IMG/VR virus record: IMGVR_UViG_3300031994_002305
Span: 165,073 to 229,072 of that record
Source: a virus
Lineage: Duplodnaviria > Heunggongvirae > Uroviricota > Caudoviricetes
DNA: 64,000 nt
Reading direction: 5' to 3' (one strand)
Shown: positions 1 through 64,000 of the stretch, one piece after another
Layout of the letters: the number at the start of each line of letters is the position of its first letter
How positions within the stretch are numbered: position 1 is the first letter of the stretch
Translations under genes and position numbers: made by a program
Notes under the pieces: model-generated
What the model was told of the DNA's origin: nothing
Seen by the model: only the letters and a program-made list of their open reading frames with translations
Databases searched by the model: none

Positions 1-2
1 TT

Positions 3-3000
3 ATCAATGGAAAGAATATGGGAGTTGAACTTCCTAAAGATATATTAAAAGCAGTATATTCTGAAAGTATATATAATAATGTATTCAATGAATCATTATA
101 TAATGAAAAGCTTAAAGAATATATGATTAATTATATGACTTTAAGAGGTGAACGTGGTAATTTCAATTCTGCTATTAAATCTCTTAAATGGTTTGGATAT
201 GGTGATAAAATTTCAATATCTAAATTATTAAAGACTGATAATAATTTTATGTCACAATACATTAATGATTATTTTAGTATCTCAAATGATGTTATATATG
301 CATTTAAAAAATTCGTTTCAGATGCTTTAATATCATTACGTATAATGATTAATAAAGAAACTAATGAACAATATAAATTTGATTTAACAAATACTTTTTG
401 GGGTGAAAACAAACCTAAGATGCTTTCTTTATTAGATCATTATGAAAAAATCAAAATAGGTAATCATGATATGCCTATTGAGGATGATGATGAAAAATAT
501 TTTTATTACAAGCCTTATTTTGATTTTTCTTTTATTGAACTAGGAATTAAATTAATGTGTCTTAAAAACTATTATAAAAAGTATTTCTTACCATTACATT
601 TAAATATTCATTCGGCATCTTTAGGATATAAAGTATTTATGAATGATATTAAAATGACCACAACAATAGGTTATAATATGACACAACCTATAGTTATGAC
701 TAATGGCCATTCTGATGAAGTGGAATTCACGGGTAATGGTACACATTATTTTACAAAACAAATACACTATGTAGATGATTATTTTAATGAATATCAATTA
801 TTAGACATTAATACTGATTTAAGAAATTGGTATTCAATAAATGATACATGTGTAAATGTTCCTATTCATTTCATAAATAATGGATTTTATAACTGTGTTC
901 TTTTATTAGAAAACAAATTAACTAAACAATTAATGTATGAATCTCATTTTTCATTCATACAAAATGATTCATATCAATATAAAAACTTTATCATATATCC
1001 TAAAAAATTAAATGTATTTATAAATAAAGATAATAAGGACATAAAAGATATTCATTCAAACTATTTTGAATATTGGATTAATAAAGATTTTACTATAAAA
1101 TTGTTAGTAAATAACAAATGGTATGAATATGATTTTGAGTTAAAAATCAATAACCCAACATTAGATTTTGGTACATTAAGATATCGTTATTATTTAAATG
1201 AACATAATTATTTGATTAATAGAATTAGTAAAGAAGTAAATAATAAAGATATTCATTCATTAATGTTTATTGATGAGTCTGATGTTGATAAAATCAAAAA
1301 TATTTCAAATTCTAATGATTTAATATCAAATGCAAATGCAAGTAAAAACATAAATTTGATTAATGAATTATTATATGAAACATTAAACTTAAATACAAAT
1401 AAAAGTTTTATAAAAACATTTGATATATCTAATGAAAATATATATCAATATTTAGAATCAAATTATGACATATTATCACCATTTAAACAAATAAACAAAA
1501 TGGTAAATAATAAAATATCATTTAATGCATATATGCATAATGCAGAATTAGTTAATGTAAATAATATTGATTTTGATATTGACTTTTATAAAATATTAAA
1601 ATATCATTTAGATAGAAATTTAATGTATATTGATGGTACATTAATTAATAATGATTTTTATCAATATATTATTTATGAGAAGAATAATAACAAATATGAA
1701 ATAGTAATACAGAAAGATTTAATAGGATTTGATCTTAATATACCTGAAGAATATTTATACAAGTATTCTCAAATACTAGTATGTGCTTATAATGATGTAT
1801 TATATATTTTAACAGAAACTGGAGATAGTAATGAATCATATTATATAAACAATATTAGAGATGTTCGTAATTCAATCATATTAAGTGAAATGATTGATGA
1901 AAATGATAATCCAGTAGCATTAATATTTGATTCATTAAATTTACAATATGATAAATTATCAAATTCTTATTATGAAATAAAAAATGGTAAAAAAATTGAT
2001 TATCCAATTTATGATAAGTTATATTCTAATGTAGAATATATTCATGAAAAATATACTGCAAATATAAAATTGCCAAACATATCAAAATATAAAAATTCAT
2101 TACATTTATTTAATTTATATACTGAAGAAACTGAATACGTTAACATATTATTATTTCATAATGATATTAACATATATTTAAAAGGATTACATATTGAACA
2201 TAAAAAATATAATCAATATGATGACGATTCATTAAAGTTTACAATCAAAGGTAATTTAATTAATACAAATGATGAATATTCAAAATATGTTGATGTTTAT
2301 GGATTACATTGGATAAGTGATCAAAATATTACAATTAATACAGATGGAACAATAGAACACATTCAAAATGTACCAGTTGAAATAATAGATACATTAAATC
2401 AATATGGTATATATGTTAAACGTGATTATAGAAAATATTATGATACTAAAGAAATAAATAATATTTACGAATTAAATAATATTGAAGAATATGATGTAAA
2501 TGAATTTACATATTATACATCAGAAAAGAATTCATGTTTAGGATATAATGTGTATCGTACTTTAAATGATTTTTATCAAAACAATATTTTAGAATCAGAA
2601 ACTAATGGTGCAAATGTATTTATTAATGTTGAAGATAATAAAAAATATTTTTATTTTAAAGATTTCGATACTCGTGATTTAACTGATTTATCAAAAATGT
2701 ATATTAACAAATTATCATATAAATTAATATTCTATAATGATAATGATGAAGTTATTGAAGACATATCTCTAAATAATTTAAATAATGTAGACTATGCTTA
2801 CATTAAAGTTGAGTTCTATTATCATAAAAAATATATCGTAAGAAACCGTTTTTACTTATTAAGTGAATTTATTAGTTTAAATAATGATAAAAATATTTAT
2901 GTAGATACTAATAACAAAACAATTCAAATAAATGGGGTAGACTATAGTATCATTAAAATTAATAATAAGTTTACATATTATGATAAAGATTATAATCATA

Positions 3001-4217
3001 TTATAGTAAATCAAAACCCATCGATGTATTGGTATAATTTAGATAATAATGAAATTAATTCATTACCTGAATATCTTAATGAATTGGAAAGATACACTTA
3101 TGATAATAAAACAGAATCATTTAAAGATATTATATCTAAATTAGAAGAATATAAAACAATGTTTGAAAATAAAACATTAGATGATGCTGATGTTGTAAGA
3201 TATAATTATGTTAATTATTTATCTAAAGATTTAACTGGATTAGTTGGTGAATATGTTTTAAAAATTGAACAAATTAATTATAGTAAAAAAATTAGATTAT
3301 GTATGGATGTTATAAAAAATGATACTATAACAACATATATATCTAATGATAATAATAAAGTTATATTAGATGGTACAGAAGATAAAGTAACATTATATAT
3401 CCAATTTATACAAAACTTTGAATTAGATAATAATGCATCTATGTGGTTCATACCAAAATTATTAAAAGTCATAAAAACTGATAAACCATTAGAATATAAT
3501 GCAGAAGAATGTGGAAATGAAATAAGTGTAAACTTTTTAAATAAAGAATATAAATACGGAGACAATTCTAGTAAATTTGTTTATGACTTATATCAAAAAT
3601 TCTTTAAGTTAAAATTTAATATTTATGATAATTACATTAAAGATAACAAAATGTATACATATTTATTAAATAGTGTTTATGATTGCAGAGATGAATTAAA
3701 ATTAAATACATATCTTAACTATGATTTCTATTTGATGCATGATGATAAATATTGGTATTGCTTATACATATCACAACAAACTATTGACAATATTAGTAAA
3801 CAAACAGATTTAAAATTACCAAATGAATATAAAGAATTATCATTCATTGATAATGACATTAAATATAAATTAAAATATTCGCGTTCATCAGAAGAATATT
3901 TAATGAATAGATTAGAATTTATATCATCTAATGGATATAATCATTTTAAAGAAGATGATATTATTTGTTGTTATATGTTTAACAATGATAGGCTACCATT
4001 TAATCCTTATATAAGTTCAAAGTGGTCTGTTAAACCAATGTCTATTGGTTCAAAGAATGATTCATCATTTGATTCATCAGCTGAATTGACGATACTTTCA
4101 ATTCCTTCATCAATGAATAAATATGAAAAAGGATATTACAAAATAAATGTAAAATATTCATTGGATAGAGATGTACAACATCAATTTAAGAATACATCCA
4201 CAATATTAATTTCATAA
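3..4217 (+). CDS. 5'-partial giant N/Y/K-rich protein (1399+ aa), putative virion/tail-fibre-like structural protein
   Basis: The open frame runs from the window edge with no upstream stop, so the 5' end is missing. Composition is low-complexity Asn/Tyr/Lys-rich, typical of the other giant structural proteins here. It is followed by a hairpin terminator at 4221-4248. No catalytic motif was recognised. Confidence 0.55.
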   Translation: MNGKNMGVELPKDILKAVYSESIYNNVFNESLYNEKLKEYMINYMTLRGERGNFNSAIKSLKWFGYGDKISISKLLKTDNNFMSQYINDYFSISNDVIYAFKKFVSDALISLRIMINKETNEQYKFDLTNTFWGENKPKMLSLLDHYEKIKIGNHDMPIEDDDEKYFYYKPYFDFSFIELGIKLMCLKNYYKKYFLPLHLNIHSASLGYKVFMNDIKMTTTIGYNMTQPIVMTNGHSDEVEFTGNGTHYFTKQIHYVDDYFNEYQLLDINTDLRNWYSINDTCVNVPIHFINNGFYNCVLLLENKLTKQLMYESHFSFIQNDSYQYKNFIIYPKKLNVFINKDNKDIKDIHSNYFEYWINKDFTIKLLVNNKWYEYDFELKINNPTLDFGTLRYRYYLNEHNYLINRISKEVNNKDIHSLMFIDESDVDKIKNISNSNDLISNANASKNINLINELLYETLNLNTNKSFIKTFDISNENIYQYLESNYDILSPFKQINKMVNNKISFNAYMHNAELVNVNNIDFDIDFYKILKYHLDRNLMYIDGTLINNDFYQYIIYEKNNNKYEIVIQKDLIGFDLNIPEEYLYKYSQILVCAYNDVLYILTETGDSNESYYINNIRDVRNSIILSEMIDENDNPVALIFDSLNLQYDKLSNSYYEIKNGKKIDYPIYDKLYSNVEYIHEKYTANIKLPNISKYKNSLHLFNLYTEETEYVNILLFHNDINIYLKGLHIEHKKYNQYDDDSLKFTIKGNLINTNDEYSKYVDVYGLHWISDQNITINTDGTIEHIQNVPVEIIDTLNQYGIYVKRDYRKYYDTKEINNIYELNNIEEYDVNEFTYYTSEKNSCLGYNVYRTLNDFYQNNILESETNGANVFINVEDNKKYFYFKDFDTRDLTDLSKMYINKLSYKLIFYNDNDEVIEDISLNNLNNVDYAYIKVEFYYHKKYIVRNRFYLLSEFISLNNDKNIYVDTNNKTIQINGVDYSIIKINNKFTYYDKDYNHIIVNQNPSMYWYNLDNNEINSLPEYLNELERYTYDNKTESFKDIISKLEEYKTMFENKTLDDADVVRYNYVNYLSKDLTGLVGEYVLKIEQINYSKKIRLCMDVIKNDTITTYISNDNNKVILDGTEDKVTLYIQFIQNFELDNNASMWFIPKLLKVIKTDKPLEYNAEECGNEISVNFLNKEYKYGDNSSKFVYDLYQKFFKLKFNIYDNYIKDNKMYTYLLNSVYDCRDELKLNTYLNYDFYLMHDDKYWYCLYISQQTIDNISKQTDLKLPNEYKELSFIDNDIKYKLKYSRSSEEYLMNRLEFISSNGYNHFKEDDIICCYMFNNDRLPFNPYISSKWSVKPMSIGSKNDSSFDSSAELTILSIPSSMNKYEKGYYKINVKYSLDRDVQHQFKNTSTILIS

Positions 4218-4279
4218 TTTAAGGCAGTTCATACTGCCTTAATTTTATTATTAAATATAGAAAAAACATAAATAAAAAA

Positions 4280-4690
4280 ATGATACCATTATCACAGTAT
4301 ATTAAAGAAACAAAAGACGATTACTTAAATGGTTTTGTAATTTTAAAACCAGAATTTTTGGATCATTCAGATGAATGGCTAAAAATACTCCAAGATAATG
4401 AATGGGATATTCTTGATAAACAAACATTAACATTATCTGAGGAACAAGCAAAAGAACTTTATAAAATGCATAAAGATAAAGATTTTTATAATGATTTATG
4501 CAAATATATGAGTTCAGGAGAATGCTTATGTTGTAAATGTTATAAAGAATGTAATGATCCTATTGAAGAAATGAATAAAATCAAAGATGATATTCGCAAA
4601 AAATGGGGTAAGGATGATATGAAAAATGCTATGCATAGTTCTGATTCACTTCAAAACGCAAAAAGAGAATCAAATATAGTATTTAAGTAA
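4280..4690 (+). CDS. ndk: nucleoside diphosphate kinase-like protein
   Basis: N-terminus 'NGFVILKPEF' resembles the NDK 'ERTFxIIKPD' motif. 'SEEQAKELYKMHKDKDFYNDLCKYMSSGE' resembles NDK 'EQARGFYAEHxGKPFFxxLVEFMTSGP'. C-terminal 'NAMHSSDSLQNAKRESNIVF' resembles NDK 'NxxHGSDSVESAxREIxxFF' and keeps the catalytic His. The N-terminal 'SQYIKET' resembles the I-x-E tag seen at 19-26 kb. Confidence 0.55.
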   Translation: MIPLSQYIKETKDDYLNGFVILKPEFLDHSDEWLKILQDNEWDILDKQTLTLSEEQAKELYKMHKDKDFYNDLCKYMSSGECLCCKCYKECNDPIEEMNKIKDDIRKKWGKDDMKNAMHSSDSLQNAKRESNIVFK

Positions 4691-4691
4691 A

Positions 4692-4850
4692 ATGATTAAT
4701 ACGTGTGGAAATTGTAAATTTTTTAATGAATATAAAGAAATGGTAAACAAAAAAAATATATGTAATTATCATGGGTTTACCGTCAATCCATCAAATTTAG
4801 GATGCTATTTAATTCAATATAATAAAAGAATAGAAAAAAATTTAATATGA
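4692..4850 (+). CDS. small Cys-rich (CxxC ... C-x2-H) protein, 52 aa
   Basis: ATG lies directly after the NDK stop and the stop overlaps the next gene's ATG (ATATGA). It is below the ORF-track size cutoff. CGNC...CNYH suggests a zinc ribbon. Confidence 0.25.
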   Translation: MINTCGNCKFFNEYKEMVNKKNICNYHGFTVNPSNLGCYLIQYNKRIEKNLI

Positions 4851-5503
4851 AAAAACTATATGTTTTATTAGATAATGGACATGGTATTAATACGCTTGGA
4901 AAACGTAGTCCTAAATTATCAAATGGTCAACAATTTTTTGAATGGCAATTTTGTCGAGAAGTAGTAGATGCATTATATGAAAGATTAAAAACATACGAAC
5001 AATTTGTTCCTATTAAGATAACTCCAGAAGATACAGATATATCATTAACAACAAGAGTTAATCGTATTAACCAATATTGTAATAAATATGGAGCTTCTAA
5101 TTGTATTATGATATCTGTACATGTTAATGCTGCTGGAAATGGTACATGGATGACAGCTAGAGGTTGGTCAGCATGGACTACAAAGGGAACATCAATTTCT
5201 GATAAATTAGCAGAATGCTTATATGAAGGCGCTGATTATGTAATTGGTAAAGATAAATATTATTCAAAAACATTTAAAGGATCTGCTAAACCAATAAGAG
5301 AAGATAAATCAGATGGTGATAGAGATTGGGAATCGAACTTTCAAATTATTAAAGGTTCTAATTGTGCAGCAGTATTAACAGAAAATTTCTTTATGGATAA
5401 TAAGGATGATGTTAATTATCTAATGTCAGCACAAGGACTTAATGATACAATATGCATTCATTTTAAAGGAATTGAAAATTATTATAATAAATACAAAAAA
5501 TAA
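4847..5503 (+). CDS. N-acetylmuramoyl-L-alanine amidase (Amidase_3 / MurNAc-LAA family)
   Basis: 'VLLDNGHGINTLGKRSP' resembles the Amidase_3 N-terminal 'ID(P/A)GHGG' motif. 'DISLTTRVNRINQYCNKYGASNCIMISVHVNAAGNG' resembles Amidase_3 'DxxLxxRxxxAN...ADlFvSIHaNA'. Confidence 0.55.
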   Translation: MKKLYVLLDNGHGINTLGKRSPKLSNGQQFFEWQFCREVVDALYERLKTYEQFVPIKITPEDTDISLTTRVNRINQYCNKYGASNCIMISVHVNAAGNGTWMTARGWSAWTTKGTSISDKLAECLYEGADYVIGKDKYYSKTFKGSAKPIREDKSDGDRDWESNFQIIKGSNCAAVLTENFFMDNKDDVNYLMSAQGLNDTICIHFKGIENYYNKYKK

Positions 5504-5508
5504 ATAAA

Positions 5509-6186
5509 ATGAAAACTTTATTAGAAACTCTTAATACAGAATTATATACTGTTCTTTTAGAGGAGTTACAATCAGTTTGGAAAAAGACTCGTGAAACTGT
5601 AACTATTCAAGATAAGATCAAAAACTTCTGTACATCCATGAAAGGTCAAAAAGTATCTTTAGATAATAAACAAGAATTACGTAAAGTATTTAAAGAATTT
5701 ATATCTAAATTTACTTTTGGTAATGACGCTCAAAATAGAACTGTTCTTAAAAAATATGGATTAGCAACAGAAGAAGGATTTAGAAAATTTATTCTTGGAT
5801 CACACAATGAATTGGAAGAAAACAAATGTTATATTGACTGGATTAAGCAGTGGGATGAAACAGAAGCTGAAAAGGAATATAAAAAAGCTAAAGAAAATGG
5901 CGAAATTCCAAATACAGTTGAAGATGATGACGCAGATGACAGAGATTTAGTTATCTACGATAGATGGGATCCGCATACACATGCAGTATATGCATTTAGT
6001 GGCAAACGTGGAAAAGGAACAGATCACCAAGTTAATTTAATGCGTATGGACTTTAAATATGAATTTGGTGTTAAATATTATGATTGCTATCCAATATTGG
6101 CTAAGAACTATTATGGACATGAAGATGAACTTAAGAAACGTGCAGAATTACAATTAGGATATGATGATCCAAATGAATTCAAATAA
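5509..6186 (+). CDS. hypothetical protein
   Basis: Clean ORF with a typical TAAATGA junction with the previous gene. No motif recognised. Confidence 0.5.
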   Translation: MKTLLETLNTELYTVLLEELQSVWKKTRETVTIQDKIKNFCTSMKGQKVSLDNKQELRKVFKEFISKFTFGNDAQNRTVLKKYGLATEEGFRKFILGSHNELEENKCYIDWIKQWDETEAEKEYKKAKENGEIPNTVEDDDADDRDLVIYDRWDPHTHAVYAFSGKRGKGTDHQVNLMRMDFKYEFGVKYYDCYPILAKNYYGHEDELKKRAELQLGYDDPNEFK

Positions 6187-6213
6187 TTCATAATTTAAAT
6201 ATTATATAAAAAA

Positions 6214-6251
6214 ATCCAGAAATTTTCAATATTATTTGAATTTTTCTGGAT
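6214..6251 (+). terminator. rho-independent terminator hairpin (atccagaaa ... tttctggat) + T-run
   Basis: Perfect 9-bp stem at 6214-6222 / 6243-6251 followed by TTTTTT. The loop contains the TTTGAA element of the downstream promoter cassette. Confidence 0.5.
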
Positions 6252-6274
6252 TTTTTCTATATTATATTTGTAAA
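6229..6274 (+). promoter_or_regulatory. conserved promoter cassette class A: AATATTATTTGAATTTTT - N - CTATATTATATTTGTAAA (TTTG, 24 nt, TAtaTTTG)
   Basis: One of six near-identical cassettes (6229, 7891, 17812, 28042, 28478, 62678). Spacing between TTTG and TAnnTTTG is an invariant 24 nt. It ends 9 nt before ATG 6283. The Bacteroidetes sigma-A consensus is TTTG / TAnnTTTG. Confidence 0.55.
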
Positions 6275-6282
6275 TATTAAAT

Positions 6283-6666
6283 ATGAAAATTATGAATAAG
6301 ATTACAGAAATTCTTTCCACAGTGTTTAATGAGAAGCAGATTCAGGCTATGAAGGATGCTTGGAAGTACGGACAGTGGGGTGATACAGAACTTACGTTTG
6401 CTGATGGATCTAATGCTTGGGCATACGGAGCATGTACTAATGATATTAAGACCGGTGGCCGTTTTACTGGGCGACAGATTTCCGGTATTATGTCTGGTAT
6501 TTCAAAGAAGATTTCTGATACAAAGACTAATCTGGTTGAGAATATTCCTGATTGGTGGGAAGATGGTTCTGGTGATATGATCTTCTTCAATATCGGTGCT
6601 CTTGGATTGGATGATTCAAAAGATGCATGGGATGAGATGAATAAGTGGTCTAATTCAAATGATTAA
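6283..6666 (+). CDS. hypothetical protein (higher-GC, moron-like)
   Basis: GC is visibly higher (about 38%) than flanking genes. It has its own class-A promoter 9 nt upstream and a terminator/promoter cassette upstream. Confidence 0.5.
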   Translation: MKIMNKITEILSTVFNEKQIQAMKDAWKYGQWGDTELTFADGSNAWAYGACTNDIKTGGRFTGRQISGIMSGISKKISDTKTNLVENIPDWWEDGSGDMIFFNIGALGLDDSKDAWDEMNKWSNSND

Positions 6667-6767
6667 TATGAAATCTTATAAATTTGAACTAATTGAGATT
6701 GGTGTTAAAATCTTAATTTGTGCAGGGTTAATTATTTATCTTTTTACTGCATATTAAATAATTATTT

Positions 6768-7076
6768 ATGGGAGATACAGTTAATTATTGGAAAATTCCT
6801 AAGGAGCATATTATCAATAGACGTAATATGGGTTATATTTGGACTTATATAGGTCATTTTCCAATGTTTGAAGTTCGTAATAAAGCAAAAGAACTATATG
6901 AACAATATAAAAATGAATGGGAAGGTATTTTACTTCGTATAACTCGTACTAATGCATGGGATGAAACAATAAACTGTTATTACCTGTATTATAATGGAAA
7001 GAAATTTATAAAAGAACCTGATTACATCTTATTTGATAATAAGGATATTATGGAGTATCTTGAAGAAAATAAATAA
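6768..7076 (+). CDS. hypothetical protein
   Basis: ORF, 102 aa. Confidence 0.45.
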   Translation: MGDTVNYWKIPKEHIINRRNMGYIWTYIGHFPMFEVRNKAKELYEQYKNEWEGILLRITRTNAWDETINCYYLYYNGKKFIKEPDYILFDNKDIMEYLEENK

Positions 7077-7081
7077 AGAAT

Positions 7082-7720
7082 ATGGATAATAATTTTACTC
7101 ATCAAGAGATTGTTGATTTTATCAAGACCTATCTAAAGGGTTGTGGAATTACTGAATATGACGAATATACTCGCGAATATGAAGATCCAATAATTCAAGA
7201 TATCACGGCAAAGGGAGTATGTACAACATTATGTGAACTTCCTGCCCCATATAATTTCGGTCATATTAAGATTGATATTGTTGATGATTATGTTAGTCTT
7301 CGTCTTACGATGAATCAGGAAAAAGAACTTGATGAGCGTGGTCGTGAATTATATAAAACAAATATATTGAAGACATCTCAGGATATCTGGGTAATTGATG
7401 TTCCGGATAATAATAATTTGTCTGAGCGTTGGATTCATCATCGTACTGGATATAATTATGGTTTGCGATTCAATAAAAAGAATTTCTCACAGTTTATGAA
7501 ATTGTTTGATATTGTATTTACAACAGAATATAAGACAAACTATATCGTACAGTTGGCAGCAAGACATTATGAACAAGAAAGAATGTGGAATGAATTTGTC
7601 GAACTTGTTGCTAATGCATGGCATATGAACAAGAATCTTTGGTCTTGTGTAAATAAGTTCTCAACACAATGGAATGAACTTTCAAATATTTGGTTAATGA
7701 ATGAATTTAACTTAGATTAA
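7082..7720 (+). CDS. hypothetical protein
   Basis: ORF of 212 aa, 5 nt after the previous stop. Confidence 0.5.
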   Translation: MDNNFTHQEIVDFIKTYLKGCGITEYDEYTREYEDPIIQDITAKGVCTTLCELPAPYNFGHIKIDIVDDYVSLRLTMNQEKELDERGRELYKTNILKTSQDIWVIDVPDNNNLSERWIHHRTGYNYGLRFNKKNFSQFMKLFDIVFTTEYKTNYIVQLAARHYEQERMWNEFVELVANAWHMNKNLWSCVNKFSTQWNELSNIWLMNEFNLD

Positions 7721-7890
7721 CATGTTATCTAAATCTTATATTCAATCACGGAAAATTATATTGAGAAATTGGGTAATGAATAACACTTCATTACGAGGTA
7801 ATGATATAGAAATATTAGTTAATCACATATTTAATAAATACTATAAAATTATTTAATTATTTATGTATCTTAAATTTACATAAAAAATTT

Positions 7891-7936
7891 AATATTATTT
7901 GAATTTTTGATAATTTGTTCTATATTATATATGTAA
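7891..7936 (+). promoter_or_regulatory. promoter cassette class A (variant -7: TAtaTATG)
   Basis: AATATTATTTGAATTTTT + 24 nt spacing + CTATATTATATATGTAATC. Ends 17 nt before ATG 7954. Confidence 0.5.
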
Positions 7937-7953
7937 TCAAACAAATAATTAAT

Positions 7954-8253
7954 ATGAGCAAATTGAATTCTAATTTTATTATCGAATACGAAGTTACTAA
8001 GTTGGAGAATTTCTTTGATCTACCTGTTGGTTCTATTGTTTATGGTGCAGGTTTTAGGTCTATAGAATTTACTTATGATACTGGACATTGTAATACTTAC
8101 GACAGTATAGATGATATTAAAGATGAAGTTAAATATCTTAAAGGTCCTCACGAGTATTGCGGTGTAATAAAATATCCTTATTTAGAAGAAAACGGATTAA
8201 AAATTAGAATCAGAGAAATTAAAAGAAGTCTCGGAAAAGAAATTGCTTATTAA
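7954..8253 (+). CDS. hypothetical protein (start corrected from track 7915)
   Basis: The track start 7915 is a TTG inside the promoter cassette. The first ATG (MSKLNS...) at 7954 lies 17 nt downstream of the cassette. Confidence 0.45.
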   Translation: MSKLNSNFIIEYEVTKLENFFDLPVGSIVYGAGFRSIEFTYDTGHCNTYDSIDDIKDEVKYLKGPHEYCGVIKYPYLEENGLKIRIREIKRSLGKEIAY

Positions 8254-8266
8254 ATATTTATTAAAT

Positions 8267-8932
8267 ATGAACGCAAATAAATTTCTTACTATAACTTTCT
8301 GTTTATCAATATGTTATCAGTTATTCTGTAATAATATCGATGCAACTGAAAACAATACAAGTTATGTGAAAACTGATTCTATGTGTTCAATAAATCCGAT
8401 GTGTTCAGATATTATTGAACAAACTAAAAATATTGAACATCTGAATCATCCTAAGTCTTATCGTTTATCTAAGACAGGTAAGGATTATATTAAGTCACAT
8501 GAAACTTGTGTATTAGATGCTTATAATGATCCAGACCCAAATCGTCGTTCTGTTGGTTGGGGACATCAAATTCAACCAGGTGAATCTCTTGAACATATTA
8601 CACAAAAGAAAGCAGACGAATTATTTGAGAAAGATATTGAATGGGTTAATGATGCAATTAATAGATTACTTTCACAAACAGATAAGAGATTCATTTATAC
8701 TCAAGGGTTTATTGATGGTCTTGGTGATATGATTTATAATTGTGGTGAACGAGGTGTAACTCTTACTACATTCTGGGAACGACTTCAAAAATGTAGATAT
8801 GATAAAAATGAACCAGGATTTATTAATAAAAATGATTTAAATTATGCAATTGCTGGTGTTAAGACATCAAGAATTTCTGCTAAAGGACACATTGAACGTA
8901 GATATAATGCGCATAAAATGATGTTGAATTGA
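8267..8932 (+). CDS. T4-type lysozyme (GH24 muramidase) with N-terminal signal peptide/signal-anchor (SAR-endolysin-like)
   Basis: 'IKSHETCVLDAYNDPDPNRRSVGWGHQI' resembles T4 lysozyme '[25 protein letters not shown]' and keeps the catalytic Glu and Asp. The N-terminal 'MNANKFLTITFCLSICYQLFC' is hydrophobic. The start is moved from track TTG 8243 to ATG 8267, after the previous stop at 8253. Confidence 0.7.
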   Translation: MNANKFLTITFCLSICYQLFCNNIDATENNTSYVKTDSMCSINPMCSDIIEQTKNIEHLNHPKSYRLSKTGKDYIKSHETCVLDAYNDPDPNRRSVGWGHQIQPGESLEHITQKKADELFEKDIEWVNDAINRLLSQTDKRFIYTQGFIDGLGDMIYNCGERGVTLTTFWERLQKCRYDKNEPGFINKNDLNYAIAGVKTSRISAKGHIERRYNAHKMMLN

Positions 8933-8977
8933 TATGAATAAACCAGATTATATTATTTAAATTAAAGGAAATATAAT

Positions 8978-9319
8978 ATGAAAGATTTTTTTAATGGGTG
9001 TTTAACTGCATTTTTAACATTTGTAATTATTGTTAGTATAATTTATGGTGTTACATATTGTGCATTTGCAGTACTTGGACCAAATTATAAAGAGGGTATT
9101 TATACAATGACTTATAAAGTATATTATCCTGGTAACCCAAAGACTTATACAATTACAAATAATTTGCCAATTGGCATGTCATCATATAAGGGTACTAATA
9201 GAATTGATAAAACTGTTGATACACCCAATCTTGGTTTTAAAAATTGTTTTGGAACTGAAACAGTGTTTGAATCTTCTGCACCTATTGAAGTAGTAAGTTA
9301 TACATATAAAGAAAATTAA
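8978..9319 (+). CDS. membrane protein (single N-terminal TM; possible lysis-associated holin/spanin-like)
   Basis: TM segment 'LTAFLTFVIIVSIIYGVTYCAFAV'. It lies immediately downstream of the lysozyme gene. Confidence 0.35.
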   Translation: MKDFFNGCLTAFLTFVIIVSIIYGVTYCAFAVLGPNYKEGIYTMTYKVYYPGNPKTYTITNNLPIGMSSYKGTNRIDKTVDTPNLGFKNCFGTETVFESSAPIEVVSYTYKEN

Positions 9320-9412
9320 TATGAGTATTTGTTTTGACTTAAATATTAAGATTTCAGGTAGTTATTTAGACTATCGTCGTGTAAATCAAAAACCTAAAAG
9401 AAAAAAGAAGTA

Positions 9413-9595
9413 ATGGATATTAAGACCACAAAATCTATAACAATATATCGGGTAATGTGTTCAGATAATTATCAAAGAACAGAACCCGAAACTTCATGGC
9501 ATACATCTAAAGAATGGTGTGAAAATTATATTACAAAATCATACTATAAGCATTGCTTGAGGATTGAAAGTACAGAACTTATAATTGATGATTAA
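9413..9595 (+). CDS. hypothetical small protein
   Basis: ORF of 60 aa in a run of tightly packed small genes. Confidence 0.3.
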   Translation: MDIKTTKSITIYRVMCSDNYQRTEPETSWHTSKEWCENYITKSYYKHCLRIESTELIIDD

Positions 9596-9596
9596 T

Positions 9597-9830
9597 ATGA
9601 ATATTAAAGAGAAATCAGAAAGCTTTTATAAGATTTTTGAAAGTGATACTGATGAATTTAAGAGTATTCAAAAATCACTACAAATTGCATATCAACATGG
9701 TGGTGAATATGTAATTGACGAAATTGAAAAACGAGTTAAAGAATTATATGATAATCATCCAGGCATGGGAGATATGAGAACAGTTCTTTCTTGCGTATTG
9801 GTTAAACTTGAAATGCTTAAACATTATTAA
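9597..9830 (+). CDS. hypothetical small protein (start corrected)
   Basis: The track start 9585 is a TTG inside the previous gene. ATG 9597 directly follows the previous stop (TAATATG). Confidence 0.35.
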   Translation: MNIKEKSESFYKIFESDTDEFKSIQKSLQIAYQHGGEYVIDEIEKRVKELYDNHPGMGDMRTVLSCVLVKLEMLKHY

Positions 9831-9831
9831 T

Positions 9832-10095
9832 ATGCAATATAAAGTATTATTTGATGTTCAATATTTAAATGGTTCCTCAAGATTTGAGGAATCTAAATTT
9901 GAAACAAAGGGAAAGGGGAAGAAAGTTCTCCGTTCTCATCTAAAAGAGTGGATTCAAAATACTTTAGTTTATGAAAGAGAAGATAAACCAGTAAATATTA
10001 GAATAGTTAGAATTGAAAAAAATGAAGAATTAAATCCAAATAAAATTTGGGATAAGAAAGATAAAGAAAAATTTATTAACAAATACAATTATTAA
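9832..10095 (+). CDS. hypothetical small protein (start corrected)
   Basis: The track start 9808 is a TTG. ATG 9832 follows stop 9828-9830 (TAATATG). Confidence 0.35.
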   Translation: MQYKVLFDVQYLNGSSRFEESKFETKGKGKKVLRSHLKEWIQNTLVYEREDKPVNIRIVRIEKNEELNPNKIWDKKDKEKFINKYNY

Positions 10096-10096
10096 T

Positions 10097-10297
10097 ATGG
10101 AAAAACATTTATTTATTTGCGATAGATGTGGTAAAGAGACATCATTTGAAAATATTTATGTAATTAGTAGAAAATATACACAATCACATTATGACATAGT
10201 TGATGGTGAATATGAAGGAACAACTAGTGAAGAAGACAAATATCATATTTGTAAAAAATGTTTTGATAAAGTAAAGTCTGTAATTTTTAACAAATAA
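10097..10297 (+). CDS. zinc-ribbon protein (CxxC ... CxxC)
   Basis: 'CDRCGKE ... CKKCFDK' gives two CxxC pairs. Confidence 0.4.
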   Translation: MEKHLFICDRCGKETSFENIYVISRKYTQSHYDIVDGEYEGTTSEEDKYHICKKCFDKVKSVIFNK

Positions 10298-10300
10298 ATT

Positions 10301-10453
10301 ATGTGGTATATTAAGTATTTTTGGGTTAAATTGAATATTTGGGTTCTTACTCCTCTAGTTTGGATTGAGAATAAGTATAAAGAATATCAACATGCTCGTC
10401 TTGAAGCATATGTAAAATATCAGATTACAATGGATAATCAAATGAAAAAGTAA
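10301..10453 (+). CDS. small hydrophobic protein, 50 aa (not in track)
   Basis: The ATG fills an otherwise unexplained 158-nt gap. 'MWYIKYFWVKLNIWVLTPLVWI' is hydrophobic. Confidence 0.2.
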   Translation: MWYIKYFWVKLNIWVLTPLVWIENKYKEYQHARLEAYVKYQITMDNQMKK

Positions 10454-10455
10454 TT

Positions 10456-10668
10456 ATGGAAAAAAATATTAAAAATGCCAATTACATTGAAATGAATTCT
10501 GGTGATATTTATCGTCTTGAATTAATTGAATTAATTATCAAAAATACAAATAATGATAATTATACAATGATTTATAAAAATGATACACAAATTATTTTGA
10601 CACCAGATGAATATGAATTTATTAAGAATCTTTTAAAGAAATATTCAAATTCTTACAATATCTATTGA
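10456..10668 (+). CDS. hypothetical small protein
   Basis: ORF, 70 aa. Confidence 0.35.
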   Translation: MEKNIKNANYIEMNSGDIYRLELIELIIKNTNNDNYTMIYKNDTQIILTPDEYEFIKNLLKKYSNSYNIY

Positions 10669-10678
10669 ATTAGTAATT

Positions 10679-10933
10679 ATGAAAAAGAGTACATTTGAAG
10701 GTTTACTTCCATTATTTGATATTGTTAATTCTGTAGAAATATTAATGAATGAAAATAATGAATTAAAGGAAGAGAATAAAAAATTAAAAGAACGTATTAA
10801 ATGGTTTGAAGATTCACTTGAAAAGAACGCAAAAGCAAGTGGTGAAGCTGTTCATACTTTTATTTCTGCATGTTTGGATGGTAGAATTACTATTAATGAA
10901 GATACTAACGAAACAATTATAAAACATGAATAA
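10679..10933 (+). CDS. hypothetical coiled-coil protein
   Basis: ORF of 84 aa, 'ENNELKEENKKLKERIKWFEDSLEK'. Confidence 0.35.
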   Translation: MKKSTFEGLLPLFDIVNSVEILMNENNELKEENKKLKERIKWFEDSLEKNAKASGEAVHTFISACLDGRITINEDTNETIIKHE

Positions 10934-11324
10934 TATTTGGTTGTATATAATTATTGCATTAGTTATTTGCATAATTAGTTGTATTATTACAGCAAGTATA
11001 ACAAAATCTAATTGCAAATATAACAAAGAATTTCTTCAAAATAAAATAAATAATCTTGAACGTGATATTGAAGATATGAATTCTGGGAGAGAAAAAATTC
11101 CAGTTGTATTTGGTTGGCATACATATTTTGTTTATAAAGATGCGACAATGGAAGAGGTCGTTAAGACGATAGGTTCACCAACATTTATTAATTATAATGT
11201 TCGTGGTACAGGAGAACATAAATTGTCTTGGTATTATACTTGCGGCTTTGGCAATGTTCCTGACAATGATAAACTTGTAATTTTGTTCAAAAACAATAGA
11301 ATAAATTCAATTTCAAACAATTAA
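10926..11324 (+). CDS. putative lipoprotein / signal-anchored protein
   Basis: N-terminal 'MNNIWLYIIIALVICIISC' has a lipobox-like I-I-S-C. It overlaps the previous gene by 8 nt. Confidence 0.35.
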   Translation: MNNIWLYIIIALVICIISCIITASITKSNCKYNKEFLQNKINNLERDIEDMNSGREKIPVVFGWHTYFVYKDATMEEVVKTIGSPTFINYNVRGTGEHKLSWYYTCGFGNVPDNDKLVILFKNNRINSISNN

Positions 11325-11346
11325 TATATAATTTAAATTAATTATA

Positions 11347-11378
11347 AGACAGCTTCTTGAGAAGCTGTCTTTTGTTTT
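11347..11378 (+). terminator. rho-independent terminator (agacagcttc-ttga-gaagctgtct + TTTTGTTTT)
   Basis: Perfect 10-bp stem, 4-nt loop and a T-rich tail. Confidence 0.6.
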
Positions 11379-11429
11379 ATATTAAAAATTATTTTTATAT
11401 AATAGAAATATATGTAGTTAATTTAATTA

Positions 11430-13625
11430 ATGAAATCATTTCCAAGTACTGCTAATGAAGGTAAATTAATGTATAACAGTACTCAATCACAATCATATAA
11501 AGCAACATTCGATATTGAAAGAATTCGTGCATTAAATTTAAATTCAAGTGTTCCTGTTATTCAAGAAATGCTTAATGAAAATAATATTAATGCTGGTAAC
11601 TATCAAGCACAAACTCCTATGCATACAGTTAATCTAAACTATATGTTGGGAACTAAAAAAGATGATCAAATTTATTATGAAGATCCGTTACATTTACCAG
11701 CTGAATTAATTGCATTAGCAAAAGATTATGAATGGGTTTATAAATATCAAGCAAAAGCATTATTGGGATTAGGTGAAAAAAATGATAAATCAATTAAGTC
11801 AATATTAAGTCATACATCTATTGTTCCATCAATGTTTAATCCTATGTATGGCGTTAATGCATTAGGAATGATTCGTAATACACCTTTATTAAATGATATT
11901 GAAGATTCAGTATTAGATCCTAATATAGATGATTGTTCTATTCGTACTTTATGTACATTATCAAAAAATGCAAATTCATGTTTAGGAAATGCAAGATATA
12001 AATATGCAGATTTTATGTATTGTAAAGATTTAGGTAAAGTATCAAATAACCATTTAATTACATTACGTAAATTTGCTCACCCAGTTCCAGATCATATTTT
12101 TGAAGGTGCAACTCCACAATTTGCAGAAAGTGCAGGACCATTTTCTTGGAAAGGTGAAGGTGATGTTGGACGTTTAATATCTTGGTTTGGTACTGATGAC
12201 AATAAATTAGAAGATATATGTAATTTTAGTTATCATGCATCTTGGAAAGAATTAACTGCACAAATAGAAATCAAAGATAATAATGCTGATAACCCAAATT
12301 CAGGAATTATTGGAATGATATCTAATACAATGAATCCAGCATACAATAAAGGAGTTAATGTTAGTTCTGTTGGTACACATAGTATTTGGGGATGGCTTGG
12401 TGCAAAAATAACTCCATCTGTATTTCAAGGTATAGGGCAGAATAATGAATTATTAAGAAATTATGATAATAATAAAGTTTATGAACCAAAAAATACAGTA
12501 CAATCAAATCATATATATGAAGGTAAATTGGAGTTTTCACATGAATTTACTTTAAACTTTTCATATCAATTAAGAGGATATGATAATATTAATCCACGTT
12601 CTGCTTTTATTGATTTAATAGGTAATATATTGGAAGTAACTTATAGACGTGGTAAATTCTGGGGTGGATCTAGACGAACTATTGGTCCTGCACAAGATAC
12701 ATCAATGTATGATAAAACTAATGCATTTGTAGAAAAGGCGTTTGACTGGGTTGGTGGTCAGTTTTCACAATTAATGAATGGTGGTATTAATTTTAAACAA
12801 ATATTAGGACAAATTGGTTCTGTTGTTGGTGGTACTATCAATAAAATAATGAATGATGCTCAAAATGTCATTAAAGGTAATGAACAAGGTAAAGAAATTG
12901 TTGATAAAGAAAAAGAAAACATGATTAATTTATTTAAAGAATCAGGTTTTACTTTAGCTGCAAAAGGATATCTTAAAAACGCTTTAGGTAGACCACAATT
13001 ATTTGCTTGGCAATCATTATTAAGTGGTGATGACGTAGGACTTTGGCATGTTACTGTAGGTAACCCTAAAAACCCAATATTAGCAATTGGTAATTTAATT
13101 TTAACAAATGCAACAGTAACACAATCAGGACCTTTAGGAGTAGATGATTTCCCATCAGAATTAAAAGTATCAGTAACATTGAAACATGCTAGACCTCGTG
13201 ATGTAACAGAAATTGGTCGTATGTATACAAAAGGTACATCAGCTATTTATAATATTATGGCAGGACATGATATTAGTGATTTCTGGAGTTCAGAAGGTGG
13301 AAAAGGAAATAAACAAAATGAATCAACAGCTGATTCTGAAAAAACTACATCAGGAAATACAACAGATGCAATAACACAAACAAGAGGCAATATGGGTGGC
13401 ACAAGTTCGACTAATAATCCTAATGTTAATAATTCACAAAACGCAGCAGTCGCAAAAGAATCTGCTAAAGACGCATCTACATATAATAAACGTAATAATG
13501 CACAATCATGGGATAATTTAGTAATTCCTAATCCATTATTCTTAACTGATGATGAAACTAACTTAATGCGTAAAAACACATATAGTGATAGCATTTTTAG
13601 ATTAATGCTTGATGAAACAGCATAA
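11430..13625 (+). CDS. large hypothetical protein (731 aa), possibly virion-associated
   Basis: Long ORF with a Gly/Ser/Thr/Asn-rich C-terminus. A class-B (late-like) motif lies upstream at 11391-11407. It is followed by several cell-wall hydrolases. Confidence 0.5.
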   Translation: MKSFPSTANEGKLMYNSTQSQSYKATFDIERIRALNLNSSVPVIQEMLNENNINAGNYQAQTPMHTVNLNYMLGTKKDDQIYYEDPLHLPAELIALAKDYEWVYKYQAKALLGLGEKNDKSIKSILSHTSIVPSMFNPMYGVNALGMIRNTPLLNDIEDSVLDPNIDDCSIRTLCTLSKNANSCLGNARYKYADFMYCKDLGKVSNNHLITLRKFAHPVPDHIFEGATPQFAESAGPFSWKGEGDVGRLISWFGTDDNKLEDICNFSYHASWKELTAQIEIKDNNADNPNSGIIGMISNTMNPAYNKGVNVSSVGTHSIWGWLGAKITPSVFQGIGQNNELLRNYDNNKVYEPKNTVQSNHIYEGKLEFSHEFTLNFSYQLRGYDNINPRSAFIDLIGNILEVTYRRGKFWGGSRRTIGPAQDTSMYDKTNAFVEKAFDWVGGQFSQLMNGGINFKQILGQIGSVVGGTINKIMNDAQNVIKGNEQGKEIVDKEKENMINLFKESGFTLAAKGYLKNALGRPQLFAWQSLLSGDDVGLWHVTVGNPKNPILAIGNLILTNATVTQSGPLGVDDFPSELKVSVTLKHARPRDVTEIGRMYTKGTSAIYNIMAGHDISDFWSSEGGKGNKQNESTADSEKTTSGNTTDAITQTRGNMGGTSSTNNPNVNNSQNAAVAKESAKDASTYNKRNNAQSWDNLVIPNPLFLTDDETNLMRKNTYSDSIFRLMLDETA

Positions 13626-13705
13626 TAATTTAACAATATTTAAACAAATACATGTATTTGACTATTTTTATATATTAAATCAAATACATGTGTTTTTTAT
13701 ATTAA

Positions 13706-14761
13706 ATGAATAAACTTTTATATATAGGACTTAATGGTTTAGCAGGATCTGGTAAAGATACTGTGGCTAAAATGCTTAAGACTATTTTATCAAAAAATTG
13801 GGCTACATTAGAAGAATGTAAAACATATTATTTTTCTAAATACACAAATCCAACACAATCCGCAACATTTCCACCAACAATAGAAGATAAAAATTCACCA
13901 GTAATGTGCATAGCTTATGCAGATCAACTAAAAGAAATATGTGGAACAATGTTTGGTATTCCTGTACAAAGATTTTATCAAAATAAATCTAATGCATGGA
14001 TTTGTATTAATGATAAATTCCAATATACAGAAATTAAACCAGATGATGAAAGCATTGTAACAGCTGAAGAATATTACTATAACATCGGAAATACTGAATG
14101 TAATGAACATGTAAAATATTGGATGTCATTAAGAGAAATACTTGTTTATGTAGGTACATATGTATTACAACAATCAATTAATCGTCAAATATTTGTAAAT
14201 ATTGTTCGTAATAAGATTCGTGAAGCTCAATATCGTAATCATAATTTGAATTATGTTATTATAACAGATCATAGATTTGCACATGAATTAGAGTATATAC
14301 GCGAAAATAATGGTATTACTATAACAATTAATCGTAATTCAATTCAACAATTAGACAATATTGCTGAACATGATTTGGATGATGAAGAAGATTATGATTA
14401 TATAATTGATAATTCAGGTTCTTATGATGAATTATTTAAAACGATATGGGATATCATACATGAAGATATAGTTTTTGCAAATAAGACAATAGATTTATAT
14501 ACTCGTGATAATATTGATAATTATTTACGATTAGTAGAAACAAATGATCATGTAGATATATATCAATTGTGTTTACCACATAAAATACAAAAACTTTATC
14601 GTAATGATGGCAAGATAACAATGATAGACCCAATAGGCGGTCCACTAATTTGTGTAGGTCAACAGATTGAAGGAACAGATATAATACCAAATTATATTTC
14701 AATAGATGAACATGAAAATCATAATGAATTTTTAATTTGGGTAACTAAAGGAACTGAGTAA
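13706..14761 (+). CDS. P-loop kinase, T4 gp1-like deoxynucleoside-monophosphate kinase N-terminal domain + C-terminal extension
   Basis: 'LLYIGLNGLAGSGKDTVAKML' resembles T4 dNMP kinase 'KLIFLSGVKRSGKDTTADFI' (Walker A GxxGSGKDT). Confidence 0.45.
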   Translation: MNKLLYIGLNGLAGSGKDTVAKMLKTILSKNWATLEECKTYYFSKYTNPTQSATFPPTIEDKNSPVMCIAYADQLKEICGTMFGIPVQRFYQNKSNAWICINDKFQYTEIKPDDESIVTAEEYYYNIGNTECNEHVKYWMSLREILVYVGTYVLQQSINRQIFVNIVRNKIREAQYRNHNLNYVIITDHRFAHELEYIRENNGITITINRNSIQQLDNIAEHDLDDEEDYDYIIDNSGSYDELFKTIWDIIHEDIVFANKTIDLYTRDNIDNYLRLVETNDHVDIYQLCLPHKIQKLYRNDGKITMIDPIGGPLICVGQQIEGTDIIPNYISIDEHENHNEFLIWVTKGTE

Positions 14762-14775
14762 TCGGTTCCTTTTAT
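14750..14775 (+). terminator. weak hairpin terminator (ggaac ... gttcc + T-rich)
   Basis: 5-bp GC-containing stem overlapping the stop codon, followed by TTTTATTATTTTT. Confidence 0.3.
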
Positions 14776-14806
14776 TATTTTTATTTAAAGCTATTATTTT
14801 ATACAA

Positions 14807-15529
14807 ATGGATGCATCTGAAATATATGTTCAAGAATTATTAAGATCTGTTGTTAATTTATATAAATTATGTTTTGAAGAAATGGGATATGATTTAGGAC
14901 CAACAATTAATAAAATTGAATATAAAAATTATTTATATGATAATCCTTTACATTTAATGAATAATGATCCTGCATTTAATGGTGATCAACAATTTACTCC
15001 TTTATCTGAAGAAGATTTAGAATTCATTAAGAATTTAAATATACAGGATGGTGGAGAAGGTTTAGAACATACGGGTAAATTTTCTAATAAAGAAATATTT
15101 GTTAAGTCTATATTTAATGCATTTCTATCAAAGGGAGTTAATAAAATAGTTTCATTATGTATGACTGCACAAGCTGCATTAGAGTCAAGCTGGGGAACAT
15201 CACATTATGCGCATTTTTCAAACTATGGCGGTATAAATTATCATCAAGGAGCAGATTATAAAATACCTGGAAAAAGTGCGCACGGACATACAAAAGCAGG
15301 ATATAATAATTTAGGAAGATATGTTGAAGAAAAAATAGGCATAATGAATAGACTATATCCTGGTGCATTAGATTCAGATACTCCAGAAAAATATTTTAAT
15401 ATTATACAAGGTAATAATCCTAATCATTACAGCTATGGTGGTGAAACACCACAACAACGTGCAGATTATGGACGATTAGTTATGAGTGTTATTGGAATGG
15501 TTAAAAAATATTTAAATAGTAATGGATAA
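14807..15529 (+). CDS. peptidoglycan hydrolase, FlgJ-type N-acetylglucosaminidase domain
   Basis: 'SLCMTAQAALESSWGTSHYA' matches the glucosaminidase signature 'AAQAALESGWG'. Confidence 0.55.
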   Translation: MDASEIYVQELLRSVVNLYKLCFEEMGYDLGPTINKIEYKNYLYDNPLHLMNNDPAFNGDQQFTPLSEEDLEFIKNLNIQDGGEGLEHTGKFSNKEIFVKSIFNAFLSKGVNKIVSLCMTAQAALESSWGTSHYAHFSNYGGINYHQGADYKIPGKSAHGHTKAGYNNLGRYVEEKIGIMNRLYPGALDSDTPEKYFNIIQGNNPNHYSYGGETPQQRADYGRLVMSVIGMVKKYLNSNG

Positions 15530-16130
15530 CGTTAAAATAAATATTGACGGTGAAGGTAACCAATATTCTAATGAAAGTATTTTAAAAGGAATATTACATC
15601 ACACATGTTTTGATGGTGGATATGATCCTATTACAGGCGGTGGTATATATCATGTAGGTTCAGGATCTAGAAAAGAAATAATTAAAAAATTAGGATTTAG
15701 TGATAATCCGACAGCATCTGAATGTTGGAGTAAAATGACAACATTTACTTTAAATGCATATCCTAACTTTAAATTTACATTACATAAAGATTTAGTATCG
15801 GAAGTTCAAGAAATATATAATGAGTTAAAAGAATTAGGAGTTGAACTTAATAAATATCAAGGTCACTATTGTTTTAGACCAATTAATAATCCAAATAGAC
15901 CAGGTTCAAAAACATTATCTATGCATTCATTTGGTTGTGCAATTGATATAAATTATAATTTAAACCCATTTGTAAGAAATGGTGGTCCTTTATTAAGTGG
16001 GGACAATACAAAGGCAGGAATAGTACGAACATTAAATTCACCTATTGTAAAAGTATTTGCAAAACATGGATGGGGATGGGGTGGACATTATGGAGACTAT
16101 ATGCACTTTTCAAAAGCCAATGGTGGTTAA
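15522..16130 (+). CDS. peptidase M15 (VanY / L-alanyl-D-glutamate peptidase-like zinc peptidase)
   Basis: 'HSFGCAIDINYNLNPF' matches the HxxGxAxD motif. 'HGWGWGGHYGDYMHFS' matches the WxWGG...D-MHF motif. Confidence 0.6.
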   Translation: MDNVKINIDGEGNQYSNESILKGILHHTCFDGGYDPITGGGIYHVGSGSRKEIIKKLGFSDNPTASECWSKMTTFTLNAYPNFKFTLHKDLVSEVQEIYNELKELGVELNKYQGHYCFRPINNPNRPGSKTLSMHSFGCAIDINYNLNPFVRNGGPLLSGDNTKAGIVRTLNSPIVKVFAKHGWGWGGHYGDYMHFSKANGG

Positions 16131-16146
16131 ATACATATAAATTAAT

Positions 16147-17784
16147 ATGACAAATTTTTTAGGAGCAAATTGTTTAGGAGATTGTACTCCAGCACAAATT
16201 ATAACATTTACATATGCGTTTTCAAATAATTCAAATATTGAAATATATGGAATATGCGACAAATATTCAACAGATGTATTAGAGTATAGCTATAGTGTTG
16301 ATGGTTTATGCTGGACATCATATATGAATTATGATACATATCTATGTAATACTACAGAATTATCATCAGATTATTATCTTCGAATTCGTCTTAAAGGTGA
16401 TATATGTAAAATAACAATCGATGGAACAGATACATATGATTATAAAGCGCAAATAGAACAAGATTTTAATTTTAAATCTACAGTAACTGACAATACATAT
16501 AATCCTTATGCTAATTTAGATGCTGCATTAACTCTTCAACAAGAATTAGCAGAAAATGTATCAAATATTGTTGGTATTCCAATATATTATTTTAAGTTAA
16601 GCCCTAATGTTGGATCAAAAGATATTACATTTAAAGAATATGCTTTAATGGATGTTGAATCAGTTAAGCAATTAAAATTAGTTATAGCAGATGGGCAAAT
16701 GCCTTCATCACGCCCTGAATTTGCTGACTGGGGTATGGACTTTCAAACTGACTGGGAAACTGAAATAACAAAAGAATCATTTGCTACTGCTTTTGGTGTA
16801 ACTGCTCAACCTATGGAGGGTGACCTTATTTATATTCCATTAATGAAACGTATGTGGATGGTTAATTCTGCATATGAAGAAAAAAATGGAGCATTAATGT
16901 GGCAAGCAACAACATTTAAATTAATGCTTGTTAAATATCAAGAAAAAGGTTCAGTTGATTTAGGTGATACAGAATCATTGGTTAATTCATTTGTAAAAAA
17001 TAAATATGAAGATTTATTTGGTTCTGATGATGAAGGAAATATTGATTCTGGAGAACAATCATTAGAAGCACCTAAATATGCAGCAAATAATTTGTATCCT
17101 ATTTTTGAATCTGATGCTACTCGTAAGTTTATGACTTGTGATAGTATTGAAATTGAATCTAATGATTTATATTATAGAGGCACATTAATATCTGATTCAA
17201 AATATGAATTCTTACGTAATGATGTTGAATCACAAATTGTTTATCAAAAGAAAATATGTGGTTCTGAAATTACTACGTCATTTATAATATATCCTAAGAA
17301 TGGTTTTTATGATGGAATATTAATAGAGTTAGGCAATATAAAAATTAATATTCATCAAGAAGCAGATATATGTAATCTATTTATCAATATAAATAAAGAA
17401 GCTTCAATGCAACTTAATGCAAATAATTCATACTTATGCATATTTAGATACAGTAAATGTATGAACACTGTTAACTTTGAAGCACACGAATATACATATA
17501 ATAAAGACATACCAATGTATAAGTTAAGTAATATACATTATTGGTTTGAAATGAATGAATCATATTCAAAATATGTTGGTCAATATAATATTGAATATAA
17601 TATAGATAAAAATTCTGATGTAAAGATACATAACTTTGATGGATGTATAACAAATTTTAAATTATTTGATATTTATGAAGATCAACCTATGGAATTACTA
17701 CAAATGTATCCTACGCATCAACATTTAATAATTAATGATACAGCTCGTAAAGTTATTGGAAAATATGGAGTATCATTAAAATAA
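16147..17784 (+). CDS. hypothetical protein (545 aa)
   Basis: Long ORF with no recognised motif. Confidence 0.5.
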   Translation: MTNFLGANCLGDCTPAQIITFTYAFSNNSNIEIYGICDKYSTDVLEYSYSVDGLCWTSYMNYDTYLCNTTELSSDYYLRIRLKGDICKITIDGTDTYDYKAQIEQDFNFKSTVTDNTYNPYANLDAALTLQQELAENVSNIVGIPIYYFKLSPNVGSKDITFKEYALMDVESVKQLKLVIADGQMPSSRPEFADWGMDFQTDWETEITKESFATAFGVTAQPMEGDLIYIPLMKRMWMVNSAYEEKNGALMWQATTFKLMLVKYQEKGSVDLGDTESLVNSFVKNKYEDLFGSDDEGNIDSGEQSLEAPKYAANNLYPIFESDATRKFMTCDSIEIESNDLYYRGTLISDSKYEFLRNDVESQIVYQKKICGSEITTSFIIYPKNGFYDGILIELGNIKINIHQEADICNLFININKEASMQLNANNSYLCIFRYSKCMNTVNFEAHEYTYNKDIPMYKLSNIHYWFEMNESYSKYVGQYNIEYNIDKNSDVKIHNFDGCITNFKLFDIYEDQPMELLQMYPTHQHLIINDTARKVIGKYGVSLK

Positions 17785-17804
17785 TTTAAATAATATATAA
17801 AAAT

Positions 17805-17834
17805 ATCCTAGTATTTTGAAAAGAATGCTAGGAT
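17805..17834 (+). terminator. hairpin (atcctag ... ctaggat) embedded in promoter cassette
   Basis: 7-bp stem. The loop contains TTTGAA. It is immediately followed by TTTTCTATATTATATTG. Confidence 0.4.
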
Positions 17835-17854
17835 TTTCTATATTATATTGTAAA
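17812..17854 (+). promoter_or_regulatory. promoter cassette class A (TTTGAA - N - CTATATTATATTGTAAA)
   Basis: Conserved core. Ends 13 nt before ATG 17867. Confidence 0.5.
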
Positions 17855-17866
17855 TAAATAAAAGAA

Positions 17867-18421
17867 ATGACAATAATTTATTCAAATTTTTTAGACGATG
17901 ATTGTCGAATTCTTCAAAATATATGGAAAGGATTCGATAATGTTTGTGTTATTGAGATTACACCATCATCTGTTGACTATGAAGATATTATTGATAATGC
18001 AATATCTGAAGAGACAGATACTTTGATTATGTGTGGTCATGGAACTTCTTATGGTTTATTATTTCCAAATATATATCGTGGCGAATATATTATACATGAG
18101 AATAATGTTCATTTGATTAATGCTAAGAAAGTTATTTGCTCTTGGTGTTATGCATCAAATTTTTGTATCAATCATCCTGAATTAAAAAATTGCTTTGCTA
18201 CATCAATGTTTATAAGTAATGTTAATGAAGCTTATGATAATGGAATTTATGATTATACGCAAGATCAAATAAATAAAAATGCTGAACGTTTTGATACAGA
18301 GATAAATTGGTTATTAAAAAACAATATTCCACTTGATGAGTGGGTAATGAGATTAGGAGCCCACATGGATATTGAGAATGCAATAGATGTATTTAATAGA
18401 CAATGTTTAAATTATCAATAA
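17867..18421 (+). CDS. hypothetical protein
   Basis: ORF of 184 aa downstream of a class-A promoter. Confidence 0.5.
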   Translation: MTIIYSNFLDDDCRILQNIWKGFDNVCVIEITPSSVDYEDIIDNAISEETDTLIMCGHGTSYGLLFPNIYRGEYIIHENNVHLINAKKVICSWCYASNFCINHPELKNCFATSMFISNVNEAYDNGIYDYTQDQINKNAERFDTEINWLLKNNIPLDEWVMRLGAHMDIENAIDVFNRQCLNYQ

Positions 18422-18428
18422 TTTAATT

Positions 18429-18647
18429 ATGAGTATGTTTACAAAACGTCGTAAAGTAATACGACAAAAACAAGAAGAAGATAGAAAGCGTTGGCAAGAT
18501 AATATTGAAAAACAACAAAAAGCAATGAACAATATTATTAAAACAGCGAAGATTATTGAGCAAAAACACCCAGAATTTGAATCTTTAGGAGGCGATGAAC
18601 GAGTGGAATTGTTTGGTAAAATTTTTAATAAAGTAACTAAAGATTAG
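18429..18647 (+). CDS. hypothetical small basic protein
   Basis: ORF, 72 aa. Confidence 0.4.
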   Translation: MSMFTKRRKVIRQKQEEDRKRWQDNIEKQQKAMNNIIKTAKIIEQKHPEFESLGGDERVELFGKIFNKVTKD

Positions 18648-18649
18648 AT

Positions 18650-19027
18650 ATGAGAGATAAAAATTATAGACGTAAACAAGAGGCAAAACATTATAAGAAA
18701 AGATTGAATAATGCAATGTCTAAAGGTTATTATAAAGAACTAATTATTGATGATGAAGGCACGACAAAATTGTTGCCATTAAATCATTATAAAAATCATG
18801 AACCTTGGATTAATCAAACTGGAGAAAAGACAGCAATTGAAAAAAATCAATATAAGAGATGGAAATTTGCTTTAAAGAATGATTCAATGCCAAGTGATAT
18901 AAGTTCATGGTCAAAAAGATATTGTAGGAGAACTAGACGTCATTATCAAAAAATGGTTGATTATAAATTACCAGATAAAAAATGGCTTGTGAGGGCTCAA
19001 GTAATTTATCCTCGAGATATAGTATAA
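18650..19027 (+). CDS. hypothetical highly basic protein
   Basis: ORF of 125 aa, Lys/Arg-rich. Confidence 0.4.
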   Translation: MRDKNYRRKQEAKHYKKRLNNAMSKGYYKELIIDDEGTTKLLPLNHYKNHEPWINQTGEKTAIEKNQYKRWKFALKNDSMPSDISSWSKRYCRRTRRHYQKMVDYKLPDKKWLVRAQVIYPRDIV

Positions 19028-19065
19028 GTATATATATTTATTTTTATATATAAATTTATACTCTT

Positions 19066-19230
19066 ATGCTTATGGAATATAGAGGTATTAAGGCATCTGA
19101 GCTTATAAAAGAACTTAAAAAATACATGAAAGAGTTTGGTGATTTATATGTATGTAAAGAAAGAAATGGTGATACGCGACCAATTTATTTTATAACACAT
19201 TATCCAAATTCAGATTACTTTGAAATATAA
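19066..19230 (+). CDS. small hypothetical protein, 54 aa (not in track)
   Basis: ATG ORF filling the 19028-19231 gap. Its stop is immediately followed by ATG 19232. Confidence 0.2.
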   Translation: MLMEYRGIKASELIKELKKYMKEFGDLYVCKERNGDTRPIYFITHYPNSDYFEI

Positions 19231-19231
19231 T

Positions 19232-19480
19232 ATGAAAGATTTAGTAAAAACTATTTTAGAGAAACAGGCAGAAAAAACGATGCAATTACCTGATTATTGT
19301 GATGTTGTAAAAATATCACCTAATGATTTTGATGGTAGTATTTCATTTTTAACTGTTGCTGATATTAAAGAAGATAAAAAATTGGAAAAGGTATTGGAGC
19401 TTGAACCTTGGGAATCAACTGTAATAGATGAAGATATCTATGTAATGATTATTGACCCAGAAGCATTAAATGAAAAATAA
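19232..19480 (+). CDS. small protein with N-terminal capsid-targeting-like tag (MKDLVKTILEK)
   Basis: The track start 19220 is a TTG. ATG 19232 gives the 'MKDxxxxI-x-E' tag shared by the downstream genes. Confidence 0.4.
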   Translation: MKDLVKTILEKQAEKTMQLPDYCDVVKISPNDFDGSISFLTVADIKEDKKLEKVLELEPWESTVIDEDIYVMIIDPEALNEK

Positions 19481-19704
19481 TGAAAGATATTAAAGAATAT
19501 ATATTAGAATCTTCAAAGAAATATAAGCAATACCAAGTATATTATAATGGAAGTCTTGATAAAACATTTACTGAAAATAGTAAAAAATGGAAATCAGATC
19601 CAAAAATAGGACAAGGTTGGTATTGTGGTGGAACAGTATTTAAAATTGTTAAGATAGAAGACAATAAAGTATATGTTGAAGAAGATAAAAATTGTCATCC
19701 ATGA
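19480..19704 (+). CDS. small protein with N-terminal tag MKDIKEYILES
   Basis: Canonical member of the tag family. The start overlaps the previous stop (TAATG). Confidence 0.4.
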   Translation: MKDIKEYILESSKKYKQYQVYYNGSLDKTFTENSKKWKSDPKIGQGWYCGGTVFKIVKIEDNKVYVEEDKNCHP

Positions 19705-19722
19705 AATCATTAAATAAATTTT

Positions 19723-20367
19723 ATGAAACAAATAACATCATATATTTTTGAAAAAATAAAAGAACTACCAAATTCTGTTAAAGGATTAATAGTTTTTGAT
19801 ATTGACGATACATTATTAAAAGTTGATCCTGCTTTAATGGGTGTTTATAAAAAGGAACCAGGTAAACAAGAAATTAGATTAACTACTGATGAGTTTGCTA
19901 AAGATCCTGATGCAGAAGACCCATCAAAGAAAAAATGGTTTGATTTTAGAGACTTTCAGGATCCAATAAAAGTATATAATTCTATAATTTCAGGAACTCC
20001 ATTAATTAAAAACTTGAAAATTATGGATGATTATATTAAAGCTGGATATGATTTTTGTTTCCTTACAGCTCGTGGTTGTGAAGAAACAATTAAAAAAGCT
20101 ATTGGAGATTTCTTGAAATTTAGAGATGAAGATGGCGCATTAAAAGAACTTGGTGATTCGTTTAAGAAAACATTTTCACATGCAGTTAATGATGAAATTA
20201 AGCAATATCCAGGTTCTAATGATGCTGAAAAGAAAGCGAAGATATTAATAAAACTTTGTAAAAAATATGATAGAGTGGTATTTGTAGATGATGACAATAA
20301 AAACATAAGTGCTGCTCGTGATTTGAATATTAAAAATCTTAAAGTAATTAAAGCTTGGGAAGATTAA
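19723..20367 (+). CDS. HAD-superfamily phosphatase-like protein with N-terminal tag (MKQITSYIFEK)
   Basis: 'GLIVFDIDDTLLK' is HAD motif I (DxDxT). T4 Pnkp phosphatase uses the same motif. Confidence 0.5.
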   Translation: MKQITSYIFEKIKELPNSVKGLIVFDIDDTLLKVDPALMGVYKKEPGKQEIRLTTDEFAKDPDAEDPSKKKWFDFRDFQDPIKVYNSIISGTPLIKNLKIMDDYIKAGYDFCFLTARGCEETIKKAIGDFLKFRDEDGALKELGDSFKKTFSHAVNDEIKQYPGSNDAEKKAKILIKLCKKYDRVVFVDDDNKNISAARDLNIKNLKVIKAWED

Positions 20368-20402
20368 AATTAAATAGAAAAAATTTAAATAATATTTACA
20401 AA

Positions 20403-20432
20403 AGATCTATATATCAATATAGGTCTTTTTTA
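20403..20432 (+). terminator. rho-independent terminator (agatctatat-atca-atataggtct + TTTTTT)
   Basis: 10-bp stem with one G-U pair and a T6 tail. Confidence 0.5.
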
Positions 20433-20457
20433 TTTTTATATATATATTATATGAATC

Positions 20458-20838
20458 ATGAAGCATTTACAAGAATATATAATTGAAACTTCATTAGAAA
20501 TTAAACAACAAAAATTTAATGGTGGAGGAAGGTTTTATTGTAATAAAGGAGATTTAGATTATACTGATGAAATTGAAATATATCCAGTTAATCATAATAA
20601 TTGTTTTGAACTTACTAATTTAACAGCATTTGAAAAAAACAAAGGTGTTGGAACTTTGTTATTAAACAAAATGATAGAATATGCTAAATCTCAAAATAAA
20701 GACATAGTTTTATATGCATCTCCACTTGATGATAAAAATGAAGATGATTTAATCAAATTTTATAAAAAGTTTGGATTTATTGAAGATATTAAAGCTCACG
20801 ATAAACATTGTTTAATTCTCCAAATTAATAAAGCATGA
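20458..20838 (+). CDS. GNAT-family N-acetyltransferase-like protein with N-terminal tag (MKHLQEYIIET)
   Basis: 'AFEKNKGVGTLLLNKMIEYAK ... FYKKFGF' matches the GNAT motif A/B pattern. Confidence 0.45.
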   Translation: MKHLQEYIIETSLEIKQQKFNGGGRFYCNKGDLDYTDEIEIYPVNHNNCFELTNLTAFEKNKGVGTLLLNKMIEYAKSQNKDIVLYASPLDDKNEDDLIKFYKKFGFIEDIKAHDKHCLILQINKA

Positions 20839-21755
20839 AAAAAGTCAATATCTGTCTTGGAAGATTCCAGCCATTTACATTAGGTCATTATAAAATGATT
20901 GAATATGGTTTTAAAGAAAATGGATTAACAACAGTTATATTAATGATTCATAACAAGAAGATGGATTCTAAACATCCATTTGATGATGAATTAATTCAAA
21001 AGGAAATGGAACTTATAAAAAATTCATGTCCTAATATTGAAGATACTATATATGTTGATAATGCAGATTTAGTTAAATTTGGACAGAAACTTAAAGAAAA
21101 AGAATACGAAGCTCAACTTTGGATAACGGGCAGTGATAGATTGACTAGTTATAAAAGAATGGCCGAAAATTCAAAATATCAAGAGCAAGGCGGATATCCT
21201 TCATCATTTACGACATTAGAAGTTCCTCGTACAGATGAAGACATATCTGCAACCAAAGTTAGAGAAGCAATCAATAATGATGATATTGATACATTTAAAA
21301 AGATGATGCCTAAAGGTTCAGAAAAACTATTTAATGAATTTAAAGAACAATTATCAAACATTAAAGAAGGTATGATGGCATTAAAAGATTATATAATTGA
21401 ATCTATAAGAATTGATGATTCTGATTTTAGTATTGCTAAACGATATGCAATGACTCATAAAAAGAAATATAAAAACAAAAAATCAGAATCTCAAGACAAG
21501 TATTTTTCAGAACAAGAAAAAGGTGAAATAATGAAAGATATGTGGGATAAAGATGGTTTATTTTATAAGTTTATGAAAGATAAAGTAAATCATTTAACCA
21601 ATAATGAAATTGGTGATTATCTTTATAATCAATGTCTTAATGATGATAGATGTACTGCAGAATTTGCTTCATATATTGCTGAAGTAATCGGTAGAAATAA
21701 TTTCAATATTAAACAAGTGCAAAAATTTATAAATACAGAAGATCTTAAAGGATAA
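20835..21755 (+). CDS. NMN/NaMN adenylyltransferase-like (cytidylyltransferase-fold) protein with degenerate HxGH motif and extra C-terminal domain
   Basis: 'CLGRFQPFTLGH' resembles NadM/NadR NMNAT 'GRFQPFHxGH', with the first His replaced by Thr. 'ISATKVREA' resembles the ISSTxIR motif. An internal tag-like 'MMALKDYIIESIRID' occurs at about aa 176. Confidence 0.45.
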   Translation: MKKVNICLGRFQPFTLGHYKMIEYGFKENGLTTVILMIHNKKMDSKHPFDDELIQKEMELIKNSCPNIEDTIYVDNADLVKFGQKLKEKEYEAQLWITGSDRLTSYKRMAENSKYQEQGGYPSSFTTLEVPRTDEDISATKVREAINNDDIDTFKKMMPKGSEKLFNEFKEQLSNIKEGMMALKDYIIESIRIDDSDFSIAKRYAMTHKKKYKNKKSESQDKYFSEQEKGEIMKDMWDKDGLFYKFMKDKVNHLTNNEIGDYLYNQCLNDDRCTAEFASYIAEVIGRNNFNIKQVQKFINTEDLKG

Positions 21756-21796
21756 TAATGAAATTACTTAAATATATACATTAGAATTAATAAGAA

Positions 21797-22027
21797 ATGA
21801 AACAATTAGTTACAAAAATAAATGAAGTAAAGTCTAACGAATTTTCAATTTATTTTAATTATGATAAAAATTCAATAGCTATCCATAAATATGGAGATGG
21901 GAATGATATTGATAAAACTGGTTTTAAAACAATTGATGAAGCTGTAAAAGTTATATACAAAAAATATAATAAAGCTTATATTAATATTATACCAAGTGAA
22001 AAACTTATTGAATATATAATTAAATAA
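21797..22027 (+). CDS. small protein with N-terminal tag (MKQLVTKINEV)
   Basis: Member of the tag family. Confidence 0.4.
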   Translation: MKQLVTKINEVKSNEFSIYFNYDKNSIAIHKYGDGNDIDKTGFKTIDEAVKVIYKKYNKAYINIIPSEKLIEYIIK

Positions 22028-22028
22028 T

Positions 22029-22916
22029 ATGAAACATATATTAGATTATATTAAGGAATCACTTAATATATTTGAAGGAGGTAATGCAGTTAAATCAGAG
22101 CCAATTCCTGCAGTTATAGCTCCTAAAGTATATGATGAAATTGAAAAGAAAGTTCATGCTGTATCAAAATTTAAAGATATAGATATGGCAGCTTTAGGCA
22201 GCATTGGAAAAAAAGCAGATGATCAAACTAATGGTGATATTGATGTTGCTGTAAGAGTTGATACGAAAGATGAATTAAATGAAATTGTCGATACTTGTTT
22301 TAAAGATTGTGAAATCAATTATAATACAATGAAGACAATTACTTCATTTGGTTATCCATATAATATAGATGGATATAAAGGAATTGCTCAAGTTGATTTT
22401 ATGATAGTTCAAAAGATGGATTGGGCTAAAGCATATTATCATTCACCAAACCTTAAGACTGGTGAATCAAAATATAAAGGAGCTATTCGTACTGCCATGC
22501 TTGCTGATATAATTGCATGCATACCAGTTCCTGATGTTAAAGATGAATATTTTGAAGATGGTATTACAGTAAAACGTAAATGGAAACATACGTTTAATAC
22601 TGAAGGTGTATTTGTTCAATTAATAGATTACTGTGGAAAGAAAGGTGAGCCAGTTAAAAATGGCAAGAAATTAAAAGAATTTGAAAAACTTGTTACTAAT
22701 GATCCACTTAATATGGTGAGATTTATATTTGGTGAAAATGGAACATTAGCAGACATTAATTCAGCAGAATCATTATGGAAAGCAATTCATGATAATTCAA
22801 AATTTAAGTGGGGAGATGAAGTCTTATATAATACAGAAAAGAAAATTATAACAGATAAAATGCTTATTGAAAAAATCAATAAAGAAGATTTTAAATGTAC
22901 ACAATATAAAGAATAG
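22029..22916 (+). CDS. polymerase-beta-superfamily nucleotidyltransferase with N-terminal tag (MKHILDYIKES)
   Basis: 'ALGSIGKKADDQTNGDIDVAV ... QVDFMI' matches the hG[GS]x(9-13)DhD...D/E catalytic triad pattern of pol-beta NTases. The gene ends with TAG. Confidence 0.5.
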   Translation: MKHILDYIKESLNIFEGGNAVKSEPIPAVIAPKVYDEIEKKVHAVSKFKDIDMAALGSIGKKADDQTNGDIDVAVRVDTKDELNEIVDTCFKDCEINYNTMKTITSFGYPYNIDGYKGIAQVDFMIVQKMDWAKAYYHSPNLKTGESKYKGAIRTAMLADIIACIPVPDVKDEYFEDGITVKRKWKHTFNTEGVFVQLIDYCGKKGEPVKNGKKLKEFEKLVTNDPLNMVRFIFGENGTLADINSAESLWKAIHDNSKFKWGDEVLYNTEKKIITDKMLIEKINKEDFKCTQYKE

Positions 22917-22941
22917 TTATTTACTTAAAATTTAATTGAAT

Positions 22942-24330
22942 ATGGATCATTTGGTTGATAAATATCTTAAGAAACCTGAAGTAGTTAAAGAACTGTTTCA
23001 AAAAGAAGTTTCAATAAGTCTTAAAGTTGATGGTGCTGCTTTTCAGATATCTTGCGATAATAATAATATAACTTATCATAAGCGTGGTGGCAGTTCAAAA
23101 TCATTAGGTCCTATTATTGACGAATATACACAATTAATGAGAAAGAATGTAAATGATGCTATTGAATATTTTGAAGCTAAGAAAGATATATTAAAGAAAT
23201 ATAAATTCTATGCTATTGAAATGTTTAATGATTCTTACATTCTTTTAACTGTTATTGATAATAGCAATAATATAATAGATGATCCAAATGTTTTAAAAAA
23301 TATTGCTAAATCATTGGGTATTGATTGCGTTCCAATTTTATTTAATGGAGTTCTTAAATCTGAACAAATTGAATCATTAGTTTCAATGATGACATTAGCT
23401 CCCAGTACAACAGATAATGTTTATAAAAAATATTTAACAGATATTTTTGGAAAGGGAGAATATGAAAAGTTTTTAAATGGAGATGAAATTGAAGGTATTG
23501 TTTTAACATGGAATATAGATGATAAAATACAGCAATATAAAATTATCAACCCTGCATTCAAAACTCGTCACGATAAAGAAATTAAAGATGGAAATGAAGC
23601 ATTCAAAAAAGAAATAGAAGAGCTTACTGAATTGTTTGAATTCTTTTATGAATCATTAAATAAATATGGTTCATATCAATCAGATAATTGGATTACTAAC
23701 CTGAATAAGAATTTTATTAATATTATTAATAAAGAAGAATCTAAAATTAAAGAATTTGACAATAAAATTCAACCTAAATTTAAAGATTTCTTCACATTAC
23801 AAATTAATAAAGTTTCAACTGATATTAAAGAATTAATTGATAAATATGGAGATAATATGAAATTTTATTATGAAAAGTATTTGTTATTATTCAATAAACC
23901 TAAGAAACGTAATTTTACAATATCTAAAGAATTTCAAATCAAAGTAAATTCTTTAATAGAAAAACTACAAGATAAAAACGAATCATTAAAAACATATACA
24001 ATACGTAAGATGAAAACTATTAATGAATATATTAATGAAGAAAAAAAGACAACTGGTGCAGGTTGTGCTCAAATGATCCAAACAATTATAGATGAATTAA
24101 AAACTCATGATGATTGTAACTATGATAAAGAAAAAAATGAATGGACAGGAAAAGATGGCGAAATGTGGAAATCTGCTGGTCAATTCTTGTACGATTATTT
24201 GTCAGAATTAAATCAAAATGACTTTAGAAAAATTGTAGATTCAATGGGTTGGAAAAAATGGATTGCAGATATTGACGATATTAATCAAGCTGAAATTGGA
24301 TTATGTCTTGCATTAGAACTAAAAAATTAA
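22942..24330 (+). CDS. ATP-dependent RNA/DNA ligase-family protein (nucleotidyltransferase motifs I, IV, V)
   Basis: 'ISLKVDGAAF' is motif I (KxDG). 'DEIEGIVLTWN' is motif IV (EGhVh). 'QQYKIINPAFK' is motif V. The start is moved from track TTG 22936 to ATG 22942. Confidence 0.45.
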   Translation: MDHLVDKYLKKPEVVKELFQKEVSISLKVDGAAFQISCDNNNITYHKRGGSSKSLGPIIDEYTQLMRKNVNDAIEYFEAKKDILKKYKFYAIEMFNDSYILLTVIDNSNNIIDDPNVLKNIAKSLGIDCVPILFNGVLKSEQIESLVSMMTLAPSTTDNVYKKYLTDIFGKGEYEKFLNGDEIEGIVLTWNIDDKIQQYKIINPAFKTRHDKEIKDGNEAFKKEIEELTELFEFFYESLNKYGSYQSDNWITNLNKNFINIINKEESKIKEFDNKIQPKFKDFFTLQINKVSTDIKELIDKYGDNMKFYYEKYLLLFNKPKKRNFTISKEFQIKVNSLIEKLQDKNESLKTYTIRKMKTINEYINEEKKTTGAGCAQMIQTIIDELKTHDDCNYDKEKNEWTGKDGEMWKSAGQFLYDYLSELNQNDFRKIVDSMGWKKWIADIDDINQAEIGLCLALELKN

Positions 24331-24343
24331 TTATGAATATATT

Positions 24344-24580
24344 ATGAAAAATTTAATAGAAAAAATAAATGAAGGTGCTTCTTCAGAAGTTTATTTTAAT
24401 ATTACACTTCAATTTTTAAAAGAATTAAAGAAATTAGCTTCTACTAATCAAATTTATGATGAGGACCCAGATCACATAATTGTTGCTAATGTTAATTTAA
24501 AATTAAAAAATGATAAAGTAGAATCTATTGAAATTAAAGATGCTGATGAAGATAAATGGAAAGAAATAAAAGTATATTAA
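24344..24580 (+). CDS. small protein with N-terminal tag (MKNLIEKINEG)
   Basis: Tag family. Confidence 0.4.
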   Translation: MKNLIEKINEGASSEVYFNITLQFLKELKKLASTNQIYDEDPDHIIVANVNLKLKNDKVESIEIKDADEDKWKEIKVY

Positions 24581-24586
24581 TTTATT

Positions 24587-25018
24587 ATGAAAGATATTAT
24601 TGAAAAAATGAGATTTTCTCAAAATTCACTTAACCAATATATATTAGAATCAGAAAGTCAAAAGATTGATGAAGAAGCTTACGTAATTATTGAAATTTCA
24701 TTAAATGATATACAGAGCGATAATTATTTAAGTAAGTGCTTACATGAAACTTATAAAGATAGACTCATTATAATTAGAGGTGACATGGGTATTAGATATT
24801 ATATGTATATCTTAAAAGTTCGTGAAGTTAAAAACTGTTATGCAGAATATCCTTTTAGAAAAAATTGGCCAAATAGAAATTGTTGGTTAGTACCTGATGA
24901 ACTTAAAGATGCAGATGAGAAAACCATAAAAGAATATATTAAAAAGAATAGTGATAAGGTTGATTGGGATGATATTCTTAAGAAAGATAATAAAGTACAA
25001 ATAAATGTTATGCGATAA
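24587..25018 (+). CDS. protein with N-terminal tag (MKDIIEKM ... QYILESES)
   Basis: Tag family; the I-L-E motif is displaced to aa 19-21. Confidence 0.4.
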   Translation: MKDIIEKMRFSQNSLNQYILESESQKIDEEAYVIIEISLNDIQSDNYLSKCLHETYKDRLIIIRGDMGIRYYMYILKVREVKNCYAEYPFRKNWPNRNCWLVPDELKDADEKTIKEYIKKNSDKVDWDDILKKDNKVQINVMR

Positions 25019-25019
25019 T

Positions 25020-25331
25020 ATGAAAGACATTATATCAAAAATTAATGAATCAAAAGATTCTCCATTATATCTTAAAACATTAGCACTTATTGATGCCCTT
25101 AAAGATTGGGTTGATTATGGTATTTCACAAGATGCAAATAATTCAGATTCTCCATATATTAAAAAATTTAAAAAGGATATTGAAGATTTTATAAAGAATG
25201 CAATTATAAACATGGATTATACTGATGGTATTGTGGATAAATTAATTAAAGCATGTAATATAAAAGTTGACTCAGAAGATGATTGGAGTAAAATACAAGA
25301 TGCTTTTGTAAATTATATTACTAAGAAATAA
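25020..25331 (+). CDS. small protein with N-terminal tag MKDIISKINES (start corrected)
   Basis: The track start 25005 is an internal ATG of the previous gene. ATG 25020 follows its stop (TAATATG) and restores the tag. Confidence 0.4.
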   Translation: MKDIISKINESKDSPLYLKTLALIDALKDWVDYGISQDANNSDSPYIKKFKKDIEDFIKNAIINMDYTDGIVDKLIKACNIKVDSEDDWSKIQDAFVNYITKK

Positions 25332-25332
25332 T

Positions 25333-25806
25333 ATGAAAGACATTACATCATACATAACAGAATCACAAGAAAAAATGAGAATTGGTTCTGATAATTTATA
25401 TAAATCTGGATTGTATTATGAAGATACAAAGAATTATACTTATAGTCCAGATAATTTTGTAGAAGAATTTTCTAAAGCTTGGTATCCTGGTGAAGGAGAA
25501 AAAATGGGCGCATATTACATTGTCAATTTCTGTAAAAAGAATTATAATGTACGTATATATAGAGCAAGTATGATTGGTAATAGAGAAGGTAAAAATGACC
25601 ATTTTCAAATAGCTTGGCTTCCTATGGATTCAAAATTACGTACAGTAATACCTGAAGAACCAACTGAAGAAATAACAGAATATCGTACAAATGGAGGATT
25701 CCATGGTTCAGAAAAAAATATTATGTGGGTTGGTAATAAGATAAAATCTCGTAAGGATTTTGCAGAAATTGTATATAAGTATATAAAATCTATATTCGAA
25801 AAATAA
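25333..25806 (+). CDS. protein with N-terminal tag MKDITSYITES
   Basis: Tag family. Confidence 0.45.
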   Translation: MKDITSYITESQEKMRIGSDNLYKSGLYYEDTKNYTYSPDNFVEEFSKAWYPGEGEKMGAYYIVNFCKKNYNVRIYRASMIGNREGKNDHFQIAWLPMDSKLRTVIPEEPTEEITEYRTNGGFHGSEKNIMWVGNKIKSRKDFAEIVYKYIKSIFEK

Positions 25807-25823
25807 ATTTAAAAATATTAAAT

Positions 25824-26132
25824 ATGAAAGATATTAAAAAATTTATATTGGAATCATCAGAGTCTACTCAATCTGAAGATCTTCAGGAAGAAATTGGATT
25901 AGCTCTTAAAGAATTTGGCAATATCAGAAATGGATTTAAAATGACTCCAATTGATGATATTAAAGATGCAATGTATAAATTAGGTTTTGACTTTGATGAA
26001 GAAAATTCAGAGGATGATAAATTAGAATTTGTTGGTGAATATATTGATACTAAATATGAAGTAACTTTATATGCATCAGATCATGTAAAAGGTAAATTTA
26101 AAATTATAAATATTACAGTTTGTGAAGCATGA
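25824..26132 (+). CDS. acidic small protein with N-terminal tag MKDIKKFILES
   Basis: Tag family. Confidence 0.4.
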   Translation: MKDIKKFILESSESTQSEDLQEEIGLALKEFGNIRNGFKMTPIDDIKDAMYKLGFDFDEENSEDDKLEFVGEYIDTKYEVTLYASDHVKGKFKIINITVCEA

Positions 26133-26172
26133 AAGATTATTTTGATGATAAAAATAAATCAACACATAAATA

Positions 26173-26448
26173 ATGAAAGATTTAAAAACATATATTAATG
26201 AAGCTAACAAACAAACTGAATTAACTGGTGAATCATGGGTTGCTATTGAAGTTATAATGCCTAATGAAAATTCAGAAGATGGTGAAAAGGAAAAACGTTC
26301 AAAAAGAGTTGTTAGTTATAATACATATATGGATATGAAAAATAGTGGTAAAACATCAAGTGATAAAAGAATAATATCTGTTACTACTATTGGCCCATCA
26401 GTTGCTTCTAAAGAAAAAGCACAAGAATATATTTCAAATAAGAAATAA
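26173..26448 (+). CDS. small protein with N-terminal tag MKDLKTYINEA
   Basis: Tag family, last member of the run. Confidence 0.4.
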   Translation: MKDLKTYINEANKQTELTGESWVAIEVIMPNENSEDGEKEKRSKRVVSYNTYMDMKNSGKTSSDKRIISVTTIGPSVASKEKAQEYISNKK

Positions 26449-26513
26449 AAATTAATATAGCTTAATATTTATACCTAATACTTTCTATTTTTATATAAAA
26501 GACTATTTTATAT

Positions 26514-27662
26514 ATGAAGAAAGTATTAGGTATTTTTTATAATACAAATTTTAATGAAAATTCTTTTAATACTGGATGTGGTGGATCTGAAACATGGGTA
26601 ATTCAAATATCAAAAGAATTTGTTAAAAGAGGATATCATGTTATAGTGTTTTCACAATGGGAAGAATGGTTCTTTTTTAATAGTGGAGTAGAATATGTTC
26701 CAATATCATTATATGAGTCAAGAATAAAATATCAGCATTTTGATGAATTTGTATTTGTACGTTCATTAGATAATGCTTATGATTTATTTGTAAAATATAA
26801 TGATTGTGAAAACATTTATTTACAGTCTCACGATATGTTTATATGGAAAGATGGTCTATATAATGAAAAATTCAATTATTTAACTTATAATCGTTTTGAT
26901 AAAGTTAAAAAATTTATAGCATTAACTGAATTTCATAAATGGGAATTAATAACTTATAATTTTATTCCAGAAGATAAAATAGAAGTTATTGGCAATGGAT
27001 TAGATTCTGATATATTTACAAAAGTAGATGAAACTGAAAGACCAAAACCAGATCATTCTATTTTATGGACATCTGCATTTGGACGTGGTGGAGATATTTT
27101 AGTAAATTATATTATGCCATTAGTTCAAAAATCAATACCTGATTTTACAGTTCATATTTGTGGATATGGAGATGGAGTACCTGATGAAATAAAAAGTAAT
27201 GCAAGTGTAAGATTTTTAGGAACATTAACTAAAGAAGAATATTATAATGAATTTAGAAAACATGCATGCTGGTTCTTACCATGTGTAGTTGTTGAAGACT
27301 TTGGTATTTGTGCTGGAGAAGCTGCTATGTGTGATTGTGATATTATTTCACCATTTAAACATGGAATGAAAGATGTATGTTGGCCATTTGAATCTTTAAA
27401 AATGAAAAATGAATTTAAAGTGGTTAAATCTAATGATTATCATTATGGGACATATAAATTAGATATGACTGAAGAAGAATTTCAACATGCATGTTATGAA
27501 GCAGCATATAAGATAATTACTTCAATTACTAAATATAATGATGAAAACAGAATTAAGATTCGTAATATTTGCAAAGAATTTATTATGAAAGAACATACAT
27601 GGAAAAATGTTGTAAATAAATGGATTAATATGTTTGAAATAAATAATAAAAAATCTATATAA
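26514..27662 (+). CDS. GT-B glycosyltransferase (GT4-like)
   Basis: N-terminal 'FNTGCGGSETWVIQISKEF' resembles the GT4 'GG(A/S)E' start of the N-terminal Rossmann domain. Size (382 aa) fits a two-domain GT-B enzyme. Confidence 0.45.
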   Translation: MKKVLGIFYNTNFNENSFNTGCGGSETWVIQISKEFVKRGYHVIVFSQWEEWFFFNSGVEYVPISLYESRIKYQHFDEFVFVRSLDNAYDLFVKYNDCENIYLQSHDMFIWKDGLYNEKFNYLTYNRFDKVKKFIALTEFHKWELITYNFIPEDKIEVIGNGLDSDIFTKVDETERPKPDHSILWTSAFGRGGDILVNYIMPLVQKSIPDFTVHICGYGDGVPDEIKSNASVRFLGTLTKEEYYNEFRKHACWFLPCVVVEDFGICAGEAAMCDCDIISPFKHGMKDVCWPFESLKMKNEFKVVKSNDYHYGTYKLDMTEEEFQHACYEAAYKIITSITKYNDENRIKIRNICKEFIMKEHTWKNVVNKWINMFEINNKKSI

Positions 27663-27684
27663 TATATACTAAAATTTATATTAT

Positions 27685-28032
27685 ATGGAGATTAAAGATT
27701 ATTTAATTGTTTATGGACATGATTCCATACGAGGTGGTGCTTATTATAAAGAAAGTATAATTGATTGTAATGATCTTATTAAGTTTAATGATATCATAAA
27801 AACAATCATAGATAATCAAGATAAACAATGTAATTGGGCATGGGGAATTGATTTAATAAAAAATAATGATCCAAATATTCCATACGCATATTTTGGTAGA
27901 GATAGACTTTTAGAAATGTATCCTAATTTATCTCCAAGTCTATTAAGAGAATTTAGTCATTATTTACCTAGTGGAATTACAAAAATAGAATCAATTAAAG
28001 TTTTTTGTGGAGAAAAAATAAAAATAATCTAA
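27685..28032 (+). CDS. hypothetical protein
   Basis: ORF, 115 aa. Confidence 0.4.
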   Translation: MEIKDYLIVYGHDSIRGGAYYKESIIDCNDLIKFNDIIKTIIDNQDKQCNWAWGIDLIKNNDPNIPYAYFGRDRLLEMYPNLSPSLLREFSHYLPSGITKIESIKVFCGEKIKII

Positions 28033-28041
28033 AATTTTTCT

Positions 28042-28087
28042 AATATTATTTGAATTTTATTTTAAAGGTACTATATTATAATTGTAA
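28042..28087 (+). promoter_or_regulatory. promoter cassette class A variant (AATATTATTTGAATTTT - N - CTATATTATAATTGTAA)
   Basis: Same 24-nt TTTG to TAtaATTG spacing. Lies upstream of the higher-GC gene 28122. Confidence 0.4.
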
Positions 28088-28121
28088 TTAATTAAACAAA
28101 TAATAAATAAAAATTCAAATT

Positions 28122-28430
28122 ATGAAGACAAACACTTTTAATTTCGAGATGTTCAAAAACGGTGCAAAGGCTCAGACTAAGCTTGGTAATCCTGTAAAAT
28201 TCATCTGTCTTGTTGGTGATAAGATGTTGGTTACTGTTAACCATCGTTCACGAGTATTCGGAAATTTTGAGAAGGTTGTTGCTCCGGCGTTTGGCGGTTC
28301 TAATGAGAAGTACAATCTCAACGGAAAAAAATACTCCGGAACTGATACAATGTATGATCTGGAGATGGTAGAAAGTTACAATGTAGGTCCTGCTCGTGAT
28401 GCAAGGGGTCGTTTCATCAAGACTAAGTAA
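28122..28430 (+). CDS. hypothetical protein (higher-GC moron-like)
   Basis: Elevated GC. Flanked by its own promoter variant and the terminator at 28443. Confidence 0.45.
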   Translation: MKTNTFNFEMFKNGAKAQTKLGNPVKFICLVGDKMLVTVNHRSRVFGNFEKVVAPAFGGSNEKYNLNGKKYSGTDTMYDLEMVESYNVGPARDARGRFIKTK

Positions 28431-28442
28431 TAAACATTATAA

Positions 28443-28477
28443 GGGTAAGAGGAATCTGTATAAGAATCTTCTTACCC
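28443..28477 (+). terminator. hairpin (gggtaaga ... tcttaccc) preceding promoter cassette
   Basis: 8-9-bp GC-containing stem with a 19-nt loop. Directly followed by TTTGAATATTTTTTATTTTTTT. Confidence 0.45.
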
Positions 28478-28519
28478 ATTTGAATATTTTTTATTTTTTT
28501 CTATATTATATTTTGTAAA
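28478..28519 (+). promoter_or_regulatory. promoter cassette class A (TTTGAA - 24 nt - TAtaTTTTG; core CTATATTATATTTTGTAAA)
   Basis: Conserved core. Ends about 19 nt before ATG 28539. Confidence 0.5.
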
Positions 28520-28538
28520 ATCAAATAAACAAACATAT

Positions 28539-29156
28539 ATGAATACTTTTGTAATTAGTGAAGTAGTAGACCTTAATGAAGATAATTCATTTTCATTGGT
28601 TAATCCTGAGATGGAAAATAAAGGTACAGTAGTCATTAAAGATGGTAAGATTACTTTGTACTGGGAGAATGGAGATAAGGAGATTCAGTTCAATAATGAT
28701 TATGAATCATTGGTTGATTATGTTAATGATTGTGATCTGAAGTTTATTAAGCTACGTAATGGTAATCGTCGTTGGCATGAGTTTAATCCTAATCCAAAGT
28801 CAAGGAATATTGGAGACTGTACTCTTCGTGCATACTGTGCGGCATTCGATATTGATTGGAATAAAGCATTCGATATTGCTTCTCAGATTTCTAAGGAGAA
28901 TTCGTCTATGATTCAATATATGTTTAAGAAGATTATGACTGAACATTTTGGGTGTGAGGAAGATCCTGATTACAATAAGAAGAAGGTGAAGAATAAGGAC
29001 CGTATTACTGTTAATACATTTGCTATGACTCATCCTTATGGAACATATGTATTGGGTGTTCGTCAACATGCGGTAACAGTTAAGAATGGCGAGTATTGGG
29101 ATTCATGGGATTCTGGGGATAAGAAAGTAGATACTGTTTATATTGTTAAAAAGTAA
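28539..29156 (+). CDS. CHAP-domain-like cysteine/histidine peptidase (putative peptidoglycan hydrolase)
   Basis: 'RNIGDCTLRAYCAAF' supplies the Cys. 'VRQHAVTVKNGEYWDSWDSG' supplies the His with a downstream Glu/Asp, resembling the CHAP 'H-vaiV...g...v.E.N' motif. Confidence 0.35.
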   Translation: MNTFVISEVVDLNEDNSFSLVNPEMENKGTVVIKDGKITLYWENGDKEIQFNNDYESLVDYVNDCDLKFIKLRNGNRRWHEFNPNPKSRNIGDCTLRAYCAAFDIDWNKAFDIASQISKENSSMIQYMFKKIMTEHFGCEEDPDYNKKKVKNKDRITVNTFAMTHPYGTYVLGVRQHAVTVKNGEYWDSWDSGDKKVDTVYIVKK

Positions 29157-29262
29157 ATAACATGGAGTGATACAAAAATTAGAAAAACTCAAATAATATA
29201 TTTGTGATGAAGTAATTATTAATAATGATATTATAATCAGAATTTCCTGAAGAAGATTAACA

Positions 29263-29757
29263 ATGGCAGATAATTTTAGAAATAAGCAATGGTTTAAGAA
29301 TATGTCTCAAGAACGTAAAGATGAGATATGCAAGAACTTTGATATTGATGAAAAGACTTTACGTAAATGTGGTCGTGAGACTGATGACGGACGTATTGTA
29401 ATTGATTTACTACGAATTGACCATTTAATTCATTATCCTGAAGAATGGGATATTGTAAATAATGCCATTAAAGATCATATCTTAGATTATAAAGATTTGT
29501 TAAAGGAATGTTCCCCAGCTGATGATCTTATTGGTATTTTTGAAAATCTTTATAATCTTTTTGGGGAACATTCCTATTTAAAGTATAAGGATACTTTACA
29601 TAATAAAGTCCTGATGGATCAAACATATAAATGTTTGGTTAATGATATTGATGGATATATAGAATGTGATGAAGATAATTATAAAGCATATTTTGCTCAT
29701 AAGATTTATACACATTTGAAAGTTCTTTTGAAAACAGATTTGAATATAATTAAGTAG
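29263..29757 (+). CDS. hypothetical protein
   Basis: ORF, 164 aa. Confidence 0.45.
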   Translation: MADNFRNKQWFKNMSQERKDEICKNFDIDEKTLRKCGRETDDGRIVIDLLRIDHLIHYPEEWDIVNNAIKDHILDYKDLLKECSPADDLIGIFENLYNLFGEHSYLKYKDTLHNKVLMDQTYKCLVNDIDGYIECDEDNYKAYFAHKIYTHLKVLLKTDLNIIK

Positions 29758-29788
29758 ATTTCTATTTATTTATTTAATAAAATTTATA

Positions 29789-30016
29789 ATGAATTTTGAT
29801 AAAATAAAATATAGTGTAGTAGTTTATCCAAAATATGGAACATCTCCAGATGTAGGATCATATAATTCACCAGAAGATATAATTTTAAATATATATTATA
29901 TTCATTTTTATAATGATATTGATGAATTGTTAAAAAAGATAGAAAATTTAAAAAAAGGTGAAAGTATATTTGACAAACGCAAAGAACATTTTATAATTAT
30001 TACAAAAATTAATTAA
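29789..30016 (+). CDS. hypothetical small protein
   Basis: ORF, 75 aa. Confidence 0.3.
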   Translation: MNFDKIKYSVVVYPKYGTSPDVGSYNSPEDIILNIYYIHFYNDIDELLKKIENLKKGESIFDKRKEHFIIITKIN

Positions 30017-30021
30017 CTTAT

Positions 30022-30561
30022 ATGGCTTGGTATACAATAATTTTTTTGGCAACATTTGCTTTATTCACAGTTAAACTTTTGTTATCATGGTTTGCTGGTG
30101 ATATTGATATGGATGTAGATTTTGATGGTGATAGTGATTTTGATGCATCAAGTGCATTTTCATTTAAAGGCATTTTACATTTTCTTTTAGGATTTAGTTC
30201 TTATTTGTTCTTACGTGCTAATATGTCAGCTGTTGATAAAATTGGTGATGTAGCACAGTTTGGAATAATTGATTATATGTTTGCTACTATTATTGGTGTA
30301 ATTTTAATGTTTCTATTATTTTATGGATATAAACTTGCACTTAAAGCAAATAATGAAACAAAAAATCCTCAAGATTTAATTGATAATTCAAAAGGAACAA
30401 TCTATATTAATTTAGGTAATGGACAGTATTCTGTTCAGGCTCATACATTGGCCGGTACTGTTAATGTAACTGCATTTTATTCAGGAGATGATTTGGAAGT
30501 AGGCACAGAAGTTTCATTAATTAAAGAAGGCAATCAAATTTTAATAAATAAAGAAGATTAA
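30022..30561 (+). CDS. NfeD-like membrane protein (short form: N-terminal TM helices + C-terminal OB-fold)
   Basis: It has three hydrophobic segments. The C-terminal beta-rich 'GTVNVTAFYSGDDLEVGTEVSLIKEGNQILINKED' is typical of the NfeD/YuaF C-domain. It lies immediately upstream of a flotillin gene, as in yuaF-floT operons. Confidence 0.45.
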   Translation: MAWYTIIFLATFALFTVKLLLSWFAGDIDMDVDFDGDSDFDASSAFSFKGILHFLLGFSSYLFLRANMSAVDKIGDVAQFGIIDYMFATIIGVILMFLLFYGYKLALKANNETKNPQDLIDNSKGTIYINLGNGQYSVQAHTLAGTVNVTAFYSGDDLEVGTEVSLIKEGNQILINKED

Positions 30562-30731
30562 TGAAAATTAAGGATATTTTTTGGAATAATACTGTTAAGT
30601 ATACTGCTTTAGGCATTGGCGCGGTTGGAGCCATTTTGATAGGTGGAAAATTATTATATGATTATTCAATGTATAGTAATTTGAAATATGTAAAGAAACA
30701 GATAAAGAAAATTAACGATGAAGATAACTGA
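30561..30731 (+). CDS. small membrane protein, 56 aa (not in track)
   Basis: Its ATG overlaps the NfeD stop. TM segment 'YTALGIGAVGAILIGGKLL'. It overlaps the alternative small ORF 30718-30909 by 14 nt. Confidence 0.2.
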   Translation: MKIKDIFWNNTVKYTALGIGAVGAILIGGKLLYDYSMYSNLKYVKKQIKKINDEDN

Positions 30732-30909
30732 ATTAATTAAATTTTTATGGGATGGTGTAGATATACCAATTACCAAAGAAGAAATTCAACATTCGGTTAA
30801 TGTACTTACTTTTGGTCTTAAAGAAGAGATTCAAAATGATAATGACTTACAAAATGTGAATATTAGATATAAACATAATTGTGATAACGAATATTTTATA
30901 GAAGAATAA
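30718..30909 (+). CDS. hypothetical small protein
   Basis: Track ORF, 63 aa. Confidence 0.25.
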   Translation: MKITELIKFLWDGVDIPITKEEIQHSVNVLTFGLKEEIQNDNDLQNVNIRYKHNCDNEYFIEE

Positions 30910-30940
30910 TTTTATTAACTTTTAATTTAAACATTAATTT

Positions 30941-33067
30941 ATGACAGGAACAATTTTAACATTGTGTTTAATTGGTGGTGGTGTACTTTTGTTTGTACTC
31001 ACAATTTGGGGAATTCTTTCACGTTATCGCCGTTCAGCACCTGATGAACTTTTGGTTGTGTTCGGTAAATCTGGAAAGATTACAATTCAGGAAAAGGTAT
31101 TTGATAATCCTGAAGATCCTACAAAGTTTAAGATGGTTGACAAGACCGTAACAGTACCTTCTAAGATTATTCAGGGTGGTGGTACATTTGTTTGGCCTAT
31201 TATTCAGGATTGGAAGAAAATGTCAATGAAGCCATTACAGATTAGTATTACTGTTGATGGTATTGATTCTCAAGCTATTCCTATGCACTTGCCTGTAGTA
31301 TTGACTACTGCTATCGCAAGAGATAAGGAGATTCAACAAAATGCCGCAACACGTTTCTTAAGCGTAACAGCTGCTGAAGCACAATCGCAAATTTCTGAAA
31401 TCCTTAAGGGTGAGACTCGTGCAATTATGGCCACAATGACCATTGAACAGATTAACGCTGACCGTACGATTTTCCTTGGTAAGGTTCGTGAATCTCTTGA
31501 ACAGGAATTAGCAAAGGTTGGTTATGAATTAACTAACATTAATATTTCGGAAATTACTGATGACGCTAACTATATTAAGAACTTAGGTCAGAAGGCTGCT
31601 ACTAAGGCTCAGGCATCTGCTGAAGCAGATATTGCTGAACAGAAGAAACAAGGAAATATTAAAATTGCAAATACTAAGAAGGAAGAGGAGATTGCTGTAG
31701 CAGATGCTGAACGTGAGAAGCAGGTTACTGTAAGTCAAACTCGTCAGGAACAGGAAGTAAAGGTTGCTGCAATTGAGAGGGATAAGCAAATTCAATTGGC
31801 TGAAGCAGAAAAGGAACGTGAATCTGGAATTGCTTCTCAAGAAGCTGAAAAGGCTGCTAATATTGCTGAGGCTCAAGCAATGGCAGAATCTAAGAAAGCT
31901 GAAGCTAAGGCAAAACAGGTAGCAAATGTATCTGCTGCTGATGCTGATGCTGCATCTAAACAAGCTGAGGCTGATGCTCGTAAGGTAGCTGCTGTGGCTG
32001 CTCGTAAGGCAGAAGCCGAATCTAATAAGGCAAAATCTGAAGCTGACCAGGCTAAGGCTGTTGCTACTGCACAAGCTGATGCTGAGGCAACTGAGAATGA
32101 GCAGGAAGCTTTGAAGCAGACTCGTATTGCTCAGGCTAACCAACAGAAGGAAGCTGAAATTATCAAGGCTACCCAAGAGAAGGAAGCTAAGCAGGCTGAG
32201 TATGAATCTAATAAGAGACAGAAAAAAGCTGAACAAGACAAGAAGGCTGGTGTCGCAGAGCAGATGTCAAAGATTGAAGTAGCACAAGCTCGTGCTAAGG
32301 CTGCACAGGCTGAAGCTGATGCTGTAAAGGTCGGTGAGACTGCTAAGGTTGAAGCTGAGATGTCAGTTAAGAAAACACAGCAGGAACGTCAGTTGGAAGT
32401 TAATGAAGCTGAGGCTAAGGCTAATGAAGCTAAGTTGAATGCTACTGAAATTATTCCTGCACAGAAGGCTAAGGAACGTGTAGTTATTGAGGCTCAGGCC
32501 ACAAAGCAGCAAGCTGAACTTGAAGCTGAAGCTATTAAGGCAAAGATTCTTCGTGAGGCTGAGGCTGAAGCAGAAAAGATTCGTTTGGCAAAGAATGCTG
32601 AAGCTGAAGGTGAAAAGAATATTTTGATGGCTCAGGCTGAAGGTAAGAGAGCTTCCCTATTGGCTGAGGCTGAGGCAGAACAGCAGAAAGCATTGGCTCC
32701 TGCTATGGCTCTTGAACGAATGGTTGCAGCTGTAGGTGGTAATCCTGATTTGGTTGTACAATATAAGATGGTTGACCAGTATAAGGGTATTGCTGAGGCT
32801 CAGGCTAAGGTACTTGAACATGTACAACTCGGTAATGTTACTGTTTACGGTGATAAGAATACGGGTGCTGACTTTGCTAAGAGCTTCGTATCTAATTTCG
32901 CTCCTGCATTGAGTATGATTAATGATGGTGTTAAGGATCAATTCAAGGGTCTATTCGGAATTGGTCAAAACAAACAGGAAACACTTCCTACACCTGAGGA
33001 ACCAAAATCAACAAAGGATAAGAAAAAGACAACAAAGAAGGATACTGACTTCGAAGATGTAGAGTAA
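30941..33067 (+). CDS. flotillin-like SPFH/band-7 protein with very long Ala/Glu/Lys-rich coiled-coil region
   Basis: N-terminus has a TM segment followed by 'SRYRRSAPDELLVVFGKSGK', the flotillin YqiK/FloT signature ('RY..a.P.e.lvv.G'). The SPFH domain is followed by roughly 400 aa of EA-repeat coiled coil. GC is markedly higher (about 45%) than the surroundings. Confidence 0.6.
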   Translation: MTGTILTLCLIGGGVLLFVLTIWGILSRYRRSAPDELLVVFGKSGKITIQEKVFDNPEDPTKFKMVDKTVTVPSKIIQGGGTFVWPIIQDWKKMSMKPLQISITVDGIDSQAIPMHLPVVLTTAIARDKEIQQNAATRFLSVTAAEAQSQISEILKGETRAIMATMTIEQINADRTIFLGKVRESLEQELAKVGYELTNINISEITDDANYIKNLGQKAATKAQASAEADIAEQKKQGNIKIANTKKEEEIAVADAEREKQVTVSQTRQEQEVKVAAIERDKQIQLAEAEKERESGIASQEAEKAANIAEAQAMAESKKAEAKAKQVANVSAADADAASKQAEADARKVAAVAARKAEAESNKAKSEADQAKAVATAQADAEATENEQEALKQTRIAQANQQKEAEIIKATQEKEAKQAEYESNKRQKKAEQDKKAGVAEQMSKIEVAQARAKAAQAEADAVKVGETAKVEAEMSVKKTQQERQLEVNEAEAKANEAKLNATEIIPAQKAKERVVIEAQATKQQAELEAEAIKAKILREAEAEAEKIRLAKNAEAEGEKNILMAQAEGKRASLLAEAEAEQQKALAPAMALERMVAAVGGNPDLVVQYKMVDQYKGIAEAQAKVLEHVQLGNVTVYGDKNTGADFAKSFVSNFAPALSMINDGVKDQFKGLFGIGQNKQETLPTPEEPKSTKDKKKTTKKDTDFEDVE
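31560..32700 (+). repeat. low-complexity GCT/GAA-rich coding repeats (flotillin EA-rich coiled coil)
   Basis: Repeated 'gctgaagct / aaggct' units. They cause the spurious antisense ORFs 31583-32236 and 32657-32941. Confidence 0.5.
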
Positions 33068-33087
33068 TATCTATATATATTTATGAG

Positions 33088-33118
33088 AAGGTTACTGATT
33101 AGTTTCAGTAACCTTTTT
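33088..33118 (+). terminator. rho-independent terminator (aaggttactga-ttagtt-tcagtaacctt + TTTTT)
   Basis: Perfect 11-bp stem with a T5 tail, directly after the flotillin gene. Confidence 0.65.
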
Positions 33119-33186
33119 GTTGTTTATAACATTGATTCATAATTTTTTATTTTATTTTTACTAAATAATATATGATAATTTAAATT

Positions 33187-33852
33187 ATGAATTATGAAGG
33201 AAAATTTGGTACAGTAGATCCACAAGAAGAAGGTAATGCTTTAGATAATTTATTTATAAAAAGTGATGCTCCAGATTTGGCTGATACTGATGAAGCTTTA
33301 GAAACTCCAATATTAGTTATAGATATGGATGATTTAGATAAACGTACATTAGCACGTGCAACTGATATAACTAATAAATTGGCAGCTTATTATTTTGATC
33401 AAAGATATATTGACAACCATCCTTATGTTACCTCAAAAATTACACAAGAAATTGATAATATAAGAAGATTATTAAAGATGCTTTCAGTTAATGAAAAAGC
33501 ACAAGATTCGTTAATATTATCAATTACTTCTAATGCCGCTAAAGGTACTCTTTATACATCATTGACATCTTTACAAAATTCAATGCTTTCAATGCAAGCA
33601 CAGTTGAATTCTTTAACAGAAAAATTAGAAAATATCTTTAAGGAAATGCAAGAAAATTGCGATAAAACATTCCAAGAAAAAGAAAAAGAACAATCAGAAG
33701 ATGGTTCAATGGTTGTTCGTGGTTCACGTGACTTTATTAAGCAAATTGAACAATCTTTAATTGCAGCATCTAAAGAAACTAAAAAAGATGAAAATAAACC
33801 AATGACTGATGAACAATTAGATGCAATTGAATATGCAAAAATCGTTGGTTAA
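33187..33852 (+). CDS. acidic coiled-coil protein
   Basis: ORF of 221 aa, Asp/Glu-rich with predicted coiled coil. Confidence 0.45.
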   Translation: MNYEGKFGTVDPQEEGNALDNLFIKSDAPDLADTDEALETPILVIDMDDLDKRTLARATDITNKLAAYYFDQRYIDNHPYVTSKITQEIDNIRRLLKMLSVNEKAQDSLILSITSNAAKGTLYTSLTSLQNSMLSMQAQLNSLTEKLENIFKEMQENCDKTFQEKEKEQSEDGSMVVRGSRDFIKQIEQSLIAASKETKKDENKPMTDEQLDAIEYAKIVG

Positions 33853-33894
33853 TAATATTATTTTTAATAAATAAGAAATAAGTTTATATTAAAT

Positions 33895-36800
33895 ATGGCA
33901 AATTATGTCGATAATGATGTTAATTTTACTGGTATAAAAAATCCAAAAATTCAAATTGGTGGAATAATAGGAGTTGATAAATATAGTACTGATGCAATTG
34001 GAAATATCGTACAAAATGTTCCAGTAATTAATGCTATTGACATTGATTGGAATAATGCTTCAGCTAATGGTATTGGACCTATTAAAACAACTGGTGATTT
34101 AATTAAAGCCATAGCAAATGGTGGTGGAGGAGATCCAAATTCCATACCAATTTATGATACTGATACAGTAGAAAATTTACGAACAAATAACCAATTACCT
34201 AATAAATTTATTAGTGTTGATAATTCTTTAGATTCAAACAACAGTTTAAATATGATTCATTATTTATTATCTGTTGTTAATGGATTACAACAAGAAATAT
34301 CAAAAATCAAGAATACATTTAATAAAGGTATATATTCGTATAATGGAGAAGCTACATATATGTCAACAACAGTTGCACAATATGGGGATGACGAAGAACC
34401 ATTATGGGCAATTGATGAATCAGAATTAGATGAAATTGAAGGATTTGAATTTGATTATGAAAATAATAATAATTTTGAAGATAATGGATTATTAGCTAAT
34501 CAAAAAGAAAATAGAATGTATGCTTATATTACATCTTCTTCAAATATTAATATTGTATTAAGATCAAAAACTAATAATATATTTGAATTTAATTTAACGG
34601 ATTATATTACATGTGATAAATGTAATATAATGATATTAATTAGTCGTAAGCCAGAAAATAAAGAATATCCTATTAATTTTATTTACATAGATGTTACTGA
34701 TTATGTAACAAATAAAAAACTATTATCGGGATATATTAATAATGATAAACAAATAATCATAAATGAAACTGAAGTAGGATCAAATTATTATTTTAGTAAT
34801 ATTAATTTACTTAGTGGAAATTATGAAAAGTTTAACATATATGTTCAAAATAGATCTTTTGGTAATGAAATAGTTCCAGTTACACCAGATGAAGATGAAA
34901 CTTCATATAGAGTTGCTCACATAGCAATAAGAACTGTTAAAAACGCCAATATATTAAAGAAAATAAGAGAACAACTTGTTAATGGCGAATTTATTGTTAA
35001 TGAAGAAACAGAAAAATTATATTTAAAGATAAATAATAAAATTATAAATATAGGTGCTGCAAGTGGTGGTGATGACATGAACACAGATCCTGTTAACCCA
35101 GATCCTGACACACCAGACGATACAGATAATATGGAAAATTACGAAATTATTAAAGCTCTTGAAACACAAGGAGTATTATCACTTATATTCAAGAATGCTT
35201 CAATTGTTGACATATCACAAAAATATGATCCTTCCAATATTGAATCATATAAACTTAATAGTATTGGTTCTGTAAGATTTACTCACGAAGATACTGGTAA
35301 AACATATGAATATAAAACTAATGCTTATGGTGAACTGGAAAGTAAGTTAATTGAAGATTCAACAACACTTGCTGAAAAATTACAAGGAACTACATTATTC
35401 AGTGATTTTAAATCATCAAGAGGATTCGTTGGTCAATTAGGTCATGAATTAGCACAACGTGATGGTAAATCATTATCATATAATGCAGATTATGGTTTAT
35501 ATGCTGACCGTATAAAGATTGCATCAATTTATGGACCACTTGATACTGATGTAACTTATGGATGTTCACATGCATTTATTGAATTAGAAAATACAAGTAA
35601 TATTGATTTTAATTTACAAGGATGTCAATTGCATTATATTAAAAAATCAGATGAATCTAATTATTATGTTAAATATTCATTAGATTTAACTGGTATTATT
35701 CCTGCAGGAAGTACTTATTTGATAAGAGGTAAAAAGTATATTAAAAACGATGAAGATTCAAATTGTTTTATTCATGTTAATAACTATGACCAAGAATGGT
35801 ATATTAATGGAGAATTATTAGATTTAACAATGAATAAGAATAATGGGTCATATGTTTTAATTATGTCATATCATGGAAAAATTAAAACAGCAAATTCATA
35901 TATTGATTTCTTGTCTCCTACAGATATGTTATATAAATTAGGTTTAGATATTAATGAATCTACAATTGCAGCAAATACAGATTTAGGATTATATTTAGGT
36001 ACAACAGAAAAGAAAGGAAGTTTAACAATATGTGCACCTAATGATGGTGAAACAAAAATAGGTGAAATTATTTGTCAGGATGCAAACGATAAAGCTATTA
36101 AAAATGCACCATTAGTTTATGCTAAAGGTTTTATTGATGCATTAGCATTTAATAAAACTGCATTCGGTATTACATCAGCATTTGATAGCTTATCATCTAA
36201 CACAATATGTCGTGGCACATATGTATTAGATCCAGCAAAGCAAGCTTATAACTCTTTTACAATGAGAGATAGTTCTAGAAACAGATGGGCTAAAAAGGGT
36301 AATGACTATCAATATTTAAAATTAGAAAAAAGATATATAGAATTTCCTAAGACTATAACAACTCGTGATGTTGATTATTATGCACCTAAAGCTTCTTTTG
36401 AACATAAAAATGTAATAACAGATAAAACACATTTTGATAAGAAAAAACCTAATGCAGTAACAGTATCTTATGGTGCAAATGTTTATACAACTAGATGTTT
36501 TAACTGGTTATCAGCCGCTAATTTAGATGAATATGTTTGGATATATGATTCTAATGGAAATCAATTAGGAGTATTTGAATCATATAAGAAAGTAGATACT
36601 GCTATAACACAATCTAATTCATTCCCACGTAGAAAAGAATTTTCAGTAGATGTTAATAATATTGTCTATTGTGATTATAGAATTAATGATGTTATAGATA
36701 GAAGTAATAAAAACAAAGATGTAACATACAAAAAGTATGCAACAGCTCCACGTGCATGTGGTATATTCGCAGGATCAAATGATTTCTTTGTATCTCATAA

Positions 36801-38739
36801 ATGTATTATAGATATTGTTGAAAATCCTGTTAATGAAGAAACAACATACTCATATATTGTCGGTCAAGCTGATAAGAATAAAAAACCTTTAGAAGGATAT
36901 TGTTCTGAAAGAAGATACTTTACATTATATCCTGATACATATACACCAGTTATATATCAAATAACAGACCAGCAAGGATTCCATTGGATTGAATATCAAG
37001 TTTGGGCTGCTGCTGCTGAAAGTTTAAATCAAAAGATTATTTATGAAATGGATGCGGCACGTGATGGAAATGGACATGGTATTATGCCTATCATTATTAA
37101 TACTGGTGATGCTACACAATCAGGTTCTCGTATTAATGAATGGTTAGATTATTTTATTGCTGGTGATTGCTTATTTAATCATTTTGAACAAAATAATATT
37201 GTTGGTAATAATGACTTAAATGGTACTGATATTCAGGCATTAGGTACGGGTGATGACCCAGGTAAATCAAATGCTTATTATTATTACTTATTTAATTGTA
37301 ATGAAGTCAATAATTTCTTTGGTGGTGATGTAAATCCACATTATCCAATTGTAAATAATACTTATGTACCATCATTATATTATTTAGACACTAATAATTT
37401 TAGATTAGTAATGTGTAATTCTGAATTAACTCCTATTAACTGTCGTGATTGGTTTAATTTAAGATGTACTCCATATGAAGGTGATAATACAGAATATACA
37501 ATTAATATTTATACAGGATTTAATTTAGTTGGTAGTAAAACAGATAGTCCTGAAAAATATGTGGCTGATGCATTTGGATTTACACCTATTTATACATTAT
37601 TATGGCATGCATTTAATAAATTAGAAAATGGTAATCGTAAATGCATAGCAGCTTGTCATGAAATGCCATTTACAGTTGTAACAAATGCATGTTGTTCAGA
37701 ACCAAATCAATTAGAAAGATTTAGAAGTATGTCTGATGCTGCATCTCCAGGTAAATTAATTGGTAGTCATATGAATCAAATGGAGCCAACAGAAAATGGA
37801 GCAGGTGTTTATTGGTTTAGTAGATTACTTGAAAGTATGGGAGTTAAATTATGTATTGGTGGTCATAAACATACATACGCAATATCATACCCAGTTAGAG
37901 AATATTATAAATATTATAAAAATGGTACTTTAGTTAGTAGTTTAACAGATGGTCCAATGCAAATGGATGAAACATTGGCATTCGAAGAACGTGATTCAAT
38001 AAACGATTATAAAGTTCTTTGGAAATGGAAAGCTTCAGCTCCAACAAATAATCGTAATGTAGAATACCCTTGGTGTGAAACTGCATTAAAGGATAGTAAG
38101 GAAAAACTTTATTTAGATGGTGATAAGAATACATCTGAAACAACAGGTATGATTAACTGGTCTAAATTACCAATAACATATATGGAAAATACAATAAATT
38201 CAGATCTTTTACCAATTAATAAATTTTATCCTTCTAAACCATTATACGTAGATGACGGATATCGTGATAGTGCAGTTACTTATATAATGTGTCAAGCAAC
38301 TGGATATAAATTAACATCAAATAAAGAATTACCTACTCCTAACCAAAAATTCTCAAGAATTATACCAGTAACAAGTAATGGTTCTGATGGAACAGATACG
38401 CCAGATAATAACCAAAAATTCCCAATGTATATTAAATATGTTGTAGATAATTTAGGACAATGCAATGTATATTTAGCAAGAGCAAAAAATATATTTAATG
38501 GTAAGTATAAATTTACACAAATTGCTTATGGAACTAAAGATATTGAATGGACATATTTAATTGATAAAGCTCAATATGTTAAGAGTTCTGATGAATCAAA
38601 ATTGGATGTAGTTTCAAAATATAATGATTCAACAACACAAGCAGAAATAGATGAAGTTAAACTAAGTGCTGAAACTTACGATAACTATGGATTATGGTTA
38701 AAATCTGAAAAGAAAATGATTCCAACAATTAATATTTAA
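33895..38739 (+). CDS. giant virion structural protein (1614 aa), putative tail fibre/baseplate-associated
   Basis: Very long N/Y/T-rich ORF. It is terminated by a strong hairpin at 38762 and sits next to a 2830-aa ORF and the capsid/tail module. No enzymatic motif found. Confidence 0.55.
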   Translation: MANYVDNDVNFTGIKNPKIQIGGIIGVDKYSTDAIGNIVQNVPVINAIDIDWNNASANGIGPIKTTGDLIKAIANGGGGDPNSIPIYDTDTVENLRTNNQLPNKFISVDNSLDSNNSLNMIHYLLSVVNGLQQEISKIKNTFNKGIYSYNGEATYMSTTVAQYGDDEEPLWAIDESELDEIEGFEFDYENNNNFEDNGLLANQKENRMYAYITSSSNINIVLRSKTNNIFEFNLTDYITCDKCNIMILISRKPENKEYPINFIYIDVTDYVTNKKLLSGYINNDKQIIINETEVGSNYYFSNINLLSGNYEKFNIYVQNRSFGNEIVPVTPDEDETSYRVAHIAIRTVKNANILKKIREQLVNGEFIVNEETEKLYLKINNKIINIGAASGGDDMNTDPVNPDPDTPDDTDNMENYEIIKALETQGVLSLIFKNASIVDISQKYDPSNIESYKLNSIGSVRFTHEDTGKTYEYKTNAYGELESKLIEDSTTLAEKLQGTTLFSDFKSSRGFVGQLGHELAQRDGKSLSYNADYGLYADRIKIASIYGPLDTDVTYGCSHAFIELENTSNIDFNLQGCQLHYIKKSDESNYYVKYSLDLTGIIPAGSTYLIRGKKYIKNDEDSNCFIHVNNYDQEWYINGELLDLTMNKNNGSYVLIMSYHGKIKTANSYIDFLSPTDMLYKLGLDINESTIAANTDLGLYLGTTEKKGSLTICAPNDGETKIGEIICQDANDKAIKNAPLVYAKGFIDALAFNKTAFGITSAFDSLSSNTICRGTYVLDPAKQAYNSFTMRDSSRNRWAKKGNDYQYLKLEKRYIEFPKTITTRDVDYYAPKASFEHKNVITDKTHFDKKKPNAVTVSYGANVYTTRCFNWLSAANLDEYVWIYDSNGNQLGVFESYKKVDTAITQSNSFPRRKEFSVDVNNIVYCDYRINDVIDRSNKNKDVTYKKYATAPRACGIFAGSNDFFVSHKCIIDIVENPVNEETTYSYIVGQADKNKKPLEGYCSERRYFTLYPDTYTPVIYQITDQQGFHWIEYQVWAAAAESLNQKIIYEMDAARDGNGHGIMPIIINTGDATQSGSRINEWLDYFIAGDCLFNHFEQNNIVGNNDLNGTDIQALGTGDDPGKSNAYYYYLFNCNEVNNFFGGDVNPHYPIVNNTYVPSLYYLDTNNFRLVMCNSELTPINCRDWFNLRCTPYEGDNTEYTINIYTGFNLVGSKTDSPEKYVADAFGFTPIYTLLWHAFNKLENGNRKCIAACHEMPFTVVTNACCSEPNQLERFRSMSDAASPGKLIGSHMNQMEPTENGAGVYWFSRLLESMGVKLCIGGHKHTYAISYPVREYYKYYKNGTLVSSLTDGPMQMDETLAFEERDSINDYKVLWKWKASAPTNNRNVEYPWCETALKDSKEKLYLDGDKNTSETTGMINWSKLPITYMENTINSDLLPINKFYPSKPLYVDDGYRDSAVTYIMCQATGYKLTSNKELPTPNQKFSRIIPVTSNGSDGTDTPDNNQKFPMYIKYVVDNLGQCNVYLARAKNIFNGKYKFTQIAYGTKDIEWTYLIDKAQYVKSSDESKLDVVSKYNDSTTQAEIDEVKLSAETYDNYGLWLKSEKKMIPTINI

Positions 38740-38761
38740 ATCAATTTTTATTGATAAAAAA

Positions 38762-38798
38762 AGAACCTATTAAAATATAATAATAGGTTCTTTTTTAT
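38762..38798 (+). terminator. rho-independent terminator (agaacctatta-aaatataa-taataggttct + TTTTTTATTTTT)
   Basis: Perfect 11-bp stem with a T-rich tail. Confidence 0.6.
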
Positions 38799-38833
38799 TT
38801 TTAATTATATAAGAAATTAACATATATTTTATA

Positions 38834-41800
38834 ATGAAATTACATAATAACGAAAATGATTCATTTATAATAACATCAAATGACATATTAGTAAATGGTG
38901 ATAAATCTGATGTTTTAACTAACGTTATTAATAAGCAAGAAGATAAGTTAACAAGTTTAGAACGAAATATCAAATGGCTTTATAAATATGGAGGTACAGG
39001 ATCAAAAGGTTCTGGATCATCTAATGGTGTTTCGTTTAGTGTAGATGCAAATGTATTATTTGGTAATATAATTATTCAAAAATCTATTAATCAAAAATTA
39101 ATATTATCAAATAGTAATAAAAAATATGAAACATTATCAATAAGTTTAAATAAAACAAACATATTGAATATTTATCAAGCTAGAATTACTGGTACTGGAT
39201 TTTCACAAAGTAAATGGTATGATTTAACACAAGATAATGATTATGGATTATCATTCAATGTACCTGTTGATGATACTGGAACAATAAAAATAGAAATTAA
39301 AGGTACAAGTACATTAACTGGTGATAACGATAATGCAACATATTTATTTACATATATCAAAAATCCTTATGTATTTAATTTATCATTAATAGATAATAAT
39401 GATAAAAACATATTAGATGGAGATAATTTATATGTTAATGAAGCAATAGAAAAGGGAGTAAACTTATTTATTGATTATAACATAGTTTCATCAAAACAAA
39501 TATCATATGAAATAACATGTGACGAAACTATGTTAACTAATTATGAAGGAATAATTAATGATAGTGAACATGGTGTAGGTTTAGGTAATTTGTCTATTCC
39601 TTTTAATTCATCATTTATATCAAATGACAATAATTATGGATCTCATACAATTAACATTAAATTTAAAATAGATCCTGATGAGTCATTAGGAATATCAAAT
39701 GGACAGATTATTACTAAGAATATATCATTTACATATATTCCTAATAATCAAATATTCTTTAAAATAGAATCAACAAATAATAAAGCAAAAATATATAAAT
39801 ACTCAGAAACAAATTATAATAATGCAATTATTCAATTTAATTTATATAAAAGTTATTATGAGTATTTTAAAATTCTTGAAAATGAACAAGAATTAGACCC
39901 AGTTATTCGTGAAGGTTTGATTAATACATTAGTAGATGAATCATTAAGACCTTCAATAACAGATAATCAATTAAAAGATGTAATTGAAAATAAATTAAAC
40001 GAAATTGAATCAGAACTTTATATATTTAATGTAGGATCTTTACAATTATATTTACAAGCATATTTAGGATCAAATACATTAAATACGGTAGATGTTTCAT
40101 ATATTTTAGATGATGGTGAAAATATAATTGATAATGAATTATTAAGTTCATTACAATATAGAAAACGTCAAATGATTAATATACCAGTTCAAGAAGAAGG
40201 TGTATATAAATTATGTATTTATTCGAAGAATCAAACTGAGCAACAACGTATTTATTACTATTTTGCTGCATTTGATAAAAATAGTGGAATTAACTGGTAT
40301 AATGCTGATGTTGAATTTAATGAAATTGATTTATTCTTTAAAGAAGGAAAAATAGGAACACATCATGAAACTAATTTAAGTCTTAATTGTTTAAATACAA
40401 TTAAAAATTATGAAAGTGTTCAAAAGATTCAAAAATATGCTAATGGAGAACCTTCACAATTATTTGATATTAGTAATGAATTAAATTTATTAGCTCAACC
40501 AGATTGTGACATAATGTTATCATTTGGTATTCAATATTCATATATTAATAGTGATAATGTAAAGTTAATGTCAATTTTAACAAATAACAATAATAGCTCA
40601 TTAAATCTTGACATATATCAAAATAGAATTAATGAATATAATTCATCAAATACATTAGCAAAAATATTCATACCAAAGGAACATAATTATGCTCCTTCAA
40701 ATAATGAAAACTATCATTTATTAACATTATATAAAAGATATGTTTATGAAACAAATTCACCTTATTATGAAATAATAATTTATATTGATGGATGTCCTGA
40801 AGCAGCATTTAAAAACTTTGTTAAAGATTCATCATGTTGGTCTTCAGTATATTTAAATAACTCAAATTTTTCATTGAACTTTTTTGAGTTAGCATATTTT
40901 CAACATAATAAAAATAGTTTAAAAAGATTTGACAAAAATGAAACATCAGGAACAGTTACACAAAATAAAGTAACATATCTTGATGATATAGCAATATCTG
41001 AATATTATTATAAGTATATAAGTACACATAAATCTTTAGGTAATATTATTTCATTACTTGCTAATCTTCGTAATTTCAAAGAAACAGATTATGGAATGAT
41101 AGAAGTTGCTTCAAGAAATGATATTGATTCAATTGCAAATGGTATTGATATTCCAGTTTTACTTTTAGAATATACAGATCAATCTGATAATGAATTTGTT
41201 AATTGGTTTACTAAATCATATAAAGAAACCGAATTAACAAAAGATAAAAAGAAATTAGATTACATATATTATTCAAGTGGTTTAAATAAACTTTCACAAA
41301 TTGATTTACCCGATGAATTAGCTGGTTCATATTGGTATGCTGCATTGCAAGGTTCTTCTACAGGTGAATTATTTGATAAAAACTTAACATTAGGTATTAA
41401 TAACCAAACACCTGGTCGTATGGGTATATTTACACCTAATTTCTATGACGTTAATGAAACTTTATTTAACAGTAATAATTTAACAGAAGAAGAACAAACA
41501 ATTGTATCAAAGGCAAAAAATTCATTCTTACCAGAAACTGCATATACATTAAAGGCAGACGTTGTTGACTCTTCACATAGTAACAATACTGCTGTTGGTG
41601 CATTCGTTAATGCAAATACAACACAATTTAATATATTATTTGATGGTGGTAATACAAATAAAGGTAATAATAAATATGTTAATTATATTAAAAACTGTTT
41701 GTTAGGTTTCCCTGTATTAGTATTTGCTAATGTTAACAGAAATGGTAAATCAACATATTATTTTCTTGGTATATACAATTTCAACTTAGGTCGTGATTCA

Positions 41801-44800
41801 TATTTTAATATGGGTTATTATAGTCCACGTATTTTACAAGAACAGAATCAAATTTCATCTGCATTAAATAATGCATCAGGTAAAGATTTCATTGTAACAT
41901 ATGTAGAATTTACTAACTTAGATATGAAAACATTACCTGTTGATGATGGTGTTATTGTTGCAGAAATTCAAGGTGGTAAAGAATATTTCGATTTTTCACA
42001 ATATCATTCAACAATGTTATTACCACAGGATGTACAACAAGGCACCGATAATGGATGTATGTTTGGTGATTTTGTTCCAAAATATGATCCATCTAAACAA
42101 TCAAATGCAGATTTACGTATAAGATATCATATACCTAGATTAGTTGAAGCAATTTCTAAAGCAGGTGGTTATTTATTTGATAATGTATTACATAAACATT
42201 TAGGTGAATACAAATATGGATATAATAAGTATATTGATAGAGGATATGGTTCATCTATATTTGATTCAGCAAACCAAGTTCCAAATTATAAATTACAATA
42301 TGTAAGAGCACCTCAAGAAAGTGATACTGATTTACAATATTTAATTCATAATTTCCAAAAAGATGAACGTGGTCAAATTATTTTAAATTCAAATGGACAA
42401 CCATCAATTGACCCATCATATTATGCTGATGATTATGCAGTTGGACGTTTATTAGATACACATATTGATGAAGGTTTTGATCCTTATCAACGTGGTAATG
42501 ATCCTATATTAGATTATACAAGTGCAACTGAATATTATACTGCATGTATGGGATTTGGTCTTGTTGACTCAGTAATGAAAAACCTTAATGTTAAATCATG
42601 GAATGCAACGTATGTTGAAGGTGCGGATAATTATAAAAATGGTAAATGGTATGTAGCATTTTATGATATGGATACATCATTTGGTAGAGATAATGGTGGT
42701 GCAAAAACTTCTTATTTTGCATTCTCAGATTATTGGAAAACAGGAAAAACTACTGAATTAGAAGAACCAACAATATATAGAGATTTCTATCCAATGTCAG
42801 ATCCAGAAAATCCTAATGTCGTTGGACAATCAATGGCAGAATCTGGATTTGATATACCTTCATCATATTTATTTGCTGTTGCTAAATATGCCCATTTATT
42901 AAATGATGAAAAATCTGATTCATTATTAGTACCAAAAGGTTCAATACCTCACAATATATGGGCTAGATGGAGATGTATCTCAAACAATATAGGAGATATA
43001 TCAGGTCCTGGAACAGGTGAATTAAGATCTGCAGATTATTTCATACAAAAATATTTCATTAGAAATTTAGATAATATCCCTGAACAAATTTGGGCATTAA
43101 ACTATAGACTTAAATATTTAAAACGTATTTCACCAGATTCAACAAATAAATATAACTATACATATAATACTGATGAAAATGGCTCATTTGAAAACCTTAA
43201 TTACATTCCATTCCATGGAAAAGGCATTAATGAGTTACATGAATGGTTAGGTGGTCGTTTACATATATTAGATTCATATTTTAATTTAGAAGGTAATGAT
43301 AAATTAAATATTAAGTATCTTGAATATACTGAAAATGAATCTAATGAAAATAATCCTAAATTTACACCTATAATAAGATTAGATAGTGTACAAGGTTATA
43401 AATATAATGATATTGATACTCCTAATGCAGATAGTAATGGTAATTATAAATGGTTATCATCATCTTATAATGATAAAATTCCAGATATAACTCCTGATGT
43501 ATTAGGTTCAAATAAAGATATTGAAATATTAAAGGATATATTTTCAATAAATGGAAATGGTGCACGTTATTCGCAACCTATTGATATTTATATAAAATCA
43601 CAAGAATTTTCACCATTTAACATTACAACAGCTATGGGTGAAAAATATAAATATTTATTGGAAGATCCTGACACCGAATATCACATATCATATAAACCTA
43701 GAGGATTAGTTATCACAAAATTTGGTGGTTCGACTCTTTGGACATATATTAGAAATCTTAATACAGTAATTAATGAAAATACATTAACATTAAATACTGA
43801 AAACTTAGATCAAATTGTATTAACAAAAGGTAAATGTAGTACTTATAATATATCAGCGATGAAATCATTAAAAATTGTAAGTATTATTAAGGATTTATAT
43901 GATAATGATTCACAGTTTACTGGAACTTTAACATTTGCATTAGATGCGAATAATACTGACCCATATCCTGATTTAACAATAATTGAATTAATAAGAACAG
44001 AAATAACATTAACATGTAATGGTGTTGGTGTATCAGTAATTAATTTATCTAATACACAATCAACCGACACAAAAATTATAAACTGTAAAAACTTAGAATC
44101 AGTTAACTTATCAGGATTTACTGCTCCTTCTTTGGATATTATGCCAGGATGGTCAAATGATATGGAAATTAATTTATCAAAAGTTAATAAGATAAAAATT
44201 AGTCCTAAAGATAAAACAGCTAACGAACGTAAAATTTCTATTAAAAATGACTTAAAATTAACAACAGTCATATTGGAAGATTTTACTCATATTTCTTTAG
44301 CATATTGTCCTAACTTATATAATATTTGCATATTAAATCCTGAACATGTAGAATCTTTAGAGATAATAAAATGTAATACTGATTCAAAAGCTAATCATAA
44401 TTTACATATTTATTTTAATGAATTAGATGAATCATCAGAAAATGATTCAACAACAATTGACTTAAAACAATTAACAAATATTCGTTCATTTAAATTTAAT
44501 GGTACAGGTGGATTCAATACATTAGATGCATCAGAATCAGATGGTGAACAAATTACTATTAATGGAAATACATATAACTGTTTAAAATTATATGGAGATG
44601 CCTTCTCAGGAACATCTTTAGAAAGAATAATAACTAAACCTAATGTATATTTATATATTAATAGTGATAATATCAATGGAACTACTGGAACATTTAATGA
44701 TTCAAATTATGGATCATATCCTAATAAAATGATTATTGGTAAAAATGTTAAAAAATTAGATTCATTATTTAAACATGATTTGGGTGGTACTTTAACTTCA

Positions 44801-47326
44801 TCACCTCATATAGATAGTGGTTTTGTTGCTGATTTTATTAATTGTAATGAAGATTTGGTAATATTTGAAAATATTGATAATATTGTTTCATTAAATGGAT
44901 TATTCTATGGACAAACACGTGTCGCTAATAGTAAAACTAATCATCCATTTACATTAAATAAATTTAAGAATGTAAATGATATTAGCTATTTATTCTTCGG
45001 TACAAGTATATTTACATATAATAAAGATATATTTGGTACTGATGATAACTATTGTGGTATGAATGTTATACAGAACAATGGAGAATTTAAGTTAGATAAC
45101 TTTATACCTTCTGGTTCAAATATTGACGTAAATTTATTTGATTATTACATCAATAATATTAAATGTTTAATTTCTGATAATGATTATATCCAAGTTAGAT
45201 TAAATATTTATAATGATGGTGATGTTGTACAAATTAAAAATTTATTTAGTAATTTAAATTATGATACAAATATTTTAGAATCATTTGAAGGATTTGTTAT
45301 TAATGATATGGATGGTGTTGATTATGCCGACTTGTTATATGACCATACAACTAATAAATTTAAATTCCCTAAGTTAAAATCAATTAAAAACTCATTTAAT
45401 AACTTAAATAAGTATAGTATTAATTTTAATAGAATTGGATTGTATGAATATGATATGTCAAAATTAACATTATATAATTCATTTAATTTCTCTAACGAAA
45501 ATATCGAAAAAATGAACATTACGCAAATAATTAATTTTGATACATTTGCAAATAATTCACTATTACCTTGGCATGATAGTATTTATTCATTAAATGGTGC
45601 AAAGGAAATATATGAATCTGATTTATTAATATTATTAAAGAAGTTAAACACTAAAAAATGCATTACATTAAATAACTTATTTAAAAATACAAATATTATT
45701 ATTGATGATGATAAAGTAAATAAAAATGAATTAATATTACATTCATCAGATATAGTTGAACCTTATATATTTAGAGCATGTAACGGATTATTTAAAAATG
45801 CAAAATTAGTAGATAGAAATAATGTAGAATATGGCATAGAAATTACATCTAATACTTTAAGTAAGTTTACTAATGTTGAAACATGGACAGAAGCATTTAT
45901 GGGATGTACATTACATAAGAATTTGCCATTAAATATGTTTAATTTAAAAACGGGATTAGGTGATTATAAAATTGACTATTATACAGAAAAACATAAAAAC
46001 TTATCATTAATGTTTGCTGATGTCAAATTAGATTCAAATGAATCTTGGTTTAATTATAATTGGACTCCTGAAGATTATACAAAATATAATAATGGCATAG
46101 AATTAAATGGATCATATAGAAAAAATATTACTACATTAGAAGGTACAGTAATTTCAAATTATGAATGTAAAGATAATTATGTACAAAATGGCATTACTGT
46201 TTATGGAGAACATATTGTTAAAAACTTAATATTACCTTGGGATATATTTTATGGTTGTACATCAAATTGTAATATTGATGGCTTCATTGCAAATTCTGAA
46301 TTTGAAGGAATATTACCTACAAATCTATTCCCTAAAAATACTAAGTTATATAATTTAAGTTTTTCAAATACATTTAAAGATGTATTAGTAATTCCTAATT
46401 TTGTAAATGATATAATTATTGAATATGTAAATAAATCACTTGCAAATACTGTATGTTATGTTAAGTGTCCAGGATATGTATTTATACCTGAATATTTCAC
46501 AAATTCTACTGATTTAACATGTTCATTTAACTTTAAAATGTTATTACCTAACAGTGAATCTTTAGATAGAGTTAATTCTGATAAAATACATAATATTCCT
46601 AATAATGGTATTAATAAGACAATAGATAACGTTGATTCAATTGAATTGTATTTTGTATTACAAGATAATTCAGTTAGCTTTGGTAATTTAACATCTATTA
46701 AAGACTTTTTACCTTATGATAATGTTATTACATTATATGATGAACTTAATCAAACAACAATTGAAAAATCATTGCATACTTTAGATACTAGTATTAGAGC
46801 AAATCAAGATAATATATTTAATGCAAGAACTGATTATGGAATTCATTATTATATGTATTTAAATAAAGAATTATTATCAACATCAGATTCTTCATATCCT
46901 TGGGTTGAAGTAATTATTAAAGATTCTACTGATAATGATGTTACAATATATGAAGCATTTAATAAAGATGAAACTGATACAGGATTACCAATTGTTAATA
47001 ATACAAAATTATTATATGATTCAATATTTAATGATGATATAATATCATTTACTTATGGAAATATCATTACACGTGGTTTTAATCTATATAATGTTCAACC
47101 AATTAGTGGATCTAGTCCATTTATTAATATAAGTGCTATATGGTCTGATTTTGGAAAGAATATTATATTACCTTTAAATGAAAGAGGTGCAGGAGTATAT
47201 TATGATAATGTATTTAATTTAGGTAGCAATTTAGTTAAGCATATTAGCATAGATAATATCGACCGTAAACAACAAACATCATTAGATAACTATGCTGAAC
47301 ATAGATTAATTGATATTGATTATTAA
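38834..47326 (+). CDS. giant protein (2830 aa), putative virion structural protein (fibre/baseplate/ejected protein)
   Basis: Uninterrupted 8.5-kb ORF, N/Y/S/T-rich, followed by the terminator at 47341. No catalytic motif was found; the canonical two-barrel RNAP DxDGD box is absent. Confidence 0.55.
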   Translation: MKLHNNENDSFIITSNDILVNGDKSDVLTNVINKQEDKLTSLERNIKWLYKYGGTGSKGSGSSNGVSFSVDANVLFGNIIIQKSINQKLILSNSNKKYETLSISLNKTNILNIYQARITGTGFSQSKWYDLTQDNDYGLSFNVPVDDTGTIKIEIKGTSTLTGDNDNATYLFTYIKNPYVFNLSLIDNNDKNILDGDNLYVNEAIEKGVNLFIDYNIVSSKQISYEITCDETMLTNYEGIINDSEHGVGLGNLSIPFNSSFISNDNNYGSHTINIKFKIDPDESLGISNGQIITKNISFTYIPNNQIFFKIESTNNKAKIYKYSETNYNNAIIQFNLYKSYYEYFKILENEQELDPVIREGLINTLVDESLRPSITDNQLKDVIENKLNEIESELYIFNVGSLQLYLQAYLGSNTLNTVDVSYILDDGENIIDNELLSSLQYRKRQMINIPVQEEGVYKLCIYSKNQTEQQRIYYYFAAFDKNSGINWYNADVEFNEIDLFFKEGKIGTHHETNLSLNCLNTIKNYESVQKIQKYANGEPSQLFDISNELNLLAQPDCDIMLSFGIQYSYINSDNVKLMSILTNNNNSSLNLDIYQNRINEYNSSNTLAKIFIPKEHNYAPSNNENYHLLTLYKRYVYETNSPYYEIIIYIDGCPEAAFKNFVKDSSCWSSVYLNNSNFSLNFFELAYFQHNKNSLKRFDKNETSGTVTQNKVTYLDDIAISEYYYKYISTHKSLGNIISLLANLRNFKETDYGMIEVASRNDIDSIANGIDIPVLLLEYTDQSDNEFVNWFTKSYKETELTKDKKKLDYIYYSSGLNKLSQIDLPDELAGSYWYAALQGSSTGELFDKNLTLGINNQTPGRMGIFTPNFYDVNETLFNSNNLTEEEQTIVSKAKNSFLPETAYTLKADVVDSSHSNNTAVGAFVNANTTQFNILFDGGNTNKGNNKYVNYIKNCLLGFPVLVFANVNRNGKSTYYFLGIYNFNLGRDSYFNMGYYSPRILQEQNQISSALNNASGKDFIVTYVEFTNLDMKTLPVDDGVIVAEIQGGKEYFDFSQYHSTMLLPQDVQQGTDNGCMFGDFVPKYDPSKQSNADLRIRYHIPRLVEAISKAGGYLFDNVLHKHLGEYKYGYNKYIDRGYGSSIFDSANQVPNYKLQYVRAPQESDTDLQYLIHNFQKDERGQIILNSNGQPSIDPSYYADDYAVGRLLDTHIDEGFDPYQRGNDPILDYTSATEYYTACMGFGLVDSVMKNLNVKSWNATYVEGADNYKNGKWYVAFYDMDTSFGRDNGGAKTSYFAFSDYWKTGKTTELEEPTIYRDFYPMSDPENPNVVGQSMAESGFDIPSSYLFAVAKYAHLLNDEKSDSLLVPKGSIPHNIWARWRCISNNIGDISGPGTGELRSADYFIQKYFIRNLDNIPEQIWALNYRLKYLKRISPDSTNKYNYTYNTDENGSFENLNYIPFHGKGINELHEWLGGRLHILDSYFNLEGNDKLNIKYLEYTENESNENNPKFTPIIRLDSVQGYKYNDIDTPNADSNGNYKWLSSSYNDKIPDITPDVLGSNKDIEILKDIFSINGNGARYSQPIDIYIKSQEFSPFNITTAMGEKYKYLLEDPDTEYHISYKPRGLVITKFGGSTLWTYIRNLNTVINENTLTLNTENLDQIVLTKGKCSTYNISAMKSLKIVSIIKDLYDNDSQFTGTLTFALDANNTDPYPDLTIIELIRTEITLTCNGVGVSVINLSNTQSTDTKIINCKNLESVNLSGFTAPSLDIMPGWSNDMEINLSKVNKIKISPKDKTANERKISIKNDLKLTTVILEDFTHISLAYCPNLYNICILNPEHVESLEIIKCNTDSKANHNLHIYFNELDESSENDSTTIDLKQLTNIRSFKFNGTGGFNTLDASESDGEQITINGNTYNCLKLYGDAFSGTSLERIITKPNVYLYINSDNINGTTGTFNDSNYGSYPNKMIIGKNVKKLDSLFKHDLGGTLTSSPHIDSGFVADFINCNEDLVIFENIDNIVSLNGLFYGQTRVANSKTNHPFTLNKFKNVNDISYLFFGTSIFTYNKDIFGTDDNYCGMNVIQNNGEFKLDNFIPSGSNIDVNLFDYYINNIKCLISDNDYIQVRLNIYNDGDVVQIKNLFSNLNYDTNILESFEGFVINDMDGVDYADLLYDHTTNKFKFPKLKSIKNSFNNLNKYSINFNRIGLYEYDMSKLTLYNSFNFSNENIEKMNITQIINFDTFANNSLLPWHDSIYSLNGAKEIYESDLLILLKKLNTKKCITLNNLFKNTNIIIDDDKVNKNELILHSSDIVEPYIFRACNGLFKNAKLVDRNNVEYGIEITSNTLSKFTNVETWTEAFMGCTLHKNLPLNMFNLKTGLGDYKIDYYTEKHKNLSLMFADVKLDSNESWFNYNWTPEDYTKYNNGIELNGSYRKNITTLEGTVISNYECKDNYVQNGITVYGEHIVKNLILPWDIFYGCTSNCNIDGFIANSEFEGILPTNLFPKNTKLYNLSFSNTFKDVLVIPNFVNDIIIEYVNKSLANTVCYVKCPGYVFIPEYFTNSTDLTCSFNFKMLLPNSESLDRVNSDKIHNIPNNGINKTIDNVDSIELYFVLQDNSVSFGNLTSIKDFLPYDNVITLYDELNQTTIEKSLHTLDTSIRANQDNIFNARTDYGIHYYMYLNKELLSTSDSSYPWVEVIIKDSTDNDVTIYEAFNKDETDTGLPIVNNTKLLYDSIFNDDIISFTYGNIITRGFNLYNVQPISGSSPFINISAIWSDFGKNIILPLNERGAGVYYDNVFNLGSNLVKHISIDNIDRKQQTSLDNYAEHRLIDIDY

Positions 47327-47340
47327 TTATTATAAAGTAT

Positions 47341-47370
47341 AAAATGGTATTTCTTATGCCATTTTATACT
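47341..47370 (+). terminator. rho-independent terminator (aaaatggtat-ttctt-atgccatttt + T-rich)
   Basis: 10-bp stem with one G-U pair, followed by TTATACTTTTTATT. Confidence 0.55.
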
Positions 47371-47381
47371 TTTTATTATAT

Positions 47382-47406
47382 AAATTTTTATTTTTATTTA
47401 AATATG
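47382..47406 (+). promoter_or_regulatory. class-B (late-like) promoter motif AAATTTTTATTTTTATTTAAAT
   Basis: Near-identical 22-mers lie upstream of the protease/scaffold (47382), MCP (49115) and sheath (51101) genes. The tube gene (54283) has a related motif. It contains a TATAAAT-like box. Confidence 0.45.
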
Positions 47407-47479
47407 TTAACATAATAACAGTAAGTTATTTATTTTTATTTGATATTTATTTATAACAAAAATATTGGAATACAATAAT

Positions 47480-49093
47480 ATGACAAATAAACGTTGCTTG
47501 ATCTATGAAACATTGGGTGAAGTTAAACAATTACAAGTTTCTGAAGCAGCAGCGCCTAAAGGTATGATGAGACTTGAAGGTGTATTTGGCGTATGTGGTA
47601 TTAAGAATCAAAATAATCGTGTTTATGATAAAGAAAACTACCGTCAAATGGTAGAATCTTTACAAGCAGTTATTAAAGAATCTGGTTGTCCTGGTGAATT
47701 GGAACATCCAAATTCAATGAATATCAATCTTGAAAATGTTTCACACAAGATTGAAGATATTCAAATGAATGAAGATGGAACTATCACAGGTACAATTCTT
47801 TTATTAAATACCCCTAAAGGTCAAATAGCTCAAGCCATTGTAGAAGGTGGTCTTCCACTTTATATTTCATCTCGTGGTGCTGGTACTATTACTAATGAAG
47901 GTAAAGTTACTTTATCTACAATCAAAACTTATGACTTAGTTGGTACACCTGGTTTCAGTCAAGCCAAATTAACTCTTAAGCAAAATCAAACTTTAGAATG
48001 TTTAAATGAATCTGCTGAAGAAGGTAATGTTATTTATGCTATTGTTGAAGGTGAAGAATCTAAAACAGATGATAACGAAGATCCTAAAAAAGAAGATTCT
48101 AAAAAAGAAGACGATAACAAAAATAAAGATAATGGTAAAGTAGATATGAAAGAACTTAAAGAAGCTATCGATAAGCTTACTGAGAAGGTTACTTCTCTTG
48201 AGGCTGAACTTCATGTAGCTCAAGAATCTTTAAATGAAGCAAAATCTATCAAACCAACTAATTATGATGCTATTCAACAATGGGTAACTGAAGAATTCTG
48301 GCCTGCATATAAGAATCAGATCCAAATTCCTGAAGGTGTATCTATGGAAGATATTGAAACAATGGTTGATGCTAAATTAAGTGAATCAATTAATACAATA
48401 GCTGAAGGTGTTGAAAGTTGGGTTGTTGAAGAATTTGCCCCAGAAGTACAGAACTGGGTAGTTGAAGAATTTGCTCCAGAAGTACAGAATTGGGTAGTTG
48501 AAGAATTCGCTCCAGAAGTTCAGAACTGGGTAGTTGAAGAATTTGCTCCAGAAGTTCAAAATTGGATTGTTGAAGAATATTCACCAGAAGTACAAGGTTG
48601 GATTACTGAAGAATTTGCACCAGTTGTTGAAGGTTGGATTAATGAAGAATTCGCTCCTGAACACAAACAACAAATTGAAGAAGCTGTAAATGCTAATGTA
48701 TCTGCATTTATGGAATCACAAAAGGCTGGTCGTCTTGATGAAATTGATAGTTTATTAGAATCAATTGCTCAAGATGGTAATAATGATGTTAATAAGATTG
48801 TTGCTGAACAACAAAAAGAAAACAAGTACAAAGGAATTTATGTAGTAGAAAGCATGCCTGCTGAATATACTGCATCTTGGGAATTACTTGATGAAGCTCG
48901 TCAACAAGAAATTATTCGCACTTCTAAGATGTATGACTTCACAAAAGAAGGAGTACTTGAATCATTCTGGGCTAATGTAGATTTTAATAAGACTACAAAA
49001 ACTGAAAGAATCAACGAAAATAATAACCCAGTTGATAACTATCAAATGAATATTGTTAACAGAATGAGATCACTTCGTGGTTTATATGCTTAA
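47480..49093 (+). CDS. prohead protease (HK97/T4 gp21-like) fused to acidic scaffold-like domain with 13-aa tandem repeats
   Basis: The N-terminal approx. 170 aa ('RLEGVFGVCGIKNQNNRVYDKENY ... GELEHP') resemble HK97-family prohead protease motifs. The remainder is an acidic coiled coil with 7 x 'W(V/I)VEEFAPEVQN'. It lies directly upstream of the MCP. The start is moved from track TTG 47465 to ATG 47480. Confidence 0.45.
   Translation: MTNKRCLIYETLGEVKQLQVSEAAAPKGMMRLEGVFGVCGIKNQNNRVYDKENYRQMVESLQAVIKESGCPGELEHPNSMNINLENVSHKIEDIQMNEDGTITGTILLLNTPKGQIAQAIVEGGLPLYISSRGAGTITNEGKVTLSTIKTYDLVGTPGFSQAKLTLKQNQTLECLNESAEEGNVIYAIVEGEESKTDDNEDPKKEDSKKEDDNKNKDNGKVDMKELKEAIDKLTEKVTSLEAELHVAQESLNEAKSIKPTNYDAIQQWVTEEFWPAYKNQIQIPEGVSMEDIETMVDAKLSESINTIAEGVESWVVEEFAPEVQNWVVEEFAPEVQNWVVEEFAPEVQNWVVEEFAPEVQNWIVEEYSPEVQGWITEEFAPVVEGWINEEFAPEHKQQIEEAVNANVSAFMESQKAGRLDEIDSLLESIAQDGNNDVNKIVAEQQKENKYKGIYVVESMPAEYTASWELLDEARQQEIIRTSKMYDFTKEGVLESFWANVDFNKTTKTERINENNNPVDNYQMNIVNRMRSLRGLYA
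48419..48691 (+). repeat. 7 tandem copies of a 39-bp repeat encoding W(V/I)xEE(F/Y)(A/S)PEVQ(N/G)
   Basis: Copies start at 48419, 48458, 48497, 48536, 48575, 48614 and 48653. The first four are nearly identical at the DNA level. Confidence 0.8.
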
Positions 49094-49114
49094 ATAATAT
49101 TCTATCTGAAAAGA

Positions 49115-49138
49115 AAATTTTTATTTTTATATAAATTT
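49115..49138 (+). promoter_or_regulatory. class-B (late-like) promoter motif AAATTTTTATTTTTATATAAATTT
   Basis: Matches the 47382 and 51101 motifs. Lies 53 nt upstream of the MCP ATG. Confidence 0.45.
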
Positions 49139-49190
49139 AATATATAATTCTCAAAAGAGAAATAACAAATAAATTTTGATTATAAATAAT

Positions 49191-50951
49191 ATGTATAATG
49201 AACAAAATGGCGCAGTTACATGGGAAAAAATGTTGAAAGAAAACTTCAACGTTAATGACCAGGAAAAACTTAACTGGGTTTCTCAATATGCTGCTATTCA
49301 CGAAATTCATGAATCTCAATTAGGTATTAACGGTGGTAATGTAGTTCCATCTGCAGCTCATCCTGGAGTTAACCCATTATATGCTACACCAATGAATACT
49401 CTTGGTATTGGCAATCCTACAGCTCCAAGTCAATTAGATCCAATGAGCACAGCACCTTATAATGCTGCAAATCCTACAGGTTCATTCTGGGGACAAACTC
49501 CTGGTTCTGGTGATATTCCAGTATCAACACTTCCAATGGCTCTTAATATTGCTTTATTAACTATTGGTCTTGAACTTGTTCCTGTTATCCCTTCAAAGGG
49601 TCCTTGGGCTATGTTAACATATATGGACTTCCCTTACGCTGGTGGTAAACTTGGTCGTATCAATGAAACTTCATTTGATGGTAAAGGCGAAGGTAACGAA
49701 AACAAGCCTATTTATATTAAGATTAAGGGTCTTACTCTTACTCAAATCGCTGGTATCCGTGAAAAGATGGAAGACGGCACAGTTAAAGCTGATACTGCTG
49801 TTGAAGTAGGTGATTTCAAAGGTAAGTTCATTTCTCTTGGTCGTATGGATGCTTGCCCACTTGTTAAAGTTGTAGAAAGTGGTTCTAAATCAATCCGTGA
49901 AGCTTTTGCTACTGCAACTGCTGTTAAGTTAGGTACATATACAATCACATTAGCTGAAGCTGCTGAAGGTAAAGCTGCTCAAGCTGTTGAAGCTGACTTC
50001 GTACAAACTTCTGTAGATCTTGTTGATGGTTTTGCTAACTTCTTCGATGGTGGTAAGAATCCTATGACACGTGCTCAGAACGAAACTGGTACAGGTAATG
50101 TAATTGGTCTTCGTTTATTCAGCAAGTGGATCCAAATGGGTTCATACGAAGTAACTGGTACTGTTACACGTCAACAATTACAAGATCTTCCATTATATGG
50201 TGTTGATGCCGTATCTAAAGTTATGGAAGCTCTTCAAAACGAAATTACACAACACATCAACCAACGTATCCTTGAAAGAGTATTTGCTCTTGGTGTTACT
50301 AACGCTGTTCAACAAAAGGCTCGTCAAGGTGTAGACCTTAACTTATGGATGGGTGCTCATGGTGATACTGCATTCGCTACAGCTTTCGCTGGTGTACCTC
50401 ACTTCACAGATATCTATGGTCATGATCATAAGGCAACTTGGGGTAATGTTAAGAATGCTGAAGTTAATACTTCTGCTGAAAATCTTGCAACACGTCAACG
50501 TCGTATCATGTCTAAGGTTCTTGCTGCTGCTAACTTGATTCAATTAGTAGGTCGTCGTGGTCGTCCAACATGGATCGTAACAAACGGTCAAGTTGCTACT
50601 GCTTTACAAGACGTATCTGGTTATGTTGTAGCTCCAATGCTTAACACAATGTCTCAAGCTAATACACAGAACTTATACCACGCAGGTACTGTTGCTGGTC
50701 TTCAAGTTTACGTAGATCCTTACATGGACTGGAATGATACTCGTATCTGTATCGGTCGTAAGGGTGATGGTAATTCACCTGGTGTAATCTTCATGCCTTA
50801 TATCCTTGCTGATACAGTTTCTATTACTGCAGAAGGTACAATGGCTCCTAAGATGTTAGTTAACAGCCGTTACACTATTGCTGAAGCTGGTTTCTATCCA
50901 GAATTACAATATCTTACAATTGCTGTTGGCTCAGAATTCGGAATTATCTAA
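49191..50951 (+). CDS. putative major capsid protein
   Basis: Position directly after the protease/scaffold gene and before the tail sheath. The codon usage is GC-richer, as for highly expressed genes. It is Ala/Gly/Val/Thr-rich and about 586 aa. The N-terminal 'AAIHEIHESQ' has I-x-E sites consistent with T4-like propeptide processing. Followed by a very strong terminator. The start is moved from TTG 49176 to ATG 49191. Confidence 0.5.
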   Translation: MYNEQNGAVTWEKMLKENFNVNDQEKLNWVSQYAAIHEIHESQLGINGGNVVPSAAHPGVNPLYATPMNTLGIGNPTAPSQLDPMSTAPYNAANPTGSFWGQTPGSGDIPVSTLPMALNIALLTIGLELVPVIPSKGPWAMLTYMDFPYAGGKLGRINETSFDGKGEGNENKPIYIKIKGLTLTQIAGIREKMEDGTVKADTAVEVGDFKGKFISLGRMDACPLVKVVESGSKSIREAFATATAVKLGTYTITLAEAAEGKAAQAVEADFVQTSVDLVDGFANFFDGGKNPMTRAQNETGTGNVIGLRLFSKWIQMGSYEVTGTVTRQQLQDLPLYGVDAVSKVMEALQNEITQHINQRILERVFALGVTNAVQQKARQGVDLNLWMGAHGDTAFATAFAGVPHFTDIYGHDHKATWGNVKNAEVNTSAENLATRQRRIMSKVLAAANLIQLVGRRGRPTWIVTNGQVATALQDVSGYVVAPMLNTMSQANTQNLYHAGTVAGLQVYVDPYMDWNDTRICIGRKGDGNSPGVIFMPYILADTVSITAEGTMAPKMLVNSRYTIAEAGFYPELQYLTIAVGSEFGII

Positions 50952-51012
50952 ACAATATAAGAGACAATATCTCGCCTCTATATATTAATCCGATTCGTAA
51001 GAATCAAAAAAT

Positions 51013-51039
51013 GGACAGTTCGTGAGAACTGTCCTTTTT
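51013..51039 (+). terminator. rho-independent terminator (ggacagttc-gtga-gaactgtcc + TTTTT)
   Basis: Perfect 9-bp GC-rich stem, a GTGA tetraloop and a T5 tail, directly after the MCP gene. Confidence 0.7.
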
Positions 51040-51100
51040 AGTTTATTTCTTATTATCTATAATAATAAACAGGAATAAAGTTTTTTCAATTAGATCATAA

Positions 51101-51123
51101 AAATTTTATTTTTATTTAAATTG
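51101..51123 (+). promoter_or_regulatory. class-B (late-like) promoter motif AAATTTTATTTTTATTTAAATTG
   Basis: Conserved with the motifs at 47382 and 49115. Lies 75 nt upstream of the sheath ATG. Confidence 0.45.
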
Positions 51124-51197
51124 TATTTACTAAATAGGCTAATAAGCTTTAATAAATTACAATTAAGAATATAATAAATATAAAAAGATATACAAAT

Positions 51198-54100
51198 ATG
51201 GCAATTCCAGTACATTTGCAACAATTTAAAGCCGCAGGTATTTACCGTGTTGTTTTTGATCATTCTGCTGTTTTAAACCAAGATACTCAAATGCTTAGAT
51301 TAGTTGTTGGCTATTCTGAGGTTGGTCCTTTTAATGTACCAGTTTTGGTTAAAGACTCAACAGAATTTATCGCTTTATTCGGTAATATATCTAAAAAGCT
51401 TGAAAAACGTGGTATTTATTTCCACCGTTTAGCTTTACAGATGTTACAAGTAAGTCCAATTCTTTGTCTTAATCTTAAGAAATTTGATGGTGAAACAGTT
51501 CAAGGTGCTACAATCAGCACAGACTTTAATCCAAAGTTCACACCAATTGACACTGTTACTCTCAATGTAGAAGACATTTACGATACAACTCGTTTCTGGA
51601 CACTTGACGCATTAAAGCTTAATGGATTACGTTCTGTTGAAGGTGCATTAATGGATCAATACATTAATATATCTGCTACAAACGTAAAAGCAACATCTGC
51701 TACATATTTTATTCGTAAAGCTAGTGGCACAAAAGTTGCAGGCTATAACATTACAGTTAATGATTGGTATTCTGATGAAGAAATGCCTGAGTTCTTAGAA
51801 AAATATAAGAACAATTTAATTTCTGACTTCTTTGCAGAAATATATGTATTTAAAGGAAAATTTGAAGCTAAACAGGTTCTTGCATCTAATACATTAAAGA
51901 ATTATTTTATTGTAACAAATGAACTTGATGAAGATGGTAATCAAATACTTAAACTTCGCGATAAAGTAATTAATGCTTTCGGTGAATCTGTTGATACACT
52001 TGATGCATTATACAAAGATGAAACATCAGGAGCTTTAGGTCACTATGTTGGTTCAATTATTCCTTACTTCAAGAATAAGCAAGGTGCATATGCATGTCTT
52101 GATGTTATTTTCAATAGCGACCAAGAAACTCACAATATGATGCTTGCTTTCAATAATGATTTACTTGAAGAAGAAAATGCTGCTAATTTAGATCTTTCAG
52201 GTCGTTTATTAATTCCTACAGCAGCTAATCCTAATAAAGCAAATACATCATTAAGTCTTAAAAAGATTTATGAAGGTAATGCTACTACAACAGTTTTAGG
52301 TAATGTTGGTGCACCAGTTATTGCTGATGTTATTACATTCCATACAAACGTATATGATCCTGAAACACAAACTGCTGTACAAGACATATTCATTGGTAAA
52401 ACACGTATTGCTGGTACACTTTATGTTAAGGGTATTCTTAATGATTTAGATGTTGCTGCTGGTAAAGCTGGTCAAATCAAGCTTGCTCAAGTAGGTACAG
52501 AACAAGAAATTGTTATGACATTCTTCAATAACGTTGGAGAAGCAAACAAGACTATTGAAGCTGCTAAGAAACTTGGTGTTGAATTTGATAAAGATGGTAA
52601 TCCAATAGAAGGAAAAGGTACATATTGGCCTGCTGGAGATGCATTCCTTAATGCTAATGATCCACTTGCTGGTCCTCAAAAGGTTATTACTGCTCTTTCA
52701 CGTCTTGAAAATAAAGCTGAAGATGGCCAAGTTTATACTGATATTGATGAAAACATGAAACCTTCATTAAAAGCAGTTGAAGTTATGACAAATGCAAAAT
52801 TTGTAAATACTAATACTGTTGGAGCTGAATCTGTTTATGGTTCATCTGTTTCATTCATCGATTACACAGATAATAACTGGACATACGTCGAAGATGCTGA
52901 AATTATTAAGGGTGTTAAACAAGCTGCACTTATAGGTACTGCTGAATATGATACATCACTTATTAATGTTCTCCAAAAGGGCGATTGTATTTTAGCTAAA
53001 GATAATACAGTTGATTATAATGATAATGGAGAAGACGACGATACTGATGGATATGAAGACAATGTATATGTTCAAGATTTTGGTACAGTATATAATGAAG
53101 ATGGTTCATTCAAATTCTATTATGTACTTCTTTCTGCAGAACCATATCTTTACGAAATACGTGATGAAGAAACTGGTGCTTTACTTAACCAAAGCTTAGT
53201 TCGTGTAGATGCAGCTCTTAACCAAGAAATTGGTACAATGGTTCCTCAATATCTTGAAGGTTATACATATAAGAACGATCGTCCACTTGGAACTGGTATG
53301 TATGCTAAAGTTAAATGGCAAGAATTTATTTTCAAAGCATTAACTGATTATAAAGGTCTTCGTACAGGTCTTCTTAATAAGTCTGAAATTGATTATCGTT
53401 ATGTAATTGATACATTCGAATCATTCCCTGTAACAAATCTTAAGAGTGTTCTTTCATTCTTATGTAAAGAAAAACAATCTGCATTCTGTATTGCAAACTT
53501 CCCATCAGTACAAAACTTTATCAAGTGTCCTTACACTTCATTTACTGATAGCAAGGGTGTATTCAATGTAGAATATGTTGTTAAAGGTTTCAATAAGAAG
53601 AAAGCTGCTTCAATGATGTTCAGCTTACCAAGTGAAAATGATGGTGCTAGCTTCGTAGCATTCTATTCTCCATTAAAGTTCTCTGATGGTTATCTAGATA
53701 CAATAGTTCCATCTGCAGGTCTTGTATCTAACTTATTCGTTAATAAGTATATGACACGTCAACCATACTATATCGTTGCAGGTCCTAACTTCGGTAGTAT
53801 TACTGCATCTGGTCTTATTGGTCCTGACTACAAGTACTCACAAGATGAATTACAAATCATTGAACCATTTGGTGTTAACGTAATGGTATACCGTCCAAAC
53901 TTCGGTACATTCATTAATGCTAACCAAACAGCTAAGCAATCTCCAGTTTCAGCATTATCTAAGGTTAATGTTCGTGAACTTGTTATTTACTTACAAGATG
54001 AAATTGAAAAGGTTCTTCAACAATATCAATGGGAATTCAATAACCAACGTACACGTAATGCTATTCTTGATAGAGCTAATCAAATCTGCGCAATAATTGC

Positions 54101-54284
54101 AGCTAATGGTGGTATTCAAGCTTACAAGAATATCATGGATGAATCTAATAATGGTCCTGAAATCATTGATAACGAAATGGCTGTTATTACAACTCACATC
54201 GAACCAGGTATGGGTTGCGGTAAGATGGTACAAGAATTACACATCTGGAGAACTGGTCAGATGGCAGCAAATATTTCAGAATAA
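51198..54284 (+). CDS. tail sheath protein (contractile tail)
   Basis: The N-terminus 'AAGIYRVVFDHS ... LRLVVGYSEVGPFNVPVLVKDSTEFIALFG' follows the conserved sheath N-terminal pattern (PGVYxxExD ... vG ... GP-N-P-LV-S---F---FG). The gene is large (1028 aa) and immediately followed by a tube-sized gene. Confidence 0.55.
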   Translation: MAIPVHLQQFKAAGIYRVVFDHSAVLNQDTQMLRLVVGYSEVGPFNVPVLVKDSTEFIALFGNISKKLEKRGIYFHRLALQMLQVSPILCLNLKKFDGETVQGATISTDFNPKFTPIDTVTLNVEDIYDTTRFWTLDALKLNGLRSVEGALMDQYINISATNVKATSATYFIRKASGTKVAGYNITVNDWYSDEEMPEFLEKYKNNLISDFFAEIYVFKGKFEAKQVLASNTLKNYFIVTNELDEDGNQILKLRDKVINAFGESVDTLDALYKDETSGALGHYVGSIIPYFKNKQGAYACLDVIFNSDQETHNMMLAFNNDLLEEENAANLDLSGRLLIPTAANPNKANTSLSLKKIYEGNATTTVLGNVGAPVIADVITFHTNVYDPETQTAVQDIFIGKTRIAGTLYVKGILNDLDVAAGKAGQIKLAQVGTEQEIVMTFFNNVGEANKTIEAAKKLGVEFDKDGNPIEGKGTYWPAGDAFLNANDPLAGPQKVITALSRLENKAEDGQVYTDIDENMKPSLKAVEVMTNAKFVNTNTVGAESVYGSSVSFIDYTDNNWTYVEDAEIIKGVKQAALIGTAEYDTSLINVLQKGDCILAKDNTVDYNDNGEDDDTDGYEDNVYVQDFGTVYNEDGSFKFYYVLLSAEPYLYEIRDEETGALLNQSLVRVDAALNQEIGTMVPQYLEGYTYKNDRPLGTGMYAKVKWQEFIFKALTDYKGLRTGLLNKSEIDYRYVIDTFESFPVTNLKSVLSFLCKEKQSAFCIANFPSVQNFIKCPYTSFTDSKGVFNVEYVVKGFNKKKAASMMFSLPSENDGASFVAFYSPLKFSDGYLDTIVPSAGLVSNLFVNKYMTRQPYYIVAGPNFGSITASGLIGPDYKYSQDELQIIEPFGVNVMVYRPNFGTFINANQTAKQSPVSALSKVNVRELVIYLQDEIEKVLQQYQWEFNNQRTRNAILDRANQICAIIAANGGIQAYKNIMDESNNGPEIIDNEMAVITTHIEPGMGCGKMVQELHIWRTGQMAANISE

Positions 54285-54302
54285 TTTATTTTTATATAAA
54301 AG
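54283..54302 (+). promoter_or_regulatory. class-B-like motif AATTTATTTTTATATAAAAG
   Basis: Lies upstream of the tail tube gene and contains TATAAAA. Confidence 0.35.
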
Positions 54303-54334
54303 ATTGGGTATTCATAGTAATATCCAATCTTTAT
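54301..54334 (+). terminator. hairpin (agattgg ... ccaatct) after sheath gene
   Basis: 7-bp stem extendable to 10 with one mismatch, followed by TTTATAAAAAG. Probably a partial terminator. Confidence 0.35.
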
Positions 54335-54382
54335 AAAAAGTTTGAAAACGTTTTAAAAAATATATATTCATGAATATAATTT

Positions 54383-54967
54383 ATGGCTAATAATTTAACA
54401 CACTTACCTCATATATTGAATGTTGAATCAGGACGTATGAAATATGATCCAGTTCACAAGTCAATATTTGAAGTATATTTCACATTGCCAGCAGCTATCC
54501 AATCACAATTTGCAGCAGAAGAACTTATACTTACTGAACAAGTAACTACAGTATCTGGTCTTGATGTTCTTCAGAAGACAACTCCAGCATCTGCACAAAA
54601 CTTCTATGGTGTAACTGTATCTTACTTAAATCCTGTATTTGATACAACAGCTGCAGATATTACTATTAACTTCAACCTTAACCTTAAGAACGTAACAGAT
54701 AACTTCGTATTGAAAGTATTCCGTGCTTGGGAAAATATTTCATATAATCTTGCAGACGGTACTCGTTCAATTAAGACAGGTTATATTACAGATAACTTAC
54801 GTATAGCTGAAGCTAACCGTAATGGTGATATTTGGAGAAGCTATATCTTCCACCATGTAATGCTTACTGGTGTTACAGGTCTTGAAGATTTGGACTATAT
54901 GTCAAATGATGCTCGTCAACTTACTGCAACATTCCGTTGCGACTATTGGGAAGACGAATTATCTTAA
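54383..54967 (+). CDS. tail tube protein
   Basis: Protein of 194 aa immediately downstream of the sheath gene, in T4 gp18-gp19 order. Beta-rich composition. Followed by a bidirectional terminator. Confidence 0.5.
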   Translation: MANNLTHLPHILNVESGRMKYDPVHKSIFEVYFTLPAAIQSQFAAEELILTEQVTTVSGLDVLQKTTPASAQNFYGVTVSYLNPVFDTTAADITINFNLNLKNVTDNFVLKVFRAWENISYNLADGTRSIKTGYITDNLRIAEANRNGDIWRSYIFHHVMLTGVTGLEDLDYMSNDARQLTATFRCDYWEDELS

Positions 54968-54987
54968 TCGTAAATTTATAGGCGAAA

Positions 54988-55019
54988 TAAAAAGCTGGTA
55001 CTTAAGTACCAGCTTTTAT
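54988..55019. terminator. bidirectional terminator, perfect palindrome aaaagctggtac-ttaa-gtaccagctttt
   Basis: 10-bp stem flanked by A-run and T-run on both strands, between the convergent genes ending at 54967 (+) and 55016 (-). Confidence 0.7.
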
Positions 55020-55378
55020 TGTTTAAATATAATATCTGAAAAATATTTACCAAGTTTATCATCATATTCAATAAATTGTTTAAACATAACAATAAATTCT
55101 TGAACAGATATTTCATATAATTCATCCCAATTTGTTAGTTCTATTTCATTTAAATGTTCTTTTAAATACATCTTTTTATTGTAATCATTATAAACAATCA
55201 ATTTATAACTTCTATCAGAACTATATTTAATTGGAAATTTTTCATTAGTTATTTCATCAATCTTATAAATAAAATACTCAATATATTCATTAAACTTACG
55301 TTTCATAAATATATACTTATTTTTCATTCCTATTCCGCCATATATATTAAATTTTGGATTATTAAAAATTTTCTCCAT
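55016..55378 (-). CDS. hypothetical protein, isolated reverse-oriented gene inside structural module
   Basis: ORF of 120 aa on the opposite strand, bounded by the bidirectional terminator and an intergenic promoter region. Confidence 0.4.
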   Translation of the reverse strand: MEKIFNNPKFNIYGGIGMKNKYIFMKRKFNEYIEYFIYKIDEITNEKFPIKYSSDRSYKLIVYNDYNKKMYLKEHLNEIELTNWDELYEISVQEFIVMFKQFIEYDDKLGKYFSDIIFKQ

Positions 55379-55441
55379 ACTTTTCTATATTAAATTTATA
55401 ATTTTTTAAATCATTTATTAATTTATATTAAATAATAAAAA

Positions 55442-56281
55442 ATGGCAAAGAAAGAAAGAAAACAAATGACAGAAGAACAGAAGCGTGAACGTAAGCTTCA
55501 AAAATTGTATATCTATTATGCCAAAGCAGATTCAGAATTAGGATTGTCCGGTAAAGACGTTAACATTCAAGTGCAAAATCTTGTAACAGCTTGTTTGGAT
55601 ATACAATGTGAAATATGTAAGTCTTCAGACTCTATTAAGATTGATGACTTAACAAGAATTAAAGATATTACAAATATTGATAAAAAGACATATATGGATT
55701 TTGTTAATATTTGTAGATTGAAGAATAATGATAAACTTAAGGACAAGGCGATTCAAAAGTTTGAAACTGATTTTGAAAATAGATTAGTTAATGCTAATTT
55801 ACGACATGCATTCTTGGAGTCATATATGTCAGGTAATGAACTTAAAATTACTGATGGCGATAATTATGAATATAAGCCATTTAGTGATTATAGATCTGAA
55901 GAGTTTGAAAAAATTATGGAGGATTCTGCTAAGAAACGCGAGTACATTAATAAAGTTCTTTATGGACAATACAAGACATATGCAAAGGCAGCAGAATATA
56001 TTACTAAGCTTGAATTAACTTATGGAAAGTTTAAGCAATTAGTAGATTGGGAATATTATAAGGATGGTGGATATCCTACACCAACAACTCCTGCTAAGCT
56101 ATGGTCAATATTTAATCGTTTTAATGAATCATTACGATTAATTGATAAATATGGATTCACTCAACATGAAGCACTTAAAAAGGAATTTGGTCTTAATATT
56201 GAATTAACAAATCCTGCTCCTGTTCGTCATCCTTGGATGGTAGAAGATCCAACTATTGATAATGTAGATGAGGAAGAATAA
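55442..56281 (+). CDS. hypothetical protein (N-terminal Lys/Arg/Glu-rich)
   Basis: ORF, 279 aa. Confidence 0.5.
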   Translation: MAKKERKQMTEEQKRERKLQKLYIYYAKADSELGLSGKDVNIQVQNLVTACLDIQCEICKSSDSIKIDDLTRIKDITNIDKKTYMDFVNICRLKNNDKLKDKAIQKFETDFENRLVNANLRHAFLESYMSGNELKITDGDNYEYKPFSDYRSEEFEKIMEDSAKKREYINKVLYGQYKTYAKAAEYITKLELTYGKFKQLVDWEYYKDGGYPTPTTPAKLWSIFNRFNESLRLIDKYGFTQHEALKKEFGLNIELTNPAPVRHPWMVEDPTIDNVDEEE

Positions 56282-57086
56282 TATTGAAGTTGCATTATTT
56301 GGAGCATGTAGAAATGAAAATTTATATATTGAAGAATGGATTAACCATTATTTGAACTTAGGAGTAGATCACATATATTTAGTAGATAATAGCTCTGATA
56401 ATAGTTTAGAATCAATATGTAATAATTATAAAGAAAATGTTTCAATAATTGATTTACGTCAAAAAGAAAAGATGTATAGATTTGTAGATTACCAACCTAC
56501 ATTATATACATCTTTATATAATATATATCAAATAAAATATGATTGGTTATGTTTTTTTGATATTGATGAATTTTTGATGTTAAATAAAGATAATAATATA
56601 AAAGATTATTTAAATAGGGATATATTTAGTAATATAGACCAAATACATGTTACTTGGTTAACATTTGGTGATAATGAAAATATTTATTACGAAAACAAAC
56701 CCGTTGTTGAAAGATTTACTTCCATATCTAACAAGTATTATGATATATATAAAGAACATGCATTTGGAGTTAAAACAATATTGCATAATGGATTAGATTT
56801 ACATTTTCAAACTTGTCATACTGCAGTTTCAAATACTGATATACCATTAAGAACTTCAGATGGTACTGGATATTTATATGATCAATCGTATAGCACTCAT
56901 GATTATGGTGGGTATGAATTATCACAGTTAAATCATTATGAAACAAAATCAACTGAAGAATTCATTAACAAAAATGTTGTAGATAATATTGATTCATCAA
57001 TACAAAAATACTTTCAAATTAATGAATATTCAGATGAAAAACAAGCAATTTTAAATAAAATGCATGAAATTTATAATAAACCTTAA
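56268..57086 (+). CDS. glycosyltransferase, GT92/DUF23-like (GT-A)
   Basis: 'ENLYIEEWINHYLNLGVDHIYLVDNSSDNS' resembles the GT92 signature (l-EWIEYH---GV-HFYIYDN-S-D). Confidence 0.4.
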   Translation: MRKNNIEVALFGACRNENLYIEEWINHYLNLGVDHIYLVDNSSDNSLESICNNYKENVSIIDLRQKEKMYRFVDYQPTLYTSLYNIYQIKYDWLCFFDIDEFLMLNKDNNIKDYLNRDIFSNIDQIHVTWLTFGDNENIYYENKPVVERFTSISNKYYDIYKEHAFGVKTILHNGLDLHFQTCHTAVSNTDIPLRTSDGTGYLYDQSYSTHDYGGYELSQLNHYETKSTEEFINKNVVDNIDSSIQKYFQINEYSDEKQAILNKMHEIYNKP

Positions 57087-57087
57087 T

Positions 57088-57163
57088 AAAGACATCTAAA
57101 GCTCTAAAATTCTTTTTATAATTAATTTAATATAAATTGAATTTTAGAGCTTTAGATGTCTCT
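57088..57163. terminator. long perfect inverted repeat (23 bp arms, 26-nt AT loop) between convergent genes; adjacent 16-bp palindrome tctagatatatctaga
   Basis: Left arm 57088-57112 ('aaagacatctaaagctctaaaattc'), right arm 57139-57163. The second palindrome is at 57164-57179. Confidence 0.5.
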
Positions 57164-57207
57164 CTAGATATATCTAGAACGATATTTTATTTATTAATAT
57201 ATTTTAA

Positions 57208-57549
57208 CTATTTTTTATCTTTATTTTCAGATGATTCTATTGATTTATTATGTTTCATTAGATTAATAGATATGACGTCATTTAATGTATAACCTAAATC
57301 GGTTGCAATATTAGTGATATCAAATAATATGTCACCTAATGATATTATTGTTTTAAATTTATCTTCCTGTTCAAATGATCCATGTTTATCTAGTAAAACT
57401 TTATTTAATTTCTCAGATAGTTTTCCAATATTACTTTGTAATGTCATAATTACAGTAAAAGGACCAATTTCTGTAGGATAGTCTTTATATTTTAAAATTT
57501 GATTTTGATAATCATTAACCTCCATATTTGTTACCAAAATATTTTTCAA
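57208..57549 (-). CDS. MazG-like all-alpha NTP pyrophosphohydrolase (small)
   Basis: 'LSEKLNKVLLDKHGSFEQEDKFKTIISLGDILFDITNIATDLGYTLNDV' follows the MazG/HisE pattern (E..EL.....e....EL.D.L..l..la..lg.dl..). An alternative start (MEVNDY) lies 24 nt in. Confidence 0.35.
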   Translation of the reverse strand: MKNILVTNMEVNDYQNQILKYKDYPTEIGPFTVIMTLQSNIGKLSEKLNKVLLDKHGSFEQEDKFKTIISLGDILFDITNIATDLGYTLNDVISINLMKHNKSIESSENKDKK

Positions 57550-57886
57550 TATTATTTCCTAATTCATCAAACTGTTCATCTGACATATTAGGAAATGAAT
57601 TTTTATCAATTGTTATCGTTATTTGTTTTAGTGGTTTATTAAATATAACTGTTGAATTGATAATTAATTCATTTTTATTAATTTTATATTCTATTTTATT
57701 ATCTATTGAGTGTATGTTTCCTTCTTTACTTATTTTTTCTTGTAAGAATTTTGCAACAGCATCTTTCCAAATTTCACTATTATTGAATTTATCTTGTATC
57801 TTTTGTTCAAATGAAATATTATTTAATGCTTCATTTATTTTTGATTCAATATAACCTTCAATATTATTAACTAATCTAGTTTCCAT
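57515..57886 (-). CDS. hypothetical protein
   Basis: ORF, 123 aa. Confidence 0.4.
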   Translation of the reverse strand: METRLVNNIEGYIESKINEALNNISFEQKIQDKFNNSEIWKDAVAKFLQEKISKEGNIHSIDNKIEYKINKNELIINSTVIFNKPLKQITITIDKNSFPNMSDEQFDELGNNIEKYFGNKYGG

Positions 57887-57889
57887 GAT

Positions 57890-58633
57890 TTATTCACATA
57901 TAATTGGTATTAATTCTGCTCGTCTTTCTAGAAGTAAATCCCCATTAATTTCACACATATAATATGGTAATCCAGATACATTGTCATGTATATTTTCAAT
58001 TAATTCTTTTGTTTTTGATTCATCATTTAATTTGATTAAAAGTCCGCCGTCTAGTCTACCTAATCCCATAAATTTACCGTCATATTCAAATTGTTCATTA
58101 TGATCTTTTAATATAATATGAACATCTTTCTTATGAGAATATAATAATTTATAACTTATTTTCTTTAATGAATCAAAATCTCCTAATAATTTAATAATTG
58201 AACGTGGTGTTTTAGATTCTATGTAATTATTTGAATATTCTGGAAAATCAGCATCATATCCTTCTGAAAGTATATCTTCATGATTATTGAAATCTATAGG
58301 TCTACTTTCTTCTCTATTATCTCCAGTGCCATGTACAGTATTTGTTTCTTGACGTTCTTTAACTTTTTTCATACCGATATGCATTACATCTTCTAATGTA
58401 TGATTCATATCATCAGCAGTCGCCCATATATACCAAAGAACATCAGCTAATTCTTTCAATAAATCTTGTTTAATGTGTTCATCAAATTCTCCATTATTAT
58501 CACGTAAACATTTCTTTACCTTTTCAGCTGCTTCACCAGCTTCACCATTCATACCCAATATAGGATAAATAATTGGTAATTTACTATATACTTTTGAAGT
58601 AGACATAAAGTCTCCATATTCTTTAACTTCCAT
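57890..58633 (-). CDS. MazG-like NTP pyrophosphohydrolase domain protein with C-terminal extension
   Basis: 'GMNGEAGEAAEKVKKCLRDNNGEFDEHIKQDLLKELADVLWYIWATADDMNHTLEDV' matches the MazG 'EE(A/V)GEL-E--K------E-----EELGDVLwy-l-lA--lgidlE-v' motif. Confidence 0.5.
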   Translation of the reverse strand: MEVKEYGDFMSTSKVYSKLPIIYPILGMNGEAGEAAEKVKKCLRDNNGEFDEHIKQDLLKELADVLWYIWATADDMNHTLEDVMHIGMKKVKERQETNTVHGTGDNREESRPIDFNNHEDILSEGYDADFPEYSNNYIESKTPRSIIKLLGDFDSLKKISYKLLYSHKKDVHIILKDHNEQFEYDGKFMGLGRLDGGLLIKLNDESKTKELIENIHDNVSGLPYYMCEINGDLLLERRAELIPIICE

Positions 58634-58639
58634 ATGTCT

Positions 58640-60439
58640 TTATATGTTTTTATTTATAACTTTATAAGGATAACTTTCTGCATCATAAATTTTTGTTTTA
58701 GCTAATCCTTGCAGATATATTTTGTTTGATATGATTTTTCTATCAAAACAGTCAATTATATCATATAATATGAATTCATCCTTTAAATCTGAAAGACCTA
58801 ATCCACGACCAATTGATTGCATATTAATTACTTCAGACTTAAATGATTCAAATAATATGCCATAGCATAAATTAGCTAATGTAATACCAGTTGATAATGT
58901 TCCATAAGATGCAATCAAAATACAATCATTATTATCTTTAAGCATTTGTTTTATTTCATCACGTTTCTTCGGTGACACTGCTCCAGTAATTGTATCTATA
59001 TGACGGTTAGGATAATATTTCTTAATAATATCTGTTATATAATGTATGTACTCAGTATGATGTGCAAGTATTAATGTATTCTTATCACATGTTGGTAAAA
59101 TTGTGTTACATAAATAATCAATACGTTCTGTCATAAAATGAGTCATCATACGTTCAATTACTAACAAGTTAGTTGATTCTGACATTTTAACATATGTCTT
59201 TAATGAATTACACCATGTTTCATATGTTGAAGGATCATTAGGATTAAAGAACTGTAATCGTAGTTCATTAATACCCATAGGTAATTGCTTCTTATATTGT
59301 AATTGAAATTCAGGATTATCTAATTTTATTTTTTCTTGAACTTTTCTACCATTACGATTAATACGATCTGTAGTTACAAATTCAGATAAACCATATTCCG
59401 CACATTTAATGAATATCTTCTTTTGTTTTTCAATATCATGATAATGTAATCTAACTTGCGTTATATTAACTTTTGATATGTATCCTTCATCCATTAAGTA
59501 CTTTGGTTTAATTTGCTGAATAGTTGCACCTAATAATGATTTAAGACAATAATAGTCAATTGTATGTTTTGGTGGAATTGTTCCAGTCATACCGAAAGCG
59601 ATTTTCGTATCTTTCATAAATGGCTGACTAATAATTGTTTTTGTTTGAGATGCAGTTGCTCTATGAGTTTCATCAACAAAAACAATATCATATCCATCAA
59701 AGAAATGTGGATTATATTTTGGGTTAGGCAATCCTTTTGGTGTCTTTCGTTCCAAAAATTTAATTAATGATTGGAATGTACCTATAGTTAGATTAGCTGA
59801 TTCTACTAATTTACCACCACCCCATACACATTCAGTCTTGAAAAATTCTGCATATTCATTAAAATCATTAAAACCTTGTGTAACTAACTGAATAGAAGGC
59901 ACAATCATTAATATTCTTTTTGCTCCTAAATATTCAGAACAATATCTAAATATCATATAAGCTATTAATGTTTTGCCTGCACGTGTAGCTAATTCTGATA
60001 CAGATTGTCTCCATTGTAATATTTGGTATGCTGCTTCATATTGATAAGGACGTGGTTTAAACGCTAATCCCCAACTATCAACAATAACTTTAAATTCTTC
60101 AAATGTATGTTTCATTTCACGTTTGAACATATGTTGGTTTTCCATAAGTCCATCAAATGGAACATTATTATCTTTGAAGAATTTATATATCTCTTGCCAT
60201 AATCCTATAGCACAATAATATATTGTTTGTCCAGATGGTTGATTATACTTAAATAAAAAATCTTGCGTAAATGGGGGCCCTTTATACTGAGGTCTATAAC
60301 ATAAAGGATCAACCAAATTTAAATGATCTGTTAGGTTAGGGTGTTTCTTATTAGATGCTAACCAAAGTTCATCATATTCTGAATCATATTTTATAAATAA
60401 ATATCGTCTATCTTGTTCTGAAAAAATAAAATGTATCAT
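58640..60439 (-). CDS. superfamily-2 DExH helicase (UvsW-like)
   Basis: Motif I 'ATRAGKTLIAYMI' (GxGKT). Motif II 'IVFVDETHRA' (DExH). Motif III 'GMTGT'. Motif VI 'QSIGRGLG'. Confidence 0.65.
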   Translation of the reverse strand: MIHFIFSEQDRRYLFIKYDSEYDELWLASNKKHPNLTDHLNLVDPLCYRPQYKGPPFTQDFLFKYNQPSGQTIYYCAIGLWQEIYKFFKDNNVPFDGLMENQHMFKREMKHTFEEFKVIVDSWGLAFKPRPYQYEAAYQILQWRQSVSELATRAGKTLIAYMIFRYCSEYLGAKRILMIVPSIQLVTQGFNDFNEYAEFFKTECVWGGGKLVESANLTIGTFQSLIKFLERKTPKGLPNPKYNPHFFDGYDIVFVDETHRATASQTKTIISQPFMKDTKIAFGMTGTIPPKHTIDYYCLKSLLGATIQQIKPKYLMDEGYISKVNITQVRLHYHDIEKQKKIFIKCAEYGLSEFVTTDRINRNGRKVQEKIKLDNPEFQLQYKKQLPMGINELRLQFFNPNDPSTYETWCNSLKTYVKMSESTNLLVIERMMTHFMTERIDYLCNTILPTCDKNTLILAHHTEYIHYITDIIKKYYPNRHIDTITGAVSPKKRDEIKQMLKDNNDCILIASYGTLSTGITLANLCYGILFESFKSEVINMQSIGRGLGLSDLKDEFILYDIIDCFDRKIISNKIYLQGLAKTKIYDAESYPYKVINKNI

Positions 60440-60441
60440 AT

Positions 60442-60675
60442 TTAAATAATAGGTTCTTCTAATTTATAAGCCAAATCAAATCTATATCTAAATAATGAAT
60501 GGGGCCAATTTTTTAAATATTTGGTACATTTATCATTATAGTTTTTATATGTATTTTCCCAAGGACACCATCCATTATTTTTTCTTTGATAAAAACAACA
60601 ATTATAACAAATTTTTAGTTTATCATTATATCCTAATTTAGATTTTGGTTCTAATTGATATTTCTTTTTGCTCAA
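60442..60675 (-). CDS. small Cys-rich protein
   Basis: 77 aa, 'CYNCCFYQRKNNGWCPW ... DKC'. Abuts the helicase gene. Confidence 0.35.
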   Translation of the reverse strand: MSKKKYQLEPKSKLGYNDKLKICYNCCFYQRKNNGWCPWENTYKNYNDKCTKYLKNWPHSLFRYRFDLAYKLEEPII

Positions 60676-61530
60676 TTATATTACTTCATTATTTTTCTTT
60701 GATTGTTTTAATGATACATCATATTTTTGATTCATAAAGATTGTATCATCATATTCTGGAAAATTGTTTGTATGAATATCTCCATTATCTCTTTCAGGAA
60801 AATCTCCATAGATATAAGGATTAATTGTTACATATTTTTCCAATAAAATATTATCATTATTATTCAATATATTTTCTTCAATATATAATTTATTCATATA
60901 TGCTTCATCAGGAAAACGAGGAATCCATCTAAGATTATCCATGTCTCTACCAAGCATATAATAAATTTTATCATCAAAATATTTTATTATGTCATATTTA
61001 CCAGCAAAGAAGCTAGTCATAATATAAGAACGATGTACATTAATATAATTTGCATCAATATATCCTATGCTTTGTTGATTTGAAACTATAAATGGTTCAA
61101 AAAAATCTCTATCTGGTGTATATAGATAATGTGGATGTAACGTCATTAACAATTTGCCAGTATCCATTTTTGATTTTAATGATTCCCAAAATTCATTAGT
61201 TTTTTCTAAGAATATTGTGTCTGAATCAAAATTCATTATATAATCAAAATTGAATTCTTTTGCATATCTTGTTACAAATCTAAACTTACAGCATGGTAAA
61301 AATGGATAAGGAAGATCTACCACATCTTTAACATATATTTTTGTATCATTAATTGTTTGTTCATTATATTCTTGTAACCCATCACTAATAACAATTAATG
61401 TCTTATTATCATTTGGAAATAAAAATTTAAGTGAGTCTAAAAAATTAGGAAAATAATTTTTATAGACTGATGTTGCCATATATACTAATCCAATATTCTT
61501 CATATTAAACAATAATGGACTATCTAACAA
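60676..61530 (-). CDS. putative GT-A-fold glycosyltransferase (DxD motif 'NFDSDTIF')
   Basis: The N-terminal Rossmann-like 'IGLVYMATSVYKNYFPNFLDSL ... TLIVISDG' and a 'DSD' motif about 100 aa in are consistent with a nucleotide-sugar transferase. Family assignment is uncertain. Confidence 0.3.
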   Translation of the reverse strand: MLDSPLLFNMKNIGLVYMATSVYKNYFPNFLDSLKFLFPNDNKTLIVISDGLQEYNEQTINDTKIYVKDVVDLPYPFLPCCKFRFVTRYAKEFNFDYIMNFDSDTIFLEKTNEFWESLKSKMDTGKLLMTLHPHYLYTPDRDFFEPFIVSNQQSIGYIDANYINVHRSYIMTSFFAGKYDIIKYFDDKIYYMLGRDMDNLRWIPRFPDEAYMNKLYIEENILNNNDNILLEKYVTINPYIYGDFPERDNGDIHTNNFPEYDDTIFMNQKYDVSLKQSKKNNEVI

Positions 61531-61559
61531 TCAATTATATTAGATAGTCCATATAATTT

Positions 61560-62069
61560 TTATTTATTTTCTTCTGACTTAGGATTTTTAATATTATCCA
61601 TTGCTTGCATAACAGCCTGATGTTGAGAAGCAATAAAATAAGTCTTATCAGTTGCACCTACATAATCATTATGAAGTGGTTCAAAATACTTATTGATTGC
61701 TACAACAGCAGCCCACTCATCATAACCAGTAAATTGCATTTGACCTAATGTACGAAGTATTGCATCTAATTGTGCAAATGGGATCTTCTTTACTTTCTTT
61801 TCAGGATTCCAAAAATCATAAAGACCAACAAGACCTAATGTATATTGCCATTGAACTGTTTGCTTATTCAATAACATTCGAATACCTTCAGCTACTGTCT
61901 TGTAATTATCTTTAGGTAAATCAAATTCAAGTTTAGATACTTTTTGATCATTTTCATCTGCTTGTGCAATTAATTCTGATTCAATCTTTTCTAATTCTTC
62001 AAGTGTTTTTCCTTTAAGAGATTCAGTGTATTCAGCTAATTGCTTTTGTCTTTCCTCTATATTAACCAT
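61560..62069 (-). CDS. hypothetical protein
   Basis: ORF, 169 aa. Confidence 0.45.
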   Translation of the reverse strand: MVNIEERQKQLAEYTESLKGKTLEELEKIESELIAQADENDQKVSKLEFDLPKDNYKTVAEGIRMLLNKQTVQWQYTLGLVGLYDFWNPEKKVKKIPFAQLDAILRTLGQMQFTGYDEWAAVVAINKYFEPLHNDYVGATDKTYFIASQHQAVMQAMDNIKNPKSEENK

Positions 62070-62087
62070 TAATCTTATAAGATATAT

Positions 62088-62606
62088 TTATATAAAAAGT
62101 AATATTACTATTGCTATAATTGCATATATTAATCCATGCAATAGCATTTTCTTTAATTCTTTAGTAAATTCTTTACGTGATACAATATCAAATATTAATA
62201 AATAATTATCTGCATTTTTTGGACCAACATGTTTAAATTGCAAATCTATAAAATGATAAAGGTTTTCAATTTTAAATACTTCACCAATTATAGTTAATTG
62301 CTTATAAGTCCAATGCTTAACATATTCATTATTATTTGTATTTTCATCATCAAATTCTATTATGGTTTTAGTGATATCAAATCTTCCTTCTTCATTAATA
62401 TTTGGATTGATAACACCATATAAACGTCCTATCCAGTCTTTACGGATGTCAACATTAAGATATTCTTTTAAAACTAACTTAAATGCATCACTATATAAAG
62501 TATCAGAAATATATTCATAATCCTTTAGATAGTTATATCCATATTTAATTGTATTATAAACTTTACCTATAAAAGTTTTGAAAAATAAGTTTCTTAAGAA
62601 TTTCAA
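62088..62606 (-). CDS. tail-anchored membrane protein (C-terminal TM 'LLHGLIYAIIAIVILLFI')
   Basis: ORF of 172 aa, first gene of the leftward operon. Confidence 0.45.
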   Translation of the reverse strand: MKFLRNLFFKTFIGKVYNTIKYGYNYLKDYEYISDTLYSDAFKLVLKEYLNVDIRKDWIGRLYGVINPNINEEGRFDITKTIIEFDDENTNNNEYVKHWTYKQLTIIGEVFKIENLYHFIDLQFKHVGPKNADNYLLIFDIVSRKEFTKELKKMLLHGLIYAIIAIVILLFI

Positions 62607-62677
62607 AATTCATTTATAATATATTTGATTTAAAAATAGTAAAAGAAAGTTAATAAGTTCAATATAATTAATATAAA

Positions 62678-62719
62678 ATTTGAAATATTTATATTTATTT
62701 CTATATTATATTTGTATTA
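62678..62719 (+). promoter_or_regulatory. promoter cassette class A (TTTGAA - 24 nt - CTATATTATATTTGTATTAATC) in divergent intergenic region
   Basis: Conserved core. Downstream lies only a 4-codon ORF, then about 190 nt of leader before the ATG at 62915. Confidence 0.45.
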
Positions 62720-62914
62720 ATCAAACAGGAATAAATATGTATGTTACTTAAAGTTCATTAATGTAAATAATCACTGATATTATTATTTATTTTTAATAAA
62801 TCTATTTAGGATAATTGAGACATTAACATTATTTAACGGAAATAATTTTTATATATAAAATATTTTGGTTAATTTTGTACTGTCAAAGTTAATAAAAAAT
62901 TAATTAAATAAATT

Positions 62915-64000
62915 ATGAAAAAAATTACAGAAGGAGCAAGTAAAGTAAATTTTGAAGTACAAAAAAATACAATTAACTACATCAGTGAAGCAGATCTTAA
63001 AAAGTATTTGGACGTAGCTGGTAATTTCTTGTCTGAAGAAACAAAGGAATTAGTTCAATGGCTTATTGTGAATAATAAGACATACATTTCTGATTTGTCA
63101 ACTGATGATGATGAAAATGCTCTTGCAGGATTTTATAAAGCAGGAGTTCCTAAGAAGGAAAACCTTAAAGAGCTTTATAAGTTAATGGGTGTAATCATTA
63201 AGAGTGGTCGTACTCTTGAAATTCCTGTTTTCCAAACAAAGGATCAATTTGAAAAAATTATTAATAAACAAATTGCTCCAGATAAAATATTTTTAGATTT
63301 GGATTCTAAAAAAGGTCGTGAAGCTGTAACTAAAAAATATGAACCACTTGCACATCGTGTTGCTAGACAATGGCTAGGTAAGATTAATCTTCCTTATGAC
63401 GATATTTTAAGTTGTTGTTATGAAGGTCTTACTTATGCAATGAATACTTATGGTAAAAAGAATAAGAAATCTAAGGCAGATGATGAAGCAGTAAAAAGTT
63501 ATACATTCGGCCAATATGCTGCATATTGTATGCTTAACCACATTAGAGGTTATGGTGTTTATTATTCTCATATCGTAAAAATTCCTAATGCTGAACAAAA
63601 GAAAGAACGTGAGGAAAAAGGTCATAATACAAAAACACTTTCAGTATCTGGTGATAAAGTAGTAGGTCACAATGATGAAGGCAATAAAACAATATTTGAT
63701 TTTATTAGTTCATCAAATGATGCTGAATCTGGTGTTAATGCTGAAGATCGTAAAAAATTGTATGATGATATTTTGAAGATTCTTTTGGGAGAATTTGATA
63801 AAAAAATTATTGATATCTGGTGTAGTTATTGGGGTGTATATGATCATAAGAAATTAATGAATAAAGATATTGCTAAAAAATATAATGTAGCAAATTCTAA
63901 CATTACATATTATTGTCAAAAGGTAAATAATTTTATTCGTAAAAATAAAAAGATTCTTGGATTATTTAATGAACTTTATGAACTACTTAAAGAATCAATT
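62915..64000 (+). CDS. sigma-70-family RNA polymerase sigma factor-like protein (3'-partial, runs off window)
   Basis: Open from ATG 62915 to the window end (362 codons, no stop). 'DDILSCCYEGLTYAMNTYG ... YTFGQYAAYCMLNHIRGYGVYYSHIVKIPNA' resembles sigma region 2 ('DLIQEGNIGLMKAVDKF ... YKFSTYATWWIRQAITR ... RTIRIPVH'). 'KLMNKDIAKKYNVANSNITYYCQKVNNFIRKNKK' resembles the region 4.2 HTH. Confidence 0.5.
   Translation, partial: MKKITEGASKVNFEVQKNTINYISEADLKKYLDVAGNFLSEETKELVQWLIVNNKTYISDLSTDDDENALAGFYKAGVPKKENLKELYKLMGVIIKSGRTLEIPVFQTKDQFEKIINKQIAPDKIFLDLDSKKGREAVTKKYEPLAHRVARQWLGKINLPYDDILSCCYEGLTYAMNTYGKKNKKSKADDEAVKSYTFGQYAAYCMLNHIRGYGVYYSHIVKIPNAEQKKEREEKGHNTKTLSVSGDKVVGHNDEGNKTIFDFISSSNDAESGVNAEDRKKLYDDILKILLGEFDKKIIDIWCSYWGVYDHKKLMNKDIAKKYNVANSNITYYCQKVNNFIRKNKKILGLFNELYELLKESI

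Follow-up and report, generated by a model that had tools for sequence, protein, structure and literature searches.

The window analysed here is a stretch of 64,000 nucleotides from a virus of the class Caudoviricetes (IMG/VR record IMGVR_UViG_3300031994_002305, positions 165,073 to 229,072). It contains about 25% G+C and is densely packed, with genes on the plus strand up to about 57 kb, a replication-type operon on the minus strand at 57.2-62.6 kb, and genes on the plus strand again from 62.9 kb. The window is located close to one end of a 156-kb ENA contig. Among its products are a prohead protease, a major capsid protein and a tail sheath. The capsid protein shares 31-38% identity with its counterparts in Tenacibaculum phages pT24 and PTm1, Sphingomonas phage PAU, the Lak phages of Prevotella and metagenomic phages of >400 kb, and its relatives include phages of Prevotella, Tenacibaculum, Flavobacterium and Chryseobacterium as well as phages of other phyla. 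Proteins identical or similar to one window protein were found on contigs of 376-465 kb, and the clade to which the window belongs consists of uncultivated phages of about this size. Two window segments gave no DNA similarity against 50,697 phage records, and a scan of 185,579 bacterial and archaeal genomes gave no CRISPR or prophage link to a host. A Shine-Dalgarno-like sequence precedes only one of 70 window genes. Genes lacking this sequence are the pattern of Bacteroidota (PMC6847099), so its absence from the genes of the clade points to a host of the Bacteroidota type, and the host is probably a member of this phylum.

Six strong copies of a single motif, hereafter class A, were identified in the window (Table 1), all on the plus strand and all within intergenic regions. 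The motif has the form TTTGAA-N16(17)-CTATATTATA-(t/a)TTG-TAA, with the CTATATTATA core starting at 6257, 7920, 17838, 28071, 28501 and 62701. Five of the strong copies are located 29-51 nt upstream of a start codon. The initial annotation had placed an ATG 9-35 nt downstream of every copy, but that of copy 6 opens a mini-ORF of 4 codons (62737-62751), followed by a TATTTTTA motif (62788) and then by the real gene, a sigma-like gene whose start at 62915 is 214 nt from the C of the core. Other details also needed correction: some copies had been given a start roughly 6 nt too far to the left, the gene behind copy 1 probably starts at 6292 rather than 6283 according to the gene call and the orthologues, and a weak copy at 27633-27671, the box of which lies inside the 3' end of a glycosyltransferase gene (26514-27662), had been overlooked.

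Table 1. Class A motif copies, terminator-like hairpins and the sigma-70-family gene in the window
Feature	Position	Strand	Description
Motif copy 1	6235..6273	+	TTTGAA (6235-6240), 16 nt, CTATATTATATTTGTAA (6257-6273); 37.0 bits; probable start codon 6292, 35 nt after C
Motif copy 2	7898..7936	+	TTTGAA, 16 nt, CTATATTATATATGTAA; 35.6 bits; ATG 7954; A/T palindrome only
Motif copy 3	17815..17853	+	TTTGAA, 17 nt, CTATATTATATTGTAA (one T fewer); 24.2 bits; ATG 17867
Motif copy 4	28049..28087	+	TTTGAA, 16 nt, CTATATTATAATTGTAA; 36.5 bits; ATG 28122; without hairpin
Motif copy 5	28479..28518	+	TTTGAA, 16 nt, CTATATTATATTTTGTAA (one extra T); 24.2 bits; ATG 28539
Motif copy 6	62679..62717	+	TTTGAA, 16 nt, CTATATTATATTTGTAT; 34.0 bits; divergent intergenic region
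Weak copy 7	27633..27671	+	TTTGAA, 16 nt, CTATATAATATATACTA (core 27655); 19.2 bits; ATG 27685, 30 nt on
Weak relative	55385..55401	+	core only, CTATATTAAATTTATAA, without TTTGAA box; 20.3 bits, nearly all from core; ATG 55442, 57 nt on
Terminator-like hairpin	6214..6251	+	arms ATCCAGAAA (6214-6222) and TTTCTGGAT (6243-6251), upper stem TTCAA/TTGAA; -22.1 kcal/mol, z = -7.9
Terminator-like hairpin	17805..17834	+	13 pairs, encloses TTTGAA of copy 3; followed by TTT, then core; -15.6 kcal/mol, z = -5.9
Terminator-like hairpin	28443..28477	+	ends one base before TTTGAA of copy 5; -20.6 kcal/mol, z = -4.1
Sigma-70-family gene	62915..64075 (window ends at 64000)	+	386 aa; PHROG 351, E = 4.6e-13; downstream of copy 6

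The copies were counted against shuffled sequences. The composite pattern gave 5 exact matches in the window and 8 matches at up to two mismatches (1.16 expected from shuffles), and the 22-mer gave 5 matches at up to three mismatches (0.06 expected). A two-block matrix, built from 72 instances in related phages with the window excluded, detected exactly 8 window sites, that is, the six copies and the sites at 55385 and 27655, as compared with 0.43 per window in shuffles. All 8 matrix sites are on the plus strand ahead of plus-strand genes, and all copies except the weak one at 27633 are intergenic, intergenic DNA making up 5.8% of the window. An independent repeat finder, run with no prior, recovered the copies as families D3, D4 and D6; similarity between copies reaches 78 nt, and a 40-nt block upstream of two of the hairpins is 83% identical. 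Chance or low complexity as the source of the copies is ruled out by the shuffle-based counts and by the excess of matrix sites. The six copies of the initial annotation are thus borne out by pattern, 22-mer, matrix and repeat finder, and the weaker relative it had listed near 55381 is confirmed by the core found at 55385 with the relatives-trained matrix. The copies are non-random and specific in strand and position.

The motif is common to the clade. An exact-pattern scan of IMG/VR detected many contigs, with about 35 loci carrying the full motif, and 14 motif loci with mapped gene order share proteins (30-86% identity) and their order with the window. In the upstream regions of the clade (about 400 kb of DNA), CTATATTA is the most enriched 8-mer, being present in 68 of 263 regions (9.5-fold), and conditioning on CTATAT alone brings back TTTGAA at -22 to -17 and T-ATA-TTTG-TAA downstream. 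Among 80 clade copies, the best-kept positions are TTTGAA and CTATATT, 16 nt apart; the spacer is 16 nt long in 58 copies and rarely 17-18 nt, the distance from the C to the ATG peaks at 30-38 nt (about 34 bases being typical), the G of TTTG is kept in 45 copies (56%), and the following TAA in 72-80%. No compensation between spacer length and G position was established, the copies with a spacer other than 16 nt being few. The leaders carry CAAACAAA-type words. Class A copies occur at a density of about 1 per 8-10 kb in the clade, and at about 1 per 10 kb in the loci that were fetched via the sigma gene and not via the motif.

Outside the clade, the class A matrix detected nothing on 50 kb each of Lak-A1 and LR756500, both structural regions of a kind that is copy-free in the window too. 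The 20-base motif gave only 7 matches in the 185,579 bacterial and archaeal genomes, none with protein similarity to the window. In other phage families of IMG/VR, TTTGAA-N16-CTATATTATA is found before gp32-like, probable capsid and probable GTP cyclohydrolase genes, with 12 downstream starts in sense and 4 in antisense orientation among matches selected by the pattern search itself; host assignment of these families failed or was mixed. These matches lend weak support to a promoter that may be read by the host. In the literature searched, no paper was found that gives the motif string in a phage context, and Rfam and tRNA scans were empty.

All six copies had been described as fused terminator-promoter cassettes. 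Three of them indeed carry a significant hairpin (6214, 17805 and 28443), that at 17805-17834 being found by a terminator scan and those at 6214-6251 and 28443-28477 being supported by folding, but the other three do not: folding at copies 7898, 28049 and 62679 gave nothing significant (z = -1.8, +0.8 and +0.5, respectively). The first hairpin is preceded by an A-run and followed by a T-run (6251-6256), and it encloses TTTGAA of copy 1. This box had been assigned to the loop, but its TTGAA is paired with the upstream TTCAA in the upper stem; at 17805, for which the same assignment had been made, the box lies partly in the loop and partly in the stem. The third hairpin directly precedes its box, as noted initially, and its T-run merges into the box and is interrupted (ATTTGAAT).

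Strong hairpins, defined by a threshold of -11 kcal/mol or better, accompany about 22 of the 80 clade copies, 12 with arms flanking the TTTGAA box and about 10 abutting it. The 3' ends of the hairpins fall into two phases relative to the C, at -2 to -6 for the enclosing type and at -22 to -29 for the abutting type, the T-run of which leads into TTTGAA. The stems vary within the clade (ATCCAGAAA, AGCTAGGAA, AAGCTGGAA, GTCCAGAAA, CCTTAGAA and others). When four stem types were compared by script, every difference was a change on both sides of a pair, and at the orthologous site upstream of gene 6283, all three differences between the window and one relative (L006) are compensated. Because the stems covary rather than stay conserved, an RNA hairpin is favoured over a palindrome bound by a sequence-specific protein. 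RNAalifold on an ungapped alignment of the hairpins gave no structure, the loop lengths differing. The hairpin of copy 1 has orthologues with compensated stems in two relatives (L027 and L006), that of copy 5 has orthologues in two others (L040 and L113) in which the layout is kept with different stems, and the sites orthologous to copy 4 in L112 and L081 carry a hairpin enclosing the box. The compact terminator-promoter units claimed by the initial annotation are supported for a subset of copies, their layout being conserved in relatives with compensatory stem changes. The hairpins are predicted to act as intrinsic terminators of the upstream unit; a coupling of termination to promoter occupancy, as proposed initially, is speculation.

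Gene order changes at the copies. At class A junctions, none of 15 neighbour relations is conserved as compared with 36 of 104 elsewhere (p = 0.005), and Pfam-annotated genes are fewer in class A units (2 of 15 versus 14 of 23; p = 0.006); both tests are only indicative, the loci being related and non-independent and most of them having been fetched because they bear the motif. The gene preceding the copy upstream of 6283 is 5509 in the window, a 4692-type gene in L027 and a kinase gene in L006, in L095 a motif copy is located directly before a lysozyme gene, and the gene adjoining the motif differs among the window, L027, L095, L006 and L056. A 28539-type gene with its own terminator and motif copy is found after the tail genes in L040 and L113. 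At this place, after the orthologue of gene 54383-54967, these two relatives thus have a full copy, and all that remains in the window is the degenerate core at 55385. These arrangements are suggestive of recombination between copies.

A second upstream motif, class B, is represented by TATTTTTA with the form tTATTTTTA(t/a)(a/t)TA(a/t)A. It has no upstream block and is usually located 27-45 nt before the ATG. The class B matrix gave 19 matches in the window against 5.5 expected. Located downstream of class B are the protease, capsid and sheath genes, the 194-aa gene of unknown function that comes next (54383-54967), both giant ORFs, the helicase operon of the minus strand, and the genes for the kinase, glucosaminidase, acetyltransferase and glycosyltransferase. 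Class A, in contrast, precedes unannotated genes and the sigma gene, and class B enzyme and structural genes. The base after TATTTTT of class B is A in 57 instances and G in one, and TAnnTTTG in clade upstream regions occurs almost only as TATATTTG of class A (29 of 39). Several class B copies are also located directly 3' of a hairpin, and the fusion of terminator to promoter is thus general in this genome.

The sigma gene, the full sequence of which was taken from a relative (L116:5622-6782, minus strand), encodes a divergent protein of this family matching PHROG 351 ('RNA polymerase sigma factor', E = 4.6e-13). The protein matches TIGR02937 over the full profile at E = 3.3e-5, below the curated cut-off, and gave nothing significant against Pfam; some homologues of about 50% identity carry PF04542 with the source name 'sigma-70 family'. 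It appears to have region 2 and a region 4-like helix-turn-helix. The order class A, class B, sigma gene is conserved in four relatives, the sigma proteins of which are 48-77% identical. Regarding other transcription proteins, the RNA polymerase catalytic motif DxDGD is absent from the large ORFs, Pfam gave no match for the 2830-aa and 1399-aa proteins, and no MotA/AsiA-like protein was detected in Pfam and PHROG scans of the window proteins. A generic sigma-70 scan was uninformative at 25% G+C (174 matches, 175 expected).

Repeated elements of a comparable design are known as PeSLs, the early promoter plus stem-loop cassettes of T4-like myoviruses (Arbiol et al. 2010, PMC2839356; Comeau et al. 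2014, PMC4122927). Their stem-loops are located upstream of the -35 box, overlapping it or between the boxes; the cassettes are enriched beside unannotated genes in variable regions and recombine, and promoter activity, terminator activity and recombination (mini-circles) have been shown experimentally (PMC2839356, PMC4122927). The elements described here are very likely composite promoter/terminator cassettes of the PeSL kind.

As an overall explanation, we consider class A probably to be a bipartite promoter of the sigma type, with the upstream terminator merged in a subset of copies, that belongs to an early class read by the host. TTTGAA, the 16-nt gap and CTATATTATA-tTTG-TAA would form the promoter, the start codon usually following the C by 30-38 nt. 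About one quarter of the copies would have this promoter merged with the intrinsic terminator of the preceding unit, and two layouts are seen. One has the stem arms on either side of TTTGAA, with the sequence-free spacer occupied by the 3' arm and the T-run; in the other, the hairpin stops at the box and its T-run supplies the TTT of TTTGAA. The overlap would exploit the positions that are free in the promoter, the loop hosting the box and the spacer hosting the 3' arm and T-run, so that stop and restart signals may be packed into about 50 nt and the promoter shielded from read-through. The cassettes appear to mark breakpoints of gene order and to head runs of small unannotated genes.

Class A would be read early by host RNA polymerase with the primary sigma factor, and it would also drive the phage sigma gene, the product of which may then serve class B before the metabolic, replication and structural genes. 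The near confinement of host-type TAnnTTTG to class A, together with the position of class A ahead of the sigma gene, fits such a cascade from host to phage sigma factor. For this part, the assignment of class A to a host-sigma early class, we put the chances at even. Several points stand against the overall explanation: half of the window copies have no hairpin, the best-kept C and TATAT are foreign to the Bacteroidota consensus, the gap to TATATTTG is 24 nt, as compared with a mode of 19 in phage B40-8 (see below), a register with 19 nt would give TATATTAT as the -7 box, which is devoid of the TG typical of F. johnsoniae promoters (PMC6847099), and a phage sigma factor with regions 2 and 4 could itself read a bipartite promoter.

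The match to the Bacteroidetes sigma-A consensus (-33 TTTG, -7 TAnnTTTG) proposed in the initial annotation holds for the two words, TTTG and TAnnTTTG, but the best-kept C and the TATAT are outside this consensus and the G is kept in only 56% of the copies; in the window, TAnnTTTG is perfect in two of the six copies. The distance from TTTG to TAnnTTTG, given as an invariant 24 nt, is 24 nt in five copies and 25 nt in that at 17815, the downstream part of which is shorter by one T. As a control, Bacteroides phage B40-8 was used, in which (T)TTG is located 19 nt (mode) before 17 intergenic TAnnTTTG boxes and TATATTTG is the commonest -7 word (5 of 17). Chen et al. in 2007 reportedly found 19 bp to be the optimal spacing in Flavobacterium johnsoniae, with which the mode of B40-8 agrees. 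The spacing of class A is therefore atypical, as claimed, in being 5 bp longer than this mode, but the difference may be an artefact of register within the TATAT-TATAT repeat. The extended conservation, likewise called atypical, has already been described for phage early promoters and PeSLs (PMC2839356).

This leads to a different reading of the same promoter, to which we give somewhat less than an even chance. The working element would be C-TATATT, 19 nt after TTTG (TTGAAt-N16-TATATT), transcription would start at the G of TTTGTAA, the spacing would be canonical, and 'TAnnTTTG at 24 nt' would be a by-product of the TATAT-TATAT overlap. From TTTG to the first TATATT of the overlapping repeat there are exactly 19 nt, the mode of B40-8, and the separation of 16 nt between the two best-conserved blocks is that required by a holoenzyme of the sigma-70 family. 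Position 13 is a purine in 65 of 80 clade copies (81%), 7 nt after the T that ends TATATT, and thus resembles a start site; at sigma-ABfr promoters of Bacteroidota, transcription starts 4-5 nt after the -7 element (PMC6847099). At orthologous sites the first block is preserved in relatives whose tail is degenerate (CTATTTTATAAATA, CTATATTAAATATA). Against this reading, TATATTAT has neither the T-6 nor the G-5 found almost without exception in promoters of F. johnsoniae (PMC6847099), and the consensus tail TATATTTG is a perfect -7 box of Bacteroidota as well as the commonest such word in B40-8. The TAnnTTTG register gives a perfect -7 box, but the -33 contact cannot then be made at the box located 24 nt upstream.

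A further alternative is that class A is a middle class, read by the phage factor of the sigma-70 family (62915-64075) or via an activator like MotA of T4. Recognition by a phage sigma factor or an early/middle regulator had been raised in the initial annotation; a gene of the sigma-70 family is indeed present at 62915, but nothing ties the motif to it and the gene association is the opposite. The bipartite geometry, with its rigid 16-nt gap and an invariant C opening the downstream block, agrees with such recognition, as do the conserved positions outside the host consensus, the separation of the host consensus words by 5 bp too many relative to B40-8, and the apparent possession by the phage factor of both region 2 and a region 4-like helix-turn-helix. 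In addition, the full 20-base motif is absent from the bacterial and archaeal genomes scanned apart from the 7 unrelated matches, and PmSLs, the PeSL-like cassettes on middle promoters, exist in phage nt-1 (PMC4122927). On the other hand, the sigma gene is itself located behind class A and would need another promoter, the class B element there lacking the host-type G (57:1); phage sigma factors usually drive enzyme and structural genes, which here carry class B; and the only host-like -7 words of the upstream regions sit in class A. For these reasons we regard a phage-read class A as unlikely.

Still more doubtful is a stricter form of phage specificity, in which the words of class A would be separated by 5 bp, or half a turn of the helix, more than the host holoenzyme can accept and be read only with a phage sigma factor or a modified polymerase, the box in the terminator loop would couple termination to initiation, and the cassettes would move genes by recombination. 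Finally, the repeats might not be transcription signals at all, acting instead as sites of recombination or mobility, as palindromes bound by proteins, or as signals for RNA processing or translation, as could be argued from their coincidence with synteny breakpoints, the long similarity between copies (up to 78 nt, and the 83% identical 40-nt block), the tight distance to the ATG and the leaders with CAAACAAA-type words; this is highly improbable in view of two short blocks with a free 16-nt gap that are always co-oriented at 30-38 nt before a start codon, of stems that covary, against a sequence-specific palindrome binder, and of the absence of an Rfam match, recombination at promoter repeats being compatible with promoter function, as in PeSLs.

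The preferred reading, a sigma-type promoter with a merged terminator in a subset of copies, can be compared with three known systems. Class A resembles PeSLs in being a repeated intergenic element with a strong, well-conserved promoter and a terminator stem-loop (both activities being predicted here), in the A/T-rich stretch upstream and the fixed short distance to the start codon, and in its association with small unannotated genes and variable gene order. It differs in lineage, being found in a clade of about 400 kb phages with a capsid 31-38% identical to Lak, pT24 and PAU, in consensus (TTTGAA-N16-CTATATTATATTTGTAA as compared with TTGACA-N17-TATAAT of PeSLs), in the lack of a Shine-Dalgarno part, and in that a tightly fused hairpin is present in only about one quarter of the copies. 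By analogy, the elements may work like PeSLs, but the differences in lineage and consensus and the missing Shine-Dalgarno part would place them outside the described PeSL set.

With promoters of the Bacteroidota sigma-ABfr (-33 TTTG, -7 TAnnTTTG), class A shares both words, an A/T-rich spacer and a leader without Shine-Dalgarno sequence. In contrast, the two words are 24 nt apart here as compared with the mode of 19 in B40-8, and a spacing of about 19 (18-21) is obtained only when the first TATATT is taken as the -7 element; the best-kept C and TATAT have no counterpart in that consensus, and the -7 G is present in only 56% of the copies.

Two-class programmes based on a phage sigma factor are represented by SPO1 gp28, T4 gp55 and phiEco32 gp36. 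The present phages are similar to these in having a host-like bipartite class before small genes and the sigma gene, and a second, -10-like class before enzyme and structural genes. They differ in that the assignment of each class to a polymerase is here deduced from sequence, and in that the sigma factor keeps a region 4-like domain even though class B has no -35 block.

The design is already known from T4-like phages, and the finding is a solid but fairly ordinary one. It provides a testable transcription map for an uncultivated clade of phages of about 400 kb, with two promoter classes, a sigma gene under both, and compact stop/restart modules. The idea of PeSLs, that regulatory cassettes mark gene shuffling, is carried beyond T4-like coliphages to very large phages with probable hosts among the Bacteroidota. 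The offset of 5 bp poses a sharp question on promoter recognition in a phylum with a poorly defined -33 element, and the 45-nt element is a candidate for a compact part combining insulator and promoter for engineering of Bacteroidota.

A second motif, class B, occurs in intergenic regions of the window and related phages with the consensus tTATTTTTA(t/a)(a/t)TA(a/t)A, and it outnumbers class A, the bipartite element composed of TTTGAA, 16 nt and a conserved core. The base following TATTTTT was A in 57 instances and G in one, and a -35-like block was absent from class B. The distance to the ATG was usually 27-45 nt, with a maximum of about 96, and a hairpin was often located directly 5' of the motif. 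The same motif was found in the IMG/VR loci L006, L020, L027, L040, L055-L057, L078 and L121-L124. The genes downstream from class B are of enzyme, replication and structural types, and we consider class B to be a candidate middle/late promoter class.

Class B precedes each of the two giant open reading frames of the window, which are followed closely by the protease and capsid genes. Neither gave a significant match in Pfam or PHROG, nor was the RNA polymerase DxDGD motif found in them. About eight tandem repeats of 36 nt (12 codons), which the repeat finder reported as six overlapping 117-nt copies in 36-nt steps, lie within the prohead protease gene, in the portion that encodes the C terminus.

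Classes A and B are both present in the control region between the helicase operon and the oppositely oriented gene for a divergent sigma-70-family protein, a gene that heads a long plus-strand run of small genes. Within this region a mini-ORF lies between the A and B copies, as it does in L121. The sigma-70-family protein was detected by the PHROG 351 and TIGR02937 profiles and missed by Pfam, and it is conserved at 48-100% identity across contigs of up to 465 kb.

Coordinates of the features in the window, and loci carrying the first block
Feature	Position
Class B, plus strand (approx.)	4246, 11390, 13663, 14776, 19039, 20431, 26486, 33153, 33859, 38796, 47389, 49122, 51107, 54287, 62788
Class B, minus strand (approx.)	62638
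Giant ORFs	33895-38739 (1614 aa), 38834-47326 (2830 aa)
Prohead protease gene; its repeats	47480-49093; 48365-48661
Sigma-70-family gene (386 aa)	62915-64000; full gene L116:5622-6782, minus strand
Divergent control region (308 nt)	62607-62914
Class A copy therein	62679-62717
4-codon mini-ORF therein	62737-62751
Class B copy therein	62788
Additional B-like TTTTTATATATAAA therein	~62848
Minus-strand class B copy therein	32 nt upstream of TTG start at 62606
40-nt block (ATAATTTAAATAtTATATAAAAAaATCC...)	6190-6229, 17781-17820
Shared opening (ATGAAAGATATTAAAGAATATAT...)	19480, 20458, 21372, 24010, 25824, 26173
Amidase_3 gene	4847-5503
Phage lysozyme gene	8267-8932
Glucosaminidase gene	14807-15529
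Peptidase M15 gene	15522-16130
TTTGAA-N16-CTATATTATA	L011, L042, L058, L098; L032, L103, L104; L025, L052, L114

Upstream of two hairpin-bearing class A copies lies a 40-nt block, 83% identical between them and also found in L027 and L081. The shared block thus lengthens the cassette to about 95 nt, counted onward from where the preceding gene has its stop codon. Between motif copies, an opening sequence of 33-46 nt (encoding MKDIKEYI...) is common to several small genes and recurs at one internal site, which suggests a paralogous family or a repeated N-terminal module. Four separate genes of the cell-wall hydrolase type were noted within 12 kb of the window.

Shine-Dalgarno sequences are nearly missing from the whole window (one of 70 start codons), and the leader sequences are rich in A and have this base at position -3, a translation-initiation signature of the Bacteroidota type; CAAACAAA-type words are present in the leaders downstream from the motif copies. 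Unrelated IMG/VR phage families, also devoid of Shine-Dalgarno sequences, carry the first block of class A 16-45 nt upstream of genes for a probable capsid protein, a gp32-like single-strand-binding protein and a probable GTP cyclohydrolase I, with the TTTG tail absent. These instances were selected by the pattern search itself, and the first block may suffice on its own as a promoter in the hosts of those families.

Follow-up and report, generated by a model that had tools for sequence, protein, structure and literature searches.

What does a short peptide do that recurs, one copy per gene, along a run of neighbouring genes in a huge phage? The window, the whole stretch of viral DNA that was analysed (64 kb), contains on its + strand 14 consecutive ORFs (19232-26448) with exactly one copy each, 12 N-terminal and two internal, as located by motif scan and a scoring matrix. 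The consensus of this tag in the block is M-K-[DSNT]-[IL]-x-x-[YF]-I-x-E-[SKA], 10-11 residues. The original prediction had described an N-terminal peptide on about 13 genes; the run is real and the 12 N-terminal peptides quoted are all present at the positions given below, but 14 ORFs are tagged and two of the copies are internal.

The tagged genes and the position of the tag

The first half of the block encodes proteins of 82 aa (MKDLVKTILEK, 19232-19264, matrix score 10.1) and 74 aa (MKDIKEYILES, 19480-19512, score 21.0), an HAD phosphatase (MKQITSYIFEK, 19723-19755, with the Pfam Hydrolase match from residue 22), a GNAT acetyltransferase (MKHLQEYIIET, 20458-20490, found by Pfam, motif scan and matrix), an NMNAT-like enzyme with a fused module (ORF 20835-21755) and a protein of 76 aa (MKQLVTKINEV, 21797-21829). 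In the NMNAT-like ORF, the tag MMALKDYIIES (21372-21404, score 18.9) is internal and marks the C-terminal boundary of the NMNAT-like domain. The second half encodes a Pol-beta-fold nucleotidyltransferase (MKHILDYIKES, 22029-22061, supported by AlphaFold2 and homologue comparison), an RNA ligase with a fused module (ORF 22942-24330) and proteins of 78 aa (MKNLIEKINEG, 24344-24376), 143 aa, 103 aa (MKDIISKINES, 25020-25052), 157 aa (MKDITSYITES, 25333-25365), 102 aa (MKDIKKFILES, 25824-25856) and 91 aa (MKDLKTYINEA, 26173-26205). The tags of the 76-, 78-, 103-, 157-, 102- and 91-aa proteins were found by motif scan and matrix. Two details had been overlooked earlier, namely the second internal copy, MKTINEYINEE (24010-24042, score 20.1), which follows the RNA-ligase domain, and the real core of the split tag in the 143-aa protein (24587-24652), where MKDIIEK and a 7-residue insert (MRFSQNS) precede SLNQYILES (24626-24652), the copy with the highest matrix score (21.6). 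Copy number 15 is a degenerate outlier on the nucleoside diphosphate kinase (NDK) gene, MIPLSQYIKET (4280-4312, + strand, score 12.9), ahead of a Pfam NDK match from residue 19; elsewhere, the NDK homologue of one relative bears the complete tag MKTIVQYIKES, and a further NDK homologue is untagged. This copy and the one in the NMNAT-like ORF had both been predicted and are both present.

The domains proposed for the carriers were recovered as well: Pfam supports the HAD, GNAT, cytidylyltransferase-like, RNA ligase and NDK assignments, and a Pol-beta/lambda-like nucleotidyltransferase fold was assigned to the 22029 product. The proposed enzymatic diversity holds for these proteins, but about 90% of the tagged families have no recognisable domain. 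The cargo is predicted to be mostly acidic or neutral: of 16 tag-bearing ORFs that were scored, a set that includes the tag-like ORF 6768, 11 have a pI of 4.2-6.8. Roughly 20 distinct tagged genes were observed within 69 kb of one relative, and the same tag is present in the cultured Tenacibaculum phage pT24.

In relatives, the NMNAT-like enzyme is usually tagged at its C-terminal end: in at least seven of them the protein ends in SLK(N/K/E)YI(L/T)ES and 2-4 further residues (LK, IK, IIKQ) before the stop, with the form ...KEG[ML]xSLKNYILES[LI]K. The RNA ligase of closer relatives is also tagged at the C-terminal end; the tag sits past about residue 355, and next comes a stop or differing fused modules. 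The modules after the NMNAT-like tag and after the RNA-ligase tag of the window are separate tagged ORFs in relatives, and NMNAT-tag-nucleotidyltransferase fusions were found in P0034 and P0035. As judged from this distribution, the tag is a conserved unit of N-termini, C-termini and domain junctions, and its function is predicted to be independent of position. The earlier view of a peptide that is N-terminal and trimmed off is therefore only partly upheld, since the N-terminal copies are real but the tag also stands at C-termini and between fused domains.

The T4 capsid-targeting sequence and the head proteins of the window

[quoted passage not shown] The T4 CTS, MKTYQEFIAE (PMC8442874), is carried by IPII/IPIII, with related propeptides on gp24 and Alt, and is removed by the gp21 prohead protease (PMC3012670, PMC8442874, PMC5694885); the diverse internal proteins of T-even phages share just the CTS (PMC3012670). 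Like the CTS, the tag is an N-terminal sequence of about 10 residues that starts with M1 and K2, has an aromatic residue at position 7 and Ile at position 8, and places Glu10 ahead of a small residue, and it is borne by otherwise unrelated, fast-evolving accessory proteins. The proposed resemblance is quantitative: when a matrix built from 185 tags was applied to 100 kb of T4, where 943 candidates start with Met, ipIII ranked first, ipII second and gp24 (MAKINELLRES) fourth. The I-x-E ending that had been pointed out was also observed, followed by Ser, and by its sequence the tag is assigned to the same class as the T4 CTS.

As in T4, a gp21-type protease and a gp23-type capsid protein are encoded. 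The prohead protease domain (47480-48013, + strand), a T4 gp21 homologue, was matched by Pfam Peptidase_S80 (22.5 bits) and in a PDB profile search with the N-terminal domain of ORF 47480, for which 5JBL (T4 gp21 protease) was the sole meaningful match (E = 2.9e-4), with the His and Ser motifs in register; GELEHP (47693-47710) and SSRGAG (47867-47884) align with GELNHP and ASRGLG of T4 gp21. Both matches bear out the predicted protease/scaffold fusion, and this fusion to a repeat-containing scaffold differs from T4. At the protease-scaffold junction (47999-48013), an invariant L-N-E stands before S/G and is a candidate site of self-cleavage. The scaffold part contains one isolated and seven tandem 12-residue repeats, VQNW[VI]xEE[FY]APE (48281-48664, + strand). 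These 7-8 W-[VI]-x-E-E repeats are kept in 13 relatives, with a copy number of 6-10 in all relatives, and are candidate cleavage or docking motifs; they share an aromatic-aliphatic-x-Glu pattern with the tag, a likeness of pattern alone, with no high score from the tag matrix. In the capsid protein, AAIHEIHES (49290-49316, + strand) forms the end of some 40 conserved N-terminal residues (...YAAIHEIHE|S), after which comes a variable Gly/Pro/Ala linker, and its I-H-E|S is a candidate I-x-E|S maturation site with no aromatic residue at P4.

Thus [ILV]-x-E sites are present in the scaffold, in the capsid protein and at the protease-scaffold junction. Across about 18,000 residues the pattern [YFW][ILV]xE[SAGTEK] has 26 matches, of which 12 are tags (10 N-terminal, 2 internal), nine belong to the scaffold half of ORF 47480 and five lie elsewhere. 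In T4, the gp23 region reads ...SFLTEAEIGG, and gp23 is cut within it after Glu65, likewise at an aromatic-L-x-E site. Characterised proteases of the gp21 family all cut after Glu, and Ser is favoured at P1' by the SPN3US protease (PMC5694885, PMC10052503).

Since the tag on 14 neighbouring genes resembles the capsid-loading tag of T4, the phage probably packages and injects a large, fast-changing enzyme set. We favour, with some reserve, the reading of the tag as the CTS of this huge phage, the counterpart of MKTYQEFIAE, and infer procapsid docking, cleavage, virion retention, ejection and an anti-defence role. The tagged genes and the head genes would be expressed together, and the short amphipathic tag helix would dock each protein, during procapsid assembly, into the scaffolding core that the protease-scaffold fusion protein forms together with the capsid protein's N-terminal propeptide. 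The gp21-type protease would cut after Glu10 (P4 aromatic, P3 Ile, P1 Glu, P1' Ser), which would free N-terminal tags and split the in-frame fusions (NMNAT-tag-module and RNA-ligase-tag-module), and the matured proteins would stay beside the DNA inside the head until infection, when they would pass into the host.

For co-expression, a promoter-like motif was considered. One copy, TATTTTTATAT (19039-19049, + strand), lies 17 nt (motif end to ATG) before ORF 19066 at the head of the block, and a second copy lies within the block (20431-20441, + strand), past a terminator-like hairpin and upstream of 20458. The motif TATTTTTATWT, with 14 matches in the window against 3.9 expected, precedes the block and also the capsid, protease, sheath and tube genes, and relatives keep its core ahead of their capsid gene. 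The promoter argument is nevertheless weak, because the motif also precedes a dNMP kinase gene and a census in relatives fails to discriminate (motif B before 17 tagged and 98 untagged ORFs, motif A before 1 tagged and 18 untagged ORFs).

Alternative explanations

The alternative that survives best, although we regard it as unlikely, is a docking or processing peptide acting outside the capsid on proteins that stay unpackaged. The tag would bring accessory enzymes together at a shared hub, chaperone or protease in the cytoplasm, for example for a replication/repair factory, timed degradation or polyprotein-style cleavage of fusions. A tag at either protein end or between domains suits such a generic binding or cleavage peptide, as do the more than 100 tagged families and the many carriers that are metabolic or repair enzymes with cytoplasmic substrates; NDK, NMNAT-like, P-loop kinase and NUDIX carriers have obvious cytoplasmic roles. 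The same holds for the acidic cargo, whereas the internal proteins of T4 are portrayed as strongly basic (PMC8442874). The very large number of distinct tagged genes also sits uneasily with a CTS, as do the C-terminal tags, which a cut after Glu would leave in place, the missing P4 aromatic of the capsid site and the absence of high matrix scores for the scaffold repeats. Against a role outside the capsid stand the specific likeness to the experimentally defined T4 CTS and the end of the tag, [ILV]-x-E plus a small residue, which by inspection (unscored) is the pattern cut by gp21-type proteases, enzymes known to act solely inside proheads. In relatives, moreover, small tagged ORFs (about 65 aa) mimic the capsid protein, with a copy of its N-arm (ATPxNTxGMGNP...GSGDIP) right after the tag and a basic tail, and no candidate cytoplasmic hub was found in the 64-kb window.

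It is far less probable that the conserved element is the nucleic acid and the peptide incidental, either as an AT-rich initiation ramp in a host without Shine-Dalgarno sequences or as short homology for cassette shuffling. Shine-Dalgarno sequences are indeed absent upstream of the block genes, the blocks vary strongly among close relatives (for 7 of the block's 14 proteins, no homologue occurs among the relatives sampled), and modules occur both fused and free-standing. However, the amino acids are kept while synonymous sites vary, with codon third positions differing among tag copies (GAT/GAC, ATT/ATA, TCT/TCA/ACT), and the DNA upstream of the tagged ORFs showed no conservation among the window copies. 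Conservation acts at the peptide level. The reading frame is preserved across fusions, and homologous recombination needs more DNA identity than the copies share. Any AT-rich codons would do as a ramp, yet there is almost no variation at Y7, I8 and E10, within the limit that the search pattern collecting these ORFs required E10 and residue classes at 4, 7 and 8. Copies without a start Met are conserved at C-termini, such as LKSLKNYILESIK-stop and IKALNNYILESKYK-stop, and a translation-start explanation is excluded because the NMNAT-like enzyme and the RNA ligase are tagged C-terminally in relatives.

The start of a shared paralogous domain, or chance and composition in an AT-rich genome, whose proteins frequently begin with MK, is refuted by the logo, the families, the AlphaFold2 linker and the matrix ranks, and is hardly credible any longer. 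In the logo of 202 unique tagged ORFs, conservation is gone after position 11, and from residue 13 onward BLAST sorts the proteins into 110 families (74 singletons), so that about 110 BLAST-unrelated families bear the tag in IMG/VR relatives; the carriers span HAD, GNAT, NDK, NUDIX, RNA ligase and Pol-beta folds. The nucleotidyltransferase homologues P0037 and P0039 lack the tag and begin at the domain itself. In the AlphaFold2 model of the 22029 product (mean pLDDT 92), the tag forms a helix (4-11), followed by a linker (12-18, pLDDT <50) and the fold from about residue 20. The tag is a separable module of 10-11 residues and not the start of a common domain, and on this the logo, families, untagged homologues and model agree with what had been predicted. 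Its recurrence is far beyond chance: with tag positions 4-11, the 15 copies took ranks 1-15 of 17,466 positions in the window's proteins (10.1-21.6, best background 9.9), and a regular-expression scan of the 64-kb window in six frames, opposite strand included, gave no full motif outside the block.

Comparison with known packaged proteins

Encapsulin cargo-loading peptides, short and N- or C-terminal, guide a variety of enzymes to the inside of an HK97-fold shell, as the tag would. They have no sequence resemblance to the tag, however, and are uncleaved, and the shell is without a genome and its cargo stays undelivered to other cells.

In phiKZ, 201phi2-1 and SPN3US, ejection or inner-body proteins are processed by gp175/gp245 at (S/A/G)-x-E (PMC5694885, PMC10052503). 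These giant myoviruses are alike in a gp21-family protease that cuts after Glu and prefers Ser at P1', and dozens of their head-internal proteins reach the host, as the tagged proteins would here. In contrast, their propeptides are mostly long (111-254 residues) with no shared short tag, their P3 residue is a small one (Ala, Ser or Gly) where it is Ile here, and their relationship to the present capsid protein is distant, at about 30% identity or less.

Polyvalent proteins of phages and conjugative elements, as Iyer et al. are cited in PMC7824862, deliver enzymatic domains with DNA. On that account, the diverse enzymatic domains are comparable (GNAT, nucleotide-directed enzymes), the NMNAT-tag-nucleotidyltransferase and RNA-ligase-tag-module fusions look like miniature versions, and ORF 21797 has an LPD5 match, a weak one under the Pfam cut-off (E = 0.006); as portrayed there they are single giant polypeptides, whereas here many small genes are individually tagged.

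The T4 CTS differs from the tag in that here many more carriers exist, 14 of them in a single block and about 110 families across the relatives sampled, that they include recognisable enzymes, and that C-termini and fused-domain junctions are also tagged. Compared with T4, this would be a CTS-type tag that is greatly expanded and usable at either protein end.

The tag as a separable module

In the block of consecutive ORFs at 19232-26448 (+ strand), all 14 of 14 ORFs carry exactly one copy of the tag, a 10-11-residue peptide with the pattern M-K-[DSNT]-[IL]-x-x-[YF]-I-x-E-[SKA]. The N-termini quoted in the original prediction were all recovered by ORF listing and translation, and its placing of the motif at 19232-26448 was borne out by a six-frame regular-expression scan of the window, which found the full pattern nowhere else and also revealed an overlooked internal tag (MKTINEYINEE, 24010-24042) in the RNA-ligase ORF (22942-24330). 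When the window proteins were scored with a tag matrix covering positions 4-11, the 15 tag copies took ranks 1-15 of 17,466 positions, with scores of 10.1-21.6 and a best background of 9.9. Twelve of these copies are N-terminal, two are internal (in the NMNAT-like ORF, 20835-21755, and in the RNA-ligase ORF) and one is a degenerate copy on the NDK encoded at 4280; the tag of ORF 24587 is split by a 7-residue insert, with its core at residues 14-22. A tag-like C-terminus with a weak score of 4.2 (...NKDIMEYLEENK then stop, 7038-7067) was also observed on ORF 6768-7076, for which no homologue was found among the fetched loci to compare this end with.

A total of 202 unique tagged ORFs were collected from IMG/VR relatives and from loci found by a back-translated tag pattern, and their logo is M1 K2 [SDNT]3 [IL]4 x x [YF]7 I8 x E10 [SKA]11, with conservation ending at position 11. 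The collecting regular expression demanded M1, K2 and E10 together with residue classes at positions 4, 7 and 8, so that the E10 count of 202/202 is not independent evidence and the independent observations are the choices within the classes at 4, 7 and 8, plus positions 3, 5, 6, 9, and 11 onward. Ile occupied position 8 in 190 of the 202, where the pattern allowed I/L/M/V, and S, A or G was present at the unconstrained position 11 in 130. A strict DNA pattern scan of IMG/VR also gave chance matches in giant-virus bins and unrelated higher-G+C contigs; single-match loci were left out of the scoring matrix.

Downstream of the tag the carriers differ, and the tag is a modular element. Residues 13 to the end of the 202 ORFs fell into 110 BLAST families, 74 of them singletons, and a Pfam domain was present in only about 8 of 94 family representatives (DUF285, AAA_33 P-loop kinase, NUDIX, NDK, HAD, cytidylyltransferase and GNAT). 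The carrier folds HAD, GNAT, cytidylyltransferase-like, RNA ligase and NDK are unrelated by Pfam, and the domain matches begin past the tag (residue 22 in HAD, residue 19 in NDK). For the 295-residue protein of ORF 22029, an AlphaFold2 model from 24 homologues (mean pLDDT 92) placed residues 4-11 in a helix (pLDDT about 67) and residues 12-18 in a disordered linker (pLDDT <50), followed by a Pol-beta/lambda-like nucleotidyltransferase fold. Most of its 591 database homologues begin with the tag, while two (P0037 and P0039) are tagless and start with the domain itself, and two others (P0034 and P0035) are NMNAT-tag-nucleotidyltransferase fusions.

Tag position, relatives and phage pT24

Of the 202 copies, 191 are N-terminal, and conserved C-terminal and internal copies were found on the NMNAT-like enzyme and the RNA ligase. 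In at least seven relatives the NMNAT-like enzyme ends in ...KEG[ML]xSLKNYILES[LI]K and a stop codon; elsewhere, the window included, a further module follows the tag in frame. In the RNA ligase the tag comes after about residue 355, and what follows it is a stop codon in some cases (…IKALNNYILESKYK, stop) and various modules in others; the modules that are fused in the window exist as separate tagged ORFs elsewhere among the relatives. These placements show that the function of the peptide works at either end of a protein, independently of position. An ORF at 975-2396 of locus L072, in frame after an NMNAT-like domain, carries two tandem tags at one N-terminus (MKSIRQYISESLNNSFTMKSIIQYITEK...).

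The window belongs to the 156-kb ENA metagenome contig ERZ27256871, and genes near-identical to those of the window occur on contigs up to about 456 kb. The capsid protein shares only 30-38% identity with its counterparts in uncultured huge phages, Tenacibaculum phages pT24 and PTm1, Sphingomonas phage PAU and Lak phages, and 48-93% with those of closer relatives in IMG/VR. Many large contigs contain blocks of 6-13 tagged genes, whose gene content varies even among close relatives, and 7 of the 14 block proteins of the window have no homologue in the sampled loci. No match was obtained for the block DNA in a similarity search of GenBank phages, or for the ten small tagged proteins in PHROGs, and a search for tRNA genes was negative. 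The clade comprises uncultivated metagenomic phages of rumen or gut type, on contigs of up to about 450 kb, whose hosts are probably Bacteroidota.

In the cultured phage pT24 (LC168164), the tag was observed on at least three ORFs (MRDITHYIKEE in BPT24_130, MRDIRDYIKES in BPT24_126 and MKKISIYLEEK in BPT24_102), with tag-like N-termini at 39386 and 41600 of locus L096 and at 26378 of locus L097 (- strand). The annotated CDS of BPT24_126 begins 27 nt upstream of the tag Met, so its start codon is probably misannotated. Phage pT24 also has a scaffold with W-V-x-x-E-F-A-P repeats and a capsid protein containing I-T-E-S sites, and a 3229-aa ORF adjoins its capsid gene. The pT24 literature is a genome announcement (PMC5502841), and no description of the tag in huge phages was found in the literature on capsid targeting in metagenomes and jumbo phages, on rumen jumbo phages or on pT24.

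Head genes and promoter-like motifs

A gp21 homologue is encoded by ORF 47480-49093, whose N-terminal domain gave its only meaningful profile match with the T4 gp21 prohead protease (PDB 5JBL, E = 2.9e-4); its GELEHP and SSRGAG align with the T4 catalytic motifs, and Pfam Peptidase_S80 scored 22.5 bits, just under the cut-off of 23.4. An invariant L-N-E, with S/G after it, closes the protease domain. Beyond it the ORF encodes an acidic, coiled scaffold in which the 12-residue unit VQNW[VI]xEE[FY]APE is repeated seven times in tandem and occurs once more on its own; 13 relatives keep the repeats, at 6-10 copies. The capsid protein (Pfam Gp23, 4.2e-28) is ordered as a conserved N-terminal segment ending ...NWVSQYAAIHEIHE|S, a variable linker and a conserved core. 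Sites matching the tag end are present in head proteins. In about 18,000 window residues the pattern [YFW][ILV]xE[SAGTEK] occurred 26 times (12 tags, 9 in the scaffold, 5 elsewhere). The idea that the scaffold repeats are equivalent to the tag was dropped, since the tag matrix does not score them highly and the resemblance is therefore at pattern level only (aromatic-aliphatic-x-Glu). These W-rich repeats (48416-48664) also produce a spurious Pfam 'Trp_leader1' match (E = 1e-6), an annotation trap.

Relatives also encode tagged ORFs of ~65 residues in which the tag is followed by a copy of the capsid N-arm (ATPxNTxGMGNP...GSGDIP) and a basic tail, as at L086 around 3735 (-), L032 around 1089 and L021 around 1000 (LFATPMNTIGMGNPSAPS...GSGDIP, tail KRRKKFRRYKI). 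Such internal proteins may line the capsid or bind DNA. The protease-scaffold gene is immediately preceded by two giant ORFs of 1614 and 2830 aa (33895-38739 and 38834-47326), neither with a PHROG match. Between the tagged block and the head genes, a 708-aa protein (30941-33067) begins with a hydrophobic segment and has a Band_7/SPFH-type domain in the precomputed Pfam annotation and a PHROG 'lipoprotein' match.

The window has 27% G+C, and its genes lie nearly all on the + strand, without Shine-Dalgarno sequences. The motif TATTTTTATWT was found 14 times in the window compared with 3.9 expected, almost always between genes, with + strand matches at 11390, 13663, 14776, 19039, 20431, 26486, 47389, 47431, 49122, 51107 and 54287, of which 19039 and 20431 belong to the tagged block. 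It stands upstream of the capsid, protease, sheath and tube genes as well as the dNMP kinase and lysin-like genes, and its core is kept upstream of the capsid gene in relatives, making it a candidate phage-specific middle or late promoter. A second motif class, TTTGAATTTTT...TCTATATTATA(TTTG), was found at 6256-6266, 7919-7929, 17837-17847, 28070-28080 and 28500-28510, upstream of ORFs 6283, 7954, 17867, 28122 and 28539, respectively. It resembles the Bacteroidota -33 TTTG / -7 TAnnTTTG promoter, which would be in keeping with a Bacteroidota host whose polymerase transcribes the early genes. Promoter class failed as a separator of tagged from early genes; because the census in relatives does not discriminate tagged from untagged genes, co-expression of tagged and head genes is only suggested. 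The block appears to comprise at least two transcription units, since it contains a terminator-like hairpin (aaaagatctatatatcaatataggtctttttt, 20368-20457) with a TATTTTTATAT motif directly after it. The sole stretch of opposite orientation in the window is a minus-strand gene cluster at 57515-62606 (ORFs of 123, 247, 599, 284, 169 and 172 aa), which coincides with a GC skew reversal.

Readings of the tag

In phage T4, internal proteins are directed to the scaffolding core by a capsid-targeting sequence (CTS) of ~10 residues, MKTYQEFIAE, which gp21 removes; a foreign protein joined to this CTS is packaged as well (PMC8442874, PMC5694885, PMC3012670). Cleavage after Glu is also the rule for the gp21-family proteases of phiKZ and SPN3US, the latter preferring Ser at P1' (PMC5694885, PMC10052503). 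The ejection-protein propeptides of these two phages are mostly long (>100 residues) and cut at (S/A/G)-x-E (PMC10052503), whereas the tag has 10-11 residues and Ile at P3, and so falls outside this propeptide type in both length and P3 residue. The tag does belong to the sequence class of the T4 CTS. When a matrix from 185 clade tags was applied to 943 Met-initiated candidates in six frames of T4 50-150 kb, ipIII ranked 1st, ipII 2nd, gp24 (MAKINELLRES) 4th, ipI 19th and Alt 150th. The sequence ...SFLTEAEIGG of T4 gp23, where the protein is cut after Glu65, again reads aromatic-L-x-E.

Like the T4 CTS, the tag is a ~10-residue peptide common to otherwise unrelated proteins of one phage and ends in I-x-E plus a small residue, the gp21 cleavage consensus being (L/I)-x-E; as in T4, a gp21-family prohead protease and a gp23-type capsid protein are encoded. 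It differs from the T4 CTS in scale (14 carriers per block, about 110 families sampled), in having enzymes as cargo and in its presence at C-termini and between domains, and the phage differs from T4 in the fusion of the protease to a repeat scaffold. Functionally, the tag recalls encapsulin cargo peptides and polyvalent proteins.

The best-supported reading is that the tag is probably a T4-type capsid-targeting and cleavage tag. Docking in the procapsid core would be the task of the amphipathic tag helix; the gp21-type protease would cut after Glu10 and separate in-frame fusions, and the cargo would remain with the DNA in the head and then be injected. Against this reading, acidic proteins make up most of the cargo, several enzymes among the carriers are of a cytoplasmic type, a cut after Glu would leave C-terminal tags in place, and the scaffold repeats are like the tag only as a pattern. 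The main rival, in which the tag would be a docking or processing signal acting outside the capsid, is considered unlikely. A nucleic-acid-level element is far less probable and is essentially excluded: third codon positions are variable and upstream DNA is unrelated among the copies, indicating selection on the peptide, and some C-terminal and internal copies lack Met and keep the core [IL]xx[YF]IxES, so that they are not translation starts and initiation-based explanations are ruled out; the idea of a translation start or recombination element was rejected on the synonymous variation and the Met-less C-terminal copies. The weakest alternative, chance or a shared paralogous domain reaching well past the first ~12 residues (which the original prediction had named as counting against it), has a negligible probability, since such similarity was looked for and is ruled out by the end of the logo at position 11, the 110 families and the AlphaFold2 helix and linker.

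Beyond the capsid-targeting reading itself, a more tentative proposal, about as open to doubt as to acceptance, is that in this clade of huge phages the capsid is loaded, through a 10-residue T4-like tag at either protein end, with dozens of proteins that are unrelated and quickly exchanged, among them NAD-related enzymes and enzymes of RNA repair and nucleotide metabolism, and that the prohead protease cuts fusions in the manner of a polyprotein. If true, this injected proteome would exceed all known ones in size and modularity, as a natural plug-and-play system of cargo loading in which injected arsenals reach dozens of proteins per genome with cassette-like turnover. The recognisable enzyme carriers are RNA ligase, Pnk-like kinase, HAD phosphatase, NMNAT-like enzyme, NUDIX, NDK and GNAT, a mix that would suggest repair or counter-defence as soon as the host is entered. 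With the conserved C-terminal and inter-domain copies, the T4 CTS concept would likewise widen to a cargo peptide that works irrespective of its position, relevant to phage capsids engineered as protein-delivery vehicles, and since pT24, a cultured phage, has the same tag, the packaging idea is open to direct experiment. If the tag acts like the T4 CTS, a simple sequence rule would give the whole packaged and injected protein set of ungrowable huge phages, which is otherwise invisible in metagenomes.

Follow-up and report, generated by a model that had tools for sequence, protein, structure and literature searches.

In the stretch of viral DNA analysed here (the window; 64,000 nucleotides), positions 30022-33120 are best explained as a single transcription unit of four genes in a large, AT-rich phage of the myovirus type; the conserved core of the unit is a short NfeD2-type membrane protein followed by a flotillin. 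As to origin, the best explanation of the sequences is a single, ancient capture of the operon from a Bacteroidales-like host, followed by vertical inheritance of the pair within a clade of jumbo phages of the gut and rumen. We regard the identity and origin of the pair as highly probable. The proposed mechanism and role, a flotillin cage that would act as a scaffold and maintain the host membrane, are put forward tentatively, at somewhat below an even chance; for the explanation as a whole (identity, origin, mechanism and role) a compromise estimate is moderately better than even. The features of the locus are as follows.

29970..29997, + strand: sigma-70-type promoter-like site (TTGACA-16 nt-TATAAT, 12/12), candidate only
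30022..30561, + strand: predicted short NfeD2-type flotillin partner, 179 aa
30561..30731, + strand: small ORF, 56 aa, one predicted TM segment; variable accessory gene of the module
30718..30909, + strand: small ORF, 63 aa; variable accessory gene
30915..30925, + strand: TTAACTTTTAA motif, within the 31-nt leader 5′ of the flotillin start
30941..33067, + strand: predicted flotillin (SPFH2-type), 708 aa
31571..32731, + strand: Ala/Glu/Lys/Gln-rich helical (coiled-coil) region, aa 211-597
33083..33120, + strand: intrinsic-terminator-like hairpin, then TTTTTGTTGTTT; module end

The window also encodes a prohead protease, a major capsid protein and a tail sheath protein, which places the locus in a phage context. 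The structural block spans 47465-54284, and the flotillin gene lies upstream on the same strand, about 14 kb 5′ of the protease, capsid and sheath genes. The capsid protein is kin to those of the Bacteroidota jumbo phages PAU and Lak, with identities of at most 38%. The source is a large phage of the gut or rumen, whose probable host belongs to the Bacteroidales.

Both ORFs of the pair were present at the coordinates first given, on the + strand. The preliminary description had named 30941-33067 a flotillin with a TM segment, SRYRRSAPDELLVVFGKSGK, an SPFH domain and a long coiled coil, and all of these elements were recovered. The Pfam Band_7/SPFH model PF01145 matched aa 73-235 with 77.7 bits (E 1.4e-21; gathering cutoff 23.6 bits). 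The N-terminal TM anchor spans aa 1-32 and comprises a TM segment at aa 4-26, directly followed by RYRR at the start of SRYRRSAPDELLVVFGKSGK (aa 27-46). A near-continuous helix of about 387 aa (aa 211-597; A 26%, E 16%, K 13%, Q 10%) makes up the coiled coil, the conserved Pro506 breaks the long helices, and beyond them lie C-terminal helices (aa 602-671) and a Lys-rich disordered tail. The secondary structure was taken from a low-confidence monomer model (pLDDT 54), so that helix boundaries and subunit estimates are rough, and the coiled-coil landmarks came from the translation and the alignment with the Bacteroides flotillin. Sequence matches in the PDB at E ≤1e-3 comprised only flotillin-2 and flotillin-1 (E 1.8e-21 to 1.4e-10), the best solved relatives being human flotillin-2 (1.8e-21) and flotillin-1 (2.5e-19); stomatin, prohibitin and HflK/C were rejected as identities on this ground. 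The sole NCBIfam match was the FloT model, and the score against this equivalog (NF058507) was 126 bits, which did not reach the cutoff of 700. The C-terminal Flot domain PF15975 gave no match at E ≤0.1, though aa 1-683 align to the Bacteroides flotillin, which matches that model, as does the flotillin of phage csAssE-Sib. Judging from its sequence, we assign 30941-33067 as encoding a true flotillin, a member of the flotillin family and not an equivalog of Bacillus FloT.

The upstream gene had been described as encoding a short NfeD-like membrane protein with TM helices and a C-terminal OB fold, and this description was borne out. Its 179-aa product, within the 150-200 aa of the class, contains TM1 (aa 3-25), an acidic loop (aa 26-45) with a near-invariant D31-x-D33-x-D35-G36, TM2 (aa 48-66), TM3 (aa 82-110) and, in the AF2 model (mean pLDDT 82; barrel about 90), a C-terminal five-strand OB-like beta barrel (aa 123-176). 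Alignment of the phage partner family by hhalign gave 99.4% against nine cellular partners (E 1.4e-21, 162 columns) and 93.9% against the B. thuringiensis RefSeq 'NfeD family protein' alone (E 1.5e-7, 153 columns); the partner family of a Gemmatimonadota flotillin was also matched. BLASTP against the Bacteroides flotillin-upstream protein gave 34% identity (E 3e-20), and the top viral match in Foldseek was a UniProt entry already named 'NfeD-like C-terminal domain-containing protein' (E 7e-14). These results indicate homology of the partner to the short proteins of NfeD type that accompany flotillins in cells.

PF01145 and the Pfam NfeD model PF01957 had been proposed for checking the pair. 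The former matched the flotillin as given above, but PF01957 gave no match to the 179-aa partner. This model matched 2 of the 46 partner family members (best E 6e-5) and also missed two positive controls, the B. thuringiensis RefSeq NfeD (17 bits) and the Persicobacter partner (16.4 bits), against a cutoff of 29.1. Because the RefSeq control fails too, the miss is uninformative for the phage partner. The Pfam NfeD model does not cover the flotillin-partner branch, which is why flotillin-partner genes are routinely left 'hypothetical'; PMC2636767 likewise calls the similarity of flotillin partners to NfeD very weak. The YqiJ models PF21001 (YqiJ_N) and PF07290 (YqiJ_OB), both matched by E. coli YqiJ, did not match the phage partner, and hhalign of the phage family against E. 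coli YqiJ alone found nothing. No Pfam protease domain was detected in the 179-aa protein.

The partner gene was said to lie immediately upstream of the flotillin gene; it does lie upstream, but the two are separated by 379 bp holding two overlapping small ORFs. The start of ORF 30561..30731 overlaps the NfeD-like stop (TAATG). Its counterparts at the same position are 56 aa in L007, L019 and L021 and smaller in other relatives (54 aa in L013/L022, 48 aa in L014/L015), and none was present in 10 of the 21 relatives with both genes located. ORF 30718..30909, which overlaps the former by 14 nt, gave no family match, and ORFs of 63-70 aa occupy its place in L007, L014, L015, L019 and L021. A TTAACTTTTAA-like sequence precedes the flotillin gene in L002, L005, L013, L016 and L021, and the motif is not enriched across the rest of the window (11 matches, 11.4 expected). 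The promoter-like site lies 25 nt 5′ of the NfeD-like start, within the 3′ end of ORF 29789-30016. It is not conserved among relatives, and such sites are not in excess over shuffles in the region (21 found, 20.5 expected). The promoter consensus of Bacteroidales, the probable host group, differs from the sigma-70 type. The strong terminator noted earlier was confirmed 3′ of the flotillin stop as a hairpin with a T-tract (dG −20.7 kcal/mol, z −5.8 versus shuffles). Of the 16 relatives inspected, 11 have a hairpin with a T-run at the corresponding site, with differing sequences, and a twelfth has a hairpin that no T-run follows. The operon reading is based on the overlapping starts and stops together with these same-position terminators in most relatives inspected. 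The flanks vary from one relative to another, with tRNA arrays, DUF7487 or replication genes, and some relatives have a beta-flower gene (PF21786) interrupting the module.

Wherever a related contig includes upstream DNA (23 contigs), the partner gene is 5′ of the flotillin gene and co-oriented with it, at gaps of 3-1067 bp. This order of partner and SPFH gene recurs in Bacteroides, Phocaeicola, Persicobacter, Fulvitalea, Bacillus, Pseudomonas, a Gemmatimonadota MAG and E. coli. By homology and gene order alike, the pair reproduces the cellular yuaF-floT / yqiJ-yqiK arrangement, as first proposed. A chimeric assembly, raised beforehand as a possible refutation, is excluded by the conserved synteny in these 23 independent contigs, whose phage flanks vary. 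The flotillin gene is near the Bacteroides locus (43.6%) in GC content, as would be expected of host DNA mis-joined to phage DNA or of a recent, possibly transient capture, but the partner and the small ORFs are phage-like in composition, the module genes overlap or abut phage ORFs, and a search of 185,579 species genomes gave a single close match, a 5.9-kb contig in a Methanobrevibacter MAG bin. Recent capture is also opposed by the distance to the nearest cellular sequence found (see below), and the probability left to either event is negligible.

The comparison of GC content and codon usage gave a divided result. Both genes had been described as GC-richer than the phage background (27.6% GC, GC3 0.13); this applies to the flotillin gene (41.8% GC, GC3 0.29), whereas the NfeD-like gene (28% GC, GC3 0.12) equals the background. 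The flotillin GC3 of 0.29 compares with an expected 0.115 ± 0.011. Re-encoded with phage codon usage, the flotillin gene would still have 35.4% GC, and about 55% of its GC excess is attributable to the Ala/Glu-rich amino-acid sequence, the rest being a bias towards G-ending codons. This synonymous bias recurs in most AT-rich relatives at only 60-85% flotillin amino-acid identity to the window protein, and is therefore maintained and no relic. AAG accounts for 81% of the flotillin Lys codons, a preference common to the capsid, sheath and probable tube genes; the CAG and GAG enrichment of the flotillin was not found in the capsid gene. The Bacteroides host pair has ordinary host codon usage. The codon bias suggests that the flotillin is made in large amounts, and could also have causes besides high expression.

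In the phylogeny with host flotillins (neighbour joining, 516 columns, 200 bootstraps; a simple distance method with few cellular sequences), the jumbo-phage flotillins formed one clade (100% bootstrap), sister to a group of Bacteroides, Phocaeicola and csAssE-Sib (94%). The phage clade is about 41% identical to the nearest cellular flotillin found, which indicates an old rather than a recent capture, and the partner is most similar to Bacteroidales (nearest Bacteroides), then Cytophagales, then others. The proposed capture from a host is thus upheld as to its source; the GC argument advanced for it fails because the partner gene is not GC-rich. At least three phage groups that are not related to one another, namely the jumbo clade, csAssE-Sib and the T5-like KIT04, have gained flotillin independently.

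We propose that the N-terminal helix of the flotillin would insert into the host inner membrane and that, on the cytoplasmic side of this membrane, the protein would assemble into an SPFH dome resembling the flotillin-1/2 44-mer, with the partner in the enclosed membrane patch, touching the flotillin via its OB domain. Flotillin forms a membrane-attached cage (PMC11260169), and the subunit number of SPFH domes tracks CC1 length according to PMC12624060 (y = 0.1782x + 10.22). The CC1 helix is about 290 aa in the phage flotillin versus about 189 aa in Bacteroides, from which the extrapolated regression would give roughly 60 versus about 44 subunits; with a wall helix about 100 aa longer than that of the host protein, the cage would probably be larger than the host's. 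Its most likely role would be to preserve or rearrange the order and integrity of the inner membrane and the organisation of its proteins through a long jumbo-phage infection, the phage flotillin replacing the host flotillin after shutdown of host expression. A bolder version, in which the host flotillin was re-engineered into an outsized cage that, together with the calcium-type DxDxDG loop, makes a phage-built and possibly Ca2+-responsive membrane compartment, is quite unlikely. If true, such a compartment would bring order to the sites of replication, assembly or lysis, or protect the cell from membrane-targeting abortive defence, as a membrane counterpart of the protein 'nucleus' in other jumbo phages.

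The cage might instead serve in conflict, sequestering host inner-membrane proteins to bring about superinfection exclusion or anti-defence; its targets could be the DNA-entry factors of competing phages or membrane-disrupting abortive-infection effectors. HflK/C with FtsH is an example of an SPFH cage that encloses clients. Enclosure of client membrane proteins by SPFH cages, described in PMC13220708, would fit this role, as would the beta-flower gene within the module of some relatives, and the independent gains by at least three phage groups suggest a general benefit. However, no PADLOC defence model matched, no recognisable conflict genes are adjacent in the window and the sequence points to no specific client, and we consider a conflict role unlikely. 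Modulation of a host membrane protease (FtsH or a ClpP-like NfeD partner), a kind of action put forward for other SPFH/NfeD systems that would here stabilise phage or host proteins, recalls the interaction of SPFH1 (QmcA/YbbK with YbbJ) and SPFH3 (HflK/C) with FtsH reported in PMC2636767, and the JGI COG name 'membrane protein implicated in regulation of membrane protease activity' of P0389, a bacterial relative of the Gemmatimonadota flotillin partner. It is nevertheless improbable: the phage protein is of the SPFH2 type, which is not established as a regulator of proteases, and the partner is a short form without a protease domain. Very improbable is a virion or assembly component (a scaffold or membrane-linked assembly platform). 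The strand and position relative to the structural genes and the partly shared codon bias (AAG) would suit it, but against it stand the N-terminal TM anchor, the genuine SPFH domain and the full-length homology to a chromosomal Bacteroides flotillin. The neighbourhood of the gene also varies among relatives, so that the gene has no fixed association with the structural module.

Flotillins and their NfeD partners are common among bacteria, and what they do in the cell remains a matter of debate. In the phage lineage described here, purifying selection has preserved the entire operon throughout a deep clade, with the cage-wall helix lengthened and the codon bias partly common to capsid and sheath genes. 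The retention of the operon, the longer helix and the two other, independent captures constitute comparative evidence that flotillin scaffolds matter for infection, and the module offers a tractable handle for studying how a flotillin cage affects membrane integrity, lysis timing or susceptibility to other phages. The pair was first presented as uncharacterised in phages. Our literature search found no paper on phage flotillin function, but phage flotillins are already annotated in GenBank for csAssE-Sib and Vibrio phage KIT04.

Among the cellular relatives found, the closest is the chromosomal pair of Bacteroides finegoldii, WP_007757712.1 (a 165-aa 'hypothetical protein') and WP_007757713.1 (flotillin family protein, 548 aa), which also occurs in Phocaeicola massiliensis and has the gene order and strand of the phage pair. 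Both partners have TM1, an acidic D-x-D loop, an SFKG-x-x-HF motif, two further TM helices and the barrel, the loop reading DxDxDG in the phage and DVDVDTD in Bacteroides. Phage and Bacteroides flotillins are 35-41% identical end to end (B. finegoldii, 34.7% over aa 1-683). The phage protein is 160 aa longer than that of B. finegoldii, with about 100 aa of this within the first coiled-coil helix, up to Pro506, and has a beta-hairpin insertion at aa 46-72; the phage unit also has the two additional small ORFs.

In the Bacillus YuaF (NfeD2)-FloT/YuaG operon, represented by the B. thuringiensis plasmid pair WP_000242441.1 / WP_000155019.1, a short NfeD protein (about 180 aa) that combines TM helices with a C-terminal OB domain is, as in the phage, encoded upstream of the flotillin, in Bacillus directly 5′ of it. 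The partners match over their full length by profile, whereas their pairwise identity is not significant; the soluble domain of YuaF (PDB 2k14) was the top PDB match of the phage partner profile, at a non-significant E of 0.1. The phage flotillin is 27% identical to the Bacillus one and about 180 aa longer. E. coli YqiJ-YqiK resembles the phage pair in having an OB-domain membrane protein upstream of a flotillin family protein, and the N-terminus, SPFH domain and coiled coil of YqiK align with the phage flotillin (23% identity).

Among phages, csAssE-Sib (OR575929) has a 'transmembrane protein' (WOZ57346), 32% identical to the window partner, preceding a 'flotillin family protein' (WOZ57345), which is 63% identical to the Bacteroides flotillin and grouped with Bacteroides at 100% bootstrap. 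The KIT04 flotillin (BBL19217) groups with Pseudomonas (94%), and the protein encoded upstream of it has 82 aa and TM helices only, without a barrel. Both flotillins (566 aa and 473 aa, respectively) lack the extended coiled coil and represent acquisitions independent of the jumbo clade.

The best solved relative is the human flotillin-1/2 44-mer cage (PDB 9bq2, 9l3g; E 1.8e-21 to 2.2e-18), although eukaryotic flotillins, unlike the phage pair, are lipid-anchored hetero-oligomers without NfeD. E. coli QmcA-YbbJ is an SPFH-NfeD complex (Tan et al. 2024, as cited in PMC12624060), QmcA being of the stomatin type and the phage protein of the flotillin type. The flotillin cage and QmcA-YbbJ together serve as structural templates for the membrane-attached dome proposed here for the phage protein.

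The window has a GC content of 27% and is coding nearly throughout, on the + strand, up to ~57 kb. The flotillin module and the phage genes that follow it are located as follows:

30022-30561, + strand, NfeD-like partner gene (179 aa)
30941-33067, + strand, flotillin gene (708 aa)
33895-38739, + strand, giant ORF of 1614 aa, the first after the module
38834-47326, + strand, giant ORF of 2830 aa, the second of the two giants
47465-49093, + strand, prohead protease
49176-50951, + strand, major capsid protein
51198-54284, + strand, tail sheath

The 1614-aa product shares ~35% identity over >80% of its length with crAss-like phage proteins annotated 'phosphatase' and with Lak megaphage ORFs that carry no annotation, and it has a weak lamin-tail-domain match; the 2830-aa product matched no family. 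None of the capsid protein's closest relatives in the phage collection exceeded 38% identity; these belonged to the Bacteroidota jumbo phages Tenacibaculum pT24 and PTm1, to Sphingomonas PAU, to the Lak megaphages and to an uncultured phage of 462 kb. Together with the sheath and protease genes and with the contigs of up to 465 kb that bear homologs of the partner or flotillin, these distances show that the window comes from a large, uncultured myovirus-type phage that has no close kin in the curated phage collection.

The preliminary description of the 30941-33067 product as a flotillin proved correct. An N-terminal TM segment is followed by SRYRRSAPDELLVVFGKSGK, an SPFH domain and a long coiled coil. 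The Band_7 domain scored 77.7 bits, where Pfam requires 23.6, the only significant relatives of solved structure were human flotillin-2 (E 1.8e-21) and flotillin-1 (E 2.5e-19), and E. coli YqiK could be aligned from the N-terminus onward. The AF2 monomer model was of low confidence (pLDDT 54) and too poor for a fold search; its secondary structure comprised a TM helix, an alpha/beta SPFH region and helices at 211-258, 262-501 and 507-597, with two helices and then a disordered Lys-rich tail in the C-terminal part. The helical region consists of 26% Ala, 16% Glu, 13% Lys and 10% Gln. An internal duplication of the coiled coil was considered and rejected, as the self-comparison score (62 bits) lay only weakly above the shuffles (mean 45.8, maximum 59.3).

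The upstream gene had likewise been assigned to NfeD, and this call held in profile comparisons, though not in Pfam. The 179-aa partner gave no match to Pfam NfeD, NCBIfam or PHROGs, and its PADLOC scan gave nothing useful. Against PDB sequences, a profile of close homologs found no NfeD match and the top-ranking entry for a broader profile, YuaF, reached no better than E 0.1; E. coli YqiJ by itself gave no hhalign match, and a homolog search seeded with the Gemmatimonadota partner retrieved two proteins only. By Pfam, the partner does not belong to the YqiJ family. Under the refuting condition set in the preliminary description, the missing Pfam match would overturn the NfeD call. The Pfam NfeD criterion is nevertheless invalid for this partner, because accepted flotillin partners used as positive controls also fall below its cutoff of 29.1 bits: a B. 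thuringiensis RefSeq 'NfeD family protein' encoded directly 5' of flotillin scored 17 bits, and the Persicobacter flotillin partner 16.4 bits. Hinderhofer et al. call the similarity of flotillin partners to NfeD very weak. In Bacteroides finegoldii, the gene 5' of the chromosomal flotillin encodes a protein of 165 aa with which the phage partner shares 34% identity (E 3e-20). By hhalign, the phage partner family matched nine aligned flotillin partners from cells with a probability of 99.4% (E 1.4e-21, 162 columns); for the broader phage profile against only the NfeD family protein of Bacillus, the probability was 93.9% (E 1.5e-7, 153 columns). The best match in a viral structure library was a full-length one to a UniProt 'NfeD-like C-terminal domain-containing protein' (E 7e-14). 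From these results, we conclude that the partner is a short NfeD2-type flotillin partner. In its TM1-TM2 loop, D31 and D33 are invariant and D35-G36 near-invariant, giving the pattern DxDxDG, a known calcium-binding loop motif. The gene 5' of flotillin in Vibrio phage KIT04 (L029 2189-2437) codes for 82 aa that include three hydrophobic segments and an acidic loop, the short TDLDD; with no OB barrel, the product looks like an NfeD2 partner of which only the membrane part is left.

The conservation of the module was analysed in 24 related loci, drawn from ENA, Logan, IMG/VR, GenBank and a MAG, the NfeD-like family comprising 306 clusters at 50% identity (E ≤ 1e-3) and the flotillin 1247 clusters at 90% identity (E ≤ 1e-10). 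A partner homolog was found upstream, on the same strand, in all 23 loci with upstream DNA, and in the 21 with both genes located it lay 3-1067 bp from the flotillin gene with 0-5 small ORFs between. The four module ORFs of the window overlap or nearly abut; some relatives have equally placed counterparts of its two small ORFs (56 and 63 aa), and others lack them. At the 3' end of the module stands a strong hairpin followed by a T-tract (dG -20.7 kcal/mol, z -5.8), as the terminator in the preliminary description had implied, and hairpins of differing sequence followed by T-runs occupy the same place in 11 of 16 relatives inspected, with one more lacking the T-run. A chimeric assembly containing host DNA, which had been named as one way in which the reading could fail, is excluded by this conserved synteny and by the hairpins.

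Promoter-like sites were not above chance in this AT-rich DNA, and TTAACTTTTAA was rejected as a general phage promoter since it is not enriched in the window. One site, at 29970-29997, agrees with the sigma-70 consensus at 12/12 positions (TTGACA-16-TATAAT); it lies inside ORF 29789-30016 and 25 nt 5' of the NfeD-like start, and is not conserved in the relatives. Where the window has its two small ORFs, two related loci (L004 5554-6033 and L005 5680-6141), and probably a third (L025 2997-3467), carry a PF21786 Bflower_3 ('six-fold beta flower') gene of ~155 aa (E 1e-27 to 5e-31) between the NfeD-like and flotillin genes. In one subclade (L017, L018, L023, L026 and L028), the pair sits inside a tRNA array with 4-10 tRNAs per 9 kb, with recurrent Gln(UUG), Glu(UUC) and Ala(UGC) and a single Lys(UUU), in L028; no other residues are as common in the flotillin coiled coil as these four. 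L017 also carries a CUA-anticodon, amber suppressor-type tRNA (942-1019), a hint that this phage may recode TAG. In phage csAssE-Sib, an acyl carrier protein gene (L001 7191-7442; PP-binding, E 3e-6) lies directly 5' of the pair.

Both genes had been described as GC-rich. This applies to the flotillin gene (41.8% GC, GC3 0.29), but not to the partner gene (28%, GC3 0.12), which equals the remaining coding sequence (27.6%, GC3 0.13). Re-encoded with phage codon usage, the flotillin gene would have 35.4% GC, so that ~55% of its GC excess is forced by the Ala/Glu-rich protein. The rest is a synonymous bias (GC3 0.29 vs an expected 0.115 ± 0.011) that is even across the SPFH, coiled-coil and C-terminal parts and stems from codons that end in G: Lys is encoded by AAG in 81% of cases, Gln by CAG in 61% and Glu by GAG in 30%, vs ~20%, ~10% and ~5% in most other genes. 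In most AT-rich relatives, the flotillin genes display the same bias, and their partner genes are near background. As the flotillins of the relatives are only 60-85% identical to that of the window, synonymous sites should be saturated, from which we infer that the bias is kept by selection and is not a relic of transfer. The preference for AAG is common to the capsid, sheath and probable tube genes, whereas that for CAG and GAG is absent there, which makes high expression a plausible, though unproven, cause. Runs of A are far rarer in the flotillin gene than they would be with phage codon usage, but no rarer than in shuffles of its own codons; poly-A avoidance is thus inseparable from the general codon bias and was dropped as a cause of the G-ending codons.

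Elsewhere in the window, a 205-aa ORF at 28539-29156 (phrog_3754, unknown function) has a flotillin-like codon signature (GC3 0.286, AAG 76% of Lys, GAG 54% of Glu) with an ordinary amino-acid composition. A second GC-richer stretch (48001-55000, 33-40% GC) coincides with the genes for protease, capsid and sheath and those for a probable tube, in which GC3 (0.16-0.22) and AAG use are also raised.

No close donor of the flotillin was found among 185,579 species genomes. The only matches were a Gemmatimonadota flotillin (31% identity) and a 74% identical one on a 5.9-kb contig (L010, CACYVR010000057.1) binned in the uncultured Methanobrevibacter rumen MAG RUG12316; at 30.6% GC, L010 is probably a phage fragment that was mis-binned by composition, though its host may be archaeal. 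Two PLSDB records also carry related loci, Bacteroides finegoldii 'plasmid 23' (NZ_OY725925.1, 177 kb) and Phocaeicola massiliensis 'plasmid 38' (OY726012.1, 163 kb), the latter without annotation in this stretch. Since the housekeeping genes truA, purC, ubiE and shikimate dehydrogenase adjoin the pair in the B. finegoldii record, this looks like a chromosomal fragment.

In a neighbour-joining tree (516 columns, 200 bootstraps; a distance method with sparse cellular sampling), the 17 jumbo-phage flotillins formed one clade (100%), sister to Bacteroides, Phocaeicola and phage csAssE-Sib (94%). The csAssE-Sib flotillin, 63% identical to that of B. finegoldii, grouped with the two Bacteroidaceae (100%), and that of Vibrio phage KIT04 with Pseudomonas (94%). 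Partner similarity gave the same ranking (Bacteroidales 33-34%, Cytophagales 24-25%, others not significant). The agreement of tree and ranking indicates that both genes of the operon came together from a Bacteroidales-like lineage, in a single, old event for this clade (~41% identity), and flotillins have entered phages on at least three separate occasions. Capture from a host, as proposed from the GC content, is thereby retained in its Bacteroidales-like origin, but not in the reading of the flotillin's synonymous bias as its trace; a recent capture was rejected on the missing close donor and the ~41% identity.

In bacteria, both kinds of gene and their pairing are textbook knowledge. The pair had been thought uncharacterised in phages, and no paper on phage flotillins was found in the literature searched, but GenBank and UniProt already contain single phage proteins labelled as flotillins. 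Flotillin is not mentioned in the main text of the Jug jumbo-phage paper (PMC12880540), on a jumbo gut phage clade of similar GC (27-30%; genomes 360-402 kb; Bacteroides/Phocaeicola hosts). Four points appear unreported in the literature searched: the full operon as a conserved, monophyletic jumbo-phage clade trait, the extended coiled coil of the clade's flotillin, the codon bias maintained across the clade, and the operon's Bacteroidales origin. The operon is chiefly of value for experiments on what flotillins do and on the membrane biology of jumbo phages.

The comparisons establish the flotillin and NfeD2-partner membership, the operon organisation and the long-term retention of the pair. 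Its most likely role would be to maintain or reorganise the inner membrane through a long infection, the phage supplying its own pair because host synthesis is shut down. In Bacillus, links exist between membrane-repair and SPFH systems on the one hand and envelope stress and the outcome of phage lysis on the other (PMC8581546, PMC8844932), which makes membrane maintenance a reasonable, if unproven, idea. Alternatively, the dome could sequester client proteins for exclusion or anti-defence, but no PADLOC model matched, and a defence-system component was rejected. Regulation of a protease by the pair and a virion or assembly role of the flotillin are the other competing explanations.

The phage flotillin would assemble into a dome that sits on the host inner membrane, at its cytoplasmic side, and encloses the partner. 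Flotillin-1/2 form such a membrane-attached dome as a 44-mer (PMC11260169), and QmcA-YbbJ is given as a 26-mer SPFH dome within PMC12624060, according to which SPFH subunit number tracks CC1 length (y = 0.1782x + 10.22). The phage operon differs from its host version in several respects. The partner loop reads DVDVDTD in Bacteroides where the phage has DxDxDG, and the window flotillin has a beta-hairpin insertion at aa 46-72 (low-confidence AF2) that is shorter in its own clade's consensus. Between the landmarks read from our own alignment, ...NYI(K/V)NLG at the SPFH end and the conserved proline of I(I/V)PA(Q/E), the first wall helix measures ~189 aa in B. finegoldii vs ~290 aa in the window protein (aa 216-506). 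Extrapolated through the CC1 regression from these landmarks and a poor model, the cage would comprise ~44 subunits in Bacteroides and ~62 in the phage.
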